Virus record (IMG/VR): IMGVR_UViG_3300043015_001816
Location: 1 to 54,546 of that record
Source: a virus
Taxonomy: Duplodnaviria; Caudoviricetes
Length of the DNA: 54,546 nt
Direction: 5' to 3' (one strand)
Shown here: piece by piece, positions 1-54,546 of the stretch
How positions within the stretch are numbered: position 1 is the stretch's first letter
Layout: each line of letters starts with the position of its first letter
The notes under the pieces: model-generated
The model's database searches: none
The model's input: the letters and a program-made list of their open reading frames with translations, nothing else
Told to the model about the DNA's origin: nothing
Position numbers and translations under genes: made by a program

Positions 1-384
1 CCTACTATAAGAAAAGTGACTGATTCAAATCTAACGCCTAGTTTGTCTTCTGATGACGATAGTTATTTATTATTGCAAAATGGGTCAATAACCGTATCAG
101 GAACAACAGACCCTAATAGAAATGTAATTATTGCTTCTGCCGTTTCTGGATTTGGAGCAAACGATACTTTGATTTTAGAAGAGTCTGACGGCACTATATA
201 TAAAGGAATCATAACAAACGTAAGCGGAACAAACCCTGTGACTATAGCTGTAGATTTTACAGGTGAACCAGATGGTATTCCAGATGCATCAACAGATGCA
301 GCAACATATCCAGTTGTAAAAATAACAGATAGAGTTGGTGAATTTAAAGCATTACTACCAACTGTTTTCCTTAGAATTAAATAA
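1..384 (+). CDS. 3' part of a probable tail/structural protein (5' truncated by the window)
   Basis: Frame 1 is open from base 1 to TAA at 382-384; T/S/G/D-rich beta-type composition. Confidence 0.55.
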   Translation, partial: PTIRKVTDSNLTPSLSSDDDSYLLLQNGSITVSGTTDPNRNVIIASAVSGFGANDTLILEESDGTIYKGIITNVSGTNPVTIAVDFTGEPDGIPDASTDAATYPVVKITDRVGEFKALLPTVFLRIK

Positions 385-442
385 ACTAACAAAACAAGAA
401 TGTGTTTATCTTTTAATACAACATTCCATTAAATAAAATAAA

Positions 443-661
443 TTGAAATACATTAGAAAGATATCAGTAGGTGCTGATTACAAAAACGCCATGCACTATA
501 TTGTTGGTCAAGAAGTACTTGGAGGCTCTTATGTTATAAATGACATAAGTCAGGAAAAAAACGGGTATTCCATTTGGGTTAAAAAAGATGGAGAAGTCAT
601 TAAGTGGAAAGAAGTATCCAATATTCCATTAATCATTGAATACAATCTTAACGTATTATGA
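443..661 (+). CDS. Conserved small phage protein (TTG start)
   Basis: A-rich leader; IRKISVG-DYK-AMHY-VGQEV pattern recalled from Bacteroidota phages; ATGA overlap with the next gene. Confidence 0.7.
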   Translation: MKYIRKISVGADYKNAMHYIVGQEVLGGSYVINDISQEKNGYSIWVKKDGEVIKWKEVSNIPLIIEYNLNVL

Positions 662-1203
662 CTCCGAGGTGGAAGTATTTAATATCCCCACAAGGAGAAG
701 AGTACAATAATCACAAAGACTTTGCTGGGGAGTCTTTTATAGTGAACACATCTATAGAAGACGCTAAGTATGTGAACAGAGTTGGAGTTGTTAAAGCATC
801 ACCACTTGATTCTGAGATTCCTATTGGAAGCTTAGTCATTGTTCATCACAATGTATTCAGGACTTACTTAGATATAAAAGGCAATAAAAGAAAAAGTAAT
901 GAATACTTTAGAGACGGATTGTATTTAGTTGATGACAGTAGAATATACATGTATAATGATGGAAGCGGTTGGAAGTGTACTAAAGAATATGTTTTTGTCT
1001 CTCCTGTTAATCACATTCAGGATGATGAGATTCATAGATCAGACAAGAAGGAGGAGGAGCATGTGGGAGTTATAGTGCATGGATCAATATATCATAAAGG
1101 GACTAGAGTTGGATTCACAAAAAACTCGGAGTATGAGTTTGAGATAGAAGATAATAAGATGTATAGAATGCAAGTTAAAGATATTTGTCTTAAATTTATA
1201 TAA
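658..1203 (+). CDS. GroES-like protein with two tandem OB/GroES-type halves
   Basis: Two similar halves (RVGVVKASP...IPIGSLVIV and HVGVIVHG...HKGTRVGF...EIEDNKMYRM) match the GroES beta-barrel pattern. Confidence 0.55.
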   Translation: MTPRWKYLISPQGEEYNNHKDFAGESFIVNTSIEDAKYVNRVGVVKASPLDSEIPIGSLVIVHHNVFRTYLDIKGNKRKSNEYFRDGLYLVDDSRIYMYNDGSGWKCTKEYVFVSPVNHIQDDEIHRSDKKEEEHVGVIVHGSIYHKGTRVGFTKNSEYEFEIEDNKMYRMQVKDICLKFI

Positions 1204-1293
1204 ATGGGAAAGTCATTAAACAGAAGGGGAAAGTATAGCCATTGTACAAGAGCGCAGAAAAATGGTAAGAATAAACCCGCTAAGAAAAAATAA
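1204..1293 (+). CDS. 29-aa basic peptide (not in ORF track)
   Basis: ATG directly after the previous stop; MGKSLNRRGKYSHCTRAQKNGKNKPAKKK. Confidence 0.5.
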   Translation: MGKSLNRRGKYSHCTRAQKNGKNKPAKKK

Positions 1294-1309
1294 CTATAAT
1301 TAAATTAAA

Positions 1310-1534
1310 ATGAGTAAAGACTCAATTAACGTGAAGTCTAATGGACTTCGCAACGAACTGAAAGAGATACGTAAAAGTATCGACAAACTTACTAACGCCA
1401 TTATTATGGCACAAACAAACAAACGCTATGAAAAAAGCTACAATCACCATATTACTTATCCTTCTGACGGGATGCAGTGGATACACAGCAGCACTACTGG
1501 AGGGAAAGAAACTGGAATTCCAAATGATGACTAA
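1310..1534 (+). CDS. Hypothetical protein with N-terminal coiled coil
   Basis: A-rich leader (aattaaattaaaATG); heptad pattern LRNELKEIRKSIDKLTNAI. Confidence 0.6.
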   Translation: MSKDSINVKSNGLRNELKEIRKSIDKLTNAIIMAQTNKRYEKSYNHHITYPSDGMQWIHSSTTGGKETGIPNDD

Positions 1535-1631
1535 AGATGTCTGTAGGGATAACAAGCATGAGGTTAAGTTAGCACAAAATTTATGGAGAGAGATGTTTCG
1601 AAACAACCCTCAGATGTACGAAAGACAATAG
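1428..1631 (+). CDS. Small lipoprotein
   Basis: MKK, a hydrophobic stretch and the lipobox LTGC; overlaps both neighbours. Confidence 0.65.
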   Translation: MKKATITILLILLTGCSGYTAALLEGKKLEFQMMTKDVCRDNKHEVKLAQNLWREMFRNNPQMYERQ

Positions 1632-1906
1632 AAAGAGTTATAAGTGCTGGAGAAAGAGCTGTTGAAGAACTTATAAAGGTTGCTGAAGAAGAAATCATAA
1701 CAGGTAAGCCTGATGATGAGTTAGCCGCTGACAGATTGAAGAATGCTGCGGCAACTAAAAAGCTTGCAATATTTGACGCCTTCGAAATACTACAGAGGAT
1801 AGAGAACGAAAGAGAAAAGCTTAATGGCACGGACGAACCTGAAACAAGTAAAGGAAAAGATAAAGGATTCCAAAGTTTCGCAGAATCTAGGGGAAGACAG
1901 TCTTAG
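1583..1906 (+). CDS. Terminase small subunit (putative)
   Basis: Helical protein directly upstream of TerL; DELAADRLKNAAATKKLAIFDAFEIL motif. Confidence 0.6.
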   Translation: MERDVSKQPSDVRKTIERVISAGERAVEELIKVAEEEIITGKPDDELAADRLKNAAATKKLAIFDAFEILQRIENEREKLNGTDEPETSKGKDKGFQSFAESRGRQS

Positions 1907-4103
1907 CCTTTGTCGCAAATTATCTGACATTGTTCCCGACTCTATTATTAAAAGGAACAATAAACTCAAGAAGTGGGAGTATGGATATAATAAGGATTAT
2001 AACATAATTATTATATCTAAAGATGGAACTTTAGGTGATGTTATTGAGATTCAAAATCTAAAAATAGGATTACCTTTGCAGCCGAAAACTACATACTCAA
2101 GGAGTGAAAAACAATCAGATCAGTATTGGGAACCAAGCGAATATCCAAAAGAACTTCAAAAGATTAAAAGCATTTTTCAATGGAATGAATATCCATCTTC
2201 ATTTAAAGAGTCTTGGATATTATATATTGAATCTGAATTTGAGAAAAGAGAGAATGGTTTTTGGTTTAAGAATAATGGTCATTCTACTTATATTACCGGC
2301 TCTCATTACATGTATCTCCAGTGGACCAAGATTGATGTTGGGCACCCAGAGTTTAGGGAATCAAACAGATTATTCTATATATTCTGGGAGGCATGCAAAG
2401 CTGATATCAGATGCTTTGGAATGTGCTACCTCAAAAACAGACGGTCTGGCTTTAGCTTCATGTCATCATCAGAAGCTGTTAATCAAGCCACCATTACTTC
2501 AGATGCTAGATTCGGCATCTTATCAAAAACAGGCTCTGATGCTAAGAAAATGTTTACAGATAAAGTTGTTCCAATATCCACAAACTATCCATTCTTCTTT
2601 AAACCAATACAAGACGGGATGGACAGGCCAAAGACAGAGCTTGCTTACAGAGTGCCAGCATCAAAGCTTACAAGGAAATCAATCGAGCAATCTAACACCG
2701 AAGATCTTACTGGGCTTGACACCACTATTGATTGGAAGAACACCGGAGATAACTCTTACGATGGCGAGAAGTTGCGACTCCTTGTCCATGATGAGTCTGG
2801 GAAGTGGGAAAGACCCGATAATATCCTCAACAACTGGAGAGTCACTAAAACTTGTCTTCGACTAGGTAGAAAAATTATTGGCAAGTGCATGATGGGATCA
2901 ACATCGAACGCCTTGGATAAGGGAGGGGACAACTTCAAAAAATTATATAGATCTTCTGACGTTACTGATCGTAATTCTAACGGACAAACAAAAAGTGGAA
3001 TGTATAATTTATTTATTCCAATGGAGTGGAATATGGAGGGGTTCATAGACAAGTATGGTCAACCTGTATTTAGGACTCCAGAGATTCCAGTGGAAGGTAT
3101 AGATGGAATGGATATAGATATAGGGGTCGTAGATTATTGGAATAATGAAGTGGAGTCCTTAAAGAACGACGCTGATGCTCTTAATGAATTTTACAGACAG
3201 TTTCCTAGAACAGAGAACCATGCTTTTAGGGACGAGTCTAAAAATACTCTTTATAATTTAAGCAGGATATACGAGCAGATAGATCATAACGATGGAATAG
3301 AAGGCCAAAGAGTTGTCCAAAAAGGAAACTTTTCTTGGAAAGATGGAAGAAAAGATACAGAAGTTATATGGACTCCAAATCCAAAGGGAAAGTTTTATGT
3401 AACATGGATACCTCCATTGGAACTTAGAAATAGAACTATAAATAGAAATGGCATAAAGTATCCTGGAAATGAACATATTGGTGCATTCGGATGTGATAGC
3501 TACGATATCTCTGGAACAGTAGGAGGGGGAGGGTCTAATGGGGCTTTACACGGATTGACTAAAGTTAATTTTGATGGACCATCAAATATGTTTTTTTTGG
3601 AATACATAAGCAGACCGCAGACCGCTGAAATATTTTATGAGGATGTGTTGATGGCGTGTGTATTTTATGGCATGCCAGTACTTGCGGAAAACAACAAACC
3701 AAGATTATTATACCATTTTAAGAACAGAGGATATAGAGGATTTAGTTTATCGAGACCAGATAAACATAAAAACGATTTATCAAAAGCAGAAAAAGAACTA
3801 GGAGGAATACCATCTTCTTCTGCCGTAATATCAATTCATGCCGAAGCTATTGAATCTTATATAGAAAAAAACGTTGGCTTTTCTGATTCTGGGTCTGGCA
3901 ACATGTACTTTACTAGGACTTTACTTGATTGGGCAAACTACGATATAAATAATAGAACTAAGTTTGACGCCACTGTTAGTTCTGGTTTTGCAATTATGGC
4001 TAATAACAAATATGTAAACAAACCACCAAAAACTGTTAAAGAAATAAATGTTACCTTTGCAAAGTACAATAATGGTGGAATAACTAGTACAATACTGAGA
4101 TAG
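1824..4103 (+). CDS. terL: Terminase large subunit
   Basis: Walker A variant KNRRSGFS, Walker B LLVHDESGK, motif III GSTS, RNase H-like nuclease GCDSYD...ENN...FDATV; upstream of portal. Start codon uncertain. Confidence 0.92.
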   Translation: MARTNLKQVKEKIKDSKVSQNLGEDSLSLCRKLSDIVPDSIIKRNNKLKKWEYGYNKDYNIIIISKDGTLGDVIEIQNLKIGLPLQPKTTYSRSEKQSDQYWEPSEYPKELQKIKSIFQWNEYPSSFKESWILYIESEFEKRENGFWFKNNGHSTYITGSHYMYLQWTKIDVGHPEFRESNRLFYIFWEACKADIRCFGMCYLKNRRSGFSFMSSSEAVNQATITSDARFGILSKTGSDAKKMFTDKVVPISTNYPFFFKPIQDGMDRPKTELAYRVPASKLTRKSIEQSNTEDLTGLDTTIDWKNTGDNSYDGEKLRLLVHDESGKWERPDNILNNWRVTKTCLRLGRKIIGKCMMGSTSNALDKGGDNFKKLYRSSDVTDRNSNGQTKSGMYNLFIPMEWNMEGFIDKYGQPVFRTPEIPVEGIDGMDIDIGVVDYWNNEVESLKNDADALNEFYRQFPRTENHAFRDESKNTLYNLSRIYEQIDHNDGIEGQRVVQKGNFSWKDGRKDTEVIWTPNPKGKFYVTWIPPLELRNRTINRNGIKYPGNEHIGAFGCDSYDISGTVGGGGSNGALHGLTKVNFDGPSNMFFLEYISRPQTAEIFYEDVLMACVFYGMPVLAENNKPRLLYHFKNRGYRGFSLSRPDKHKNDLSKAEKELGGIPSSSAVISIHAEAIESYIEKNVGFSDSGSGNMYFTRTLLDWANYDINNRTKFDATVSSGFAIMANNKYVNKPPKTVKEINVTFAKYNNGGITSTILR
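4052..4059 (+). promoter_or_regulatory. Bacteroidota -7 promoter element upstream of portal
   Basis: TACCTTTG matches TAnnTTTG, about 50 nt before the ATG at 4111. Confidence 0.55.
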
Positions 4104-4110
4104 ATAATTT

Positions 4111-6513
4111 ATGAACGGAGTTCAAACAAGGAACGTTGTTGGCTTTCCAGATCAGCTCGCTTCTGATGCTGAAAAAGCATCTAAAGAGTATGGGTTAATT
4201 GTTGCCCGAGCAATAGAATCTGAATGGTTCAGAAAGGAAAGTGGTACATCAAGATTTTATAATAATAGAGATACATATCATAAGCTTAGAACTTATGCTA
4301 TGGGAGAGCAGTCTGTTCAAAAATATAAAGACGAGCTTGCAGTCAATGGGGATATATCGTACTTAAATTTAGATTGGACCCCTGTTCCTGTAATACCTAA
4401 GTTTGTAGACATTGTTGTTAATGGAATGCAAAATAGGCTTTATGATGTAATGGTAGACGCTGTTGATTCATTGTCCTCAAACAAAAAAGCTATGTACAAA
4501 TTAAAACTACAGGCTGAAATGAGGAACAAAGAAGGTCTGCAAGAAATACAAGCAATTACCGGAAAGGATATGTTCGATCAAGATCCTTCGACTCTTCCTC
4601 AAAGCGCAGACGAATTAGAACTTCATCTTCAGTTGAACTACAAAGACGACATTGAGATAGCTCAAGAGAAAGCTATTGAGAATGTTTTGAAGATGAATAA
4701 CTATGAGCAGATTAGAAATAAAGTTGATGAAGATCAAACAACTTTAGGCATCTCTTCCGTCAAACATTCTTTTAATATTCATGACGGGATTAAAGTTGAT
4801 TATGTGGATCCAGCTAATTTAATATGGAGCCCTACAGAAGATCAAGACTTTGAAGATTGCTACTACTTTGGAGAAGTTAAAAATGTAAATATTACGGAGC
4901 TAAAAAAAATAGACCCATCTCTAACCCAAGAAGATATTAAAGAGATATCTAAGATGTCATCTAAATGGGATGCTTATCAAGGAATCAGAGGGGGATATAA
5001 AACAGATAACTTTGATCACAACACAGCAACATTGCTGTACTTCTGTTACAAGACGGATAAGAACATCGTATACAAGAAAAAGAAAACACCTCAAGGAGGA
5101 GAAAAGGTGCTTAAAAAAGACGATCAATTCAACCCACCAAAAACAGAGAAAGCTAGATTTGAAAAACTTTCTAAAAGAATTGACGTATGGTACGAAGGTG
5201 TACTTGTTCTAGGAACAAATCACATTTTAAAATGGGACTTAATGAAGAACATGGTTCGTCCCAAATCATCAATGAGCAAAGCGGTTGCTCCTTATATTGT
5301 AAGTGCTCCAAAAATGTACAGGGGACAAGTGGATTCACTGGTAAAAAGAATGATTCCATTTGCTGATCAAATACAGTTAATACACTTAAAGCTTCAGCAA
5401 GTAACGGCTAAGATGATTCCAGATGGAGTCTATATGGATATTGACGGACTAAGTTCAATTAACCTTGGCAACGGAGCGACTTACACTCCTCAAGAAGCAT
5501 TGAATCTTTATTTCCAAACTGGATCTGTTATAGGTAGATCTTTCACAGAAGAAGGAGAGTTTAATCATGGAAAGATGCCTATTCAAGAATTAACTTCTTC
5601 TGGGGCTAATGCAAAGATATCTTCTTTGATAAATATGTATAACTACAATCTAGGAATGATCAGGTCTGCAACTGGATTAAATGAAGCTAGAGATGGTTCT
5701 ATGCCTGATTCTAATTCTTTAGTTGGAATACAAAAGATGGCTGCCCTTAACTCTAACACTGCTACTAGGCACATACTAAGGTCCGGTTTAAATACCACTA
5801 GAAGATTAGCCGAAGGGATTACTTATAGGATGTCTGACGTATTAGAATATTCACAGTTTAAGGAAGACTTTGCGAAATCAATTGGAAGATACAGCATGGA
5901 GATTTTGAAAGAAATTAAAGATCTTCATCATCATGATTTCGGAATATACATCGAGCTTCATCCTGATGAAGAAGAAAGAGCGGTTCTTGAGCAACACATA
6001 AATACTTCTTTATCACAAGGTAAGATTGACATTGATGATGCTATAGATATCAGAAATGTAAGAAATGTAAAAATAGCCTCTCAACTTTTAAAAGTAAGAA
6101 AGCAAAGCAGAGAAAGAGACGCAAGGAAACAGCAACAAGAAAACATTCAACAACAAGCTGAAGCAAATCAAAGTGCGTCAATGGCTGCTGAGCAAGCCAA
6201 GCAACAAAGGGAGATGGCTAAAAAGCAAGCTGAAATGGAGCTAATGAAAATGGAGTCTGACCTTAAATTGTTAGAGATGGAAAAAGAGTTTGCATTAAAG
6301 CTACGGCTTATACAGGCTCAAAAATCTTTAGAAGGAAATATTCAGGGGATGCAAGTTCAAGGTCAGTTAGCTAAAGAGAAGTATAGAGAAGACAGAAAAG
6401 ACAAAAGGACTGCTAAGCAGGCAACTCAACAATCGAAACTTATTCAACAAAGGCAACAGGACTTAGATCCAATAGACTTTGATGGTCAAGATTTATTAAG
6501 CACTGATTATTAA
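4111..6513 (+). CDS. Portal protein
   Basis: 800 aa after TerL; LNLDWTPVPVIPKFVDIVVNG motif of crAss-like portals; long Q/E/K coiled-coil C-terminal barrel. Confidence 0.88.
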   Translation: MNGVQTRNVVGFPDQLASDAEKASKEYGLIVARAIESEWFRKESGTSRFYNNRDTYHKLRTYAMGEQSVQKYKDELAVNGDISYLNLDWTPVPVIPKFVDIVVNGMQNRLYDVMVDAVDSLSSNKKAMYKLKLQAEMRNKEGLQEIQAITGKDMFDQDPSTLPQSADELELHLQLNYKDDIEIAQEKAIENVLKMNNYEQIRNKVDEDQTTLGISSVKHSFNIHDGIKVDYVDPANLIWSPTEDQDFEDCYYFGEVKNVNITELKKIDPSLTQEDIKEISKMSSKWDAYQGIRGGYKTDNFDHNTATLLYFCYKTDKNIVYKKKKTPQGGEKVLKKDDQFNPPKTEKARFEKLSKRIDVWYEGVLVLGTNHILKWDLMKNMVRPKSSMSKAVAPYIVSAPKMYRGQVDSLVKRMIPFADQIQLIHLKLQQVTAKMIPDGVYMDIDGLSSINLGNGATYTPQEALNLYFQTGSVIGRSFTEEGEFNHGKMPIQELTSSGANAKISSLINMYNYNLGMIRSATGLNEARDGSMPDSNSLVGIQKMAALNSNTATRHILRSGLNTTRRLAEGITYRMSDVLEYSQFKEDFAKSIGRYSMEILKEIKDLHHHDFGIYIELHPDEEERAVLEQHINTSLSQGKIDIDDAIDIRNVRNVKIASQLLKVRKQSRERDARKQQQENIQQQAEANQSASMAAEQAKQQREMAKKQAEMELMKMESDLKLLEMEKEFALKLRLIQAQKSLEGNIQGMQVQGQLAKEKYREDRKDKRTAKQATQQSKLIQQRQQDLDPIDFDGQDLLSTDY

Positions 6514-6538
6514 GCTTTTACAAAAGTTTAATTATTCG

Positions 6539-6546
6539 TAATTTTG
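6539..6546 (+). promoter_or_regulatory. -7 promoter element for scaffold/capsid operon
   Basis: TAATTTTG in the intergenic gap, followed by an A/T-rich leader. Confidence 0.65.
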
Positions 6547-6569
6547 TAAACTAATTTAATTTAAATAAA

Positions 6570-7754
6570 ATGGAAGATTTCAAAGTTTATGCTTTGGATG
6601 ATGAGGGAAACAGAATAGAGACTCAACAGCCTGAAGCAGAACAAACACAAGATGAAGTTCGGGAGCCTAGTCAAGAAATTGCTACGGAAACTGAAAGTTT
6701 AGAAACAAAAAATGAAGATGGGATACTACAGCAAACCGAAGAGCAAACCCAAACCGAAGAGCAAAGCCAAACCGAAGAGCAAGGCCAAGCCGAAACCGAA
6801 GAAAAAATATTAACTGAGGAACCAGATAGAGATGACAATTGGTTTCTGAGTAAATTAAAAGAAAGATACGAAGTGGAGCTAGGCTCCATGGACGATCTTA
6901 AAAACGTTCTTTCAAATACCGAAAAAGAAAGTCTTCCCGAAGACGTTGAGAAGTATTTGCAATACAAGAAAGAGACCGGAAGGTCATTTAGTGATTTTGC
7001 TGAACTTCAAAAAGATTGGGCGTCTGTTTCAGATGCTGATGTAATTCGTCAGTATTACGAGCAAACTAAACCACATTTAGATCGGGGAGACATAGAGCAT
7101 ATTTTAAGTGAACAATTTTCTTATGATGAAGAGTTAGATGATGATAAGGAAGTTAAAGCTAAAAAGATTGCTTATAAAGAAGCATTGTATGAAGCTAGAA
7201 ATCATTTTGAAGGCCTGAAGGAAAAATACAAGGCGCCACTAGAGTCTAGTGAGGCTGATATTCCTGATGCTTACAAAGAGGCGTTTAGCTTTTATGATGA
7301 ATATAAAACTAAATCTGAAAAGGATTCTGTTATTCAGAAAAAACAAGCTTCTCATTTCACTGAGAAAACTAATGCTTTGTTTTCCGAAGAGTTCAAAGGT
7401 TTTGAATTTAACTTGGGAGATTCGAAGAAGGTTTTTAAACCAAGTGATATTGAGAAAGTTAAGTCCGCTCAGAGCAATGTTCAAAATTTTATCTCTCAGC
7501 ATTTGAATGAGGATGGACTTTTAAAAGACCCAGCTGCATATCATCGCTCGTTGTTTACGGCGATGAATCCTGATGCCATAGCAAAACATTTTTATGATCA
7601 GGGAAAAGCAGATGCCACTGGAAATATTATTAAGGAAACTAAAAATATAGACATGGGCGTAAGGGAGAATGTTGTTACCGATACGACGGGGACTAAGTTT
7701 AGAGTGGTAGAATCTGATGATCAGTTTGATTTTAAAATTAGAAAAAGAAACTAA
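6570..7754 (+). CDS. Capsid scaffolding protein (putative)
   Basis: Very acidic, disordered N-terminus, helical; lies between portal and capsid genes. Confidence 0.7.
   Translation: MEDFKVYALDDEGNRIETQQPEAEQTQDEVREPSQEIATETESLETKNEDGILQQTEEQTQTEEQSQTEEQGQAETEEKILTEEPDRDDNWFLSKLKERYEVELGSMDDLKNVLSNTEKESLPEDVEKYLQYKKETGRSFSDFAELQKDWASVSDADVIRQYYEQTKPHLDRGDIEHILSEQFSYDEELDDDKEVKAKKIAYKEALYEARNHFEGLKEKYKAPLESSEADIPDAYKEAFSFYDEYKTKSEKDSVIQKKQASHFTEKTNALFSEEFKGFEFNLGDSKKVFKPSDIEKVKSAQSNVQNFISQHLNEDGLLKDPAAYHRSLFTAMNPDAIAKHFYDQGKADATGNIIKETKNIDMGVRENVVTDTTGTKFRVVESDDQFDFKIRKRN
6652..6702 (+). CDS. Candidate overprinted 16-aa amphipathic peptide (+1 frame of scaffold)
   Basis: ATG..TAG encodes MKFGSLVKKLLRKLKV; A-rich upstream sequence. 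Confidence 0.3.
   Translation: MKFGSLVKKLLRKLKV
6712..6813 (+). CDS. Candidate overprinted 33-aa Lys/Pro-rich peptide (+1 frame of scaffold)
   Basis: gaaacaaaaaATG..TAA encodes MKMGYYSKPKSKPKPKSKAKPKSKAKPKPKKKY. Confidence 0.45.
   Translation: MKMGYYSKPKSKPKPKSKAKPKSKAKPKPKKKY
6732..6785 (+). repeat. 18-bp tandem repeat x3
   Basis: caaaccgaagagcaa(acc/agc/ggc), three copies. Confidence 0.9.
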
Positions 7755-7775
7755 AAACCTTAAAACTATTTAAAC

Positions 7776-9113
7776 ATGTCTGTAACAATGACCGGAGTAG
7801 GTGGAGCTTTAACCCCCTCTCCTTCGAAAGCTACGCTTTCAAGTAATTATCTTGGGTCAAGTATTGAATTTACTTCTCAATACCTTCCCGATGTACACGA
7901 AAAAGAATTTGAAAAATACGGAAATCGTTCTGTATCTTCTTTTCTAAGAATGGTAGGAGCTGAAATGCCTTTTGCCTCTGATGTAATTCAGTGGTCTGAG
8001 CAAGGAAGACTTCACCTAGCTGTAACTGGTGCAACTAGAGCTGCTGATGTAATCACCTCTAATGGACACCCTTTCCGAGTAAACCAAACAGTAATTATTT
8101 CTGACGGAACTGACCAGGAAAAAGCCATCATAACTGCGACAACCACAAATACATTTACAGTTGCCTCTTATGAGAATGCGAATCTTGCAGCAGCTATTGC
8201 CACAACTGGCCTTAGTGTATTTGCTTTTGGTTCTGAATTCAAAAAAGGAACTAATGGAATGTCTGGAAGTCTAGAGGCTCCTAAAGATATCCAAACCAAT
8301 AACCCAATTATTATCAAAGATAAATATGAAGTTAATGGTTCTGACTTAGCTCAGATCGGATGGATTGAGGTGACTACTGAAAATGGCGCTACTGGATATC
8401 TATGGTATTTGAAATCAGAGCATGAAACTCGTTTGCGTTTTGAAGATTACCTAGAACTTTCTTTGGTGGAAGGTAGACCTGCTGCAACCTCTTCTGGTGC
8501 TGAAGGAGCTGGATACAAAGGAACTAAAGGTTTGTTCTATGAAATCGAAAACAGAGGTAACATTGCTACTGGTTCAATTCAAGCTAGAACTGACATTGAA
8601 GAACTAATTAAAGTTCTAGATAAAGAAGGAGCTATTCAAGAAAACGTCATGTTCGTTAACAGAACTAAATCTTTCGAGATTGATACTGTTTTGGCTGCTC
8701 AAAATAACTCTGGTGCTTCTACTGCATCTTATGGTTTGTTTGACAACGACGAAAGCATGGCCTTAAATCTTGGATTTATGGGCTTTAACTTGGGATATGA
8801 TTTCTACAAGTCTGATTGGAAATATTTGAATGACGCTACTACAGGAGCTTTAACTGCTGGTGTAGACGGAGTTATTGTACCTGCTGGTACCACCACTATT
8901 TACGATCAAATTCTAGGGAAGAACGCTACTCGTCCTTTCTTACATGTAAAATATCGCAAGTCAGAAGCTGAAGACAGAAAGTATAAGTCTTGGGTAGTTG
9001 GATCCGCTGGAGGAGCTGGAATGTCTAGCGACTTGGATGCAATGCAAGTACACTTCTTGTCTGAGCGTGCACTATGTGTGCTTGGCGCTAACAACTTTAT
9101 CTTGATGAAGTAG
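7776..9113 (+). CDS. Major capsid protein
   Basis: 445 aa after scaffold; QYLPD..EKEFEKYGNRS and WSEQGRLH motifs; biased codon usage; followed by a strong hairpin. Confidence 0.88.
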   Translation: MSVTMTGVGGALTPSPSKATLSSNYLGSSIEFTSQYLPDVHEKEFEKYGNRSVSSFLRMVGAEMPFASDVIQWSEQGRLHLAVTGATRAADVITSNGHPFRVNQTVIISDGTDQEKAIITATTTNTFTVASYENANLAAAIATTGLSVFAFGSEFKKGTNGMSGSLEAPKDIQTNNPIIIKDKYEVNGSDLAQIGWIEVTTENGATGYLWYLKSEHETRLRFEDYLELSLVEGRPAATSSGAEGAGYKGTKGLFYEIENRGNIATGSIQARTDIEELIKVLDKEGAIQENVMFVNRTKSFEIDTVLAAQNNSGASTASYGLFDNDESMALNLGFMGFNLGYDFYKSDWKYLNDATTGALTAGVDGVIVPAGTTTIYDQILGKNATRPFLHVKYRKSEAEDRKYKSWVVGSAGGAGMSSDLDAMQVHFLSERALCVLGANNFILMK

Positions 9114-9121
9114 TTTGATTG

Positions 9122-9162
9122 GATAGGCTGGGGGCTTCGGCCCCCATTACCTGTCATTTTTT
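9122..9162 (+). terminator. Stem-loop/terminator after capsid gene
   Basis: tgggggc-TTCG-gccccca with outer gatagg/cctgtc pairing, then T6. Confidence 0.75.
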
Positions 9163-9186
9163 GATTTTAATTTAATACTTAATAAA

Positions 9187-9939
9187 ATGCCTAGAAAAAA
9201 CCCAGCTTCCTCTTGGGAGCTAAAAGACAGAATTTATATTCTTAAAGGAGGATTGACTCCTGTGAACTACATATTGCGTTCACGACATCATCTAAACAAA
9301 CCCCTACAATATTTTGATGGAGCTAGAAGCAGATCTTTAAGATATGCATCAAACCAAGTTTCAATATTTGAAGATGAGCAAATGGGGGATGTAACACTTC
9401 CAGCTGTAATCTTTAAAGACGGAAAGCTTATTGTTCCAAAAGAAAATACTCTTTTGCAGCAATTTTTATCTATATATCATCCTGACCTTAATAAGGTGTA
9501 CATGGAGTTTGATGCAAACAGAGAAGCTGAATCAGAAGTTAAAACTGTAGAGCAAGAACTAGAAGCAATGAACATAGCTAAAGATCTTCCTATAGAAGAT
9601 TTAGAAGCTATCGCTAGAGTTGTTTTGAAGGGAAGAGTATCTGACATGGCCTCAAACGAAATAAGAAGAGACATGCTTATATACGCTAGAAGAAACCCTA
9701 AAGAGTTTATTGATTTAACTAAGGACGAAAACATTAACTTAAGAAACATAGCGGTCCGATCTGTTGAGATGGGAATCTTATTTATTAAGGATGATCAAAG
9801 AACAGTTTGCTGGAACGATGGCAAAAAAGAAAAGATTATTACTGTTCCTTATGGAGAAAATGTATATAGCGCATTAGCTGTTTACTTTAAAACAGACGAG
9901 GGACTAGATGTACTTCAGGCCATAAACAACAAGCTATAG
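9187..9939 (+). CDS. Conserved virion-associated protein
   Basis: 250-aa ORF after capsid gene; RSLRYASNQ motif. Confidence 0.6.
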   Translation: MPRKNPASSWELKDRIYILKGGLTPVNYILRSRHHLNKPLQYFDGARSRSLRYASNQVSIFEDEQMGDVTLPAVIFKDGKLIVPKENTLLQQFLSIYHPDLNKVYMEFDANREAESEVKTVEQELEAMNIAKDLPIEDLEAIARVVLKGRVSDMASNEIRRDMLIYARRNPKEFIDLTKDENINLRNIAVRSVEMGILFIKDDQRTVCWNDGKKEKIITVPYGENVYSALAVYFKTDEGLDVLQAINNKL

Positions 9940-9969
9940 TAAATCCACCTAAACTGTAGCTGAAATGAA

Positions 9970-9999
9970 GGGGTCGAAAATATCGACCTCTTTTTTTTT
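9970..9999 (+). terminator. Intrinsic terminator
   Basis: ggggtcga-aaata-tcgacctc followed by T9. Confidence 0.85.
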
Positions 10000-10001
10000 C
10001 G

Positions 10002-10009
10002 TACATTTG
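10002..10009 (+). promoter_or_regulatory. -7 promoter element of tail operon (possibly leaderless mRNA)
   Basis: TACATTTG lies 4 nt before ATG 10014, directly after the terminator. Confidence 0.6.
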
Positions 10010-10013
10010 TATC

Positions 10014-10700
10014 ATGATAAATCATGTAAGAAATACTGTTTTAACTGTTCTCAATAAGGAGAATAGAGGCTTCATTACGCCTCAACAATTTAACTCGTAC
10101 GCTAAACATGCGCAACAATTGTTGTTTAATCAAAAGGTTTCTGAGTACTCAAGGATGGTGGCTCAAAGAAATTCGAGGATGATTTCTACAGACTTTATGG
10201 ATCGAGTGGATATTTTAAAATCTGCCTTAGAAGCGTTTACTGTAGAGGAGACTGTTACAAAATCTATTGATAGATATGCAAAGCCATCAAGCATTCAGCA
10301 TTTAGTGGCTATTAGATACAACAACAAAGATGTCGAACAAGTGTCGAGAGATAAGGAAAGATATTTAGTTGGTTCAAACCTTACCGATCCAACAGAGAAT
10401 TACCCAGTGTTTGTTGATAGGGGTAGCGATATTATTGTTTACCCAACAACACTTGCTCAAAATGTAGATTTTATATTTATTAGAAATCCAAAAGATCCTA
10501 AATGGACCTATAATACTGTTGGAGAGAATCCAATATTTAATATTAACGCACCTGACTATCAAGATTTTGAACTAGATGAAGATGAGTCTGTAAACTTGAT
10601 TGTAGAGATATTGAAACTGACTGGTGTTACGATTAGAGAATCAGAAGTAACGCAAGCGGCTACAACTATCGACCAGGTAAATACAAGCAAAGAAGCATAA
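10014..10700 (+). CDS. Tail ring/tubular (adaptor) protein
   Basis: LNKENRGFITPQQFN and PKDPKWTY motifs; position upstream of tail genes. Confidence 0.7.
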   Translation: MINHVRNTVLTVLNKENRGFITPQQFNSYAKHAQQLLFNQKVSEYSRMVAQRNSRMISTDFMDRVDILKSALEAFTVEETVTKSIDRYAKPSSIQHLVAIRYNNKDVEQVSRDKERYLVGSNLTDPTENYPVFVDRGSDIIVYPTTLAQNVDFIFIRNPKDPKWTYNTVGENPIFNINAPDYQDFELDEDESVNLIVEILKLTGVTIRESEVTQAATTIDQVNTSKEA

Positions 10701-10701
10701 G

Positions 10702-11559
10702 ATGGCCTTAACTGATCAACAATATTATTCCTCGGCAGACAATTATGGTGGCTCACAATTTGTGTCTCTTAAAAATATTATAAACAACTTCTATCTGTTT
10801 TATGTAGGAGATGAAAAGTTAATTAATAATGTTAGTAGGTTTGATGTTGTCTTTCATGCTAAAAGGGCTGTTCAAGAATTAAACTATGATGCCCTAAGAA
10901 ATGTAAAAGCATTAGAGCTGGAGCTTCCAAATACTTTGCAGCTTGTTCTTCCAAAAGATTTCGTTAATCTAGTTAGATTGTCTTGGGTAGATGAAAGGGG
11001 AAGGTTGCATCCTTTAATGGTTGACAACAACACTACAATCGCTAAAGCATATCTTCAAGATAATAACTATAACATTTTGTTTGATAGTAATGGGGTAGCC
11101 CTAGAGGGAAATTCTTATATAGAGGATAAGCTATCTCAAATTGAAAATACAACTCAAGATGCGGTATCATCTTTAAGTGATGAGTTTTTTGGAGGAAGGT
11201 TTGGATTGGATCCTTCAATATCTAATGTTAATGGAAGATACAATATAGACAAAGCAGCTGGTGTTATAAGGTTTAGCTCTGAAGTAAAAGGCAAATATGT
11301 TGTTATTGAATATATAACAGATGGATTGGATTATTTAACTGAAGATGAAATACAGATAAACAAGCTGGCAGAAGACTACATGTATAAGCAAATAGCATAC
11401 GAAGTTATCAAGCATAAGTTTAATATTCAAGAATACGTTGTTCGTAGAATTAAAAACGAAGCGTATGCTTCGATGAAAAACATGAAAATCCGTTTAATGG
11501 ACATCCATCCTTTCGATTTAATTCAAACATTGAAGGGAAGAAACAAATGGATTAAATAA
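10702..11559 (+). CDS. Second tail ring/structural protein
   Basis: DVVFHAKRAVQELNYD, LPKDFVN and EYITDG motifs; directly upstream of the muzzle gene. Confidence 0.7.
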   Translation: MALTDQQYYSSADNYGGSQFVSLKNIINNFYLFYVGDEKLINNVSRFDVVFHAKRAVQELNYDALRNVKALELELPNTLQLVLPKDFVNLVRLSWVDERGRLHPLMVDNNTTIAKAYLQDNNYNILFDSNGVALEGNSYIEDKLSQIENTTQDAVSSLSDEFFGGRFGLDPSISNVNGRYNIDKAAGVIRFSSEVKGKYVVIEYITDGLDYLTEDEIQINKLAEDYMYKQIAYEVIKHKFNIQEYVVRRIKNEAYASMKNMKIRLMDIHPFDLIQTLKGRNKWIK

Positions 11560-14500
11560 TGAAGTTTAAAAATATCTTTAGTTCTGGAAAAATGAACAAA
11601 GACCTCGATGAACGACTTGTTCAGAAGGGTGAGTATCGTGATGCATTAAATCTTAAAGTTTCTAATTCAACTGGATCCGACGTAGGGTCTGTTGAAAATG
11701 AAATGTCCAATGCTGTGCTCACAAATCTTAATATGGGCACCAATGCTGTATGTATAGGTTCAGTTGCAGATGATGCAAACAATATGATATATTGGTTTGT
11801 TAGATCAGAAACGGGAAGTTATATATGTGAGTATGATGTTGACAATGATTCTTCAGAATTTGTTTTACTTGACACTAGGACTGGAAAGAACAATGTTCTA
11901 AACTTTACAAAGACAAACTTTATTGAGGGTAATGTTTTAATAGACATAGATAATAATAAAAAGTTTTTGTTTTTTACGGATGGCATTAACCCGCCGAGAA
12001 GAATTGAAGTAAACTCTGCAAAACTTATAGATGGGAATGATTTTGACAAATATGATATAGATGTTGTTCAGAAGCCGCCCTTATACCCTCCGTCGATAAC
12101 ACTACAATCAGCGTCTAATGCAGAGAATAGTATAGAGGAAAGGTTCTTATATTTTTCATATCGCTATAAATATAAGCATGGTGAATATTCAGCCATATCT
12201 CCTTTTTCAGAGCCTGCGTTTTTTCCAAAAACTTTTTCAATAGACTTTACCTCTGGGCTAAACAAATCCATGGTAAACAATTATGGGAGCGTCGATGTTT
12301 CATTTGACACTGGAGCAAAGAATGTTACAGATGTTGAAATAATATTCAAGGAGAGTAATTCAAGTACTCTGTATGTTGCAGAATCTTTTAACAAAGAGGA
12401 TAAGAGCTGGTCAAACAGTCAAACACAAACATTTACTTTTGATAATTCAAAAATATACAAAGTCCTTCCAGAGAAAGAGCTTCTTAGGGTTTATGATAAT
12501 GTTCCTTTAAAAGCTAAAACTCAACAACTAATAGGCAATAGAATTGTTTATGGCAACTATGTTGAGAACTTTAATCTAGTTAATGCTAATGGAGAAAATA
12601 TAAAGCCTAACATTTCTGCCGCTCTATCTGCAAGCACAATAACTTCAGCTCCAGTAAAAAGTGTTAAGTCAAACAAAGACTATGAGATTGGTCTGGTTTA
12701 TTTAGATGATTATGGCAGATCAACAACTGTTGTAACTTCAGAGGGAAATTCTGTAAACGTTCCTTTGGGTAGTCAAAAACTACAAAATGAACTAACAATT
12801 ACTATCGACCACTTCCCCCCAGCTTTTGCAAAAAAGTATAGGGTTTATGTGAAGCAAAGTAAGGGTGATTATGAATCAATATCTCCTGCTATATTCTATG
12901 AAGAAGAAGAGACTGGATATGTTTATGTTCAGTTAAATGGAAATGATAAGAATAAAATTAAAGAAGGCGATTTCTTAGTTGTTAAAGCAGACAGTAGGGG
13001 AGCTAAAACTGGTCTTATTGAAACTCAAGTTTTAGAAATTAAGGAATACAATGTTAACTTTTTAGAAGACAGTACATATCCAGGAGCGGGGGACCCTCCA
13101 ATTGCACAACAAGCTGGACTATATGCTAAGTTTAAGCCAAGTGGATATAGTCTCTCTACCTCTGATTACGATAGAACAGAGCATACAGACTACGATGATT
13201 CAAGTAACGGAAGGGACAATCCATTAGGCATAAGCTTTTCGTCTTCTTCTGTTGAAGGTCCGTTTTATTATGGAACAAATGGAAGTGTTACCGATGTTAC
13301 TATTGGTGGGACATATAATATAGCACAGGAATTTGCAAGAGTAAGAATAGAAATTGACGGAATAAATGTTGATGTAAACGGAGACGGGTCATTGATTGTG
13401 GATACTTTCCAATGGTCGGTTGATACATTAGACAATGATGCCACAAACACTTTAAATGCGACTGGAATTACAATAACTCCGGGAACGCCAATTGCTTTGA
13501 CTGGATCTGGATTAACTATAGATTTTGCTGCTGCAACTGGACATACGCTTGGAGACAGATGGATGTTTAATGCAAGACCATCTTCTGTTACCAATAAATA
13601 TACAGGGTTAAGATTTAGTAAGGCATTTTCTACATTTAGAAGCTTCAGTAAAGAAGAAGAGGAAATTAATCTTGGAACGATAATAAACATAACCTATGAC
13701 GAATATAATAGGGCAAATCAGTATGTTACACACGAATTTGTTTCAAATCAACGATACGAAAACTTAGAAGAATGGTACCATGAAAGTGGGGCTAAAGCTA
13801 CAATAGGAAATGATATCACAGAGGAAAGAATATTCTTTCTTAGAGGAACATACGGAGATGTTCAGTCAAACATAACCGGAGATCCTAACGACGATCTTTT
13901 AATGATCATTAGATCTAACTTCACACAAGAAGGTGATGCATCAAAAAGAGTTAAGGTTAACAATAATATAGTTTTGTTGTCTAGAACTAGTGACGACATA
14001 ATTAATTTTGAAACTAAACCAGAAAATATAAATTCAGAAATATTCTACGAGCTACCAGCAACGTATGAAATAAATAGTCAGGGATACCACGATGTTCCTG
14101 GAGGTGGAACTGCTCAGACTGATAGCAACGCAGCTACATTCACTATACCTTTCTTTAATTGTTTTTCTTGGGGCAACTGTGTTGAGTCGTATAAAATAAA
14201 AGATGACTTTAATGCTAAGTATTTTGAGCCAGAAAATAGGCCCTCTTCGAATTTAAAAGATTATAAGCAGAACAATAGGACCACATCATTGACTTACAGC
14301 AATGTCTATGATCAAACAACTAAGTATAATGGGCTAAATGAATTTAACCTTTCAACTGTCAATTACAAAGATATGGATGACTTCTATGGAAGCATCAATA
14401 AGATTGTAGGAAGAGAGGCTGACTTAGTTGTATTCCAGGAGAATAGGGTTTCTAAATTATTATTCAACAAGAATGTTCTTTTCAATGCTGACGGAAGTGG

Positions 14501-17500
14501 AAATGTTGCTGCATCAACAGATATATTAGGGCAGGTTTTACCATATCTTGGAGAGTATGGAATCACTGCAAATCCTTTTTCTGTGGTAATATGGGGAGGG
14601 AGAATATATTTTGTAGACGAAAGAAGGAGAGTTGTATGTCGATTGTCACAAGATGGAATTACTCAGATCTCTGATTATGGAATGATAGACTGGTTTGGTG
14701 ACAACTTAAAGATTACTCCAGATGTGATAGGCGGATACGATCCAATGGATAGAACTTATTCCATAGCACTTAGAGGAAGCCAAGAAGAGTGGAGAGAAGA
14801 TGAAGTTGAATGTGAAATATTGTACGACAGCACTGACACTGATAGCGACGGAACAGTTGACTCTATTGACACAGATGATGATGACGATATCGTTCCAGAT
14901 GTTAATGACGCATTCCCATTAGACTCAACAGAAGCAACTGACACGGATGGCGATGGAGTCGGGGACAACACAGATACTGACGACGATGGAGATGGAGTGC
15001 CAGATGCAAACGATGCATTCCCCCTAGATGAAACTGAATCTGTTGATACAGATGGAGACGGCATCGGCGATAACGCCGACACTGACGATGACGGGGATGG
15101 AGTACCAGATATTGATGAGGGAGACATGGATAGTGACGGAATAGATGACAACAACGACACCGACACTGATGGGGATGGAACATTAAACGTTGATGATTTA
15201 GACGATGACAATGACGGAGTTCCCGATGTAAGTGATGCATTCCCAACAGATCCAGACGAAACATTAGATACCGACGAAGATGGAATTGGCAATAATACAG
15301 ACACCGACGATGACGATGACGGTGTTCTTGATGTTAAAGATGACTTCCCCTTAGATCCCAATGAAAATACTGACACCGATGATGATGGCATAGGTGACAA
15401 TGCTGATCCAGATGATGACGGGGATGGAGTACCAGATATTGACGATGTGTTTCCTCTTGATTCTACAGAAGATACGGATACCGATAACGATGGTCTAGGA
15501 GATAATATAGATCCAGATGATGACGGAGATGGAATAGCTGATGTTAATGAGGGAGATACAGATGGAGACGGGACTCCAGACGATACGGATACAGATGATG
15601 ATAACGATGGAGTCCTTGACATAAACGACGACTTCCCATTAGATTCCTCTGAAACCACCGATACGGATGGTGATGGCATAGGGGATAATGCGGATACAGA
15701 TGACGATGGTGATGGTGTGCCAGATGTCAACGATGCGTTCCCATTAGACTCAACCGAAACAGTAGATACTGACAGTGACGGCATTGGCAATAATTCTGAT
15801 ACGGATGATGATAACGATGGAGTTCTGGATGTTGATGACGCATTTCCTTTAGATTCTTCAGAAACCACTGACACGGACGGAGATGGAACTGGCGATAACG
15901 CTGACACAGATGATGATAACGATGGAATATTAGACGTTGATGATGCGTTTCCTTTAGATCCAACAGACACAATTGATACTGATGGCGATGGTGTGGGTAA
16001 CAATACCGATACCGATGACGATGGAGACGGAGTTCTTGATGTAGATGATGATTTCCCACTAGACCCAACAGAGACAACCGACACTGATGGCGATGGTATT
16101 GGAGATAACACTGATACTGATGATGATAACGATGGAGTTCTTGATGTAGATGATGCGTTCCCGCTTGATGCAACGGAGACAGCTGACACAGATGGGGATG
16201 GAATAGGGAATAACACAGATACGGATGACGATGGCGATGGCGCATTAGACGTTGATGATGCGTTTCCTCTTGATGCTACAGAAAGTGTAGATACAGACGG
16301 GGACGGAACTGGAAATAATGCAGACACAGACGACGATAATGATGGAGTGTTAGACGTTGATGATGCATTTCCATTAGACGCTAGTGAATCGGTAGATACT
16401 GATGGCGATGGTATTGGAGATAACACTGATACTGACGATGATGGCGATGGCGTATTAGACACAGAAGACGCCGATCCATTGGACGCTAATGTAACTAAAA
16501 TCTCCCCAACAATAACATTTAATAATCAAACAGTAACTTACGGAGACTCTGACTTTGTAGTTAGTGCCTCATCTAATTCGGCAGGAGCTATAACTTATTC
16601 TTCTTCGGATACAGGGGTGGCTACCATATCTGGAGACATTGTAGCAATACAAGGAGCCGGAAGCACCACTGTAACTGCAAATCAAGTTGCGGATGGAATA
16701 TATTTGTCTGGATCACAGACAATGACGCTTACAGTTCAAAAAGCAAGTCCGACTATTACATTCTCTAACCTTTCTGCTACTTATGGAGATCCAAATATTA
16801 CACTTACGGCAGCATCAAATAGCACCGGAGCTATAACATACTCCTCTTTAGATCCTTCTGTTTCAACAATTTCTGGAAACACACTTACAATACTAGGGGC
16901 TGGATCGGATACTGTAACAGCTTCTCAAGTGGCAGACTCTAATTATTTATCTGGTAGCAGAAGCGTAAATTTAACAGTTGCCAAGGCGTCTCCAACAATA
17001 GTTTTCCCTGACATTACATCTTACGCAAATAGTCCAGATTTTACATTAAGCCCAACGTCTAACAGTACAGGTGCTTTTACCTTTACGTCTTCAGATGTTT
17101 CTGTAGCTACAATATCTGGATCTACAGTAACTATGGTTGCTCAAGGAACTTCTACGTTAACAGCATCTCAAGCAGCTAATTCAAATTATCTTGCTGGGTC
17201 ACAGACCGCTTTGTTAACTGTAAATGCAGCCTCTGTGGACACAGACGGAGATGGTACGCCAGACATTACAGATACCGATGACGACAATGATGGAGTATTA
17301 GACGTCAACGATGCGTTCCCATTGGATGCAACAGAAAGTGTTGATACTGATGAAGATGGAATAGGCAATAATGCGGACACTGATGATGACGGAGATGGAG
17401 TTAGTGATTCACAGGAAGCCACAGATGGAACAGATCCGCTTGATGCAGATAGTGATGGAGACGGGATAGTAGATTCCGTTGATCCAGAGCCTCTAGTTTC

Positions 17501-19277
17501 TGCCAACAATAACGATAGAGATAGGTCTGGAGCAGGCAGAGGTTCATCTTGTCCTGAGCCAGAAAAATATATGTACATCGAAAACGTTAGACAATATAAT
17601 GCACTTGGCGGCGATAGCTATGGCATGGATGATTACAACGACAATTTACCATTCGAAACGTCTGATTCTGCGCTTTCAATTATTCCAAAAGCAAGTAGTG
17701 CCGTGACTACAGATAACACACCATACTTTCACACAAACAGGCTGGTTTCAAGTATTGATTTAACGGATGCAGTAAAGTTTTACGATGCGGTGAATAGACC
17801 CACCACTGGACTTATTCTGGAGGATGGTTATATAACAAAAGCAAGGGCTGTTGAGCTAGGATACACTATTGGCATACTGCCTAATAGAAACTCTAATGGT
17901 ATAGTAAGCGCAAAATCATTAACAAATCAATCAATTAACGACATACCAGACAATGCAATATTGATTTGTTACACAAACGACGTGATGCAACATCCTACTC
18001 AACCTTTCATTGTACCAAGGCATGAAGATAGTGCGGTGAGCCTTTGTGTTCCGATAGGTTTTAGGGAGGTTGACTTGCTGACTAAAGTAAACTCACGCAA
18101 GAGATTTAATGACATAAATGAAAGACACACACGTCGATGGCTTTTCTGGGATCAAGACTGTAATAATTCTAACTGGTATGAATTTGTAGGAACACCGACA
18201 TCTACACAGACAGGATGGGTTTTAACATATGAGAACCAAAGTTTGACATTCCCTCAAGTCACATCTTACACCGGGTCTGGGGGTACTGTCACATTTGGAA
18301 CAAAACATTCGGGTGGATCTGGAAATACCGTCCTTGTTCAAGATGGAGATGATGGGTTTGAAGTAAAAGCCGTTCAGGCTGGAATAAGTAAGATAGGGCC
18401 ATTATTTAGGCACTACGGCTTTCAACAAGAAACAATAAAGATGCATTCATACTACGACTCTTTAGAGCCAATAACAATAAATATAAAAAACTTAGATTAT
18501 GGAACAACATACAATTCGACTCCGACCTTAATTGCATCAGCCCTTAGCGGTGATATAAGTTCGGGCGTTTCTATAGATTCTAACGGAAATATAAATGTTA
18601 ATTCAATGGGTACGACAGTATACACTGGAGATTTAAATCACCCACAGTTTTCTGGAAGCGATCTATCTTTAACTAATCCCGTTGGAAAATTTGGTAGGCT
18701 AGGGATTTCCTTAAAAAGAACAAACACTACTACAGGACTGCAAGAAGACGCTCCATTTAAAGCGCAGTTTATAGCTCTAGACACAGGTGGAGATAGGGCC
18801 TTCCATATTGCGTCAACTGATGGTATTAATAACGTTAGTCCAACATACTTTTATGAAGTAGGAACAGGGACTCTGACTGCTCTCAACCATTATGTTACTA
18901 GGGCTAATTTACACTCAGCCCCAAGCACATTTGTTCCTTTAGACCAATGGAACGCCTACGCTAACGATTTAGTTTTTAGTAACAAATACGAGGGGATAGT
19001 ATTTGCTGATGGTAATAGTGTGTACGGTTCCGGCGCTCCTAATGCCAACACAAGAACAACAACATCAGGTTATAGCTCTACTTTAAGAGATATGTATTTT
19101 GTGCCAGTACGAGTGCAAGTCGATTTTAATCCCTACTATGGAATACTTATCATTCAGCCACAGGATGGAGACACGCCTAGTTCTCAAAGCTTCACAACAA
19201 GCGTATTCTTTGACGGAGAGGATATAAATAGTACTTATGAGACTGCGGTTGTAAAAAAACTAACCATAAATGTTTAG
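11559..19277 (+). CDS. Tail stabilisation/muzzle protein N-terminal part, fused to thrombospondin type-3 repeats, three Ig-like repeats and a unique C-terminal region
   Basis: N-terminal GKMNKDLDERL..GEYRDALN; FSYRYKY..GEYSAISPF; YSNVY..T..NGLNEFN; D-rich repeats begin near residue 1090. Confidence 0.8.
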   Translation: MKFKNIFSSGKMNKDLDERLVQKGEYRDALNLKVSNSTGSDVGSVENEMSNAVLTNLNMGTNAVCIGSVADDANNMIYWFVRSETGSYICEYDVDNDSSEFVLLDTRTGKNNVLNFTKTNFIEGNVLIDIDNNKKFLFFTDGINPPRRIEVNSAKLIDGNDFDKYDIDVVQKPPLYPPSITLQSASNAENSIEERFLYFSYRYKYKHGEYSAISPFSEPAFFPKTFSIDFTSGLNKSMVNNYGSVDVSFDTGAKNVTDVEIIFKESNSSTLYVAESFNKEDKSWSNSQTQTFTFDNSKIYKVLPEKELLRVYDNVPLKAKTQQLIGNRIVYGNYVENFNLVNANGENIKPNISAALSASTITSAPVKSVKSNKDYEIGLVYLDDYGRSTTVVTSEGNSVNVPLGSQKLQNELTITIDHFPPAFAKKYRVYVKQSKGDYESISPAIFYEEEETGYVYVQLNGNDKNKIKEGDFLVVKADSRGAKTGLIETQVLEIKEYNVNFLEDSTYPGAGDPPIAQQAGLYAKFKPSGYSLSTSDYDRTEHTDYDDSSNGRDNPLGISFSSSSVEGPFYYGTNGSVTDVTIGGTYNIAQEFARVRIEIDGINVDVNGDGSLIVDTFQWSVDTLDNDATNTLNATGITITPGTPIALTGSGLTIDFAAATGHTLGDRWMFNARPSSVTNKYTGLRFSKAFSTFRSFSKEEEEINLGTIINITYDEYNRANQYVTHEFVSNQRYENLEEWYHESGAKATIGNDITEERIFFLRGTYGDVQSNITGDPNDDLLMIIRSNFTQEGDASKRVKVNNNIVLLSRTSDDIINFETKPENINSEIFYELPATYEINSQGYHDVPGGGTAQTDSNAATFTIPFFNCFSWGNCVESYKIKDDFNAKYFEPENRPSSNLKDYKQNNRTTSLTYSNVYDQTTKYNGLNEFNLSTVNYKDMDDFYGSINKIVGREADLVVFQENRVSKLLFNKNVLFNADGSGNVAASTDILGQVLPYLGEYGITANPFSVVIWGGRIYFVDERRRVVCRLSQDGITQISDYGMIDWFGDNLKITPDVIGGYDPMDRTYSIALRGSQEEWREDEVECEILYDSTDTDSDGTVDSIDTDDDDDIVPDVNDAFPLDSTEATDTDGDGVGDNTDTDDDGDGVPDANDAFPLDETESVDTDGDGIGDNADTDDDGDGVPDIDEGDMDSDGIDDNNDTDTDGDGTLNVDDLDDDNDGVPDVSDAFPTDPDETLDTDEDGIGNNTDTDDDDDGVLDVKDDFPLDPNENTDTDDDGIGDNADPDDDGDGVPDIDDVFPLDSTEDTDTDNDGLGDNIDPDDDGDGIADVNEGDTDGDGTPDDTDTDDDNDGVLDINDDFPLDSSETTDTDGDGIGDNADTDDDGDGVPDVNDAFPLDSTETVDTDSDGIGNNSDTDDDNDGVLDVDDAFPLDSSETTDTDGDGTGDNADTDDDNDGILDVDDAFPLDPTDTIDTDGDGVGNNTDTDDDGDGVLDVDDDFPLDPTETTDTDGDGIGDNTDTDDDNDGVLDVDDAFPLDATETADTDGDGIGNNTDTDDDGDGALDVDDAFPLDATESVDTDGDGTGNNADTDDDNDGVLDVDDAFPLDASESVDTDGDGIGDNTDTDDDGDGVLDTEDADPLDANVTKISPTITFNNQTVTYGDSDFVVSASSNSAGAITYSSSDTGVATISGDIVAIQGAGSTTVTANQVADGIYLSGSQTMTLTVQKASPTITFSNLSATYGDPNITLTAASNSTGAITYSSLDPSVSTISGNTLTILGAGSDTVTASQVADSNYLSGSRSVNLTVAKASPTIVFPDITSYANSPDFTLSPTSNSTGAFTFTSSDVSVATISGSTVTMVAQGTSTLTASQAANSNYLAGSQTALLTVNAASVDTDGDGTPDITDTDDDNDGVLDVNDAFPLDATESVDTDEDGIGNNADTDDDGDGVSDSQEATDGTDPLDADSDGDGIVDSVDPEPLVSANNNDRDRSGAGRGSSCPEPEKYMYIENVRQYNALGGDSYGMDDYNDNLPFETSDSALSIIPKASSAVTTDNTPYFHTNRLVSSIDLTDAVKFYDAVNRPTTGLILEDGYITKARAVELGYTIGILPNRNSNGIVSAKSLTNQSINDIPDNAILICYTNDVMQHPTQPFIVPRHEDSAVSLCVPIGFREVDLLTKVNSRKRFNDINERHTRRWLFWDQDCNNSNWYEFVGTPTSTQTGWVLTYENQSLTFPQVTSYTGSGGTVTFGTKHSGGSGNTVLVQDGDDGFEVKAVQAGISKIGPLFRHYGFQQETIKMHSYYDSLEPITINIKNLDYGTTYNSTPTLIASALSGDISSGVSIDSNGNINVNSMGTTVYTGDLNHPQFSGSDLSLTNPVGKFGRLGISLKRTNTTTGLQEDAPFKAQFIALDTGGDRAFHIASTDGINNVSPTYFYEVGTGTLTALNHYVTRANLHSAPSTFVPLDQWNAYANDLVFSNKYEGIVFADGNSVYGSGAPNANTRTTTSGYSSTLRDMYFVPVRVQVDFNPYYGILIIQPQDGDTPSSQSFTTSVFFDGEDINSTYETAVVKKLTINV
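14835..16487 (+). repeat. Thrombospondin type-3-like Ca-binding repeat array (36-aa/108-bp unit)
   Basis: DTDGDGIGDNADTDDDNDGVLDVDDAFPLDxxE units; 13 FP-containing copies plus shorter variants. Confidence 0.9.
16497..17225 (+). repeat. Three tandem ~80-aa Ig-like (Big_2-type) repeats
   Basis: KxSPTIxF...SNSxGAxTxxSxDxxVxTISG...GxxTxTAxQ repeated three times. Confidence 0.8.
17238..17489 (+). repeat. Second short thrombospondin type-3 block
   Basis: DTDGDGTPD...DAFPLD...DGTDPLDADSDGDG. Confidence 0.8.
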
Positions 19278-19279
19278 CC

Positions 19280-20230
19280 ATGAAGTTTAGATCAGGATAC
19301 AGAAAAGTAAAAACGCTTAGAAAATATGTAAATGGCAAACCAACTAATGTGACTAAGCCAAATACATCATCTGATCCTGATTACATAGAAAAATATCTTT
19401 CGGATGAATGCCCAGTCAACAATCTTCCGTCGGGTATTACAGTCACACCGACTGTCCCAGCCACCCAGGCATATAGGAATCCAACTGTAACCGGATCAAA
19501 TAACTATACTGTTAGTTTTAGCGAATATGTTAATGGGTGGACCTCTTTTCATTCATGGTTGCCGGAGTCAATGGTTAATATGAATGGCGATTTTTACACT
19601 TTTAAATCTGGACAACTCTACAAACATCACAATGATGAAAGTAATAGAAATGAATTTTACGGAACAACATATCCGTCTGAGCTAGAGTTTGTTTCCAACG
19701 ATGCTCCTGGAGATGTCAAGATGTTTAAAACAGTAGAGATAGAAGGCGACAGTAAAGATTGGGATGTTACTATCTCCACCAACTTAGATGAGGGACACAT
19801 AGATAAGAGTTCTTTTGAGAAGAAAGAAGGGTTTCATTATTCTTACATAAGAAGAAATTCTGATGACATGGTAAACACGGAGCTTCTTTCTGTGCAGGGC
19901 GTTGGTATGCTATTAGCTTCTAACGGAAATATATACAACTTTTCTTCTGTACCAAGTGAAATTGCCATAGGAGATTCTTTATATAGAGCTACAATTTCAG
20001 GATCCTATGAGTTGGTTGGGGTTATTTCAGGCCTAACTGATTCCACTGTTACGACTAGTTCCTCAGCAGTAACGCCAGCACTAAATGACTTTATGTTTGT
20101 AGCAAAGTCTCCTATCGCTGAATCATACGGACTGAAAGGTTATTTTGCTAACATAAGAATATCAAACACAAGTAATTCTAAAGTTGAGGTTTTCGCTGTG
20201 AATTCAGAAGTATCGAAAAGCTTCCCTTAA
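19280..20230 (+). CDS. Tail stabilisation/muzzle protein C-terminal part (separate gene)
   Basis: TVSFSE..NGWTSFHSW.PE, K.FKTVEIEG, FEKKEG and ESYGLKGY..EVFAVNSEV..S motifs normally close the muzzle protein. Confidence 0.75.
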   Translation: MKFRSGYRKVKTLRKYVNGKPTNVTKPNTSSDPDYIEKYLSDECPVNNLPSGITVTPTVPATQAYRNPTVTGSNNYTVSFSEYVNGWTSFHSWLPESMVNMNGDFYTFKSGQLYKHHNDESNRNEFYGTTYPSELEFVSNDAPGDVKMFKTVEIEGDSKDWDVTISTNLDEGHIDKSSFEKKEGFHYSYIRRNSDDMVNTELLSVQGVGMLLASNGNIYNFSSVPSEIAIGDSLYRATISGSYELVGVISGLTDSTVTTSSSAVTPALNDFMFVAKSPIAESYGLKGYFANIRISNTSNSKVEVFAVNSEVSKSFP

Positions 20231-20237
20231 TATTTAG

Positions 20238-20245
20238 TATATTTG
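20238..20245 (+). promoter_or_regulatory. -7 promoter element
   Basis: TATATTTG in a 20-nt gap, 5 nt before ATG 20251. Confidence 0.65.
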
Positions 20246-20250
20246 CAGTA

Positions 20251-20652
20251 ATGAAATTTAATTTAAGATCAGTCTCTAAAGAAGACTATGAAGACGTTCT
20301 TGTAAAATGGTGGAAAGATTGGGGATGGGAACCACCTCCTTTAGATTTCCTGCCAGAAACTGGACTAATTGTTTCAAAAGGCAATGTGGATATTTGCGCA
20401 GGTTTTTTATATCTTACAAATTCCAAAGTTGCTTTGACAGAGTTTGTTGTTTCTAATAAAGATTACAAGGAGTCAGACAGAGGAGAAGCAATTGATTTTC
20501 TTTTGGACTGTATATTAGAATTAGCAAACCAAAATGGGTGCAAGTATGCCCATGTGATTTTAAAAAACAAAAGTTTGTTGCAAAAATACAAACGAGCTGG
20601 ATATATAGAGTCTGATAAAAACGTTATAGAATTAATTAAGGTATGGCAATAG
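20251..20652 (+). CDS. GNAT-fold (acetyltransferase-like) protein
   Basis: ICAGFLY strand, EFVVSN...RGEAI, LLQKYKRAGY pattern; located before the ejection genes. Confidence 0.6.
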   Translation: MKFNLRSVSKEDYEDVLVKWWKDWGWEPPPLDFLPETGLIVSKGNVDICAGFLYLTNSKVALTEFVVSNKDYKESDRGEAIDFLLDCILELANQNGCKYAHVILKNKSLLQKYKRAGYIESDKNVIELIKVWQ

Positions 20653-21293
20653 CGACCGGAACAGCAATAGCCCTAGGAGTGACCGCAGCAACTGGAGCTG
20701 CAACTGCTATATCAGGGGCGTCAAGGGCTAAAAGAGCAAAGAGAGCCCTTCAAAACTTTCAAAGACAAGAGCTAAGACAAACAGAAGGTCTTCGAGTGTC
20801 TACATTGGGGGCTGAACTTCAAACTGAAGCAGCTCTACAAAGGCAAGCTTCGTCTGTTGATGCTCTTCAAGCAGGAGGAGTTAGAGGATTAGTTGGCGGA
20901 TTAGGAAGAGTTGAGGCTATACAAGGCCAGCAACAAAGACAAATAGCTGCTGACTTAGATAGACAGCAAATGCAGATTGAGCGAATGCAATTCCAAGAAG
21001 CACAATCTTTAAGGCAAATGCAAGAGCAAAGAGAGAGCTTTCAAATTGGTGCACTTATGTCTGAGCAGCAGGCTGGACAGCAAGCTATAACTTCCGGGTT
21101 ATCACAAATAGGATCTGCTGCCTTAACAGGTCTTCAGTCTATGGAGAGTATGCAATATAAAGATCCAACGGTTCAGCTTCCACAAAGTAACTCAGATCCG
21201 TTCGCCGGATCATATAGAGACTACACGAGTCAACCTGGAACGGGCGATCTTACAAGACGGCAGTTCAGGGAAATTAAAAGAGCAGGAAATTAA
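20643..21293 (+). CDS. Internal virion/ejection protein 1
   Basis: A/G/T-rich hydrophobic N-terminus and Q-rich coiled coil. Confidence 0.65.
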   Translation: MAIATGTAIALGVTAATGAATAISGASRAKRAKRALQNFQRQELRQTEGLRVSTLGAELQTEAALQRQASSVDALQAGGVRGLVGGLGRVEAIQGQQQRQIAADLDRQQMQIERMQFQEAQSLRQMQEQRESFQIGALMSEQQAGQQAITSGLSQIGSAALTGLQSMESMQYKDPTVQLPQSNSDPFAGSYRDYTSQPGTGDLTRRQFREIKRAGN

Positions 21294-21296
21294 AAT

Positions 21297-22946
21297 ATGG
21301 CAGCAAGTGATTATGTAGCTGGATATCAGGTGGCCGGAGCTGGAAAAGCTCAGGTGGTTGATTTAAGCGCACAAGCAGCTCAGGTTGCAAAATTTGGCGT
21401 TGAGCAACAAGCCTTAACAAGACAAAAGCAAAAGGAGTTTGATGATCAGAGGGCTCAATTCAAGGCCGACATGGCTGAGGCCTATGATCAATACGTTCAC
21501 GAAAACAATTTCGACAACACTGGTATATTAGACTTTGACAATGCCACTGATAAACTAAGAAACGAAATAAAGAACTCGCATTTACAAACAGAGTATCTGT
21601 ACGATCAAGGAGTTATTGACGAAGCGGAAGTCCGAAGAAGAAATAACGAAATAAAAGGTCAAGTAAATCAAGTTAAAGGATTGTCGCAGCAAATTACAAA
21701 GTTTGCTGGTGATGTTCAGACTCTTGATGAGGCGGGAAAAGGCAACGCTGTTAATGATTTAAGAACTGATCTTCTTGAAAATCTATCCAATAACTTTAAC
21801 ATTGTGTCTAACGAAAATGGTCTTCAATATCAAACTCTAGACAAGGATGGAAATGTTCTTGCTTTTAGCGCAGGAGAATTTCAAAGGATTTTAAATGCTG
21901 AGCAAGGTGTTGATATAGAAAAAGATTTAGATGAAATAGTTAAGCTTGGTGGCCTTGAAGAAAAGCTAGAAGGGTATGGTAGAGATGCTAAAAAAGTGAC
22001 GTCTTATTTGAGAGATTCTGAAGAAGGCAAAGCTCTTTTGAAAACAAGAATAGATCAGTGGTCTTCGTCAGAGAAATACGACTACATGATACAGGCTGGA
22101 CTAGCCACAGACGACCCTGAACTTGCAAGAAAACAAGGCCTAAAACTTTTAGATGCTTCGTCTATATTTAAAAAAGAAGTTTCGGAAGATGAGGAGAAGG
22201 CTATTGCTGAGCACATGGCGGAGGAACTAGGCACAAGATTGTCCTACAAAGAAACTAAAGAGCTTTACGACGACAAGTTTGCTTTAGAGGGCTTAAGACA
22301 AAAAGGAAGAGCAGCTTTAAGTAAAGAGAAAACGATTATAAAGTCAGCGGATGTCGAGCTCACGGATGATTTTGGAAACAAAAGAAGAGTTAAAGAGGTT
22401 TATCCAACTTCCGGAAAAGGCATTCAGCTGGACTACATAGTGCAAGATCCAGGAAATAACATATCGAGATCAATGATGGAGGCTATAGAGGGAATCGAAG
22501 GCGGAATACCAATACCCTTTGATGCGATTAAAAAAACTGTGTTTAAGAGACAGCGTGCAGATGTTGATTCTGGGCTAATAGAAATTGAGCTCGGATACGA
22601 TTATGACATGAAGGACGAAGCGGGGGGCGGATCTTCTCTTGTTCAAGCAATTGAAAGAATGAGCGATGTTAATTATAGAAAAAGCATTAGAAAATTTGGT
22701 CAGGATGCTGGATTGAGTGAGGCGGAGATAAGTAATCTTGAGACTAATAAATCTCAAGGTGTGTCTTTTTTAACTGATCGAGCTCCAAAAGCAGGATCAG
22801 CAACATTTACCTATGTCCCAACAAATATAAGTGAGTACAATAAGATACGAACAGCTACTGGACAAGAGCCAATATCAAATGCGGATTGGTCTAAATACAT
22901 TGAAGCCAAAAAGAAAAGTCAAGGCTGGTCTTCTTTGAATAAATAA
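21297..22946 (+). CDS. Internal virion/ejection protein 2
   Basis: 549-aa helical protein between ejection-type genes. Confidence 0.55.
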   Translation: MAASDYVAGYQVAGAGKAQVVDLSAQAAQVAKFGVEQQALTRQKQKEFDDQRAQFKADMAEAYDQYVHENNFDNTGILDFDNATDKLRNEIKNSHLQTEYLYDQGVIDEAEVRRRNNEIKGQVNQVKGLSQQITKFAGDVQTLDEAGKGNAVNDLRTDLLENLSNNFNIVSNENGLQYQTLDKDGNVLAFSAGEFQRILNAEQGVDIEKDLDEIVKLGGLEEKLEGYGRDAKKVTSYLRDSEEGKALLKTRIDQWSSSEKYDYMIQAGLATDDPELARKQGLKLLDASSIFKKEVSEDEEKAIAEHMAEELGTRLSYKETKELYDDKFALEGLRQKGRAALSKEKTIIKSADVELTDDFGNKRRVKEVYPTSGKGIQLDYIVQDPGNNISRSMMEAIEGIEGGIPIPFDAIKKTVFKRQRADVDSGLIEIELGYDYDMKDEAGGGSSLVQAIERMSDVNYRKSIRKFGQDAGLSEAEISNLETNKSQGVSFLTDRAPKAGSATFTYVPTNISEYNKIRTATGQEPISNADWSKYIEAKKKSQGWSSLNK

Positions 22947-22961
22947 TTATATAGAGCATAC

Positions 22962-25900
22962 ATGGACGAAGAAAATATCATTTCAGATTCAACTTTAGAT
23001 CCAGGAACAGAGCAAGATAAAAGTGTAATTCCTGAAGTAAATGACGATGCTTTACAGTTAGCATATAATGATGCGTTTGACAATGGCTTTGTTGGAGACA
23101 AACAAAAGTTCTATCAAGTTCTTTGTGAAAACGAACAAGCACAAAATTGGTCTTATGAGTCCGCTCAGCTTGATGGATATAATGGATCTCTCGAAGACTT
23201 TAAAAACCTTCTCGGGATAGATGTTGCTGTTTCTAAAGTGGATCAAGAAGAGCCTGAAGTAAAAAAAAAAGATATACTTGGTCCGCTTTCGGAAGAAGAT
23301 TCGAAATTATTATCACTCGAGTCTGAGTTTACCGATTCAGACGTTAACTTTAGCGTAGATAAAGCAGCAAGATACCAGGAGGAATACAGAAAAGCTGAGT
23401 TAAAAAAAGCAACTGAAGAGCTAAGACAGATCCGTCCAGATATAGACTGGGAGAAGTCTAAAGATGAATATTACGGAGTCGACATGGCTCCAGAACTCAC
23501 TGCCACCACAGAGTATAAGGATGTAACAGACATATCTGCAGGAGAAATAAAAGCTAGAGAAGAAAAGGCTAAAATTTTCCAAGAATATAAAGAAGGAAAA
23601 AGAGAACTTACTCCACAGCAATCATTAGTGAACACCCTCTATAATCAAATGGGAAGGTTGGCCACTATTGATGACACTTATAGATACTTATACGGAATTG
23701 CAACAAATGACTTAGAGCAAGTCGGTATTGCAAAGGCTGAATTAGACAGGATAGAATCCTATGCTGCCCCAGTAGCAGAGTTTACGGAAGACGCTAACTT
23801 AATTGAAAATCCAGGAATGTTTGCGGCTGCGGTAGCTGATGGCTTTGCTGGGTTCGCAACGTCTTATGCAATCATGAGAGCTATTCCCGGACCCGGACGT
23901 TTTGGTAAATTAGTTGGTGAAGTAACGCTTGGAAGTGAAATGATTGCTAGATCAATCAAGTCATACAACGAAGAAAAAGCTAAAGCAAACGGAAAGACAG
24001 TTGAGGACCTTCATGCAGATGGAGAGTTCGATGTTGCTATGCCCGCAATGATGGGTTATTTTGAGTACAGGCTTGAGAAGCTTGGTCTTACTGGGGTTGG
24101 TGCAGCTATAACTAAACTTGGAAGCAAGGGCTACTCAAAGCTTGCTAAGTTACTGACCTTTGGTTCATCTCAAATGAAAGAAGGAGGAACTGAATATGGA
24201 CAGAATATTCTTGAAGATGTAAATAAATACATTGCCAGAATTGACACCCCTGAAAATATAGAAAAATACAAAGACAATCCCGTTGCTCTTTACAATAAAA
24301 TTGGAGAAGAGTTTGTTAGATCAGCTCAATCGAGAGAATCAAGAGAGGCTTTATATAAGGGAATAGCTGGTGGGGCTGGAGGAACTATTGTTGGAACCTC
24401 TTATAACAAGGTCATGGCTGCGACTAAAAACAAAGATCAGGTCAAAGCACAAGAGGATCTTGTTGATACGATGCTAGATCTAGAGGGCATGCAAAGAAAC
24501 AAGAACCTAAGCGACTCAGACAGAGAGGTAATTAAAACCGCCCAAGACGCTGCACTTGAGGAGTTAAAAAAGATACAAGCGGAGGCGGAAGAAAATGTAT
24601 CATCTTTAAATGAACAGCAAGTAAACGAAATTGTAAAGCTCCGTGAAGAACAGGTGTCTTTAAATAATCAACTATGGAATGTAGAGAACTCTGAAAATTT
24701 AACAAGAGAACAAAAGGACAAGGTTATAGAGTCTCTTGAGAAAAAGTTCAAGGATAATGTTTCTAGGGTTAGGCAGATACAAAAAGAATCAATAGATTCT
24801 AAGGAGGCAGAAGAAAAGGTGGCGACAGAACAAGAAGCTCCGGCCGCACCAGAGCAAGTTCTAACTGAAGAAGAACAATTGCTTCCCCTCAAGGACGAGC
24901 AAGGGTCTACATTTGAATCGCCAGAGGGATCTCAGAGGTTTATCATAGGAGGTAGACAAAGAACTATTGCATTAGTAGATGCTTCCGGAAAACTAATAGG
25001 CGCTTTTGATTCCAAAACTGGGGAAAAAAGGAAGACTACGAAGTCATCAGAAGATGAACTGATTAAACAGTTCAATTATGACGCCGGAAAGTCAGCTTTT
25101 GAAGGCGTTGAAACTACAGAAAGGGATGATGTAAACGAAATCGTAGCTAATGAAAGTCAAAATCCTAAAGAGGTTGCTGTAGCTTTTATGCAGGAAAAAG
25201 AAAAGGGGCCTGAAGATAGTGGAGCTTCTCAATTACTTACCAACTTAAGGGAGGATGGACAAAGGTTCAGCCTTGAATCTTTGCTTAGACATGCAGGATT
25301 CACCCCTAAACAAGAAGGCTTGTTCCCCAGCGGAGAGTTCACCCCAAGAGAATTAAGAAGACTTAAAATTCAGCTAAATAAAAACTATCCAGGCATATTA
25401 AAATGGGTTGCCAAAGATAAGAAGGATACTAACATAGAAGATGTTTCCCGAGATAATTATGGCGTAGAACCTGATGATGTTTTTCAAGCAATTAAAGGGA
25501 AAAGCCCTGTTCCTAATAAAGTATCGGTAACAGAAGCAAATTTAAAAGAAAGATTTAAAGAGCTAACCGGTCTTCAGGGAACTGATGATCAAATTCAAAG
25601 GGTAGCGGAGCAAGATCCAGCACAACTAATGTCTCCTAGAGTTCCTGTTGATGTTGAACAGGAGCTGTCTGAAAGGATGGAGGAAGAGCGAATCGAAATG
25701 GAGTATGCGGACAGACAAGGTATAGACACCGAGGAAGGAGCTGAGAACACAAAAAGGTCTTTAAAAACTTGGTTTAATGAACTCCGGGCAAGGATTGGAC
25801 TTGACCCAAAGAGAGGTAATGTTGCGGTTAGAAACCTACAGGAAAGGCTGAAAGGCGGTATGGAGAGTGGAAAATATGAAGCATACACTAGATTTGAAAG

Positions 25901-28319
25901 CCTAGAAAAACAAATTAAAAAGCTCTCAAAAGAAGATCAGCAGAAAGCTAGATCTTTAAGCGACAAGATACTTAGAGGGGAAGAGATCACTCTGGAGGAA
26001 GTAAATTCTTTTCCAGTCATTGCTAAACAATCTAAGGAATTTAGAGATTCAGTTGACAAACTTAGCCAGGAATTAATTAATCTAGGGATACTAACTCCGG
26101 AAGCGGCTGATAACATCTCAAACAATATTGGAGAGTATTTAACCAGATCTTATGCTGCATTTACAGATCCAAACTACAAACCAGATGCAAGCGTAAGGCA
26201 GGACGCAAAACAATTCTTAATAGACAATCCTTATCTTATTGAGGAGGCAGCCAGGAAGAGAGCGAAAGAAGAGAATATACCTTTAAGAGTTGCTATGGGT
26301 ATTGAGGCTGACATCTATCTTGATTCGCGTCTTGAAAAAGATGAGGCTGCATATCCATTAGGAAGAAGCTTTAAGTTGGATAAGTCTATATTGAAGCAAA
26401 GAAAAGATTTGCCTAAACCTATTAGAAGATTCTTAGGGGAGGTAAAAGATGGTAGGGTAGCCACATATATAACACACTTGAAACTCAACAACCTTGTTCA
26501 GACAGCCAAGTATCAAAAGGGAATGCTAGAAAACGGACTGGGTAAGTTTATTTTTAAAAAAAATGATCCCAACAAACCTAAAGGTGCGGTAGAAATAACT
26601 GGAAGTGCTTATGAGATATTAGCAGGATATTATGCGTCTCCAAAAGTTATTGAGTCTATCATTCCACAAATACAAAAACAAAACAATTCAACCATACAGG
26701 CACTACTTGATTTGAATGGATTAGTTAAAGGATGGAAGACTGTATACAACCCGACATCTTATATGAGAAACTATATATCTAGCTTGGTTATGCTTGCAGG
26801 TAAAGGAGATTTTTCTTTGAAGGAATTTGTGGATGCTCATAAAGAGTATTTGAATACTATTAAGGGGAAAAAGATATTTGAAGAAGAAATTGCAGAGTAT
26901 AAGGAGATGGGGATTCATGGCCAAAACATTGACATTGGGATGATTAAAAGCGCTATGCGTGAAGATGCTGCCGATATAAAAACTGGATTGTACAAGAGGA
27001 TTACTGACAAAGACAATGACCAGGCTTCTGTTATAAGAAAAAGCATCAGATCAATATACAAGCTAGGAAAGCTAGGTAAAGGAATAGAGTGGAGTTCGGA
27101 AAGAATGCAGTCAATATTCCAGGCTGGGGATGACATTATTAGAAGTGCGGCCTATAAAAAAAGAAAAAAGTTTTATGCTGATGCTAGATTCAATAAGAAA
27201 TTAGAGGACCTATCGCAAGAAGAGCTACAACAAGTTAAGGAAGAGGCCGCTAATGAGATTAAAGATCAATATAATAATTACGACAGGGTTCCTCCAGCTA
27301 TAAAGAAACTTAGTAGGAATGCTGTGTTTGGATCATTTGTTCAATTCCCTGCTGAGATGATAAGAAATAGTGTTAACGTTATAGCAGATACGTCCTTAAA
27401 ATTGAATGATCCAAATGAAAAGATCAGAAATGATGCAAGGACTAGACTCGCTACTTTCTTGACAACTCAATCGGCATTACTAACGGGAACCACTTATCTT
27501 GGGACAGAAATTTCAAAATTATTTATGCTTGACGATGAAGAGGAAGATGAAATTCTAACTGTAAAAGACTTAAGGAATGTAGTTGCCCCTTGGTCTAAGA
27601 ATCACAAGATTCTTGTTCGTGAAATGGGGGATAATAAACTAAGCTACATAGATGTAAGTGCAAACAACCCATACAACATGATATCTAGGGTTGTGCAAAG
27701 AGTAGGGATTGATGGCATTAGCAATACAAAAGAAGCTTTTGATGCTGTATTTGATTTCTTTGGTCCATTCTTAGATCAAGAGATCCTTAGTAGATCAATA
27801 CAGGAAGCTGTGGAAGGAGAGAACTCAAATGGAAAGCCATTATATTTTCCTACCGATTCTGGTCCAGAAAAGTTTTCAAAAGGAAGTATGCACATACTTG
27901 AAAGTATAATGCCTGGATATGTTAACTTTATCGAGAGAGTCACAGACGAAGATAAAAGTACAGTCAATGAATTGATATCACTAACAGGGTTTAGAACAAC
28001 AGAGGTTGATCTCGGGACTTCTATTTACTTTAAGATGAAGGCTACATACAATGAGATGCAGTCTTTACAGTCAAGCTATAGAGCGGACTTAAGGGAGGGA
28101 AAAGACACCTACGATGAAGCTGCTATTAGATATGGAGAAGCTATATCTAAAGCCAATGAAGTGTTACAATCTCACATAAGACTTGGTCTTGATTCAAAGG
28201 TTGCTCTTGAGCAGATGAAAAAGATGATGGCTAAGAATCAGAAGTTCAGTAACGATGAAATCAGGGCTATCATTTATGGAATACCAATAGCCTTCAAGCC
28301 TGCCAAGAAAACTAAATAA
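22962..28319 (+). CDS. Large internal virion/ejection protein 3
   Basis: 1785 aa, helical; G/A-rich membrane-like segments; YLTRSY, F.SF.QFPAEMIRN and IDVS..NPY motifs; no RNA polymerase DxDGD motif seen. Confidence 0.7.
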   Translation: MDEENIISDSTLDPGTEQDKSVIPEVNDDALQLAYNDAFDNGFVGDKQKFYQVLCENEQAQNWSYESAQLDGYNGSLEDFKNLLGIDVAVSKVDQEEPEVKKKDILGPLSEEDSKLLSLESEFTDSDVNFSVDKAARYQEEYRKAELKKATEELRQIRPDIDWEKSKDEYYGVDMAPELTATTEYKDVTDISAGEIKAREEKAKIFQEYKEGKRELTPQQSLVNTLYNQMGRLATIDDTYRYLYGIATNDLEQVGIAKAELDRIESYAAPVAEFTEDANLIENPGMFAAAVADGFAGFATSYAIMRAIPGPGRFGKLVGEVTLGSEMIARSIKSYNEEKAKANGKTVEDLHADGEFDVAMPAMMGYFEYRLEKLGLTGVGAAITKLGSKGYSKLAKLLTFGSSQMKEGGTEYGQNILEDVNKYIARIDTPENIEKYKDNPVALYNKIGEEFVRSAQSRESREALYKGIAGGAGGTIVGTSYNKVMAATKNKDQVKAQEDLVDTMLDLEGMQRNKNLSDSDREVIKTAQDAALEELKKIQAEAEENVSSLNEQQVNEIVKLREEQVSLNNQLWNVENSENLTREQKDKVIESLEKKFKDNVSRVRQIQKESIDSKEAEEKVATEQEAPAAPEQVLTEEEQLLPLKDEQGSTFESPEGSQRFIIGGRQRTIALVDASGKLIGAFDSKTGEKRKTTKSSEDELIKQFNYDAGKSAFEGVETTERDDVNEIVANESQNPKEVAVAFMQEKEKGPEDSGASQLLTNLREDGQRFSLESLLRHAGFTPKQEGLFPSGEFTPRELRRLKIQLNKNYPGILKWVAKDKKDTNIEDVSRDNYGVEPDDVFQAIKGKSPVPNKVSVTEANLKERFKELTGLQGTDDQIQRVAEQDPAQLMSPRVPVDVEQELSERMEEERIEMEYADRQGIDTEEGAENTKRSLKTWFNELRARIGLDPKRGNVAVRNLQERLKGGMESGKYEAYTRFESLEKQIKKLSKEDQQKARSLSDKILRGEEITLEEVNSFPVIAKQSKEFRDSVDKLSQELINLGILTPEAADNISNNIGEYLTRSYAAFTDPNYKPDASVRQDAKQFLIDNPYLIEEAARKRAKEENIPLRVAMGIEADIYLDSRLEKDEAAYPLGRSFKLDKSILKQRKDLPKPIRRFLGEVKDGRVATYITHLKLNNLVQTAKYQKGMLENGLGKFIFKKNDPNKPKGAVEITGSAYEILAGYYASPKVIESIIPQIQKQNNSTIQALLDLNGLVKGWKTVYNPTSYMRNYISSLVMLAGKGDFSLKEFVDAHKEYLNTIKGKKIFEEEIAEYKEMGIHGQNIDIGMIKSAMREDAADIKTGLYKRITDKDNDQASVIRKSIRSIYKLGKLGKGIEWSSERMQSIFQAGDDIIRSAAYKKRKKFYADARFNKKLEDLSQEELQQVKEEAANEIKDQYNNYDRVPPAIKKLSRNAVFGSFVQFPAEMIRNSVNVIADTSLKLNDPNEKIRNDARTRLATFLTTQSALLTGTTYLGTEISKLFMLDDEEEDEILTVKDLRNVVAPWSKNHKILVREMGDNKLSYIDVSANNPYNMISRVVQRVGIDGISNTKEAFDAVFDFFGPFLDQEILSRSIQEAVEGENSNGKPLYFPTDSGPEKFSKGSMHILESIMPGYVNFIERVTDEDKSTVNELISLTGFRTTEVDLGTSIYFKMKATYNEMQSLQSSYRADLREGKDTYDEAAIRYGEAISKANEVLQSHIRLGLDSKVALEQMKKMMAKNQKFSNDEIRAIIYGIPIAFKPAKKTK
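23261..23270 (+). other. A10 run, candidate slippage/-1 frameshift site
   Basis: GTA AAA AAA AAA GAT; the -1 frame stays open for 18 codons to TGA at 23324-23326. Confidence 0.45.
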
Positions 28320-28348
28320 AAAAAAGGGACTGAATTAACAGCCCCTTT
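28318..28348 (-). terminator. Intrinsic terminator between convergent modules
   Basis: Minus strand ggggctg-ttaatt-cagtccc followed by T8; its G-U pair works only on the minus strand. Confidence 0.8.
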
Positions 28349-28390
28349 CTCGCCCCGACTAAGAGCACAATCCAAAAAAGCCCTTAGCTT
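28318..28390 (-). ncRNA. Candidate ~70-nt sRNA
   Basis: Full TTTG-N19-TAGCTTTG promoter at 28426-28396, an 8-bp hairpin with U-rich loop, then the terminator. Confidence 0.45.
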
Positions 28391-28400
28391 AAAGCCAAAG

Positions 28401-28850
28401 CTACAATATTTTTTTTAATAAACAAATAACTTCTTCACAATCTTTTTGATTTCTTGGCATAAATAAAGCTGGAGATTGTCCGGTATCAGCTAAATGTTTT
28501 TTAAAAAGCTTCCACCTGATAGGGAAAGCTTCGTTAGGATTTCCTTTGCATTCTATAATAAACCTTCTCGGTTCCTTAGCGTCTATAAAGTCTGGAGTGT
28601 ACCTGATAGGTAAGATGTTTTTGTTCCCTTTGTCTTGTAAAATTTTTTTACCTTTAGTTTTTTCGTAACTTGACGCTGGAAAATTAAAACCCCTGACAAC
28701 TTCATATGTCTCCCCTTCGTACAAAACTTTTATTTTTTCTCTTTCTAGCGCTTTGTACATATACAGCTCTAACTTGGAAGCAAACTTATGTCCTTTGTAT
28801 GTTACTTTGGTACTCCTGGTGATTTGTTTTCTTTTAGAATATTTCCTCAT
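28401..28850 (-). CDS. PD-(D/E)xK endonuclease (T7 endonuclease I/resolvase-like)
   Basis: FASKLE, YTPDF and IIECKG motifs. Confidence 0.8.
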   Translation of the reverse strand: MRKYSKRKQITRSTKVTYKGHKFASKLELYMYKALEREKIKVLYEGETYEVVRGFNFPASSYEKTKGKKILQDKGNKNILPIRYTPDFIDAKEPRRFIIECKGNPNEAFPIRWKLFKKHLADTGQSPALFMPRNQKDCEEVICLLKKIL

Positions 28851-29304
28851 TGTCTTTCCTGATTGTTATAATATTCTTGAATCCAAGTATTGAATCGAAA
28901 TAAAACAGGGCATCTTTTTCGGACCTAGCTATGCAATGTCTAACGGGCTCGTCTCCCACTAAGGTTGCTTCTGTTTGAGCTATGTACCTGTCGTAATCGT
29001 TTACTTCATTAACCCACAACAGTTCCATGAGCTCTTCGTAAAATCCATCATATTCAGCTATCGCATACACAGCCTGAAGGTCTGTACACATAAGCTCGTT
29101 TGCTTGCCACTGAACCTCCTTTGAACTAAAGGTCAATATTTTCATTGATGTGTCTTTGTCGTTTACATTTCCCAAATCGACATAGTAATAGTTTTCTTCG
29201 AGGGTACTACTAATTAATACGCTTGCTACGTATATACCTACTACCTCTTGTTCTTCAGGAGTTAAGCTCCTACTAAAGACCACTCTGTCTATTGCTGATC
29301 TCAT
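28834..29304 (-). CDS. Hypothetical protein
   Basis: 156-aa acidic ORF overlapping its neighbours in the operon. Confidence 0.6.
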   Translation of the reverse strand: MRSAIDRVVFSRSLTPEEQEVVGIYVASVLISSTLEENYYYVDLGNVNDKDTSMKILTFSSKEVQWQANELMCTDLQAVYAIAEYDGFYEELMELLWVNEVNDYDRYIAQTEATLVGDEPVRHCIARSEKDALFYFDSILGFKNIITIRKDNEEIF

Positions 29305-29533
29305 CTTTGGCTCTTTCTAGATAGAGTATTGCGTCCATAAGCTCTTGCTTTAGATGCTCCATCCACTCCACCAAAGATAATTCATTTTCAGCTAATGTAG
29401 TTCCGTATTTATTGATCCCGACCTCACTTCGGTCCCTGAACTCACCTCTTATTTTTTCTACGATAGGATCTGGCTTCATTTTAAAAACCACATCTTCCTT
29501 CATTTCATGATATTTTTTAATGCTATCACTCAT
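29273..29533 (-). CDS. Small all-alpha protein, possibly MazG-like NTP pyrophosphatase fold
   Basis: RSEVGINKYGTTL..EW..HLKQELMDAILY resembles the ExxD motif. Confidence 0.55.
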   Translation of the reverse strand: MSDSIKKYHEMKEDVVFKMKPDPIVEKIRGEFRDRSEVGINKYGTTLAENELSLVEWMEHLKQELMDAILYLERAKDEISNRQSGL

Positions 29534-29629
29534 TATTTAAGATTTTGTAGAGTATCCTTATTAGGCCAACCTCGATCACTCTACATAATACATAAAAGAA
29601 AAAGCCCTGAAGTATTGCAGTTCCCATAA

Positions 29630-29854
29630 TTATTTGATTAATTCGTTAGACTCTTTAGTATCTTGTTCTCTATCTTTTTTAAGATCATCCTTCAGCTTCT
29701 TTATCGCTTTGTCGTATCCAGACATTCGTTGTAATATTTCTAGCATCCCAGCCGAGAGGGTTTGGGTTTTTCTTTGGTCCGTCAAGATCATCGTCAGCAA
29801 TCTTTCGTGCGTCTCGATCTTGTTCCTCATCTTTATTAACTCGTTTTCCTTCAT
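29630..29854 (-). CDS. Hypothetical coiled-coil protein
   Basis: Likely start is MKENEL, after an A-rich leader, rather than the upstream start in the track. Confidence 0.55.
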   Translation of the reverse strand: MKENELIKMRNKIETHERLLTMILTDQRKTQTLSAGMLEILQRMSGYDKAIKKLKDDLKKDREQDTKESNELIK

Positions 29855-29956
29855 CGTTTTGTTTTTTAAATTTACAAAAGCAGCCACCAACATCAAGCCA
29901 GCAGTCGCATATTCTCATTTGGTTGGAACTCACCAATCTTTATCTTTATAATTGTT

Positions 29957-30304
29957 TCAATTAAAAATATAGGATCCATAACCCACTAAAAGATTGAGGT
30001 TCACTATAACTAAATTCCACTGCTTAGCAACAAACACTTGTGGCATTGATAGACAAGCCCCAATAACATACGTAAAAGCTCCTATATTATTGTAAGGTAA
30101 AAGGTAAGGAGAAAGCATTATAAACGCCGTCCCCATGTATCCGAACCTATTAGAAAGCCTTTCAATTGGAGTCAGCATTCTTTCTTTCACCAATAATCTT
30201 AGCCATCTTTGTTTAAACCTGTATTCACATTTAACACAAGTAAGCCTGTTAACCCTAAATTTACTTTCTGGTTTTTCTTTATAACACTTGTTGCATCTTT
30301 TCAT
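29957..30304 (-). CDS. Zn-ribbon (2x CxxC) fused to a small multi-pass membrane domain
   Basis: CNKC...CVKC followed by two or three hydrophobic segments. Confidence 0.6.
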   Translation of the reverse strand: MKRCNKCYKEKPESKFRVNRLTCVKCEYRFKQRWLRLLVKERMLTPIERLSNRFGYMGTAFIMLSPYLLPYNNIGAFTYVIGACLSMPQVFVAKQWNLVIVNLNLLVGYGSYIFN

Positions 30305-30310
30305 TAGCTA

Positions 30311-30397
30311 TCACTTTAACCAGTAAATCATAAACCACCCCCACAAAAATAAAGCAACCATAATGATTAATGAATCTAAGAAGCCTAAAATTGTCAT
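30311..30397 (-). CDS. 28-aa single-pass membrane peptide (not in track)
   Basis: MTILGFLDSLIIMVALFLWGWFMIYWLK; ATGA-coupled to the upstream ORF. Confidence 0.5.
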   Translation of the reverse strand: MTILGFLDSLIIMVALFLWGWFMIYWLK

Positions 30398-30525
30398 AGT
30401 TTGTTGTATATTTTATAAACACAAACGCATAAAAAAACCACACAAAAAACAAAGAACAAAACACCTATGCTATACAGTGCAACAATAGCTCTCCATGTAT
30501 CGTTTATGATTCCTAAGTAAAGCAC
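30394..30525 (-). CDS. 43-aa membrane peptide (GTG start, not in track)
   Basis: MLYLGIINDTWRAIVALYSIGVLFFVFCVVFLCVCVYKIYNKL; start overlaps the phosphoesterase stop. Confidence 0.45.
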   Translation of the reverse strand: MLYLGIINDTWRAIVALYSIGVLFFVFCVVFLCVCVYKIYNKL

Positions 30526-31682
30526 TAAAACAAATGAGTAAATCTAGCAACCTGTCCGTGATCTTTTGAATGGATGAACCCCTCCACCGCTTTTGGAGCA
30601 TGTTGGTATCCATTTCTGTGATGCCACGAATCTGTTCCGGAGGGGGATCTTAATGCCTCCACAGTTACACCAATATAATCTTTAGAAACTTTGTGGTGAA
30701 GATGATGCATATAAACATACCTGTGTTTTGTTTTACTCCACATCTCTTTTGATTCTTGTGCCATCAGCAACGGAAGATCTTGCTGCTTAGCGCCATCCCC
30801 ATGAGTCGTCCCTATCAAAGAGTTACCATATTGGTAATATTTTCTGTGAGATATATTAGTGTCAAAAGTTATATTGTCACACCCCCTATACCAAGACTTA
30901 ATAGCGTCCGCCAAAAAGAATCCATTTTGATAATCATGATTAGATGGATTATACATTACATGTACATCAGCAAGCTTAATAAGTTCATCAAGGATATCAA
31001 TGTAAAGTTTCTTTGCTATTAAAAAGTTATTATACCACATCCCGTCAGTGTCCTGTGGCGTTCCGGCAGTTGTCGTTCTTCTGGGTGTGTCAATATGAAG
31101 GATGTCATTGCCAGCTACAAATACAATCTTATCTATGTTAAAGGAACTGGACTTTTCTATAATACCAGCAACTCCGTCTTTAACTCTTTTGACTGCAATC
31201 TGGTTGTTATAATCTTCTCCTGTTTCGAAACTTGAAGCAAGCTTCCCAATGTGTATATCAGCAGGATCAATAACAAGTAAGCAAGGATCAGTATAACTTG
31301 GTCGTTCAATTTTTTCATAATTAAATGTGTGATTTTGTACGTCATGAATGTGATCTCTAAGCATCTCTTCAAACGTTGGTCCTTCACTTAAGCTAGGCTT
31401 GAATTGAATAGACCAGTGTTTGTCCTTATTCCAAGCAAGGCCAACGCTAGACACGTTAATACCTCTTTCATCGCACGCTTCAGCTAAGGCAGGGTGCTCA
31501 TCAACTCTTTTCTTTTTTGTATAAGCCACCCTCAACAACGAAGAAGTCTGGTGTTGTGTTCTCACCTCATCATCAATCCGATACTTATCGTGAAGAATTT
31601 CGGAGATCTTCGCATAAGAGTAGCCATTAACTTCCCTCATAGAGACCCCTTCATTTATCAATTCTGTTATATTAATCATCAT
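30525..31682 (-). CDS. Calcineurin-like metallophosphoesterase with N-terminal HTH-like region
   Basis: Metal-binding motifs ADIH, GNDILH, SNHD, THGD and HHLHH. Confidence 0.85.
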   Translation of the reverse strand: MMINITELINEGVSMREVNGYSYAKISEILHDKYRIDDEVRTQHQTSSLLRVAYTKKKRVDEHPALAEACDERGINVSSVGLAWNKDKHWSIQFKPSLSEGPTFEEMLRDHIHDVQNHTFNYEKIERPSYTDPCLLVIDPADIHIGKLASSFETGEDYNNQIAVKRVKDGVAGIIEKSSSFNIDKIVFVAGNDILHIDTPRRTTTAGTPQDTDGMWYNNFLIAKKLYIDILDELIKLADVHVMYNPSNHDYQNGFFLADAIKSWYRGCDNITFDTNISHRKYYQYGNSLIGTTHGDGAKQQDLPLLMAQESKEMWSKTKHRYVYMHHLHHKVSKDYIGVTVEALRSPSGTDSWHHRNGYQHAPKAVEGFIHSKDHGQVARFTHLF

Positions 31683-31848
31683 CTTTGGTTTGCAAGTGTA
31701 GTGTTTCGATTAGACTTTTTAATTCAATAAAAGTATTTTCTAGTTCAATTCCGGCATCTGGCAGAAGCAGAAAGAACTGAACATCATTACAAAGGCCTAC
31801 TAGCCTCCTCTTCATATACTCAATATACTTCTGCCGTTTCCCCTTCAT
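31672..31848 (-). CDS. 58-aa hypothetical protein (not in track)
   Basis: MKGKRQKYIEYMKRRL...QTKDDD; fills the gap and overlaps both neighbours. Confidence 0.55.
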   Translation of the reverse strand: MKGKRQKYIEYMKRRLVGLCNDVQFFLLLPDAGIELENTFIELKSLIETLHLQTKDDD

Positions 31849-32168
31849 GAATCTTTATCTTGATGAATCAATAACTGACCACCAAGTGAGCTGTCTATTC
31901 TTTTTATATATCTATAAATAACTCTGGATTTCTTTTTTGTTTCCGCTATTTCAGATTTGGTTGAGTCGACGCCTTGATTAACGTACATAACGGCATCTAG
32001 CTCTAGCAGAGAGTCGATCTTTTGTTTGTCTGTTAAGGTTTTGTAAGAGAATATCTTGTCGCAGAACCCCTGAACATCTAGTTGAAAGATGTTAAACTTT
32101 TCGCCCCTGTACTTACCAAACCTTGTTTCAAAGCTACTCATGACTAAAATTTTAATAAAGTTAGACAA
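31845..32168 (-). CDS. Conserved hypothetical protein
   Basis: KQKIDSLLELDA..Y.N.G.DS...KKKSR.IY motif; true start probably an internal ATG. Confidence 0.6.
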   Translation of the reverse strand: MSNFIKILVMSSFETRFGKYRGEKFNIFQLDVQGFCDKIFSYKTLTDKQKIDSLLELDAVMYVNQGVDSTKSEIAETKKKSRVIYRYIKRIDSSLGGQLLIHQDKDS

Positions 32169-32191
32169 AATGATAACAAAAACAAAACTTA

Positions 32192-32455
32192 TTAAATGTT
32201 TTTAACATTTTTATTGTATAAGTGCCTATATATCCCTGCCATAACCCTTGAAGCGTTATTTTTTAGGTAGCTGTTTGAAGATTCTTTTTCTTTAATAATT
32301 CCGTTTTGAACATACTCAACCACAACTTTGTATTCCCCCCCTTTAAAAGGCTTCATAAAACATCTCATCTTATTTCTAAGACACCAAGACATAGCAACTC
32401 TATCCTCGTATGTGGGATAATATGGGTCATCTTTAATTTTTTTTGGCCTTCCCAT
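32192..32455 (-). CDS. Hypothetical protein
   Basis: 87-aa basic ORF beginning MGRPKK. Confidence 0.6.
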   Translation of the reverse strand: MGRPKKIKDDPYYPTYEDRVAMSWCLRNKMRCFMKPFKGGEYKVVVEYVQNGIIKEKESSNSYLKNNASRVMAGIYRHLYNKNVKNI

Positions 32456-32460
32456 AACTT

Positions 32461-34251
32461 TTAGAATGGTAAATCATCAAGATCAAAAGCTTCTCTAACT
32501 GTCTTCATTTCTAAAGGAGCCTCTGCCTTGTCGAAAACAAAGGTTGGTGGGTTTGGTCCAACGTAATATCTACCAGATGGTAAGTGATAGTTAAAGATTT
32601 CTCTTTGAGCCATCTCCCCCTGAAATTTCATCTTTACCTTCTCTGTTATAAATTCTATTTGGTTTTTATCTATAAGAATATTTTGTTCTTGGACATCTTC
32701 AAAGTATCTATAAATCGTAAACCCATCATGAGTTTGGTTTCTGAAGTCCGCTGACCCAGATATATCATAAAGTGAAGGCTTGTTGTATATGCCAGACTCA
32801 TTCTTCTGCATCTTGGTTGGGTGTGCTATTAAAAATATTATAACATTATTCATTTGAGCGAACATAGTTAACTGGGTGAGGACCCTTTTAATCCTGCTCA
32901 ATTCATTATCCTTCCTGTCATCATAGTCAAGCTTATTAAAAGCATCAATGACAAATATATCTATGCCATAAATAAACATCTGCTCTTTAAATTTTTCCAT
33001 GAGCCAGTTCCAGGTCGGGAACTTTCCGTCCTCTGCGGAGGTTATATACAGCCTCTCTTGTGCCCATTCCTTATACCTGACAATTTCTTCTTTTGTTACT
33101 CTAGGTAGACCATCGTTGTCTCTAAAGAAGTTTTTTCCAAAGAACTTTTCTATGAATGTTGTTTGATGAAGAGCCATTGGATGATGCTCTGGAGAAAAGA
33201 AAGATGCCTTCATGTTGTAGTCTTTCATTAAATTCATTACATACCATTCGACAAAGTTTGATTTTCCATGGGAAGGAATACCTGTTCCAACAACCAAATG
33301 TCCCTTCATCACGCTAAAAATGCTTTTAAGATTACCAAAACATGGATGCTTAGGGTAAATTGTTTCCGGCATACCATTGTTATGAAGATCCATGATATCA
33401 TCCATCATATCATCGACAGTAAACGTACCGCTTGAAGGATATTTTTTTGAAGATCTTATAGACTCTAACAAAACATCATCTCCTTCTATTAAGTCACCAT
33501 TAGCATCTTTATTTTTGAAAAGTATTCTTTCGCATCTATACCTTCCAAGCCTCTGAACTATTTTTTCCGCAACAGCTTCTCCTTTTTCGTCATTGTCTGT
33601 GCATATATAAAACTTCTTAATGTCTTGGAGGTATCTCTCTGAGTTAATCCAAAAGTCATCATTGTCGTTGGCCCCGTTGGGAATGCTAACTGTGTTTTTA
33701 AAACCTGCCTGATGCATAGCTAATACGTCAAACTCCCCCTCAACTATATACAACTCATCCTGTCCAAGCGCTGCATTTATATTGTACAGTATTGGTTTTG
33801 TTTGTGCTGTCTGGGTAAAGTGTTTTCCTCCAGACCTATACTTTTTGTTCACAAGAACATCACCCTCGAAGTAATTAAAAACAATGTTGTTCATCTTTTG
33901 TCCTGCTTGTGGCTGAAAATAAACCTCCTCTGTTATATTCATTACCTTAAGAGTGGACTGTCTAAGTCCTCTTGATTCGCACCATTTAACCATTGAGTCA
34001 GACAGATCGGTGTAATTTTTCCATGTTTGTTCTGGAATCTTATAATCAATACGGACGTTCTCTTTGTAATCAGATCGTATTGATATAGCTTCGCAGTGAT
34101 GACATTTGGCAACACCTTTAGATATATTTACACTTAAACTCCTGTCTCTTTTGTTCTTCCTATCCGAAGTACATGCAGGGCAAACAAGTTTATGTTGTCC
34201 AGAAGATTTCCCTTTAAGGTCAATTGACGACCATTCGATTGTGTTTTTCAC
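32461..34251 (-). CDS. Primase-helicase (T7 gp4/Twinkle-like)
   Basis: Zn finger CPAC...CHHC, TOPRIM IVEGEFD, DND and KDAN, SF4 Walker A GIPSHGKS, VIDAFN, AHPTK, YDISGSADF. Confidence 0.93.
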   Translation of the reverse strand: MKNTIEWSSIDLKGKSSGQHKLVCPACTSDRKNKRDRSLSVNISKGVAKCHHCEAISIRSDYKENVRIDYKIPEQTWKNYTDLSDSMVKWCESRGLRQSTLKVMNITEEVYFQPQAGQKMNNIVFNYFEGDVLVNKKYRSGGKHFTQTAQTKPILYNINAALGQDELYIVEGEFDVLAMHQAGFKNTVSIPNGANDNDDFWINSERYLQDIKKFYICTDNDEKGEAVAEKIVQRLGRYRCERILFKNKDANGDLIEGDDVLLESIRSSKKYPSSGTFTVDDMMDDIMDLHNNGMPETIYPKHPCFGNLKSIFSVMKGHLVVGTGIPSHGKSNFVEWYVMNLMKDYNMKASFFSPEHHPMALHQTTFIEKFFGKNFFRDNDGLPRVTKEEIVRYKEWAQERLYITSAEDGKFPTWNWLMEKFKEQMFIYGIDIFVIDAFNKLDYDDRKDNELSRIKRVLTQLTMFAQMNNVIIFLIAHPTKMQKNESGIYNKPSLYDISGSADFRNQTHDGFTIYRYFEDVQEQNILIDKNQIEFITEKVKMKFQGEMAQREIFNYHLPSGRYYVGPNPPTFVFDKAEAPLEMKTVREAFDLDDLPF

Positions 34252-34916
34252 AGTGCGGGCTTTTGGGATTTAATTATCTTTCTACCATTCATTCCTTTGC
34301 CAGTAGTTTTTTTATACCACCTAACAAAGTATTGCCTGTACTCTTGTGGAGATGTGGAGGTAGTTCCATTTAGTGTAGCGTGGTTTGTAAAATTATTTAT
34401 ATACTCTTGAAACTGATGATCGTTTAAAAGAAAGTTGTTCATTACTGCTTTAATCCACTTCGAATCAGACAAGCAAATTTTCTTCGCCTCTTCTATTTCT
34501 ATTATATTATTATCGTTATTTATATTATTTATATTATTAGTTGGTGTTATTCTCGTGTTATTCTCGTGTTGATCGGGTGTTATTTGAGTGTTGTTTTTAT
34601 TATAACTACCTTGGTAATCGCTATATTTTACTACAGATACAAGAAGATATTTGGGTGTTGCTTTTGTTTCTAAAATTTTACTGTCCTTGAGTTTTGACAT
34701 AGCGGTTCTAACTTGCTGTCGAGAAAGCCCTAAAGAGTCTCCTATTTTGTCGTATGATGTGGCAAAAGATCCTCGTTTAATTAGACTGTTTTCAAACATC
34801 TTGTTCTTATAATTAGCATTCAGTAGGCAGTGTATAAATACACGAAACACATTAGGATTTCTATACCACTGCCAGCTCAGTATTTTTCTGTCTAATTGTA
34901 TGAATGAATTCTTCAT
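34248..34916 (-). CDS. Replication initiator / replisome organiser (wHTH)
   Basis: FIQLDRKIL.WQWY, IKRGSFATS...LSRQQVRT; N-rich linker; helical C-domain. Confidence 0.75.
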   Translation of the reverse strand: MKNSFIQLDRKILSWQWYRNPNVFRVFIHCLLNANYKNKMFENSLIKRGSFATSYDKIGDSLGLSRQQVRTAMSKLKDSKILETKATPKYLLVSVVKYSDYQGSYNKNNTQITPDQHENNTRITPTNNINNINNDNNIIEIEEAKKICLSDSKWIKAVMNNFLLNDHQFQEYINNFTNHATLNGTTSTSPQEYRQYFVRWYKKTTGKGMNGRKIIKSQKPAL

Positions 34917-35424
34917 CGTCTATGTATCTTTCTTTAATTCCTTGTGGGATTTCGTTTATTAGTTCTAGTAGATAGTTTACATTAAAAACAAGCTCTGCAT
35001 TAATAGTTTTTAGCTCGTCCAAGTCTTGGTCCTCAAGCGAGTGTTTAACTATCTTTATAGTCTCACTTTTTTTACTTTCTATTTCTATTTTTCTAATACA
35101 ATCGTAGTAGTATTCTACGAAAATCGGTAGTTTTTGAAAATGAATAATGCCTTCCATTGTTTTTATTGCATGAAGAACAGTGGCATGATCTCTATTAAAA
35201 TACTTACCAACTTTAGCAAGTTCAAGAACGCATAAATCCCTGATCAAATACATAGTAAGCTGTCTGATTTCTACATAAGGTCTTTTTCTAGTGTTTAAGT
35301 TTTCTAATGGATTGATCTTTGTTACAGAATAAACTATTTCACAAATTTTAATTGGGTCTAAATTTATTCTCTTAAATCTCTTTCGGTTTAATGGACTGTC
35401 CACTAATCTTGATGGATGTTTCAT
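34861..35424 (-). CDS. Stand-alone DnaA C-terminal (domain IV) DNA-binding protein
   Basis: TRKRPYVEIRQLTMYL...VGKYFNRDHATVLHA matches the DnaA signature; no AAA+ domain. Confidence 0.8.
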   Translation of the reverse strand: MKHPSRLVDSPLNRKRFKRINLDPIKICEIVYSVTKINPLENLNTRKRPYVEIRQLTMYLIRDLCVLELAKVGKYFNRDHATVLHAIKTMEGIIHFQKLPIFVEYYYDCIRKIEIESKKSETIKIVKHSLEDQDLDELKTINAELVFNVNYLLELINEIPQGIKERYIDDEEFIHTIRQKNTELAVV

Positions 35425-35437
35425 AATGAATTGGATT

Positions 35438-35465
35438 AAAAAAGGGAGGTTGATAACCCCCCTTT
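35438..35465 (-). terminator. Intrinsic terminator downstream of SSB
   Basis: Minus strand ggggggtt-atc-aacctccc followed by T6. Confidence 0.7.
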
Positions 35466-35484
35466 CTGTTAATTAAATTAAAAT

Positions 35485-35736
35485 TTAAAAGGGCAGATCG
35501 TCGCTGATAGCAGGCTCTTTCCTTGTTGGTTGTTCTGCCTTATCTTTATTATAAGGCTCTCCAAATTTTAAAGAGAGAAACGTTTTCCCTGCTTTAGTTT
35601 GACTGATCCATCCAGCTACCTCAAGCTCTCTTCCGTTAACTAAAGCTGTTCCCTTGTAATCAGGCTGAGTATCTTTTTCCTTGTACTCGTTTTTGAAAAG
35701 ACTTCCTGTCAAGTCTTTGTGTTGATAATCACTCAT
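35485..35736 (-). CDS. Single-stranded DNA-binding protein (DUF736-like)
   Basis: GSLFKN...QPDYKG...VAGW...FLSL with acidic DDLPF tail. Confidence 0.75.
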   Translation of the reverse strand: MSDYQHKDLTGSLFKNEYKEKDTQPDYKGTALVNGRELEVAGWISQTKAGKTFLSLKFGEPYNKDKAEQPTRKEPAISDDLPF

Positions 35737-35740
35737 AATA

Positions 35741-36457
35741 TTAGATTATAGATTTTGGAATGCGACTGCCTATACTTACAGACAGACTTGTTAAATATTC
35801 TTTGCATACTTCTATGCGTTCATACAATCGCTGGACGTCCTCGTCGTTGTACTCGACTTTAAACTCTTTGATTCTAAGTTCCTCTGGGACGTCAGCGTAT
35901 TGAAGCCTATCGTAGACTTCTAGTTCAAGTTCTTCTGGGACTTCTATCATCCCAAGCTTCCAAGACAATCTTCTGATCTCATCTTGAATAAGCGTCATTG
36001 GTGTGTCTACTAAGCAGTAAGTTACTAAAGATTCTTTCTTTCCAGTTAGTGCCATGTATCCCTGCATTTGCCAATAGTATGCAGAGTTTGGTAGCTCTTC
36101 TTCATGCATGGGAAATGTTGTAAAGTCCCAAGAAGATTTTATATCTATTAGTTCATCTTCAATAATATCAGGAGTCCCACAGATAAGATCGTTCTCAAAA
36201 AACATTTCATTTTTTATGTATCTATGAGACTTGACTCTGCTGTACATTTCAATAGCGTCTTCCTCAACCTGCTTTCCCTTCTCAAGATACTTTGACTCGA
36301 TCTCTGTTGTCTTTCCAAAAACAACTTCCTTGTGTATCTCTTGAAGGTATTTTTTTGTAGTCGCTGACAGTAAGTCTTTCTTGTTTCTTGGATTTACCAT
36401 GAGTTTTCCCAGTGAAGAACACCTAAAGGTGTATGTATCAAATCCCTTTAATCGCAT
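35741..36457 (-). CDS. YqaJ/lambda-type exonuclease
   Basis: RCSSLG, KG..VE, GTPD, DIKSSW and YYWQMQGYM motifs. Confidence 0.85.
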   Translation of the reverse strand: MRLKGFDTYTFRCSSLGKLMVNPRNKKDLLSATTKKYLQEIHKEVVFGKTTEIESKYLEKGKQVEEDAIEMYSRVKSHRYIKNEMFFENDLICGTPDIIEDELIDIKSSWDFTTFPMHEEELPNSAYYWQMQGYMALTGKKESLVTYCLVDTPMTLIQDEIRRLSWKLGMIEVPEELELEVYDRLQYADVPEELRIKEFKVEYNDEDVQRLYERIEVCKEYLTSLSVSIGSRIPKSII

Positions 36458-36969
36458 GATGAGTTGTGTTTTCTTTTGCTTAAAATATAATGTAATGTTC
36501 CTGTGCTACTTATGTTGAAGTGTTCCATTGTCTTTTTTCTAGATCTTCCGCATTTATTGTAGTAATCAACCACTTCGTTTTTATTGTATTTGATACTCTT
36601 TTTTGTAGCTCGCATTTGCCTTTCCATTATAAGTTCCATTGGAAGATCTTTAAAGTTATCTAAGCATGTGCCTATTTCTATGTTTTCAGGTTTGTTGTTT
36701 GCCTTATTATTATCAAGATGTCTTACAACATTCCCTTTCTCATAAATTCTGTCCCCATATTTCTGATAAGCCATCAGCCTGTGGGCATAGAGTGACATAT
36801 TTTTCCCATCAACACTGACAGTGCATCTAACATACCCTTGTTTGTGCTTATAATTGCTGAGTTTTTCCCCTCTATATCCTATTAGAAAGCCATTTTCATC
36901 CACCACATACCCTCTCTTGCTGGCTATTTTTTCAATGAAGCTAAAGCTTCTTTTATTGTGTGATCTCAT
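36448..36969 (-). CDS. Free-standing HNH (homing-type) endonuclease
   Basis: YAHRLMA...VVRHLDNNKANN..ENI with C-terminal HTH. Confidence 0.85.
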   Translation of the reverse strand: MRSHNKRSFSFIEKIASKRGYVVDENGFLIGYRGEKLSNYKHKQGYVRCTVSVDGKNMSLYAHRLMAYQKYGDRIYEKGNVVRHLDNNKANNKPENIEIGTCLDNFKDLPMELIMERQMRATKKSIKYNKNEVVDYYNKCGRSRKKTMEHFNISSTGTLHYILSKRKHNSSCD

Positions 36970-37433
36970 TAGAATCCTATTTCGTTGTTAGTATTTTTAA
37001 AGTTGTGATAGTTTTGACTTTTACTAGCAGCGGCTTGCGCCTGTCTAAATTTTTTGTCAGTCTGGTTGCCATCATCATCTTCAGCCTCAAGCGCAAGCAA
37101 AGATTGTATAGAATATCTTCGATAGTATGTTATCTCAGATCCCCTTTCCTGTGGATTTGATTTGTTTATAGTTAAACCAGTCATTGCCTCTGTTGTTTCA
37201 AAGGGTGGAAAGGTTTCTCCACTTTCATTGTCCATTATAACAGTCACCACTTGATCTCTAACTATTGGCTGCAAGATTGTTAAACCAAGCTTCTCTGCTT
37301 GAGGTTTTACTTGCGCTAGTATTTGATTGATGTCTGCGTAGTTGTTTTTGTGAAATGGATTCTTTAGGCTTTTTTTAAGCTTATCAAGTCCTGATATTAG
37401 CTTCGCTAATTTTTGTGTCATTTGTGTTGTCAT
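36969..37433 (-). CDS. erf: ERF-family single-strand annealing protein
   Basis: NPFHK.NYAD and PQ..GS.ITY.RRYS...L...EDDDGN signature. Confidence 0.9.
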   Translation of the reverse strand: MTTQMTQKLAKLISGLDKLKKSLKNPFHKNNYADINQILAQVKPQAEKLGLTILQPIVRDQVVTVIMDNESGETFPPFETTEAMTGLTINKSNPQERGSEITYYRRYSIQSLLALEAEDDDGNQTDKKFRQAQAAASKSQNYHNFKNTNNEIGF

Positions 37434-37785
37434 AATAATTTTCTTTGATTTTATTTAAAGTTGGTGTGTTTGATTTTTCAAATGCTTTTATCTTGTCTCC
37501 GCTATCCTGAAGATTAAACAATAAGGCTCTCGAATAAATGTAAGACCTAGACAACTCCCTCAACCCTTTCGTCATGGCATATATTAAGTAGGGAGTTTCG
37601 ACTATCTTATATATATCAGATCCAGTTTGGTAGAGTTGTATCTTATTGTCTATATTCTCTAGCTTTAGTCCGGGTAAAAATATAGCTTGACTTCCGTCAG
37701 AAAACGTGTGCTTTCGCTGGAGCTTGATCTCCTTACTCCATAATTTTTCAAGCATGTGCTTTCTTCTCTCCGTTATTAGTGTCAT
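37384..37785 (-). CDS. Hypothetical protein
   Basis: 133-aa ORF in the operon. Confidence 0.55.
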   Translation of the reverse strand: MTLITERRKHMLEKLWSKEIKLQRKHTFSDGSQAIFLPGLKLENIDNKIQLYQTGSDIYKIVETPYLIYAMTKGLRELSRSYIYSRALLFNLQDSGDKIKAFEKSNTPTLNKIKENYYDNTNDTKISEANIRT

Positions 37786-37790
37786 TAAGT

Positions 37791-38012
37791 TTATATTTCC
37801 CTTAAGTATTCTCTTCTTTTGACAATCAGTTCGGCTCTGTTTTCTATTTTCTTTTGCATTTCTTCGCTAGTCAGACTAACTCGATAAAGAGCCTTGTCAA
37901 TGGCTAAGGCCGGAATCGATCTGTGTATCTCCATCATTTGGTTTGACACAAAACTCTTGTGTCTTTTGATCTTGTTTGATTTCAAGATTATCTGTTTTAG
38001 TTGTTTCAGCAT
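37791..38012 (-). CDS. Hypothetical basic protein
   Basis: 73 aa; A-rich leader. Confidence 0.5.
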   Translation of the reverse strand: MLKQLKQIILKSNKIKRHKSFVSNQMMEIHRSIPALAIDKALYRVSLTSEEMQKKIENRAELIVKRREYLREI

Positions 38013-38136
38013 TTTCTTGTTTTTTATGTTCTAAATACTCCCGCTCCATCCAATCTAGAGCGACTCTATTTGACTCTGCGTACGTTTCTACAAAGTCATC
38101 AAAGATTTCTTCGACTAATGATTTTGTTTTTCCCAT
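37897..38136 (-). CDS. Hypothetical protein
   Basis: Starts MGKTK; overlaps the next gene by 116 nt. Confidence 0.5.
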   Translation of the reverse strand: MGKTKSLVEEIFDDFVETYAESNRVALDWMEREYLEHKKQENAETTKTDNLEIKQDQKTQEFCVKPNDGDTQIDSGLSH

Positions 38137-38306
38137 GTTATTATATTTAATTCATTTAAAAACTCTTTTGTTTTACTCCACCAAACATTTCGCAAGTACA
38201 TTTTGTTATACTGCTTTTGGTTTAGTGAAGTATATCTAATAACTCCATCACCGCCTTTAGTAGACATGATGTATATTCCTGTCGGTAGCTTCTTAAACTG
38301 TGCCAT
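38115..38306 (-). CDS. Hypothetical protein
   Basis: 63-aa ORF chained to its neighbours. Confidence 0.55.
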   Translation of the reverse strand: MAQFKKLPTGIYIMSTKGGDGVIRYTSLNQKQYNKMYLRNVWWSKTKEFLNELNIITWEKQNH

Positions 38307-38727
38307 TTAAAGAGGATAGTTGATTTTTTAGATTGTCTGCCACTTTGTTTCTTAAGCTAATTATAAATTCAGCAGAGAACAAAGATACTGGAATTTGATA
38401 TGTGATATCCCCAACAGAGATCCTTACTTTACTACCATGAATATAGATTCTCTCTGGATTTAAACGTTTTATATTAGACATATCTTCAGGAATCATATCA
38501 ATTTTATCAGCATGCATGTAATGATTTAACTGATACTCATTGTTAGTGTGTTTAGGATTTTTATGAGTGTTCTTTCCATATTTGAAAATTACTTTGTCGG
38601 TGATAAGCCTACCAAATTTTCTCATAAACATACTCCTGATTACGTTTGGGTCTGTTTCATCAAGGTTCATTAGGAAGTTTTTTCCTTGAATGGACATTCT
38701 TCCTCTGTGGTGTTTTGCTTGTTGCAT
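38293..38727 (-). CDS. Hypothetical protein, first gene after the middle promoter
   Basis: 144 aa with A/T-rich leader. Confidence 0.6.
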   Translation of the reverse strand: MQQAKHHRGRMSIQGKNFLMNLDETDPNVIRSMFMRKFGRLITDKVIFKYGKNTHKNPKHTNNEYQLNHYMHADKIDMIPEDMSNIKRLNPERIYIHGSKVRISVGDITYQIPVSLFSAEFIISLRNKVADNLKNQLSSLNGTV

Positions 38728-38755
38728 AATGTATAGAATTTAATTAATAATATTG

Positions 38756-38799
38756 CTAAGTTATGTTGTTGTTTGTAATTACCCAAAAATTGTTAATAA
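38756..38799 (-). promoter_or_regulatory. Promoter of replication operon with adjacent DnaA-box-like 9-mer
   Basis: Minus strand TTATTAACA, then TTTG-N20-TAACTTAG. Confidence 0.5.
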
Positions 38800-38804
38800 C
38801 TTTC

Positions 38805-39281
38805 CTACCAGCTTGCATTATAGTAGTAATCATCGTCGGGATATAGGCTTAATTCTTTTTTTAGGTTGTAGCTGGTCTCTCTTAGCGAATCAAAGTACCA
38901 GTCATCATAATCTTGAGGTCCAAAAAAGAAGCCCTGTACGGCAGGCAATTTTTCTTCCGCTACCTTTTGTGCTTTTTCAAGAGTTTCGCTGTCTAAGACT
39001 CTTAAAATTTGGTCTATGGTGTCGAGAAGGTCTTCAAGTTGCTCTATTTCTACAAAATATTCTTTGCAATCGTCTAATCCCCCCTGAACCATTTGGACAA
39101 ACCAGTTGTGAATCCAGTTTGTTTTTCGCCAATCCATCACGTCAAAAGTAATTGAATTTATTTTTTCTAAGTTGATCGGTTTGTTTCCTTGAAATGCAAT
39201 CCCTGAAAAAAATTTTTCTGAAGGGTTGTGATCCCAGTTTTTTACATATCTTTTACGTTGTAAGTACATGTCTAATCCCAT
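38805..39281 (-). CDS. Conserved phage hypothetical protein
   Basis: MGLDMYL..WRK.N.IHNWF..GFFFG..YD..Y.ASW pattern. Confidence 0.75.
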   Translation of the reverse strand: MGLDMYLQRKRYVKNWDHNPSEKFFSGIAFQGNKPINLEKINSITFDVMDWRKTNWIHNWFVQMVQGGLDDCKEYFVEIEQLEDLLDTIDQILRVLDSETLEKAQKVAEEKLPAVQGFFFGPQDYDDWYFDSLRETSYNLKKELSLYPDDDYYYNASW

Positions 39282-39313
39282 AGTTTCTGTGTTTTAATTT
39301 TATTTTTTAGGTG

Positions 39314-39466
39314 TTAATGATTATAAGTTTCTTCTAAGTGTCTATAAAGGATATCAAGCCCCCTGTCTACTCCTCTTTTTTCTGCATGATCATGGCTGTC
39401 TTGTACCCATTCGTCATCTGCTTTTATGTCTTCAATTATTCTTTTTATGGTTTCAATGTTTATCAT
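39314..39466 (-). CDS. 50-aa hypothetical protein (not in track)
   Basis: MINIETIKRIIEDIKADDEWVQDSH...; ATGA-coupled to the upstream gene. Confidence 0.6.
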   Translation of the reverse strand: MINIETIKRIIEDIKADDEWVQDSHDHAEKRGVDRGLDILYRHLEETYNH

Positions 39467-39714
39467 GGTTTTTCTTTTTTGAATGAACAAAAGTTTTCGT
39501 GAATGTACTGCTCAGGATCTGCCGATAACACCATGATTTGCTCAATTATTTGTCCGTCCAAAACTTCCTTCATCAAGCTGACATCATATCCAGTTGGATC
39601 CATGATCGCTATCTCCTGCTCTTTGTTGTCGTTGGTGTACTCCCATACTTTGTATGTGTTTCCATTGAACATTATCTCCGTCTCAATAACTTTCGTGTTT
39701 GCTATTCTTTTCAT
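39463..39714 (-). CDS. Hypothetical early protein
   Basis: Likely start MKRIAN after aataaaATG rather than the TTG at 39801. Confidence 0.6.
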   Translation of the reverse strand: MKRIANTKVIETEIMFNGNTYKVWEYTNDNKEQEIAIMDPTGYDVSLMKEVLDGQIIEQIMVLSADPEQYIHENFCSFKKEKP

Positions 39715-39753
39715 TTTATTTATAGAGTTTGTGTTTCTGTGTTTGTTTAAGGT

Positions 39754-39816
39754 GCGGGGGAGGATCAGCCCCGCTCTTAAAACAAAAACAATAATTATCA
39801 AATGAATGTGATCCTC
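39754..39816 (-). other. Intergenic RNA element with two competing helices
   Basis: The gcgggg/ccccgc hairpin has a loop complementary to an 8-mer about 40 nt away. Confidence 0.5.
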
Positions 39817-39834
39817 TTGGTGTGTTTTGTGTTC

Positions 39835-40086
39835 TTATAAATAGAACGGTTGCTCTAATGTTTGAAAATCTATTTTGTTGTAAACTTTTTTAGCTAATTT
39901 CAGGGCATCGTCAAAGATATCCACTCCGTAGATCGGGCGCATAGTTTCACTATCTATCAACTGTATTTCATCGATGTTGTTTTCGATTGTGCATTTGACG
40001 ATAAAATTTCTATCGTTTCTGACCATTGTAAAGGTCATGTTGTATGCAGTTGGGGCAATTGTCGCATCTCTGTATGTTGCTTCCAT
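39835..40086 (-). CDS. Hypothetical early protein
   Basis: 83 aa; A-rich leader. Confidence 0.6.
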   Translation of the reverse strand: MEATYRDATIAPTAYNMTFTMVRNDRNFIVKCTIENNIDEIQLIDSETMRPIYGVDIFDDALKLAKKVYNKIDFQTLEQPFYL

Positions 40087-40100
40087 ATTTTGTCTTGTTT

Positions 40101-40382
40101 TTAATATGTAATAAATTTATCTATGTCCAACTCCTCAAGTAGTCTTTCTGCTATGTGCATCAATGATGGCTCGTGGATTTCATCGCATGGGTCATCAATG
40201 GGATTTATTGATACGTCCAAAATTCGGTCGCCGTTATAATAAACTCCCCTGGCTTCGTATTCAATCCCTTCGTGCATGAACTCAACGTTTAAATGAAATG
40301 TTCCAACCCATGCCTCTTGATATTTTATTTTTACTTGTAATTCTTTCTCAATCTCTGTTGTTCTTGTTTCTGTTGTTTTCAT
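40101..40382 (-). CDS. Hypothetical acidic early protein
   Basis: 93 aa. Confidence 0.6.
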   Translation of the reverse strand: MKTTETRTTEIEKELQVKIKYQEAWVGTFHLNVEFMHEGIEYEARGVYYNGDRILDVSINPIDDPCDEIHEPSLMHIAERLLEELDIDKFITY

Positions 40383-40388
40383 AAATTA

Positions 40389-40613
40389 TTAGCTTAGTTC
40401 GTTGATATACTTTTGTAATAAATGATTAACGATTAATTCATTATGTTTTATGTTCTCATATAATTGCCCATAATAACTGCAAGCTTCTATCTTTAAACGC
40501 TCTACTTCCTTTTGTCTTTTTCGTTTTGTCTTAACTATAATTTCATATTGATTTTTAACTGGCTCGCCTGTTCGTGTACTTGTTAAAGGATAAACTTTTA
40601 CTGGTGTTTTCAT
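40389..40613 (-). CDS. Hypothetical early protein
   Basis: 74 aa; A-rich leader. Confidence 0.55.
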   Translation of the reverse strand: MKTPVKVYPLTSTRTGEPVKNQYEIIVKTKRKRQKEVERLKIEACSYYGQLYENIKHNELIVNHLLQKYINELS

Positions 40614-40626
40614 TGTTTTGATTTTT

Positions 40627-40646
40627 AAAGGGGCATTGCTGCCCCC
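40627..40646 (-). terminator. GNRA hairpin, weak terminator or processing site
   Basis: Minus strand ggggca-GCAA-tgcccc followed by only three T. Confidence 0.5.
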
Positions 40647-40652
40647 GTTTGC

Positions 40653-40847
40653 TTAAATAAATTTTACGTTGTTTTCGTTTAATAGTTTTTTTGCCGTTTC
40701 GGATCCGCATCCGCTATAATCAGCGATTTGACCCTTTTCATCTAAAAATATTTCAATATCGTAGTCGAATATATAACTTGTTCCGACCGCCTCTCCTCTG
40801 AGAAATTCTATTTTCTTTTGTAGTAAATCTATCATGACTTGTTTCAT
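40653..40847 (-). CDS. Hypothetical early protein
   Basis: 64 aa. Confidence 0.55.
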   Translation of the reverse strand: MKQVMIDLLQKKIEFLRGEAVGTSYIFDYDIEIFLDEKGQIADYSGCGSETAKKLLNENNVKFI

Positions 40848-40854
40848 TTGATTT

Positions 40855-41247
40855 TTAGAAATTATTGTATTGTTTCATTCTTTCGCTATACCTCGCCCTT
40901 TTGTACCCTCCGCATAGGGTTATGAATAGGTTGTATTGAGCTTTGAAAAGCATGTCCATTCCGCATCCGCTTATAGATCCGTTTGGGCTTACCCCTGCAA
41001 GCTTTAGGATGTTTGGGTTTCCAATGTTCACCAGTCTATTTTTATAAATGTAGGCGAGTTTGATTTTTCTACTCATTCCCGATCTACTCACTGAAATAAC
41101 GCCAGCATAAAACTTACCCGACAGCATGGCGTTTTTGATCTTTGTTAGTTCTTTTGCCATATAATTAATTTGTGCCTCCCTGTAAATTGTTGGCTCATCC
41201 TTACTCATGGCTGTGGCTAATTTCTGAATGTGTTTTGTTGTTTTCAT
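40855..41247 (-). CDS. Conserved phage early protein
   Basis: SVSRSGMSR.I and GCGMDM motifs. Confidence 0.7.
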   Translation of the reverse strand: MKTTKHIQKLATAMSKDEPTIYREAQINYMAKELTKIKNAMLSGKFYAGVISVSRSGMSRKIKLAYIYKNRLVNIGNPNILKLAGVSPNGSISGCGMDMLFKAQYNLFITLCGGYKRARYSERMKQYNNF

Positions 41248-41588
41248 TATAATTGTTTTTTATTTGTATTAACGTTTTCATCATAATAGTGCTTTATTTG
41301 TATTAACTCTTTTTTATTGCACTTCCTTTGTAAATTGCTCCTTAGAATTATGTTGTTTTCTTGGCAATATGCTCGGAGGCTCTGCCCATAATTGGGGGAA
41401 ATCTTATTGAACTGTGTTAAAATCGCTTTTGCTTCCTGTTCGTATTGCATCCCGTACCCGTATTGAAACCACATTAAAAATGTTTCTTTATCCTTCAAAT
41501 CATAATTAAGGGTAACAGTTCCAGCAAAATAGCTGTTTCCATTTACTCTGTCATACCATTCTTTTGCGTCAATGTCTATTGTTTTCAT
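41247..41588 (-). CDS. Conserved phage early protein, first gene of the leftward operon
   Basis: AKEW.DRVNGNSYF and FQYGYG motifs. Confidence 0.7.
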   Translation of the reverse strand: MKTIDIDAKEWYDRVNGNSYFAGTVTLNYDLKDKETFLMWFQYGYGMQYEQEAKAILTQFNKISPNYGQSLRAYCQENNIILRSNLQRKCNKKELIQIKHYYDENVNTNKKQL

Positions 41589-41625
41589 CTGATTAGATTT
41601 TAAATGTTTTATTGTTTTGATGATG

Positions 41626-41657
41626 TAAAAGTATATAGAGGGGTCGAACTAACCAAA
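41626..41657 (-). promoter_or_regulatory. Early promoter (Bacteroidota housekeeping sigma type)
   Basis: Minus strand TTTG-N20-TACTTTTA upstream of the ATG at 41588. Confidence 0.65.
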
Positions 41658-41662
41658 TAAAA

Positions 41663-41742
41663 ATCGATAAAGTGCACACCTTTTTTTCAAACCCCCGTAA
41701 ACACTGGGCATCTGGATGGGATCATTTTATCGATAAAGTGCA
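41663..41742. repeat. 14-bp direct repeat x2
   Basis: atcgataaagtgca at 41663 and 41729; the second copy overlaps the palindrome tttatcgataaa. Confidence 0.85.
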
Positions 41743-41940
41743 AACATAGATTTTTATAATTGCGTTTTCCTTATAAAATGAAAATATATTTTTTGCGGGG
41801 TTGCGGACAATTGGCAATGACTATAACGCCCAGTTAACCAGGACCATCAAAGAAGTTTAGGCGGTGCGTAAAATTGGGGGGTATGTTTAATCGTAAATTT
41901 TCGGAAAGGGGGGGTTGGTCAACTGCTCGAACAGTTCGCC

Positions 41941-42167
41941 CAAACTTTCGCACACGTCCCCCACATAGGTGACAAAACCTAAAAAGTTTTGCCCACGTCA
42001 CCGAAAGCGTTGGGGGGGTGCGTTTGTCAGATGCGTTTTCTGTACGACATGTAGATCTGTAATGTATATATAACCCAAAACCAAAACATTTCTAACGTGG
42101 CACAAAAAGTGGACATTAGTTGTATACTACTTATGGTGTACAGTTATTTGGCGTCTTTTTATGCCAC
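41941..42167 (+). other. Two long imperfect hairpins in the main non-coding region
   Basis: Nested inverted repeats at 41941-42026 and 42097-42167. Confidence 0.55.
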
Positions 42168-42339
42168 ACTTTTCAACTCACATAGTATTGTCGTTTTTCA
42201 CCCTTTATATATAGAATGAAAAAGTACAAATATGCCTATAACAGGAAGGTGACAATAAATAAAACGCAATAGGTAACAAAGTGTCCCATAATGGTACATA
42301 AATATATGACAATAGCGAACAGTGTATAATATTATTTCT

Positions 42340-42415
42340 TATCTTTGACTGTTGCATAATTTTTCTTTTAAATGATGAGAGGGGGTGAATCCTTTGAAGC
42401 CTCCTCTTTTTTTTT
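42340..42415 (+). ncRNA. Candidate ~63-nt sRNA with its promoter and terminator
   Basis: TATCTTTG, then a U-rich segment containing CAU, then an agagggggt/gcctcctct stem and T8. Confidence 0.5.
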
Positions 42416-42431
42416 AACAACACATAGAGAT

Positions 42432-42566
42432 ATGACTAGTATTAATTTTATATTCCAACCTCCTTATGCCTTAATGGTTGGAGCGGAAGTATTTCAAAGT
42501 AATGAAGATAAGATCGATGGGTTCGCCATACATCTTTTACTTTTTAGCGTAGAGGTTTATTGGTAG
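42432..42566 (+). CDS. 44-aa hydrophobic beta-type peptide
   Basis: MTSINFIFQ...FAIHLLLFSVEVYW; the longer start in the track runs through a terminator. Confidence 0.55.
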   Translation: MTSINFIFQPPYALMVGAEVFQSNEDKIDGFAIHLLLFSVEVYW

Positions 42567-42582
42567 ATTTGTCAATTAATGT

Positions 42583-42590
42583 TATATTTG
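42583..42590 (+). promoter_or_regulatory. -7 promoter element for groEL-groES
   Basis: TATATTTG 25 nt before ATG 42616. Confidence 0.65.
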
Positions 42591-42615
42591 TGGCATAAAT
42601 CAAATACAATATAAC

Positions 42616-44208
42616 ATGATTGAAAAAGATATAGACTTTGACAAGGACGCTAAGGACAAACTTAAGTCTGGAGTAGACAAGATTGCTAATGCAGTTAAAT
42701 CTACATTGGGAGCAGCAGGGACAACTGTAATCTTAGAGGACGATTTAGGTAGACCTCATGTAACAAAAGATGGGGTGACTGTAGCTAGATATGTTAACCT
42801 TTCTGATCCGGTAGAGCATCTTGCTGCGGAGATTGTAAAGCAGGCATCTATAAAGACTGCTGATGAAGCTGGGGATGGAACAACTACATCTATTGTTTTG
42901 GCTCAAGCAATAATTAACGAGGCATTCAGAGAGCTGGAGGATAATCCTGAGCTAAATGTAACTTCTTTAAGGAAGGCTATTGAGGAGGCTTCAGAGGTCG
43001 TTTGTGGTTTTCTTGATAGTAAGGCAAAGCCTGTAGACGAAAACAGTCTTAAATACGTTGCCACTATTTCAGCTAATAATGATCCTGAACTTGGAAAGAT
43101 CATATCAGAGGCATACAATATTGTTGGGGTTGATGGAGTTCTTACAATAGAAGAGTCAATGTCTAAGGATACTCATGTAGAGATTGCTGAAGGAACTAGA
43201 ATAAAGAGAGGATTTCATTCTCCGTATCTTATAACTGACAAAGAAAAGAATCAAGCCGTCTTGGAAAACCCCCTTGTATTAATTGCAGACAAGAAGGTTA
43301 ATACTATAGAAGACATTGAGCTTCCATTGAAAGCGGCAATGGGAGTTAAAAGACCTATCCTTATTATAGCGGATGTTGAGACTGCTGTTATGAATACACT
43401 CAATGTAAACAAAGCTAGGGGCATCTTGCAAGTTAATGTTCTAACCCCAGAAGGAGTTGGACTAAATAGATTTGAACTTCTAGAGGACTTGGCGGTCATG
43501 ACAGGAGCTACTGTAGTATCTGATGATACAGGTAACGATTGGAATGGTGTGACAGCTGAGTTTCTTGGCGAAGCCAAAAAGTCGGTGTCAACAAACAAAG
43601 AGACTATCTTAACTCTAAATTTAAAAAAAACAGCTGCCGCTGTTAAAGAACAAGCAGAGAGGGTGAGATCTGTCCTAAAGTCTAAAGAGGACACGGATAA
43701 CAACTGGCATTATAAAGACAGGCTTTCAAGGCTAGCTGGAGGTATTGCTGTTATATATGTAGGGGCTCTTAGTGAGGTGGAGATGAAAGAGAGGAAGGAT
43801 AGGGTTGATGATGCTGTGTCTGCTACAAGGGCCGCTTTAGAGGAAGGTATACTTCCAGGTGGAGGGTCCGCACTGTTTCATGCAACAAGCAAACTGCAAA
43901 GCAAACAGATTAAATCTAAAAGCAAGGAGATTCAAAAAGGATATCACATACTTCAAAATGCTATAGAGCAGCCATTCATTACGATACTTGAAAACGCTGG
44001 TGCAAATCATATGTATGCTGCTATTGAGATATTTAAGTCCGGAAGACACACAACTGGATATGACGTAAAAAAGAACAGAACTGGCAACATGTATTCTTTC
44101 GGTATCATAGATCCTTTAAAGGTAACAAAGAACGCTTTGAGAAATGCAGTATCTGTTGCCACTACAATACTTCAAACTAACTGTGTGATTTCAAATAAAA
44201 GAGCATGA
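42616..44208 (+). CDS. groEL: Chaperonin GroEL
   Basis: VTKDGVTVA, AGDGTTT, ERKDRVDDA, EEGILPGGG and GIIDPLKV motifs; no GGM tail. Confidence 0.97.
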   Translation: MIEKDIDFDKDAKDKLKSGVDKIANAVKSTLGAAGTTVILEDDLGRPHVTKDGVTVARYVNLSDPVEHLAAEIVKQASIKTADEAGDGTTTSIVLAQAIINEAFRELEDNPELNVTSLRKAIEEASEVVCGFLDSKAKPVDENSLKYVATISANNDPELGKIISEAYNIVGVDGVLTIEESMSKDTHVEIAEGTRIKRGFHSPYLITDKEKNQAVLENPLVLIADKKVNTIEDIELPLKAAMGVKRPILIIADVETAVMNTLNVNKARGILQVNVLTPEGVGLNRFELLEDLAVMTGATVVSDDTGNDWNGVTAEFLGEAKKSVSTNKETILTLNLKKTAAAVKEQAERVRSVLKSKEDTDNNWHYKDRLSRLAGGIAVIYVGALSEVEMKERKDRVDDAVSATRAALEEGILPGGGSALFHATSKLQSKQIKSKSKEIQKGYHILQNAIEQPFITILENAGANHMYAAIEIFKSGRHTTGYDVKKNRTGNMYSFGIIDPLKVTKNALRNAVSVATTILQTNCVISNKRA

Positions 44209-44483
44209 GCAAGGTGTCAAAAAGTTTTAAAGCTATAGGATCATTTGTTGTTTTAGAGAAAGAGAAGGAGGAGGTAAAAAATTCAATGGGCCTTATTATG
44301 ACTGAAGCCAACGAGAAAGATATAAGGTATAAGTTGGCTAAGGTTAAATCTGTAGGTGATGATGTTTTGGGTATATGCAATGGAGATTCCGTTTATTTTG
44401 ATTCTGCTGCTGGGTCTGACATTCGTATCAATGGGGATAAGCTAACCATCGTTCACGACAGGAACATTGTGGTGGTTCTGTGA
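44205..44483 (+). CDS. groES: Co-chaperonin GroES
   Basis: 92 aa directly after groEL; mobile loop MGLIM, AKVKSVG, GDSVYF. Confidence 0.85.
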   Translation: MSKVSKSFKAIGSFVVLEKEKEEVKNSMGLIMTEANEKDIRYKLAKVKSVGDDVLGICNGDSVYFDSAAGSDIRINGDKLTIVHDRNIVVVL

Positions 44484-45223
44484 AACTCTTTGAGTATGTA
44501 GATGACAGTCAGCATCAGCTGATGACTCAGCACGACTTCAAAGGAGCTGACTTTGTTTGGTACAATTCTCCAGTAGATCACTATGACATAAGACAAATAC
44601 ATAGTAAGATATCTGGCTTTGATCATCTTCAATATTATGCGGAGGTTTACTTTCATCTTAATCCAGATTTAAACTTATCAATATTTAAGGGTTTGTTTCA
44701 TTGGCTTGGAACTAGAGAAAGTGGAAGGAGTGTTAGAACTTATGGTAAGCCAAGAATAGATCAAATGATTGAAATGGTTTATTATAGAAAGCCTCACCCT
44801 TGGTGTAGAAGAAAAAGAAGGGTTGTTTTTAATCCCGAAGTAATAATCTCTCCTGTTGAAAAAATGAGCATAACCGCTACTATTGTTGGTAGAGGTGTGT
44901 CTTACACTAAAAAGGATTTACTAAATGTTTTAGATTCCATGTACAGAGCCAGAATGCTGGCAACACAGGATAGTATTGCTGACAATCTAGGGTGCAGTAA
45001 AAGAACAATACAAAGGCTGATGACTAAAACCATGAAAACAATAGTAAACAACAATAACAAGTTAATTAAGAGAGAAGAAAAAATATCTAAAGTTATTGAA
45101 TGGATTGACGTGTTGAGTTCAGAAGGAGAAAAACTTAAGATGAGATACTTAAAAGATATAACTAACGTTAGAGATTACTCAATACTTAAGGAGGCTATAA
45201 CTCGATATGAGGATCAGTGGTAG
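44480..45223 (+). CDS. HTH-containing DNA-binding protein
   Basis: TQDSIADNLGCSKRTIQR helix-turn-helix. Confidence 0.6.
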   Translation: MKLFEYVDDSQHQLMTQHDFKGADFVWYNSPVDHYDIRQIHSKISGFDHLQYYAEVYFHLNPDLNLSIFKGLFHWLGTRESGRSVRTYGKPRIDQMIEMVYYRKPHPWCRRKRRVVFNPEVIISPVEKMSITATIVGRGVSYTKKDLLNVLDSMYRARMLATQDSIADNLGCSKRTIQRLMTKTMKTIVNNNNKLIKREEKISKVIEWIDVLSSEGEKLKMRYLKDITNVRDYSILKEAITRYEDQW

Positions 45224-45695
45224 TTGTTCTGTAGTTCATTTTCTTTATAAGACTCCTATATACTTTATCCATGTAAGTTTCCCCTTTCATTATTTTGTTT
45301 TTGTATGGATCTTCTGATATTGTTTCCATTCCTAGAAGTTTTTTATATGTATGGGAACATATAAGTTTTGCTTTTTGAGTTAGCTGGTATAGTTGTTTAT
45401 GCTTTGCTACTTTTCCTTTTCTCCAAACAACTATTAATTCTCTATCTACCATATCACTGAACCTGCCTCTATCCCACGACATAGAGTTGGCAAACTTATT
45501 AAAAAGTTCTTTATCGAATACGTTTTCATCGTAAAGAAACAAAAGCATTTCCAGCTCTGATAGACTGAGCTCGTATCTTTTTTGTATATAGTATCTAACA
45601 ATTCTCCAGTTTTTTAAAAAATCAAACTCTCTTTCTGTGGGTTTATATACGGGAGTTTTTTTAGGTTTCTTTTTCAGGTAGTACCTGTTATACAT
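45195..45695 (-). CDS. MarR-like winged-helix protein
   Basis: LSLSELEMLLFL...YQLTQKAK; the only minus-strand gene in this block. Confidence 0.6.
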   Translation of the reverse strand: MYNRYYLKKKPKKTPVYKPTEREFDFLKNWRIVRYYIQKRYELSLSELEMLLFLYDENVFDKELFNKFANSMSWDRGRFSDMVDRELIVVWRKGKVAKHKQLYQLTQKAKLICSHTYKKLLGMETISEDPYKNKIMKGETYMDKVYRSLIKKMNYRTTTTDPHIEL

Positions 45696-45715
45696 GTGAT
45701 TTCATTATATGCTGT

Positions 45716-45747
45716 CAAATCTACAAAATTTAAAATTCTTATCTTTG
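45716..45747. promoter_or_regulatory. Back-to-back divergent -7 elements
   Basis: TAGATTTG on minus (45716-45723) and TATCTTTG on plus (45740-45747). Confidence 0.6.
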
Positions 45748-45769
45748 TCTCAGGAAATAAAATACCACA

Positions 45770-46069
45770 ATGGCTCCAAGAGTTGATAAAAGTAGCATGG
45801 CTTGCAACACACCAAAGAAAAGCCCAAACCCTAAAAAGAAAAGGGTTGTTAAGGCTTGCTCTGGTGGACAAGAAAAAATTATACACTATGGAGCTACTGG
45901 CTATGGACACAATTATTCTGCTGCCGCAAGAAAATCTTTTCGTGCAAGACATAAATGCGGAGAGGCAACTAATAAGTTGACTGCTAGGTATTGGGCATGT
46001 AAAGATCTCTGGGCTGGCCCAGGAGGGTCGAAGCAGTCTTCACCAAAAAATAAAAAAGGAAAATACTAA
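45770..46069 (+). CDS. Basic conserved protein (DUF6321/DUF5754-like)
   Basis: KIIHYG..G...RKSFRARHKC...TARYWAC..LW pattern. Confidence 0.7.
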   Translation: MAPRVDKSSMACNTPKKSPNPKKKRVVKACSGGQEKIIHYGATGYGHNYSAAARKSFRARHKCGEATNKLTARYWACKDLWAGPGGSKQSSPKNKKGKY

Positions 46070-46251
46070 TGGCAAATCCATTTAAGAATCATAAAGGTGT
46101 TGGAGACACTGTGGAGGCTTTGACGACAGCTACTGGAATAAAAGCTATAGTTGATGCCGGGTCTAAAGCTTTTAACAAGCCTTGCGGTTGCGGGTCTAGA
46201 AAGAAAACATTAAACGACATGTTTCCCTATGGCAAAAGAAAAGAGAAATAA
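46069..46251 (+). CDS. Small conserved protein with CGC motif
   Basis: GVGDTVE..T.ATGIK...PCGC..RK..LN..FPY. Confidence 0.7.
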   Translation: MANPFKNHKGVGDTVEALTTATGIKAIVDAGSKAFNKPCGCGSRKKTLNDMFPYGKRKEK

Positions 46252-46378
46252 AATCTGTGCATCTGGAATAGCCTGGGCAAAAAAAACTTTTGACAGGTAT
46301 CCCTCTGCTTATGCTAACATGGCAGCGAGTAAGTATTGTAAAGATCCAAACTATGCAAAAAAATCTAAACGCAAATGA
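46229..46378 (+). CDS. 49-aa basic protein (not in track)
   Basis: MAKEKRNKICASGIAWAKKTFDRYPSAYANMAASKYCK...; YPSAYAN motif. Confidence 0.65.
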   Translation: MAKEKRNKICASGIAWAKKTFDRYPSAYANMAASKYCKDPNYAKKSKRK

Positions 46379-46521
46379 AGGTTAAAGCGCCAAAAGGATA
46401 TCATTGGATGTCTTCTAGTAAAGGAGCTCCAAAGCTTATGAAACATAAAGGAAAGTTTGTGTCCCATAAAGGGGCAAGCCTATCTTATAATTTTGACATT
46501 AAAAAAACACACAGCAAATGA
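46375..46521 (+). CDS. 48-aa basic protein (not in track)
   Basis: MKVKAPKGYHWM...KLMKH; ATGA overlaps at both ends. Confidence 0.65.
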   Translation: MKVKAPKGYHWMSSSKGAPKLMKHKGKFVSHKGASLSYNFDIKKTHSK

Positions 46522-46937
46522 CCTTACCTAAAAATGGAGTTGCTAAAGAATTGAGATCTTATGCTGGATCTTTATTTATTTTTTTGTTTGTTATAGGTAT
46601 TATAATAACTCTGTTGCAGTTTCCTGTATTAGATGAAAACAAAGAAGTTGTAATGATGTTAATAGGGACCATTGCCGCTTCAATTCCCATAGTTATAAGT
46701 TCCATAACTGGAACAAAGCCAGACGACATAAACGCCTTAAAGGCGGAGATAGAGAAAAAAGATCATCGAATAGATTTACTGATAAAATCTAAAGACGATT
46801 TAGAGGCTATGGTTATTAATTTGCAAAGCGAAATACTCAAAAATCAAGACGACATGATGGATAAGATTCTATTTAAAGCGGCTCTTGATTATGATGACAA
46901 AGCTATTGCTAAATCAGTATCAATAAAAGATGACTAA
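46518..46937 (+). CDS. Two-TM protein with coiled coil (holin/spanin-like)
   Basis: Two hydrophobic helices followed by heptad repeats. Confidence 0.55.
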   Translation: MTLPKNGVAKELRSYAGSLFIFLFVIGIIITLLQFPVLDENKEVVMMLIGTIAASIPIVISSITGTKPDDINALKAEIEKKDHRIDLLIKSKDDLEAMVINLQSEILKNQDDMMDKILFKAALDYDDKAIAKSVSIKDD

Positions 46938-47283
46938 GGCAAATATAGATATTGACGGAGATGGGAAACCAGACGTGAAAGTTGATTTAAAAACTTTAGT
47001 AGCTATAGCAATGGGATTATTTTCTATTGCAGGAGTATATTTTACATTGCTATCTGAAATAAAAGCTATTGAAGTTTCGGTTATGAGGATGGAATCTGAA
47101 GTAAAAATGAATAGCGAGTTTAGAATTAAGTGGCCTAGGGGTGAAATGGGCGCTTTGCCTGATGACGCAGAACAAAATTTAAGACTGCTCTACATTGAGA
47201 AGAACTCAGATAAATACTTTTCAGATGTAGACGAATTAAAATTGAAAATAAAAGAGCTTGAGGATTGTATTGGTCTTAAGTAA
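46930..47283 (+). CDS. Single-TM coiled-coil protein with N-terminal DxDGDG loop
   Basis: DIDGDGKPD, a TM helix, then coiled coil. Confidence 0.6.
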   Translation: MTKANIDIDGDGKPDVKVDLKTLVAIAMGLFSIAGVYFTLLSEIKAIEVSVMRMESEVKMNSEFRIKWPRGEMGALPDDAEQNLRLLYIEKNSDKYFSDVDELKLKIKELEDCIGLK

Positions 47284-47289
47284 AAAACA

Positions 47290-47532
47290 ATGGGTGAATT
47301 AAAAAAATGGCGAGATGAAAAGTGGGTTCGAATAGGAACTGATGGCTCTATACTTGGAGAGTGTGGAACTAGCAAAAACAAAAAGAACCCAGATAGATGT
47401 TTACCTTTAAATAAAGCAAGAAGCTTATCTAAAGCTGAGAGAGCTGAAACTGCTAGAAAAAAGAAAAGAGAAGGAACGAAAAAACAATTTGTCTCTAATA
47501 CAGAAAAAGCAAAAGTTAAAGTTAAAAGATAA
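47290..47532 (+). CDS. Basic protein (DUF5872-like)
   Basis: LKKW..EKWV...CG...RCLP..KA..LS..ER..TARKK pattern. Confidence 0.7.
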   Translation: MGELKKWRDEKWVRIGTDGSILGECGTSKNKKNPDRCLPLNKARSLSKAERAETARKKKREGTKKQFVSNTEKAKVKVKR

Positions 47533-47648
47533 TGCCTTATAGTAAATACACTGAAAAGCAAAAAAAGTTAGCGAGAGTTGCGCCTCCTAGAAAAAAAATA
47601 ACTAAGAAAGATCTTGAGGTTTTAAGGTCTTATAAAAAACGAGGGTAG
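47532..47648 (+). CDS. 38-aa basic peptide (not in track)
   Basis: MPYSKYTEKQKKLARVAPPRKKITKEDLEVLRSYKKRG; stop/start coupled on both sides. Confidence 0.6.
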   Translation: MPYSKYTEKQKKLARVAPPRKKITKKDLEVLRSYKKRG

Positions 47649-47797
47649 TGGAAGATTTGAGAATATATGGAATAAACATATCAGCCATAACTGGAGTAGC
47701 AATTAGTGATATAAACCCATACCTGTCTACATTAGTTTTGTTGACTACTTTGGTTTATACAGTTCTTCAAATTTTAGAAAAGTTTAAAAAAAAGTAA
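47648..47797 (+). CDS. Small holin-like membrane protein (GTG start, not in track)
   Basis: 49 aa with a TM helix and KKK tail; coupled to the endolysin start. Confidence 0.6.
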   Translation: MEDLRIYGINISAITGVAISDINPYLSTLVLLTTLVYTVLQILEKFKKK

Positions 47798-48153
47798 TGG
47801 AGTTAAAATACTTTACAGATCAAGAAGATTTTAAAGGCAACATGGATAAAATGAATCCAAAGCTTTTGAGTATGCTAGATGAGGTGCGGGATTTGTATGG
47901 ACACCCAATGGTTATAACGTCTTCCTATAGATCACCTGATCATCCGATAGAGGCAAAGAAAAGCTCTCCTGGAGAACATACTCATGGGGCCGCCGTCGAT
48001 GTAAAAAGTGTTGGTGGAGAAAAAACATTTTTGCTGGTTGATGCAGCAATTAAAGTTGGGTTTACCAGGATTGGAATAAGTAGAAAGAGTAACTTTGTGC
48101 ACTTGGGTATTGGATATCCAGGGGCACCAGAAAAAACAATTTGGACATATTAA
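47797..48153 (+). CDS. Endolysin, peptidase M15 family
   Basis: SSYRS..H, H..G.AVD and FVHL zinc-peptidase motifs. Confidence 0.85.
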   Translation: MELKYFTDQEDFKGNMDKMNPKLLSMLDEVRDLYGHPMVITSSYRSPDHPIEAKKSSPGEHTHGAAVDVKSVGGEKTFLLVDAAIKVGFTRIGISRKSNFVHLGIGYPGAPEKTIWTY

Positions 48154-48154
48154 T

Positions 48155-48571
48155 ATGGCTAAAAAAACCTTTAAAGAAACGGCGGTTGGAAAGTTCTTGC
48201 TGGAAAAAATACCTTCAGTAGTTGGAGCTATTGCTGAAGACACTCCAGTTGGAAACGTCATTCAAGCTATTATAGGAGGATCAGAAATGTCTGAGGGAGA
48301 CAAAGCTATCGCCTACAAAAAGCTAGAGCTAGAAAAAGCTGAAATGGATGGCATCACAAAAAGATGGGTTGCAGATGCAAAGTCTGCATCATGGCTTGCC
48401 TCTAATGTGAGACCTTTAACTCTTGTTGTTTTAACAGCATCATTTGTTATTGGGTGGTATTTACAAATAGAAGAGCTTTCGGTTGTTAAGGAGCTTTTGC
48501 AAATTGTTTTTATAGGATACTTTGGCAGTAGGGGGGCAGAAAAAATTATGGGTAATAATAAGCATAGATAA
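48155..48571 (+). CDS. Holin (GTA 3TM-like)
   Basis: RW.AD..S.SWL..NVRP, two TM helices, YFGSRG.EK. Confidence 0.75.
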   Translation: MAKKTFKETAVGKFLLEKIPSVVGAIAEDTPVGNVIQAIIGGSEMSEGDKAIAYKKLELEKAEMDGITKRWVADAKSASWLASNVRPLTLVVLTASFVIGWYLQIEELSVVKELLQIVFIGYFGSRGAEKIMGNNKHR

Positions 48572-51500
48572 TGGCAAGAATAACCACATACGAACAAGAC
48601 AGTAATGTTTCGTTTGAAGACAAGTTGTTGGGAACCGACTCGGTGACTGGCGGAACTAAAAACTTTACTATTCAAAGTTTAATGAACTTGATAAACGAAC
48701 TAAGCGGCGTGTCTTTGTTTGACGGGGTCTTGTTTAAATATCAAGAATACGATCCATCAGCGACAGATCCTAGAGGCATATTAAATTTAGTTGGGGGAAT
48801 AGCAGCGTCAACACCCTTTACTTCAGTAACACAGATAATTCTTTCAAAGAAGGTTGTTAATGGTGTTGATGTAGAAAATTACTTGCGATCTTTTGCGGGT
48901 AAAAGAATAAAGATATCTAAGCAAGATGACTTTGACGTTTTTGCAACATTCAAAGTTAATTCAGTTGCAGATTATACTAACACAAGATACTTAACTTTTG
49001 CTGTAGAGCATGTTCAATCAAATGGTTCATTTAACCCAGAAGGACTTTTCTTTGCTTCTTACCACAGTGATGCAAGCGTGACAGACTTGGAAGATGTTTC
49101 AAGTGCTGGTTCTGGACAAATAATAACTTCTGCAGAAAGAACAGCTATCAGTAATTCAGTAAAATATACTGATGTAAAAGATAACCTTGTTTCAACAGAT
49201 ACCAATAAACCTTTATCTGCAAATCAAGGGTATGTATTAAAAGGGTTGATCGACAATATCAATACTCTTCTTACTAGCGACAATATAGATCTAGACACGT
49301 TACAAGAAGTTGTAGACTTTATAGAAGCGAATAGAACAACTTTGAATAGTTTAACTATAAGCAATATTGCTGGACTTCAAAATGCTCTTGACAATAAAGT
49401 GGATGTTGTTTCGGGAAAAGAATTATCGACAAATGATTTTACAGATGCTTTACTTACAAAGCTAAATGGAATAGCTGCTGGTGCCGAAGTAAATGTTCAG
49501 TCGGATTGGGCTGAAGTTTCTGCAACTAGCGATGCATTTATACAAAATAAACCAACCGATGTAACTGACTTAAGTCAACATAATGCAACTGAGCTTGCAG
49601 ACATAACTAGTTCTGGATCTGGTCAAATAATAAGTTCGGCAGAAAGAACTAAACTTGCTGGAATACAAGCTGGAGCCGAAGCTAATGTTCAGGTTGATTG
49701 GAATGAAACGAATTCAGGTTCTGATGCTTTTATTGTAAACAAGCCAAGCATAACGCCAAGTTCAAGAACTATTGAGATTGCTGGAACTGCAAATGAAGTT
49801 GATGTTACTCCATCTGGTCCTCAAGATTTATCTGCCAATAGAACATTTACTGTTGGGCTTCCAAATGATGTAACAATTTCCAGTGACTTAATAGTTAACG
49901 ACACGATAGAGCTTGTTAATGATCAGGCTTCAACCCCTACCTTTCAGAATGGATTTTATGTAAAAAACGACGATGGTCATGATACTATTCATTTTAGATA
50001 TCATGGCCATGATATTAGCATCGACAAGTTTACTGAAGTCATTCCTACAGGTATATTAAATGGAGGAAATCTTTCTGTTTCAAGCTCAACTGAATTTACT
50101 ATTGCTGCTGGTAATGGAATCATAAATGATCTAAATAAAACTCCCTTAAGTGAACCCCATCCAGAAATTATTAATGTTTCTTGGAGTTCGCAAACTCTTA
50201 CTGTATCTGGGCTAAACTCTGGGGATTCTAACCAACTTAACACTTGGATTTATGTAGATCAGAATGGAACGGTCCAACAGCAAAATACTGTTTTCACTGA
50301 AGCGCAGGTTAGAAGCAATATCATAATAGGTGCGGCAATACATTCTTCCGGAATACTTAGGTTTGTTAGAACTTTTCCTAGAACAGCTTATAATGCTACA
50401 TCTCAAATACTAGAGTTTGTAAGCGTGTTTGGACCAATCAAAAAGTCAGGACATGTTCTTTCTGCTAACGGAACTAACCTTTCTTTAGATAGGTCTGCCG
50501 GAGTTTCTTTTGCTTTAGGTAGAAATTACGATACGGATCCAGAGAATCCATCAACAGTAACTGACTCGTCTAAGACTCAATGTGTTATTCATAGATATTA
50601 CAAAGATGGGATTGGCGGATTTGTTAAAGATGACGGAATTGGAGCTGCTGGTTATTCTGTTTTAGACCCAACCAAATATGATAACGGATCCGGTACCTTA
50701 GTGTCAGTTTCGTCAGGACATTATTCTACGCAGAGGTTTTATTACTTTCCATCTACACCAGACATACTTATAGCTTACTATGGCGTGGATGAATACAATT
50801 CAATCGAGAGTGCTGAGCTTAACTTAAATCTAGAGACTGTTGCTGAAGCAGATAATACAGCACAACAAGCCATTTATCTTGGAGCTATAATAGTTAAATC
50901 ATCTGCATCAGATCTTTCAGATTCAGCTCAAGCTAAGTTTTTTGTTTCAGGAAACTTTCGTAGCTTAGCTTCCACACCTGTTGGTCAAGTGCTAGCGGCT
51001 TATTTAAGTGATCTTACAGATGTAAATGTAAGCAATCCTACAAACAATCAAATACTTCGATACAATTCATCTAGTGCATATTTTGAAAACGTAAATCTTG
51101 ACACGGATGGTGTTCCAGAAGGTTCAACAAACCTTTATTATACTTCAGCAAGATTTGACAATGATCTATCTGGAAAAACTACGGATAATGTATCGGAGGG
51201 AATTTCTAACCTTTATTACACATCCACAAGATTTAATAATGATCTATCTGGAAAAACTACAGATGATGTATCCGAAGGATCAACTAATCTTTATTACACA
51301 TCGACAAGATTTAATAATGATTTCTCGAATAAAGATACAGATGGCTTAACCGAGGGAGCAACTAACCTTTATTATACATCCACTAGGTTTAATAATGATT
51401 TGTCTGTAAAAACAACAGATGATATCACAGAAGGGTCTAGCAATCTTTACTATACAGATAGCAGATCTAGGTCAGCAATAACAGTAACTGGTGCTGGTAG

Positions 51501-52881
51501 TTATAATAACATTACTGGAGTTATAAATGTAACTGGAGGAGTCACAAGTGTAAATGGTCAATCTGGATCTGTTTCTTTGGACACTGATGATGTTAGCGAA
51601 GGCGCCACTAATTTATATCACACCAACGCAAGGGTTGATGCGAGGATAGGTCTTGCAAGCATTGATGACCTTTCTGATGTAGACACAACAACTAATGCCC
51701 CAGTGTCAGGTGAAGTTTTAAAGTGGAATGGAACAAATTTTGTCCCTGGAGTTGCTGGAGCAAACTTGTCAACCTCAAGTATTGGGGATTTGTCTGATGT
51801 TGACATAACCTCATTCGCACCATCAACTGGAAACGTTCTAAAGTGGAATGGAACTAATTTTATTCCAGCTATAGATAATTCTTCTGCTGCTTCAAATTCT
51901 TTTAAAAATTTAGCTGTATCTGGACAAAACACTGTGGTTGCAGATTCCTCTTCAGACACATTAACTCTTGTGGCAGGAGGCGGAATGACCATTACAACTG
52001 ATTCGACATCTGACTCAATAACTTTTGAAGCCGCAGGAGGGGTCGGGGCTCTTACAGTAGATAATTTTACGGGGAATGGAAGCACAGCTATTTACCAGTT
52101 GACTGCCTCTCCAACTTCTGAGAATTTTACTGATATTTATTTTGATGGTGTATATCAGCAAAAAAATACATATACCTTAAATCCTTCCAATAGTCAAATA
52201 ACTTTTGATACAAACGTAGCTAATGGAGTAAGTATAGAAGTAAGATCTCTTGAGCAACTATCAGTTAGTGACATTGTAAAAACAAATTTAGTATCTGATT
52301 CTTTTACTGCAACAGCCAATCAAACAGCATTTACTTTAGTGAATGGTAATCCAGCAGCTTTAGAACTTACGATGGTTTTTGTTCAGGGCGTTTATCAGTC
52401 TAAAACAAACTATAGTTTAAATTCTGGAGACATAGTTTTTTCTACTGGATTAACAGCAGGAGACATTGTTGAAGTAATTTCAATAAAGGGAGCTAATACA
52501 ACAACCAGCCCCGTACTTAGTGTTAATGGACAAACTGGGGTTGTTAGCATTCCGGCTGGCGTTGCTAGCGTTAATGGACAAACCGGAGCTGTAACTATTA
52601 GTACCACTCCAACTGTTTCTGTTATTAGCGCAAACACAACGGCTCAGGCTAATTATGTTTATGTTTTTACAGCAAGCCTTACACTAACACTTCCTGCTAG
52701 CCCGAGCTCAGGTGACTCTATAAAAATTTCAAACAGGTCAGGAACTACAACTTGTGTACTTGGGGCAAATGGTAACAATATAATGGGTAGCGCATCTGAT
52801 CTTACATTAGATACGGCATCAGCAAGTTTTGAATTAATATACTCCGACACAACAAATGGTTGGGTAATAATAGGACAATAA
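48571..52881 (+). CDS. Long mosaic tail fibre protein
   Basis: KPLSANQG, LSTNDFT..KL.GI..GA..NVQ.DW, EG..NLYYT repeats, L.DLSDV repeats, SVNGQTG and TLTLPASP..GD modules. Confidence 0.85.
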   Translation: MARITTYEQDSNVSFEDKLLGTDSVTGGTKNFTIQSLMNLINELSGVSLFDGVLFKYQEYDPSATDPRGILNLVGGIAASTPFTSVTQIILSKKVVNGVDVENYLRSFAGKRIKISKQDDFDVFATFKVNSVADYTNTRYLTFAVEHVQSNGSFNPEGLFFASYHSDASVTDLEDVSSAGSGQIITSAERTAISNSVKYTDVKDNLVSTDTNKPLSANQGYVLKGLIDNINTLLTSDNIDLDTLQEVVDFIEANRTTLNSLTISNIAGLQNALDNKVDVVSGKELSTNDFTDALLTKLNGIAAGAEVNVQSDWAEVSATSDAFIQNKPTDVTDLSQHNATELADITSSGSGQIISSAERTKLAGIQAGAEANVQVDWNETNSGSDAFIVNKPSITPSSRTIEIAGTANEVDVTPSGPQDLSANRTFTVGLPNDVTISSDLIVNDTIELVNDQASTPTFQNGFYVKNDDGHDTIHFRYHGHDISIDKFTEVIPTGILNGGNLSVSSSTEFTIAAGNGIINDLNKTPLSEPHPEIINVSWSSQTLTVSGLNSGDSNQLNTWIYVDQNGTVQQQNTVFTEAQVRSNIIIGAAIHSSGILRFVRTFPRTAYNATSQILEFVSVFGPIKKSGHVLSANGTNLSLDRSAGVSFALGRNYDTDPENPSTVTDSSKTQCVIHRYYKDGIGGFVKDDGIGAAGYSVLDPTKYDNGSGTLVSVSSGHYSTQRFYYFPSTPDILIAYYGVDEYNSIESAELNLNLETVAEADNTAQQAIYLGAIIVKSSASDLSDSAQAKFFVSGNFRSLASTPVGQVLAAYLSDLTDVNVSNPTNNQILRYNSSSAYFENVNLDTDGVPEGSTNLYYTSARFDNDLSGKTTDNVSEGISNLYYTSTRFNNDLSGKTTDDVSEGSTNLYYTSTRFNNDFSNKDTDGLTEGATNLYYTSTRFNNDLSVKTTDDITEGSSNLYYTDSRSRSAITVTGAGSYNNITGVINVTGGVTSVNGQSGSVSLDTDDVSEGATNLYHTNARVDARIGLASIDDLSDVDTTTNAPVSGEVLKWNGTNFVPGVAGANLSTSSIGDLSDVDITSFAPSTGNVLKWNGTNFIPAIDNSSAASNSFKNLAVSGQNTVVADSSSDTLTLVAGGGMTITTDSTSDSITFEAAGGVGALTVDNFTGNGSTAIYQLTASPTSENFTDIYFDGVYQQKNTYTLNPSNSQITFDTNVANGVSIEVRSLEQLSVSDIVKTNLVSDSFTATANQTAFTLVNGNPAALELTMVFVQGVYQSKTNYSLNSGDIVFSTGLTAGDIVEVISIKGANTTTSPVLSVNGQTGVVSIPAGVASVNGQTGAVTISTTPTVSVISANTTAQANYVYVFTASLTLTLPASPSSGDSIKISNRSGTTTCVLGANGNNIMGSASDLTLDTASASFELIYSDTTNGWVIIGQ
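51100..51460 (+). repeat. 26-aa (78-bp) tandem repeat x5
   Basis: TDxxxEGxxNLYYTSxRFxNDxSxK; one more copy near 51580. Confidence 0.85.
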
Positions 52882-52882
52882 T

Positions 52883-53443
52883 ATGGGTAATTTAACAGAT
52901 TTTTTTTCAGGTGGAGGTGGTGGAAATAACGTATTAGAACATTTAATTTGGCAGCCAGACGGCAGAACTATAAAAACTGTTAATGGGGATAAAACAGCAG
53001 AAACCGTAACGGCTAGATTTGTTCCTCCAAATTCTTGGACAAATTCAGGGGGCAGCAGTATAGATTATACTCCGCCAGCAGGCACAAAAAATTTATTATA
53101 CCGGTTTAATTTTAATTATGATTATTATAACGGGTATATAATATGGCTCACAGCAATACACATAGACGGTACACAGGTAACGACATCAAGAGACTCCTTA
53201 TGGGGAGGAACTGATGATACTAGGAATGCAGTGTCTGTGTGTAGAGCGTTACAAGTAGGCGCAAGCTCAGAAAATATTGCAGCTGGCAGAATAGGTACAT
53301 GGACAAGCGACAAAACTTTACAATATAGAATTGCAAGTTATAACTCCACCTACGATTATTACGCTTTTTCTAATGGTTATGTTATCGGCAGCTCTGACGG
53401 CTCTTATCAACCTCCTACATTTGAATTAATAGCAACAACTTAA
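52883..53443 (+). CDS. Tail fibre-associated / receptor-binding protein
   Basis: MGNLTDFFSGGGGG start; aromatic-rich beta domain; SIDYTPP motif. Confidence 0.6.
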   Translation: MGNLTDFFSGGGGGNNVLEHLIWQPDGRTIKTVNGDKTAETVTARFVPPNSWTNSGGSSIDYTPPAGTKNLLYRFNFNYDYYNGYIIWLTAIHIDGTQVTTSRDSLWGGTDDTRNAVSVCRALQVGASSENIAAGRIGTWTSDKTLQYRIASYNSTYDYYAFSNGYVIGSSDGSYQPPTFELIATT

Positions 53444-53446
53444 ATT

Positions 53447-53752
53447 ATGATTTCATATACATATCAAATATTATCATTAAGAAAGCATAACGATACTTTT
53501 TTAAATAATATAAAAAGTTTTAAAATACGTATCACCGGTACAAAAGACAACGAGTCATATTATGTAGACGATGAGATACTATTAGATACGCCTTCTGAAG
53601 AGTCTTTTATACAATATTATAAATTAACTGAACAAAATTTAATTGATTGGTATCAAGACGGTATTAGAGAAGAAATGGTTAAATATGAAATACAACGAAA
53701 GTTTAATTTAAATAAAGGGGAAGAAGCAGTTAGTTTTCCTTGGTCAACGTAA
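53447..53752 (+). CDS. Tail fibre assembly-type small protein
   Basis: YTY.I..L...FI.Y..LTE...I.W...PW pattern. Confidence 0.55.
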   Translation: MISYTYQILSLRKHNDTFLNNIKSFKIRITGTKDNESYYVDDEILLDTPSEESFIQYYKLTEQNLIDWYQDGIREEMVKYEIQRKFNLNKGEEAVSFPWST

Positions 53753-53764
53753 TAAAATAATATT

Positions 53765-54250
53765 ATGGCAATAACAAAAATAACATCAAGCATTTTAGAG
53801 GATTCAGCTGTTACGGACAGTAAGATAGCATCTCAAGCCGTTACGGACAGTAAGATAGCATCTCAAGCCGTTACGGATAGTAAAATAGCGCCTCAAGCCG
53901 TCACCTCTGATAAGGTTGGTAGTGAGTTTAAAACCTCTGCAACTATTGCACAGGCAGGTGGGGATCTCGATTTTAAAAGCGCTCAGGTTTTTACTTTAAC
54001 CTATCCAACAAGTGGGCCTAATACTACAATTAATATTGTTAATCCTATAGTAGGTGTTCAAAAAACTTTAGTAGTTGTAGGGGCCGGTAGCACACCTGTA
54101 GATATAGCCTTTACAGTAGGTGGCAGTGCGGGTACATTTAATAAAATAGCTGGGGAATATGACGATACCTTAGATACTAAAAACTTATTTAGTATACTAT
54201 GCTATAGCTCTACGGAATTTTGGTATTCAATATCGCAAATAGCTACTTAA
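53765..54250 (+). CDS. Short tail fibre-like protein
   Basis: MAITKI start, AVTDSKIA repeats, beta-rich C-domain. Confidence 0.65.
   Translation: MAITKITSSILEDSAVTDSKIASQAVTDSKIASQAVTDSKIAPQAVTSDKVGSEFKTSATIAQAGGDLDFKSAQVFTLTYPTSGPNTTINIVNPIVGVQKTLVVVGAGSTPVDIAFTVGGSAGTFNKIAGEYDDTLDTKNLFSILCYSSTEFWYSISQIAT
53807..53896 (+). repeat. 30-bp tandem repeat x3
   Basis: gcygttacggayagtaaratagcryctcaa encoding AVTDSKIASQ. Confidence 0.9.
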
Positions 54251-54251
54251 T

Positions 54252-54546
54252 ATGTTTGGACAAGGTATACTATTAGGACTTGGAATAGAAGCGGGTCGCC
54301 CCCCTGAAGCTTTGTCAAATACATTTAATACCTCTGATTCTTTATATGCTATAGGCGACACTATTACGTTTGATAAACCATCATCTCTTACCAGTCCTGG
54401 AGGGGGCAACCATCTATTCCCCATCAGAAATGGAGTGCAATTTAGAATAAAGCTATATGGAGCAAGTGGCGGGTATCACAACGGTGCCACAAGCCAATAC
54501 GGTAGCAATTCAAATGGTGGAATAATCGATGCAACAATTGATCTAT
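54252..54546 (+). CDS. Gly-rich tail/receptor-binding protein (3' truncated by the window)
   Basis: MFGQG...IKLYGASGG...NGG; open to the window end. Confidence 0.55.
   Translation, partial: MFGQGILLGLGIEAGRPPEALSNTFNTSDSLYAIGDTITFDKPSSLTSPGGGNHLFPIRNGVQFRIKLYGASGGYHNGATSQYGSNSNGGIIDATIDL

Follow-up and report, generated by a model that had tools for sequence, protein, structure and literature searches.

In phage lambda, Rz1 is embedded in Rz in the +1 frame, and the products of these two-component spanin genes work together. The candidate gene described here is similar to Rz1 in being small and complete, with its own start and stop, and in being nested entirely within a larger phage gene and read in the +1 frame; it differs in its location in the head module, not in lysis, and in that its product would be a soluble polycation instead of a signal-sequence lipoprotein. 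There is no sequence relationship between the two systems, and a start signal of the Shine-Dalgarno type is not expected at the present locus.

P22 gp8 and T7 gp9 are phage scaffolding proteins. The gene which hosts the embedded frame resembles theirs in its position between portal and capsid genes and in coding for a helical protein with a flexible acidic part, although neither by sequence nor by fold could the protein be matched to one of solved structure. Small basic DNA-condensing proteins, mostly Arg-rich, include adenovirus mu and VII, baculovirus P6.9, the protamines and the histone H1 tail; to our knowledge, none is known in tailed phages. The embedded peptide shares with them a short, low-complexity, very basic sequence with interspersed Ser and Pro, and, like the viral condensers, it would be made late together with capsid components. 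In the open-access library searched, nothing relevant was found on a Lys-rich overlapping gene in a phage scaffold gene or on polycationic capsid peptides.

Finally, viral overprinted genes arise as a new frame in an existing gene and have products of skewed composition. The present overlap likewise falls where the older protein is disordered and of low complexity. It is set apart in that the old frame largely dictates the composition of the new one (Glu/Gln giving Lys), in that selection is visible almost only at the silent sites of the old frame, and in how very short the ORF is (20-33 codons).

The host gene and its embedded frame

The window, i.e. the whole stretch of DNA analysed (54,546 nucleotides), contains the following features at and around the locus:

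1824-4103: large terminase gene, upstream of the portal and host genes
4111-6513, plus strand: portal gene (phrog_6547, E 1.3e-144)
6570-7754, plus strand: host gene of 394 aa, scaffold-like by position (phrog_16786, function unknown)
6671-6967, minus strand: antisense ORF of 98 aa with a TTG start, from the ORF list of the window
6700-6711, plus strand: +1-frame stop TAG (6700-6702), then a 9-nt A-rich leader, AAACAAAAA, abutting the ATG
6712-6813, plus strand: embedded +1-frame ORF, 33 codons and TAA, for a Lys/Ser/Pro-rich peptide of net charge +15
6732-6794, plus strand: 18-bp tandem repeat, 3.5 copies, 93% matches (Tandem Repeats Finder)
7776-9113, plus strand: capsid-like virion structural gene (phrog_13704, E 7.6e-107)

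The host protein consists of a conserved N-terminal 20 aa, a disordered acidic tail (aa 19-84) and a helical body, and its predicted model has a mean pLDDT of 68, with values below 50 for residues 19-84. The embedded ORF overlaps host aa 48-82, inside the disordered tail. The first-pass annotation had named this gene a scaffold, a name which stands as far as gene order between the portal and capsid-like genes, the helical model and the partial, acidic disorder are concerned, but which finds no echo in the function of phrog_16786 or in Pfam, PHROGs, PDB or Foldseek searches, none of which linked the protein to known scaffolds by sequence or fold. Pfam gave no match, the best hit of the PDB profile search was an unrelated protein (E 0.043), and Foldseek returned nothing at E 0.001 or better when the model was compared with the PDB. 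The homologues in Cellulophaga phage phi38:1 and in Flavobacterium elemo phages are annotated merely as 'structural protein'.

The embedded ORF runs from ATG to TAA wholly within the host gene, at an offset of 142 nt (6712-6570), and its coordinates, A-rich leader and exact peptide had been correctly read in the first-pass annotation. A run of six A residues lies immediately 5' of the ATG, and the start codon is unpaired in the predicted fold (81-nt MFE -7.7 kcal/mol, z -0.83). A second in-frame ATG, at 6718, matches the M-x-Y start of the homologues in the alignment. The 18-bp repeat makes up most of the ORF body; the main frame reads it as Q-T-E-E-Q-x and the +1 frame as K-P-K-S-K-x, as had also been reported. 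Its copy number differs in L084, a 96% relative, where 11 codons fewer are found and both products stay in frame.

Taken by itself, the window gives an ORF no better than chance, since the main-frame protein forces both the open frame and the lysines. The probability of a +1 stop by any synonymous choice is 0 at all 33 codons, a +1 ATG is created by synonymous choice with a probability of 0.62 at N48 and 0.66 at D50, and 69% of 1000 synonymous resamplings yield a +1 ATG ORF of at least 33 aa. Codon choice in the window is skewed inside the ORF: C-ending codons occupy 7/9 four-fold sites, compared with 0/10 just upstream and 13/95 in the remainder of the gene, and the wobble base of Glu, Gln and Lys codons is 15 A : 0 G before A or G and 0 A : 4 G before C.

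The frame and its codons in the homologues

The homologue set comprises 85 unique sequences in 19 clusters, drawn from 160 of about 440 relatives detected. Clusters were formed by single linkage (one of them holds 35 sequences) and tested with one representative each; they are not fully independent, several having N-terminal sequence in common, and between them synonymous sites have almost reached saturation, with a codon identity of 0.525 where chance would give 0.455. A Lys/Ser-rich +1 ORF of 20-33 aa is found at the same spot in 13/19 clusters and 59/85 unique sequences, and also in one further distant lineage. The first-pass annotation had proposed a comparison with shuffled controls, and +1 ORFs turned out to be commoner in homologues than in these: a +1 ATG ORF of at least 18 aa is present here in 39/57 homologues, for 23.1 expected from codon-resampled controls. 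Moreover, when 84 loci (434 kb) were scanned in all six frames, 56 ORFs of this kind turned up, every one at this spot.

The ORF is missing in 6/19 clusters, and two genomes carry the codon signature described below with a broken ORF (a stop after 11 codons in L042, loss of the ATG in L054); the frame is therefore dispensable. None of the cultured phages in the collection searched carries it, and three cultured or named relatives have neither the ORF nor the codon bias. Going by the contigs, phages of the carrier type are nevertheless common. In the flanks (1.5-3 kb) of ORF-less homologues, no stand-alone equivalent gene was found beside the scaffold gene.

Evidence for selection on the +1 frame comes from the silent sites of the host gene. 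In the 13 clusters with the ORF, four-fold sites inside it are C-ending in 48/89 cases and T-ending in 1/89, compared with 1/115 and 40/115 in the adjoining upstream acidic stretch and 116/1217 and 550/1217 in the remainder of the gene. The C-ending excess, observed in 12/12 clusters of the first set, has a Fisher-combined p of 8e-17 against upstream and rest together and of 1e-8 against upstream only. Because the low-complexity N-terminus aligns poorly and makes an alignment scan noisy, the profile was anchored on the +1 ATG and stop: C-ending codons amount to 0-14% over the 30 codons before the ATG (0-5% in the five nearest bins), 38-75% inside the ORF and 0-4% over the first 15 codons past the stop. 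In the alignment-based scan for synonymous conservation, the peak at the start motif had a ratio of 1.6-1.8, no higher than several other peaks of the gene.

The wobble position of Glu, Gln and Lys codons depends on the nucleotide which follows. Inside the ORF, the count is 157 A : 3 G before A or G, a choice which gives Lys over Arg in the +1 frame (upstream 110:25, rest 500:243), and 6 A : 45 G before C, which gives Ser over Asn (upstream 46:15); against upstream, p is 1e-6 and 5e-12, respectively, and the pattern is alike in each cluster. Furthermore, in synonymous resampling conditioned on an open ORF, hydrophobic residues fall under the null mean in 13/13 clusters (combined p 7e-11) and Pro is enriched (p 2e-9). 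Inside the ORF, codons vary most at main-frame position 1, the wobble position of the +1 frame, and in the gene remainder at position 3, each in 4/4 groups. Other tests were null or mixed: Asp and Asn codons show no shift inside the ORF (16 T : 13 C, 378:247 in the rest), depletion of Gln and His in the +1 peptide is not significant under synonymous resampling (p 0.85), and where residues are identical, their codons agree more often in the ORF than upstream in just 2/4 groups.

The hypotheses on C-ending codons and on Lys over Arg were formed on the same family on which they were then tested. In a replication with 27 new unique sequences from another collection, which overlaps the same clusters, all 20 sequences with the ORF had C-ending fractions of 0.29-0.71 inside and 0-0.09 upstream, and the seven ORF-less ones had 0-0.04, bar one at 0.25.

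These data bear on the reading of the ORF as a compositional by-product, according to which a Glu/Gln-rich stretch is Lys-rich and stop-free in the +1 frame, GAT or AAT followed by a codon starting with G makes an ATG, and nothing is translated or selected. The resampling results in the window, the patchy distribution of the ORF (cultured relatives, L042 and L054 included) and the K+R content, equal to the synonymous null in 13/13 clusters, all agree with it, and the caveat that E/Q-rich sequence gives Lys-rich +1 frames by default thus holds for lysine. However, it leaves unexplained why rare C-ending codons accumulate only between the +1 ATG and stop, why the wobble preference flips with the next nucleotide and why hydrophobic residues are in deficit. 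The true default can be seen in the six ORF-less clusters, where C-ending codons occupy only 12/135 four-fold sites of the same acidic region and the +1 frames give Lys together with Phe, Leu, Arg, Asn and Cys. The by-product reading is, on these grounds, quite unlikely.

A constraint on the nucleic acid itself, or repeat dynamics, would also touch silent sites: the T-free, C-enriched tract could be a DNA or RNA element, or slippage could homogenise a unit of the GAAGAGCAAGCC type, the +1 frame being open since the tract is T-free. The tandem repeat of the window and its varying copy number in L084 fit this explanation, as do the 30%-68% of ORF bases which lie in 8-mers repeated within the acidic region and the 9-mers AAGAGCAAG and GAAGAGCAA, present in 10/13 and 9/13 clusters. 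Nevertheless, when all sites in such repeated 8-mers are masked, the bias remains (C 28/52, T 0/52, p 2e-16; wobble before C 2 A : 12 G, p 4e-5); the non-repetitive ORFs of L019, L014 and L022 show the biases too, and no motif is common to all clusters. C-ending codons raise G-C pairing and would therefore be of no service to an unstructured RNA, and the 5' boundary of the tract is an ATG preceded by an A-enriched leader. All this makes such a constraint very unlikely.

As regards the other frames, the +2 frame has stops in 9/13 clusters, and the antisense frame whose codons coincide with the main ones has them in 8/13. Across the ORF span, two antisense frames lack stops in 11/13 and 10/13 clusters, one of them including the 98-aa ORF of the window, and avoidance of T on the sense strand could serve to keep them open. 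In the 98-aa frame, however, the biased base is the wobble position, and protein selection there would therefore not favour rare G-ending codons; the other open frame has stops in 2/13 clusters and no ORF with a start listed in the window. Moreover, the boundaries of the bias are the +1 ATG and stop, and the antisense products would be rich in Leu, Phe, Cys and Ser. A selected antisense frame is hardly credible.

As judged from codon choice, then, the +1 reading is under selection in the 13 clusters, within limits set by the +1 start and stop. A complete ORF in another frame inside a gene, retained in relatives beyond the codon-shuffled expectation, with second-frame selection at the silent sites of the first, is what an overprinted gene presents, some sub-tests being null or mixed in this case, and 6712-6813 is probably a genuine overprinted gene for a polycationic micro-protein. 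The overprinting put forward in the first-pass annotation thus finds its support in the silent-site choices of relatives, the open frame of the window proving nothing by itself. The lysines would come free from the Glu/Gln-rich main frame, and the other traits of the peptide would be held by selection at host silent sites, which would favour Lys and not Arg, Ser and not Asn, and Pro, Ala and Ser over Leu and Phe, and would exclude acidic residues.

Start context and initiation

Upstream of the ATG, A is frequent among the 13 representatives (9/13 at -3, 12/13 at -5, 11/13 at -8, 10/13 at -13 and 10/13 at -14), and 78% of four-fold sites in the five codons before it are A-ending. The gene starts of the window itself are A-rich and carry no Shine-Dalgarno signal, in agreement with the A-rich starts without Shine-Dalgarno which are described for Bacteroidetes by Baez et al. 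2019 (PMC6847099).

We infer that the embedded ORF is translated by internal initiation. A subset of ribosomes on the late mRNA of the scaffold-like gene would initiate at the internal AUG at 6712 or 6718, in an unpaired A-rich stretch which corresponds to the start signal type of Bacteroidia, without Shine-Dalgarno pairing; they would read 31-33 codons in the +1 frame and release a polycation rich in Lys, Ser, Pro and Tyr. A single late mRNA would in this way yield both products. Ribosomes may start poorly at a site 142 nt into a frame which is itself heavily translated.

The six-A run just before the ATG in the window and the A-rich runs of homologues would also suit ribosomes which leave the scaffold frame by a +1 shift or by slipping on the A run, so that the first ~47 scaffold residues would be fused to a basic tail. 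Against this, many clusters have a +1 stop only 0-4 codons ahead of the ATG (TAG abuts the ATG in L013, L015 and L018, and lies three codons before it in the window, with 9 nt between), so close that there is no room for a shift site; in addition, all 59 signature-bearing ORFs have their ATG, a count which is ascertained, as the definition of having the ORF requires an ATG. A frameshift product is highly improbable.

The putative peptide and its possible role

The 44 distinct peptides of the family contain 47% Lys, 1.2% Arg and almost no Leu or Phe. Their length is 20-33 aa and their net charge +8 to +15 (+11 to +13 in 40/44); Tyr occupies position 3 in 34/44, and mean column identity is 51%. 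The peptide matched no family in PHROGs and nothing in a PDB profile search; 13 peptides gave nothing above the cut-off in Pfam (one sub-threshold match, E 0.5). It is absent from a collection of 15 billion proteins and has never been called as a protein, and a protein-atlas search for look-alikes returned just unnamed clusters below 0.9. A complex predicted for the peptide and scaffold residues 1-120 scored 0.00 in a run without controls and counts neither way.

With the DNA condensers the peptide has in common a very basic, low-complexity sequence, but neither the Arg-rich composition of protamines nor the [ST]PKK motifs or linker-histone domain of H1. Because Arg makes up so little of the family, with Arg codons actively avoided, the earlier label 'protamine-like' does not fit; 'H1-like' describes a resemblance of composition only, [ST]PKK being present in 2/44 distinct peptides, without regularity, and Pfam and PDB giving no match. 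DNA binding and compaction, and presence with the genome in the particle, belong to the condensers and are putative for the peptide.

A further possibility is that translation occurs but has no function: an accessible AUG in an A-rich context would be unavoidable for Bacteroidia ribosomes, and selection would just keep the product soluble and harmless. The selected features are indeed mostly avoidances (no Leu or Phe, no acidic residues), the sequence turns over freely, as the number and low column identity of the peptides indicate, and the ORF can be lost, as in L042 and L054. Baez et al. 2019 (PMC6847099) report that in Bacteroidetes selection acts against stray AUGs in the neighbourhood of start sites. 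On the other hand, the cheapest cure, a silent GAT-to-GAC change removing the ATG, is found in no signature-bearing sequence, and elsewhere 0/22 conserved Asp/Asn columns are 100% T-ending, which is the sole outside yardstick for ATG retention. Furthermore, it is not obvious how preferring Lys to Arg (157:3) or Ser to Asn (45:6) would detoxify the product, and the band of length and charge is narrow, with Tyr so often at position 3. Translation without function is, in sum, unlikely.

As to what a functional peptide would do, it might bind polyanions during head assembly, first the acidic disordered tail of the scaffold-like protein and then possibly the packaged DNA, a role which is speculative and rather doubtful. 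The suggestion of the first-pass annotation that it could condense DNA or neutralise charge in the head is likewise conjectural. Less likely still would be a charge-matched pair encoded by the same ~100 nt, in which the peptide would enter the procapsid on the scaffold tail and stay as a DNA counter-ion once the scaffold exits. Such a pair, if true, would give tailed phages their first protamine-like system, and expansion or contraction of the repeat, as in L084, would automatically keep both charges balanced.

From a practical point of view, a Lys-rich +1 frame in an acidic gene is uninformative by itself; what informs is a frame with Lys but no Arg, Leu or Phe, in which the host gene uses its rare C-ending codons just as far as the ORF extends. 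Should the peptide be real, the locus would show cleanly, in nature, how one frame sets the bulk composition of the other while selection works via silent sites only, and it would therefore be useful for methods which seek overlapping genes and micro-proteins. An entire clade of marine podophages, uncultured and related to phages of Flavobacteriia, would then have a gene missed by gene callers, and whether some tailed phages pair a peptide polycation with an acidic scaffold would become a testable question.

The embedded frame and its putative scaffold gene

The embedded ORF reported in the first-pass annotation was confirmed in the window sequence. It occupies the +1 frame of a scaffold-like host gene, whose own frame is referred to as the main frame.

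Features at and around the embedded ORF
1824..4103: large terminase, first in the gene order (terminase, portal, host gene, capsid-like gene)
4111..6513: portal, directly before the host gene
6570..7754 (+): host gene, 394 aa, phrog_16786 (a family without assigned function)
6700..6702 (+): +1-frame TAG; AAACAAAAA comes next
6712..6813 (+): embedded ORF, +1 frame of 6570..7754, ATG to TAA, 33 codons, encoding MKMGYYSKPKSKPKPKSKAKPKSKAKPKPKKKY
6718 (+): alternative in-frame ATG of the embedded ORF
6732..6794: 18-bp tandem repeat, 3.5 copies, 93% matches, making up most of the ORF body
7776..9113: capsid-like structural gene, after the host gene

Since the host protein gave no match in Pfam, PDB and fold searches, and its phrog has no function attached, it is termed a putative scaffold only from its position and shape. 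Its AlphaFold model is disordered over residues 19-84 (pLDDT < 50) and helical from residue 89 on; the overlap with the embedded ORF covers residues 48-82, within the disordered acidic tail. The record is linear, with a completeness estimate of 85%, and is podovirus-like, at 54.5 kb; it contains three very long plus-strand ORFs (11559..19277, 2572 aa; 22962..28319, 1785 aa; 48571..52881, 1436 aa). It also carries a GroEL-like chaperonin gene (42616..44208, +; phrog_5725, E 1e-139) and, far from it in the record, a GroES-like co-chaperonin gene (658..1203, +; phrog_13932, E 9e-16).

Taken alone, the window sequence is no proof of a gene. When it was resampled synonymously in 1000 trials, with the protein fixed and codon usage as in the phage itself, 69% of them contained a +1 ATG ORF of at least 33 aa. 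At none of the 33 codons could a synonymous change introduce a +1 stop, and a chance +1 ATG has a probability of 0.62 at Asn48 and 0.66 at Asp50. The caveat in the first-pass annotation, namely that Glu/Gln-rich sequence yields a Lys-rich +1 frame by default, was thus right for the open frame and the lysines.

Occurrence in homologous loci

Homologues of the host gene were taken from the best 80 of 251 relatives in viral contigs (57 unique sequences including the window, after one locus without a start codon was dropped and identical N-termini were merged) and from the best 80 of 190 relatives in metagenome contigs, of which 61 passed an N-terminal motif filter and 27 were new unique sequences. 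Nineteen loci (L143-L161), including more distant ones failing the filter, were checked by hand, and L157 was added. The final set comprises 85 unique sequences, grouped by single linkage into 19 clusters (80% identity, conserved C-terminal domain). Synonymous codon identity between the 17 clusters of the first set is near saturation (0.525 vs 0.455 by chance); the value inside the largest cluster, 0.62-0.73, leaves its members only partly independent, and one representative per cluster was therefore used in the main tests. The independence of the clusters is limited by N-terminal sequence common to several of them, and the codon hypotheses were formed on the same family in which they were tested.

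Against codon-shuffled controls, +1 ATG ORFs of at least 18 aa starting in the acidic region were commoner in the first set, with 39 of 57 vs 23.1 expected from synonymous resampling; these 39 include two (L051 and L052) that are not Lys-rich and were later set aside. In the final set, a Lys-rich ORF was found in 59/85 sequences and 13/19 clusters, and it is present too in a distant lineage of 39-42% identity. The 44 distinct peptides are 20-33 aa long (median 26), with a net charge of +8 to +15 (median +12), and usually start with M-[P/A/S/T]-Y. They contain 47% K, 19% S, 8% Y, 7% P and 1.2% R, and no more than 0.2% each of E, L and F. The +1 frames of the six ORF-less clusters represent the true default, in which Lys is mixed with Phe, Leu, Arg, Asn and Cys. 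A six-frame scan of 84 loci (434 kb) gave 56 Lys-rich, non-hydrophobic ATG ORFs, every one at this spot.

In L084, a 96% relative of the window, the repeat array at the scaffold N-terminus is 11 codons shorter; acidic tail and embedded peptide shorten together (21 aa vs 33), with both frames preserved. In the window, the same Lys-rich, non-hydrophobic filter is passed by the embedded ORF and by a stand-alone ORF at 1204..1293 (+; 29 aa, at least 35% K+R, few hydrophobic residues), whose start adjoins the stop of the GroES-like gene and which terminates ahead of the following ORF (1310). A basic 38-aa ORF at 47532..47648 (+), packed tightly among small plus-strand genes (47290..48153), starts with M-P-Y-S-K, recalling the M-P-Y of many embedded peptides, but has hydrophobic and acidic residues.

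Signs of selection at silent sites

Codon choice at silent sites of the host gene ("rest" denotes its remainder outside the ORF and the upstream acidic stretch)
Four-fold sites inside the +1 ORF (13 cluster representatives): C-ending 48/89, T-ending 1/89
Four-fold sites in the acidic stretch just upstream (13 cluster representatives): C-ending 1/115, T-ending 40/115
Four-fold sites in the rest of the gene (13 cluster representatives): C-ending 116/1217, T-ending 550/1217
Glu/Gln/Lys wobble before A or G (A:G): ORF 157:3, upstream 110:25, rest 500:243; +1 Lys, not Arg
Glu/Gln/Lys wobble before C (A:G): ORF 6:45, upstream 46:15, rest 103:67; +1 Ser, not Asn

The excess of C-ending codons in the ORF (Fisher-combined p 8e-17 vs everything else, 1e-8 vs the upstream stretch only) is accompanied by a depletion of T (p 4e-10). 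GCC makes up 95% of Ala codons in the ORF, compared with 11% in the upstream stretch and 10% in the rest; the corresponding shares are 86%, 4% and 9% for ACC among Thr codons, and 1%, 42% and 49% for GTT among Val codons. With sequences anchored at the +1 start and stop codons, a sharp change appears: C-ending codons amount to 0-14% over the 30 codons before the +1 ATG (0-5% in the five nearest bins), 38-75% inside the ORF and 0-4% over the first 15 codons past the +1 stop. In the +1 reading, these sites lead to Pro, Ala, Ser or Thr when they hold C and to Leu, Phe, Ile or Val when they hold T, and GGA leads to an acidic residue. The requirement for an open frame cannot create the C bias: a +1 stop arises only with T at main position 2 followed by A or G at position 3. 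Against synonymous resamplings in which the ORF had to stay open, hydrophobic residues in the real sequences lie below the null mean in 13/13 clusters (combined p 7e-11) and Pro is enriched (p 2e-9), with K+R the same as in the null.

The Glu/Gln/Lys wobble differs between ORF and upstream stretch both before A/G (p 1e-6) and before C (p 5e-12), uniformly from cluster to cluster. This flip with the next base, confined to the interval between +1 start and stop, we cannot explain otherwise than by the identity of the +1 codon. Moreover, the most variable codon position in the ORF is main-frame position 1, the +1 wobble, in 4/4 groups; outside the ORF, position 3 varies most, in 4/4 groups for the rest of the gene and in 3/4 for the upstream stretch.

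In the same acidic region of the six clusters without the ORF, C-ending codons are at background (12/135), and neither ORF nor codon bias was found in Flavobacterium phage elemoA gp30, Cellulophaga phage phi38:1 gp092 or the homologue in an uncultured podovirus record. The 20 new sequences with the ORF in the replication set all have C-ending fractions of 0.29-0.71 inside vs 0-0.09 upstream; the seven without the ORF have 0-0.04, except for one Val-Pro-Glu repeat sequence (0.25). Slippage of repeat units is not sufficient, since the signals outlast the removal of every site within an 8-mer repeated in the acidic region: four-fold sites in the ORF remain at C 28/52 and T 0/52 (p 2e-16), before-C wobble at 2 A : 12 G (p 4e-5) and before-A/G wobble at 39:2 (p 0.045).

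As to other frames, stops occur in 9/13 clusters in the +2 frame, in 8/13 in the antisense frame in codon register and in 2/13 in the remaining antisense frame, for which no window ORF with a start is listed. In the window, the embedded ORF is overlapped by an antisense ORF of 98 aa that starts with TTG (6671..6967, -). Its richness in Ser, Cys and Val is what the strand opposite a Glu-rich gene would be expected to give; coding is unsupported, the biased base falling at the wobble position of this antisense ORF.

The evidence is weakened by several measures. Asp/Asn codons in the ORF show no shift (16 T : 13 C), Gln/His depletion in the peptides lacks significance (p 0.85), identical residues share their codon more often in the ORF than upstream in only 2/4 groups, and an alignment-based scan peaks at the start motif, yet no higher than elsewhere in the gene. 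The ATG is kept in 59/59 sequences, a figure ascertained by the definition of carrying the ORF; as a yardstick, T-ending codons make up 36-92% of the 22 conserved Asp/Asn columns in these sequences, none of which (0/22) ends in T throughout. No silent loss of the ATG was found among signature-bearing sequences.

The embedded ORF is dispensable, being absent in six clusters, truncated in L042 and ATG-less in L054. In these two relatives of L053/L115, a main-frame Gln-to-Lys change brings a +1 stop after 11 codons (L042) and a main-frame Val-to-Leu change abolishes the ATG (L054); the remainder of each broken ORF keeps the codon signature.

Translation start and possible role

In many clusters the ATG is preceded by a +1 stop at a distance of 0-4 codons, and in three the stop directly adjoins it. 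This disfavours frameshifting into the +1 frame and favours internal initiation; the peptide would then be made from an AUG within the host gene. A is enriched over the 15 nt leading up to the ATG, silent sites included (78% A among four-fold sites of codons -5 to -1), and the predicted fold leaves the AUG unpaired. Across the first-ATG contexts of 50 window ORFs of at least 100 aa, no G-rich Shine-Dalgarno signal was found (G at most 0.26 anywhere from -24 to -1), and A peaks at -17, -13, -11, -5 and -3. This pattern fits a Bacteroidia-type host; the hosts of cultured relatives are Flavobacteriia. According to Baez et al. (2019, PMC6847099), Bacteroidetes do not use Shine-Dalgarno sequences, and A at -3, -6, -12 and -13 promotes initiation in them.

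Judged from codon choice across relatives, the embedded ORF is probably an overlapping gene that is translated and under selection; both its family and its host gene would be new, and a search of open-access papers found nothing similar. The first-pass reading of an H1/protamine-like peptide overprinted in the scaffold gene is partly supported. The overprinting is supported, and a marked preference for Lys over Arg sets the peptide apart from protamines. Its packaging with DNA as a putative counter-ion appears unlikely. The ORF belongs to the head module, where a polycation is encoded opposite a polyanionic disordered tail. In Rz/Rz1, the product of an embedded gene acts together with that of its host gene; by analogy, it may tentatively be proposed that the peptide binds polyanions in head assembly, namely the scaffold tail and perhaps then DNA.
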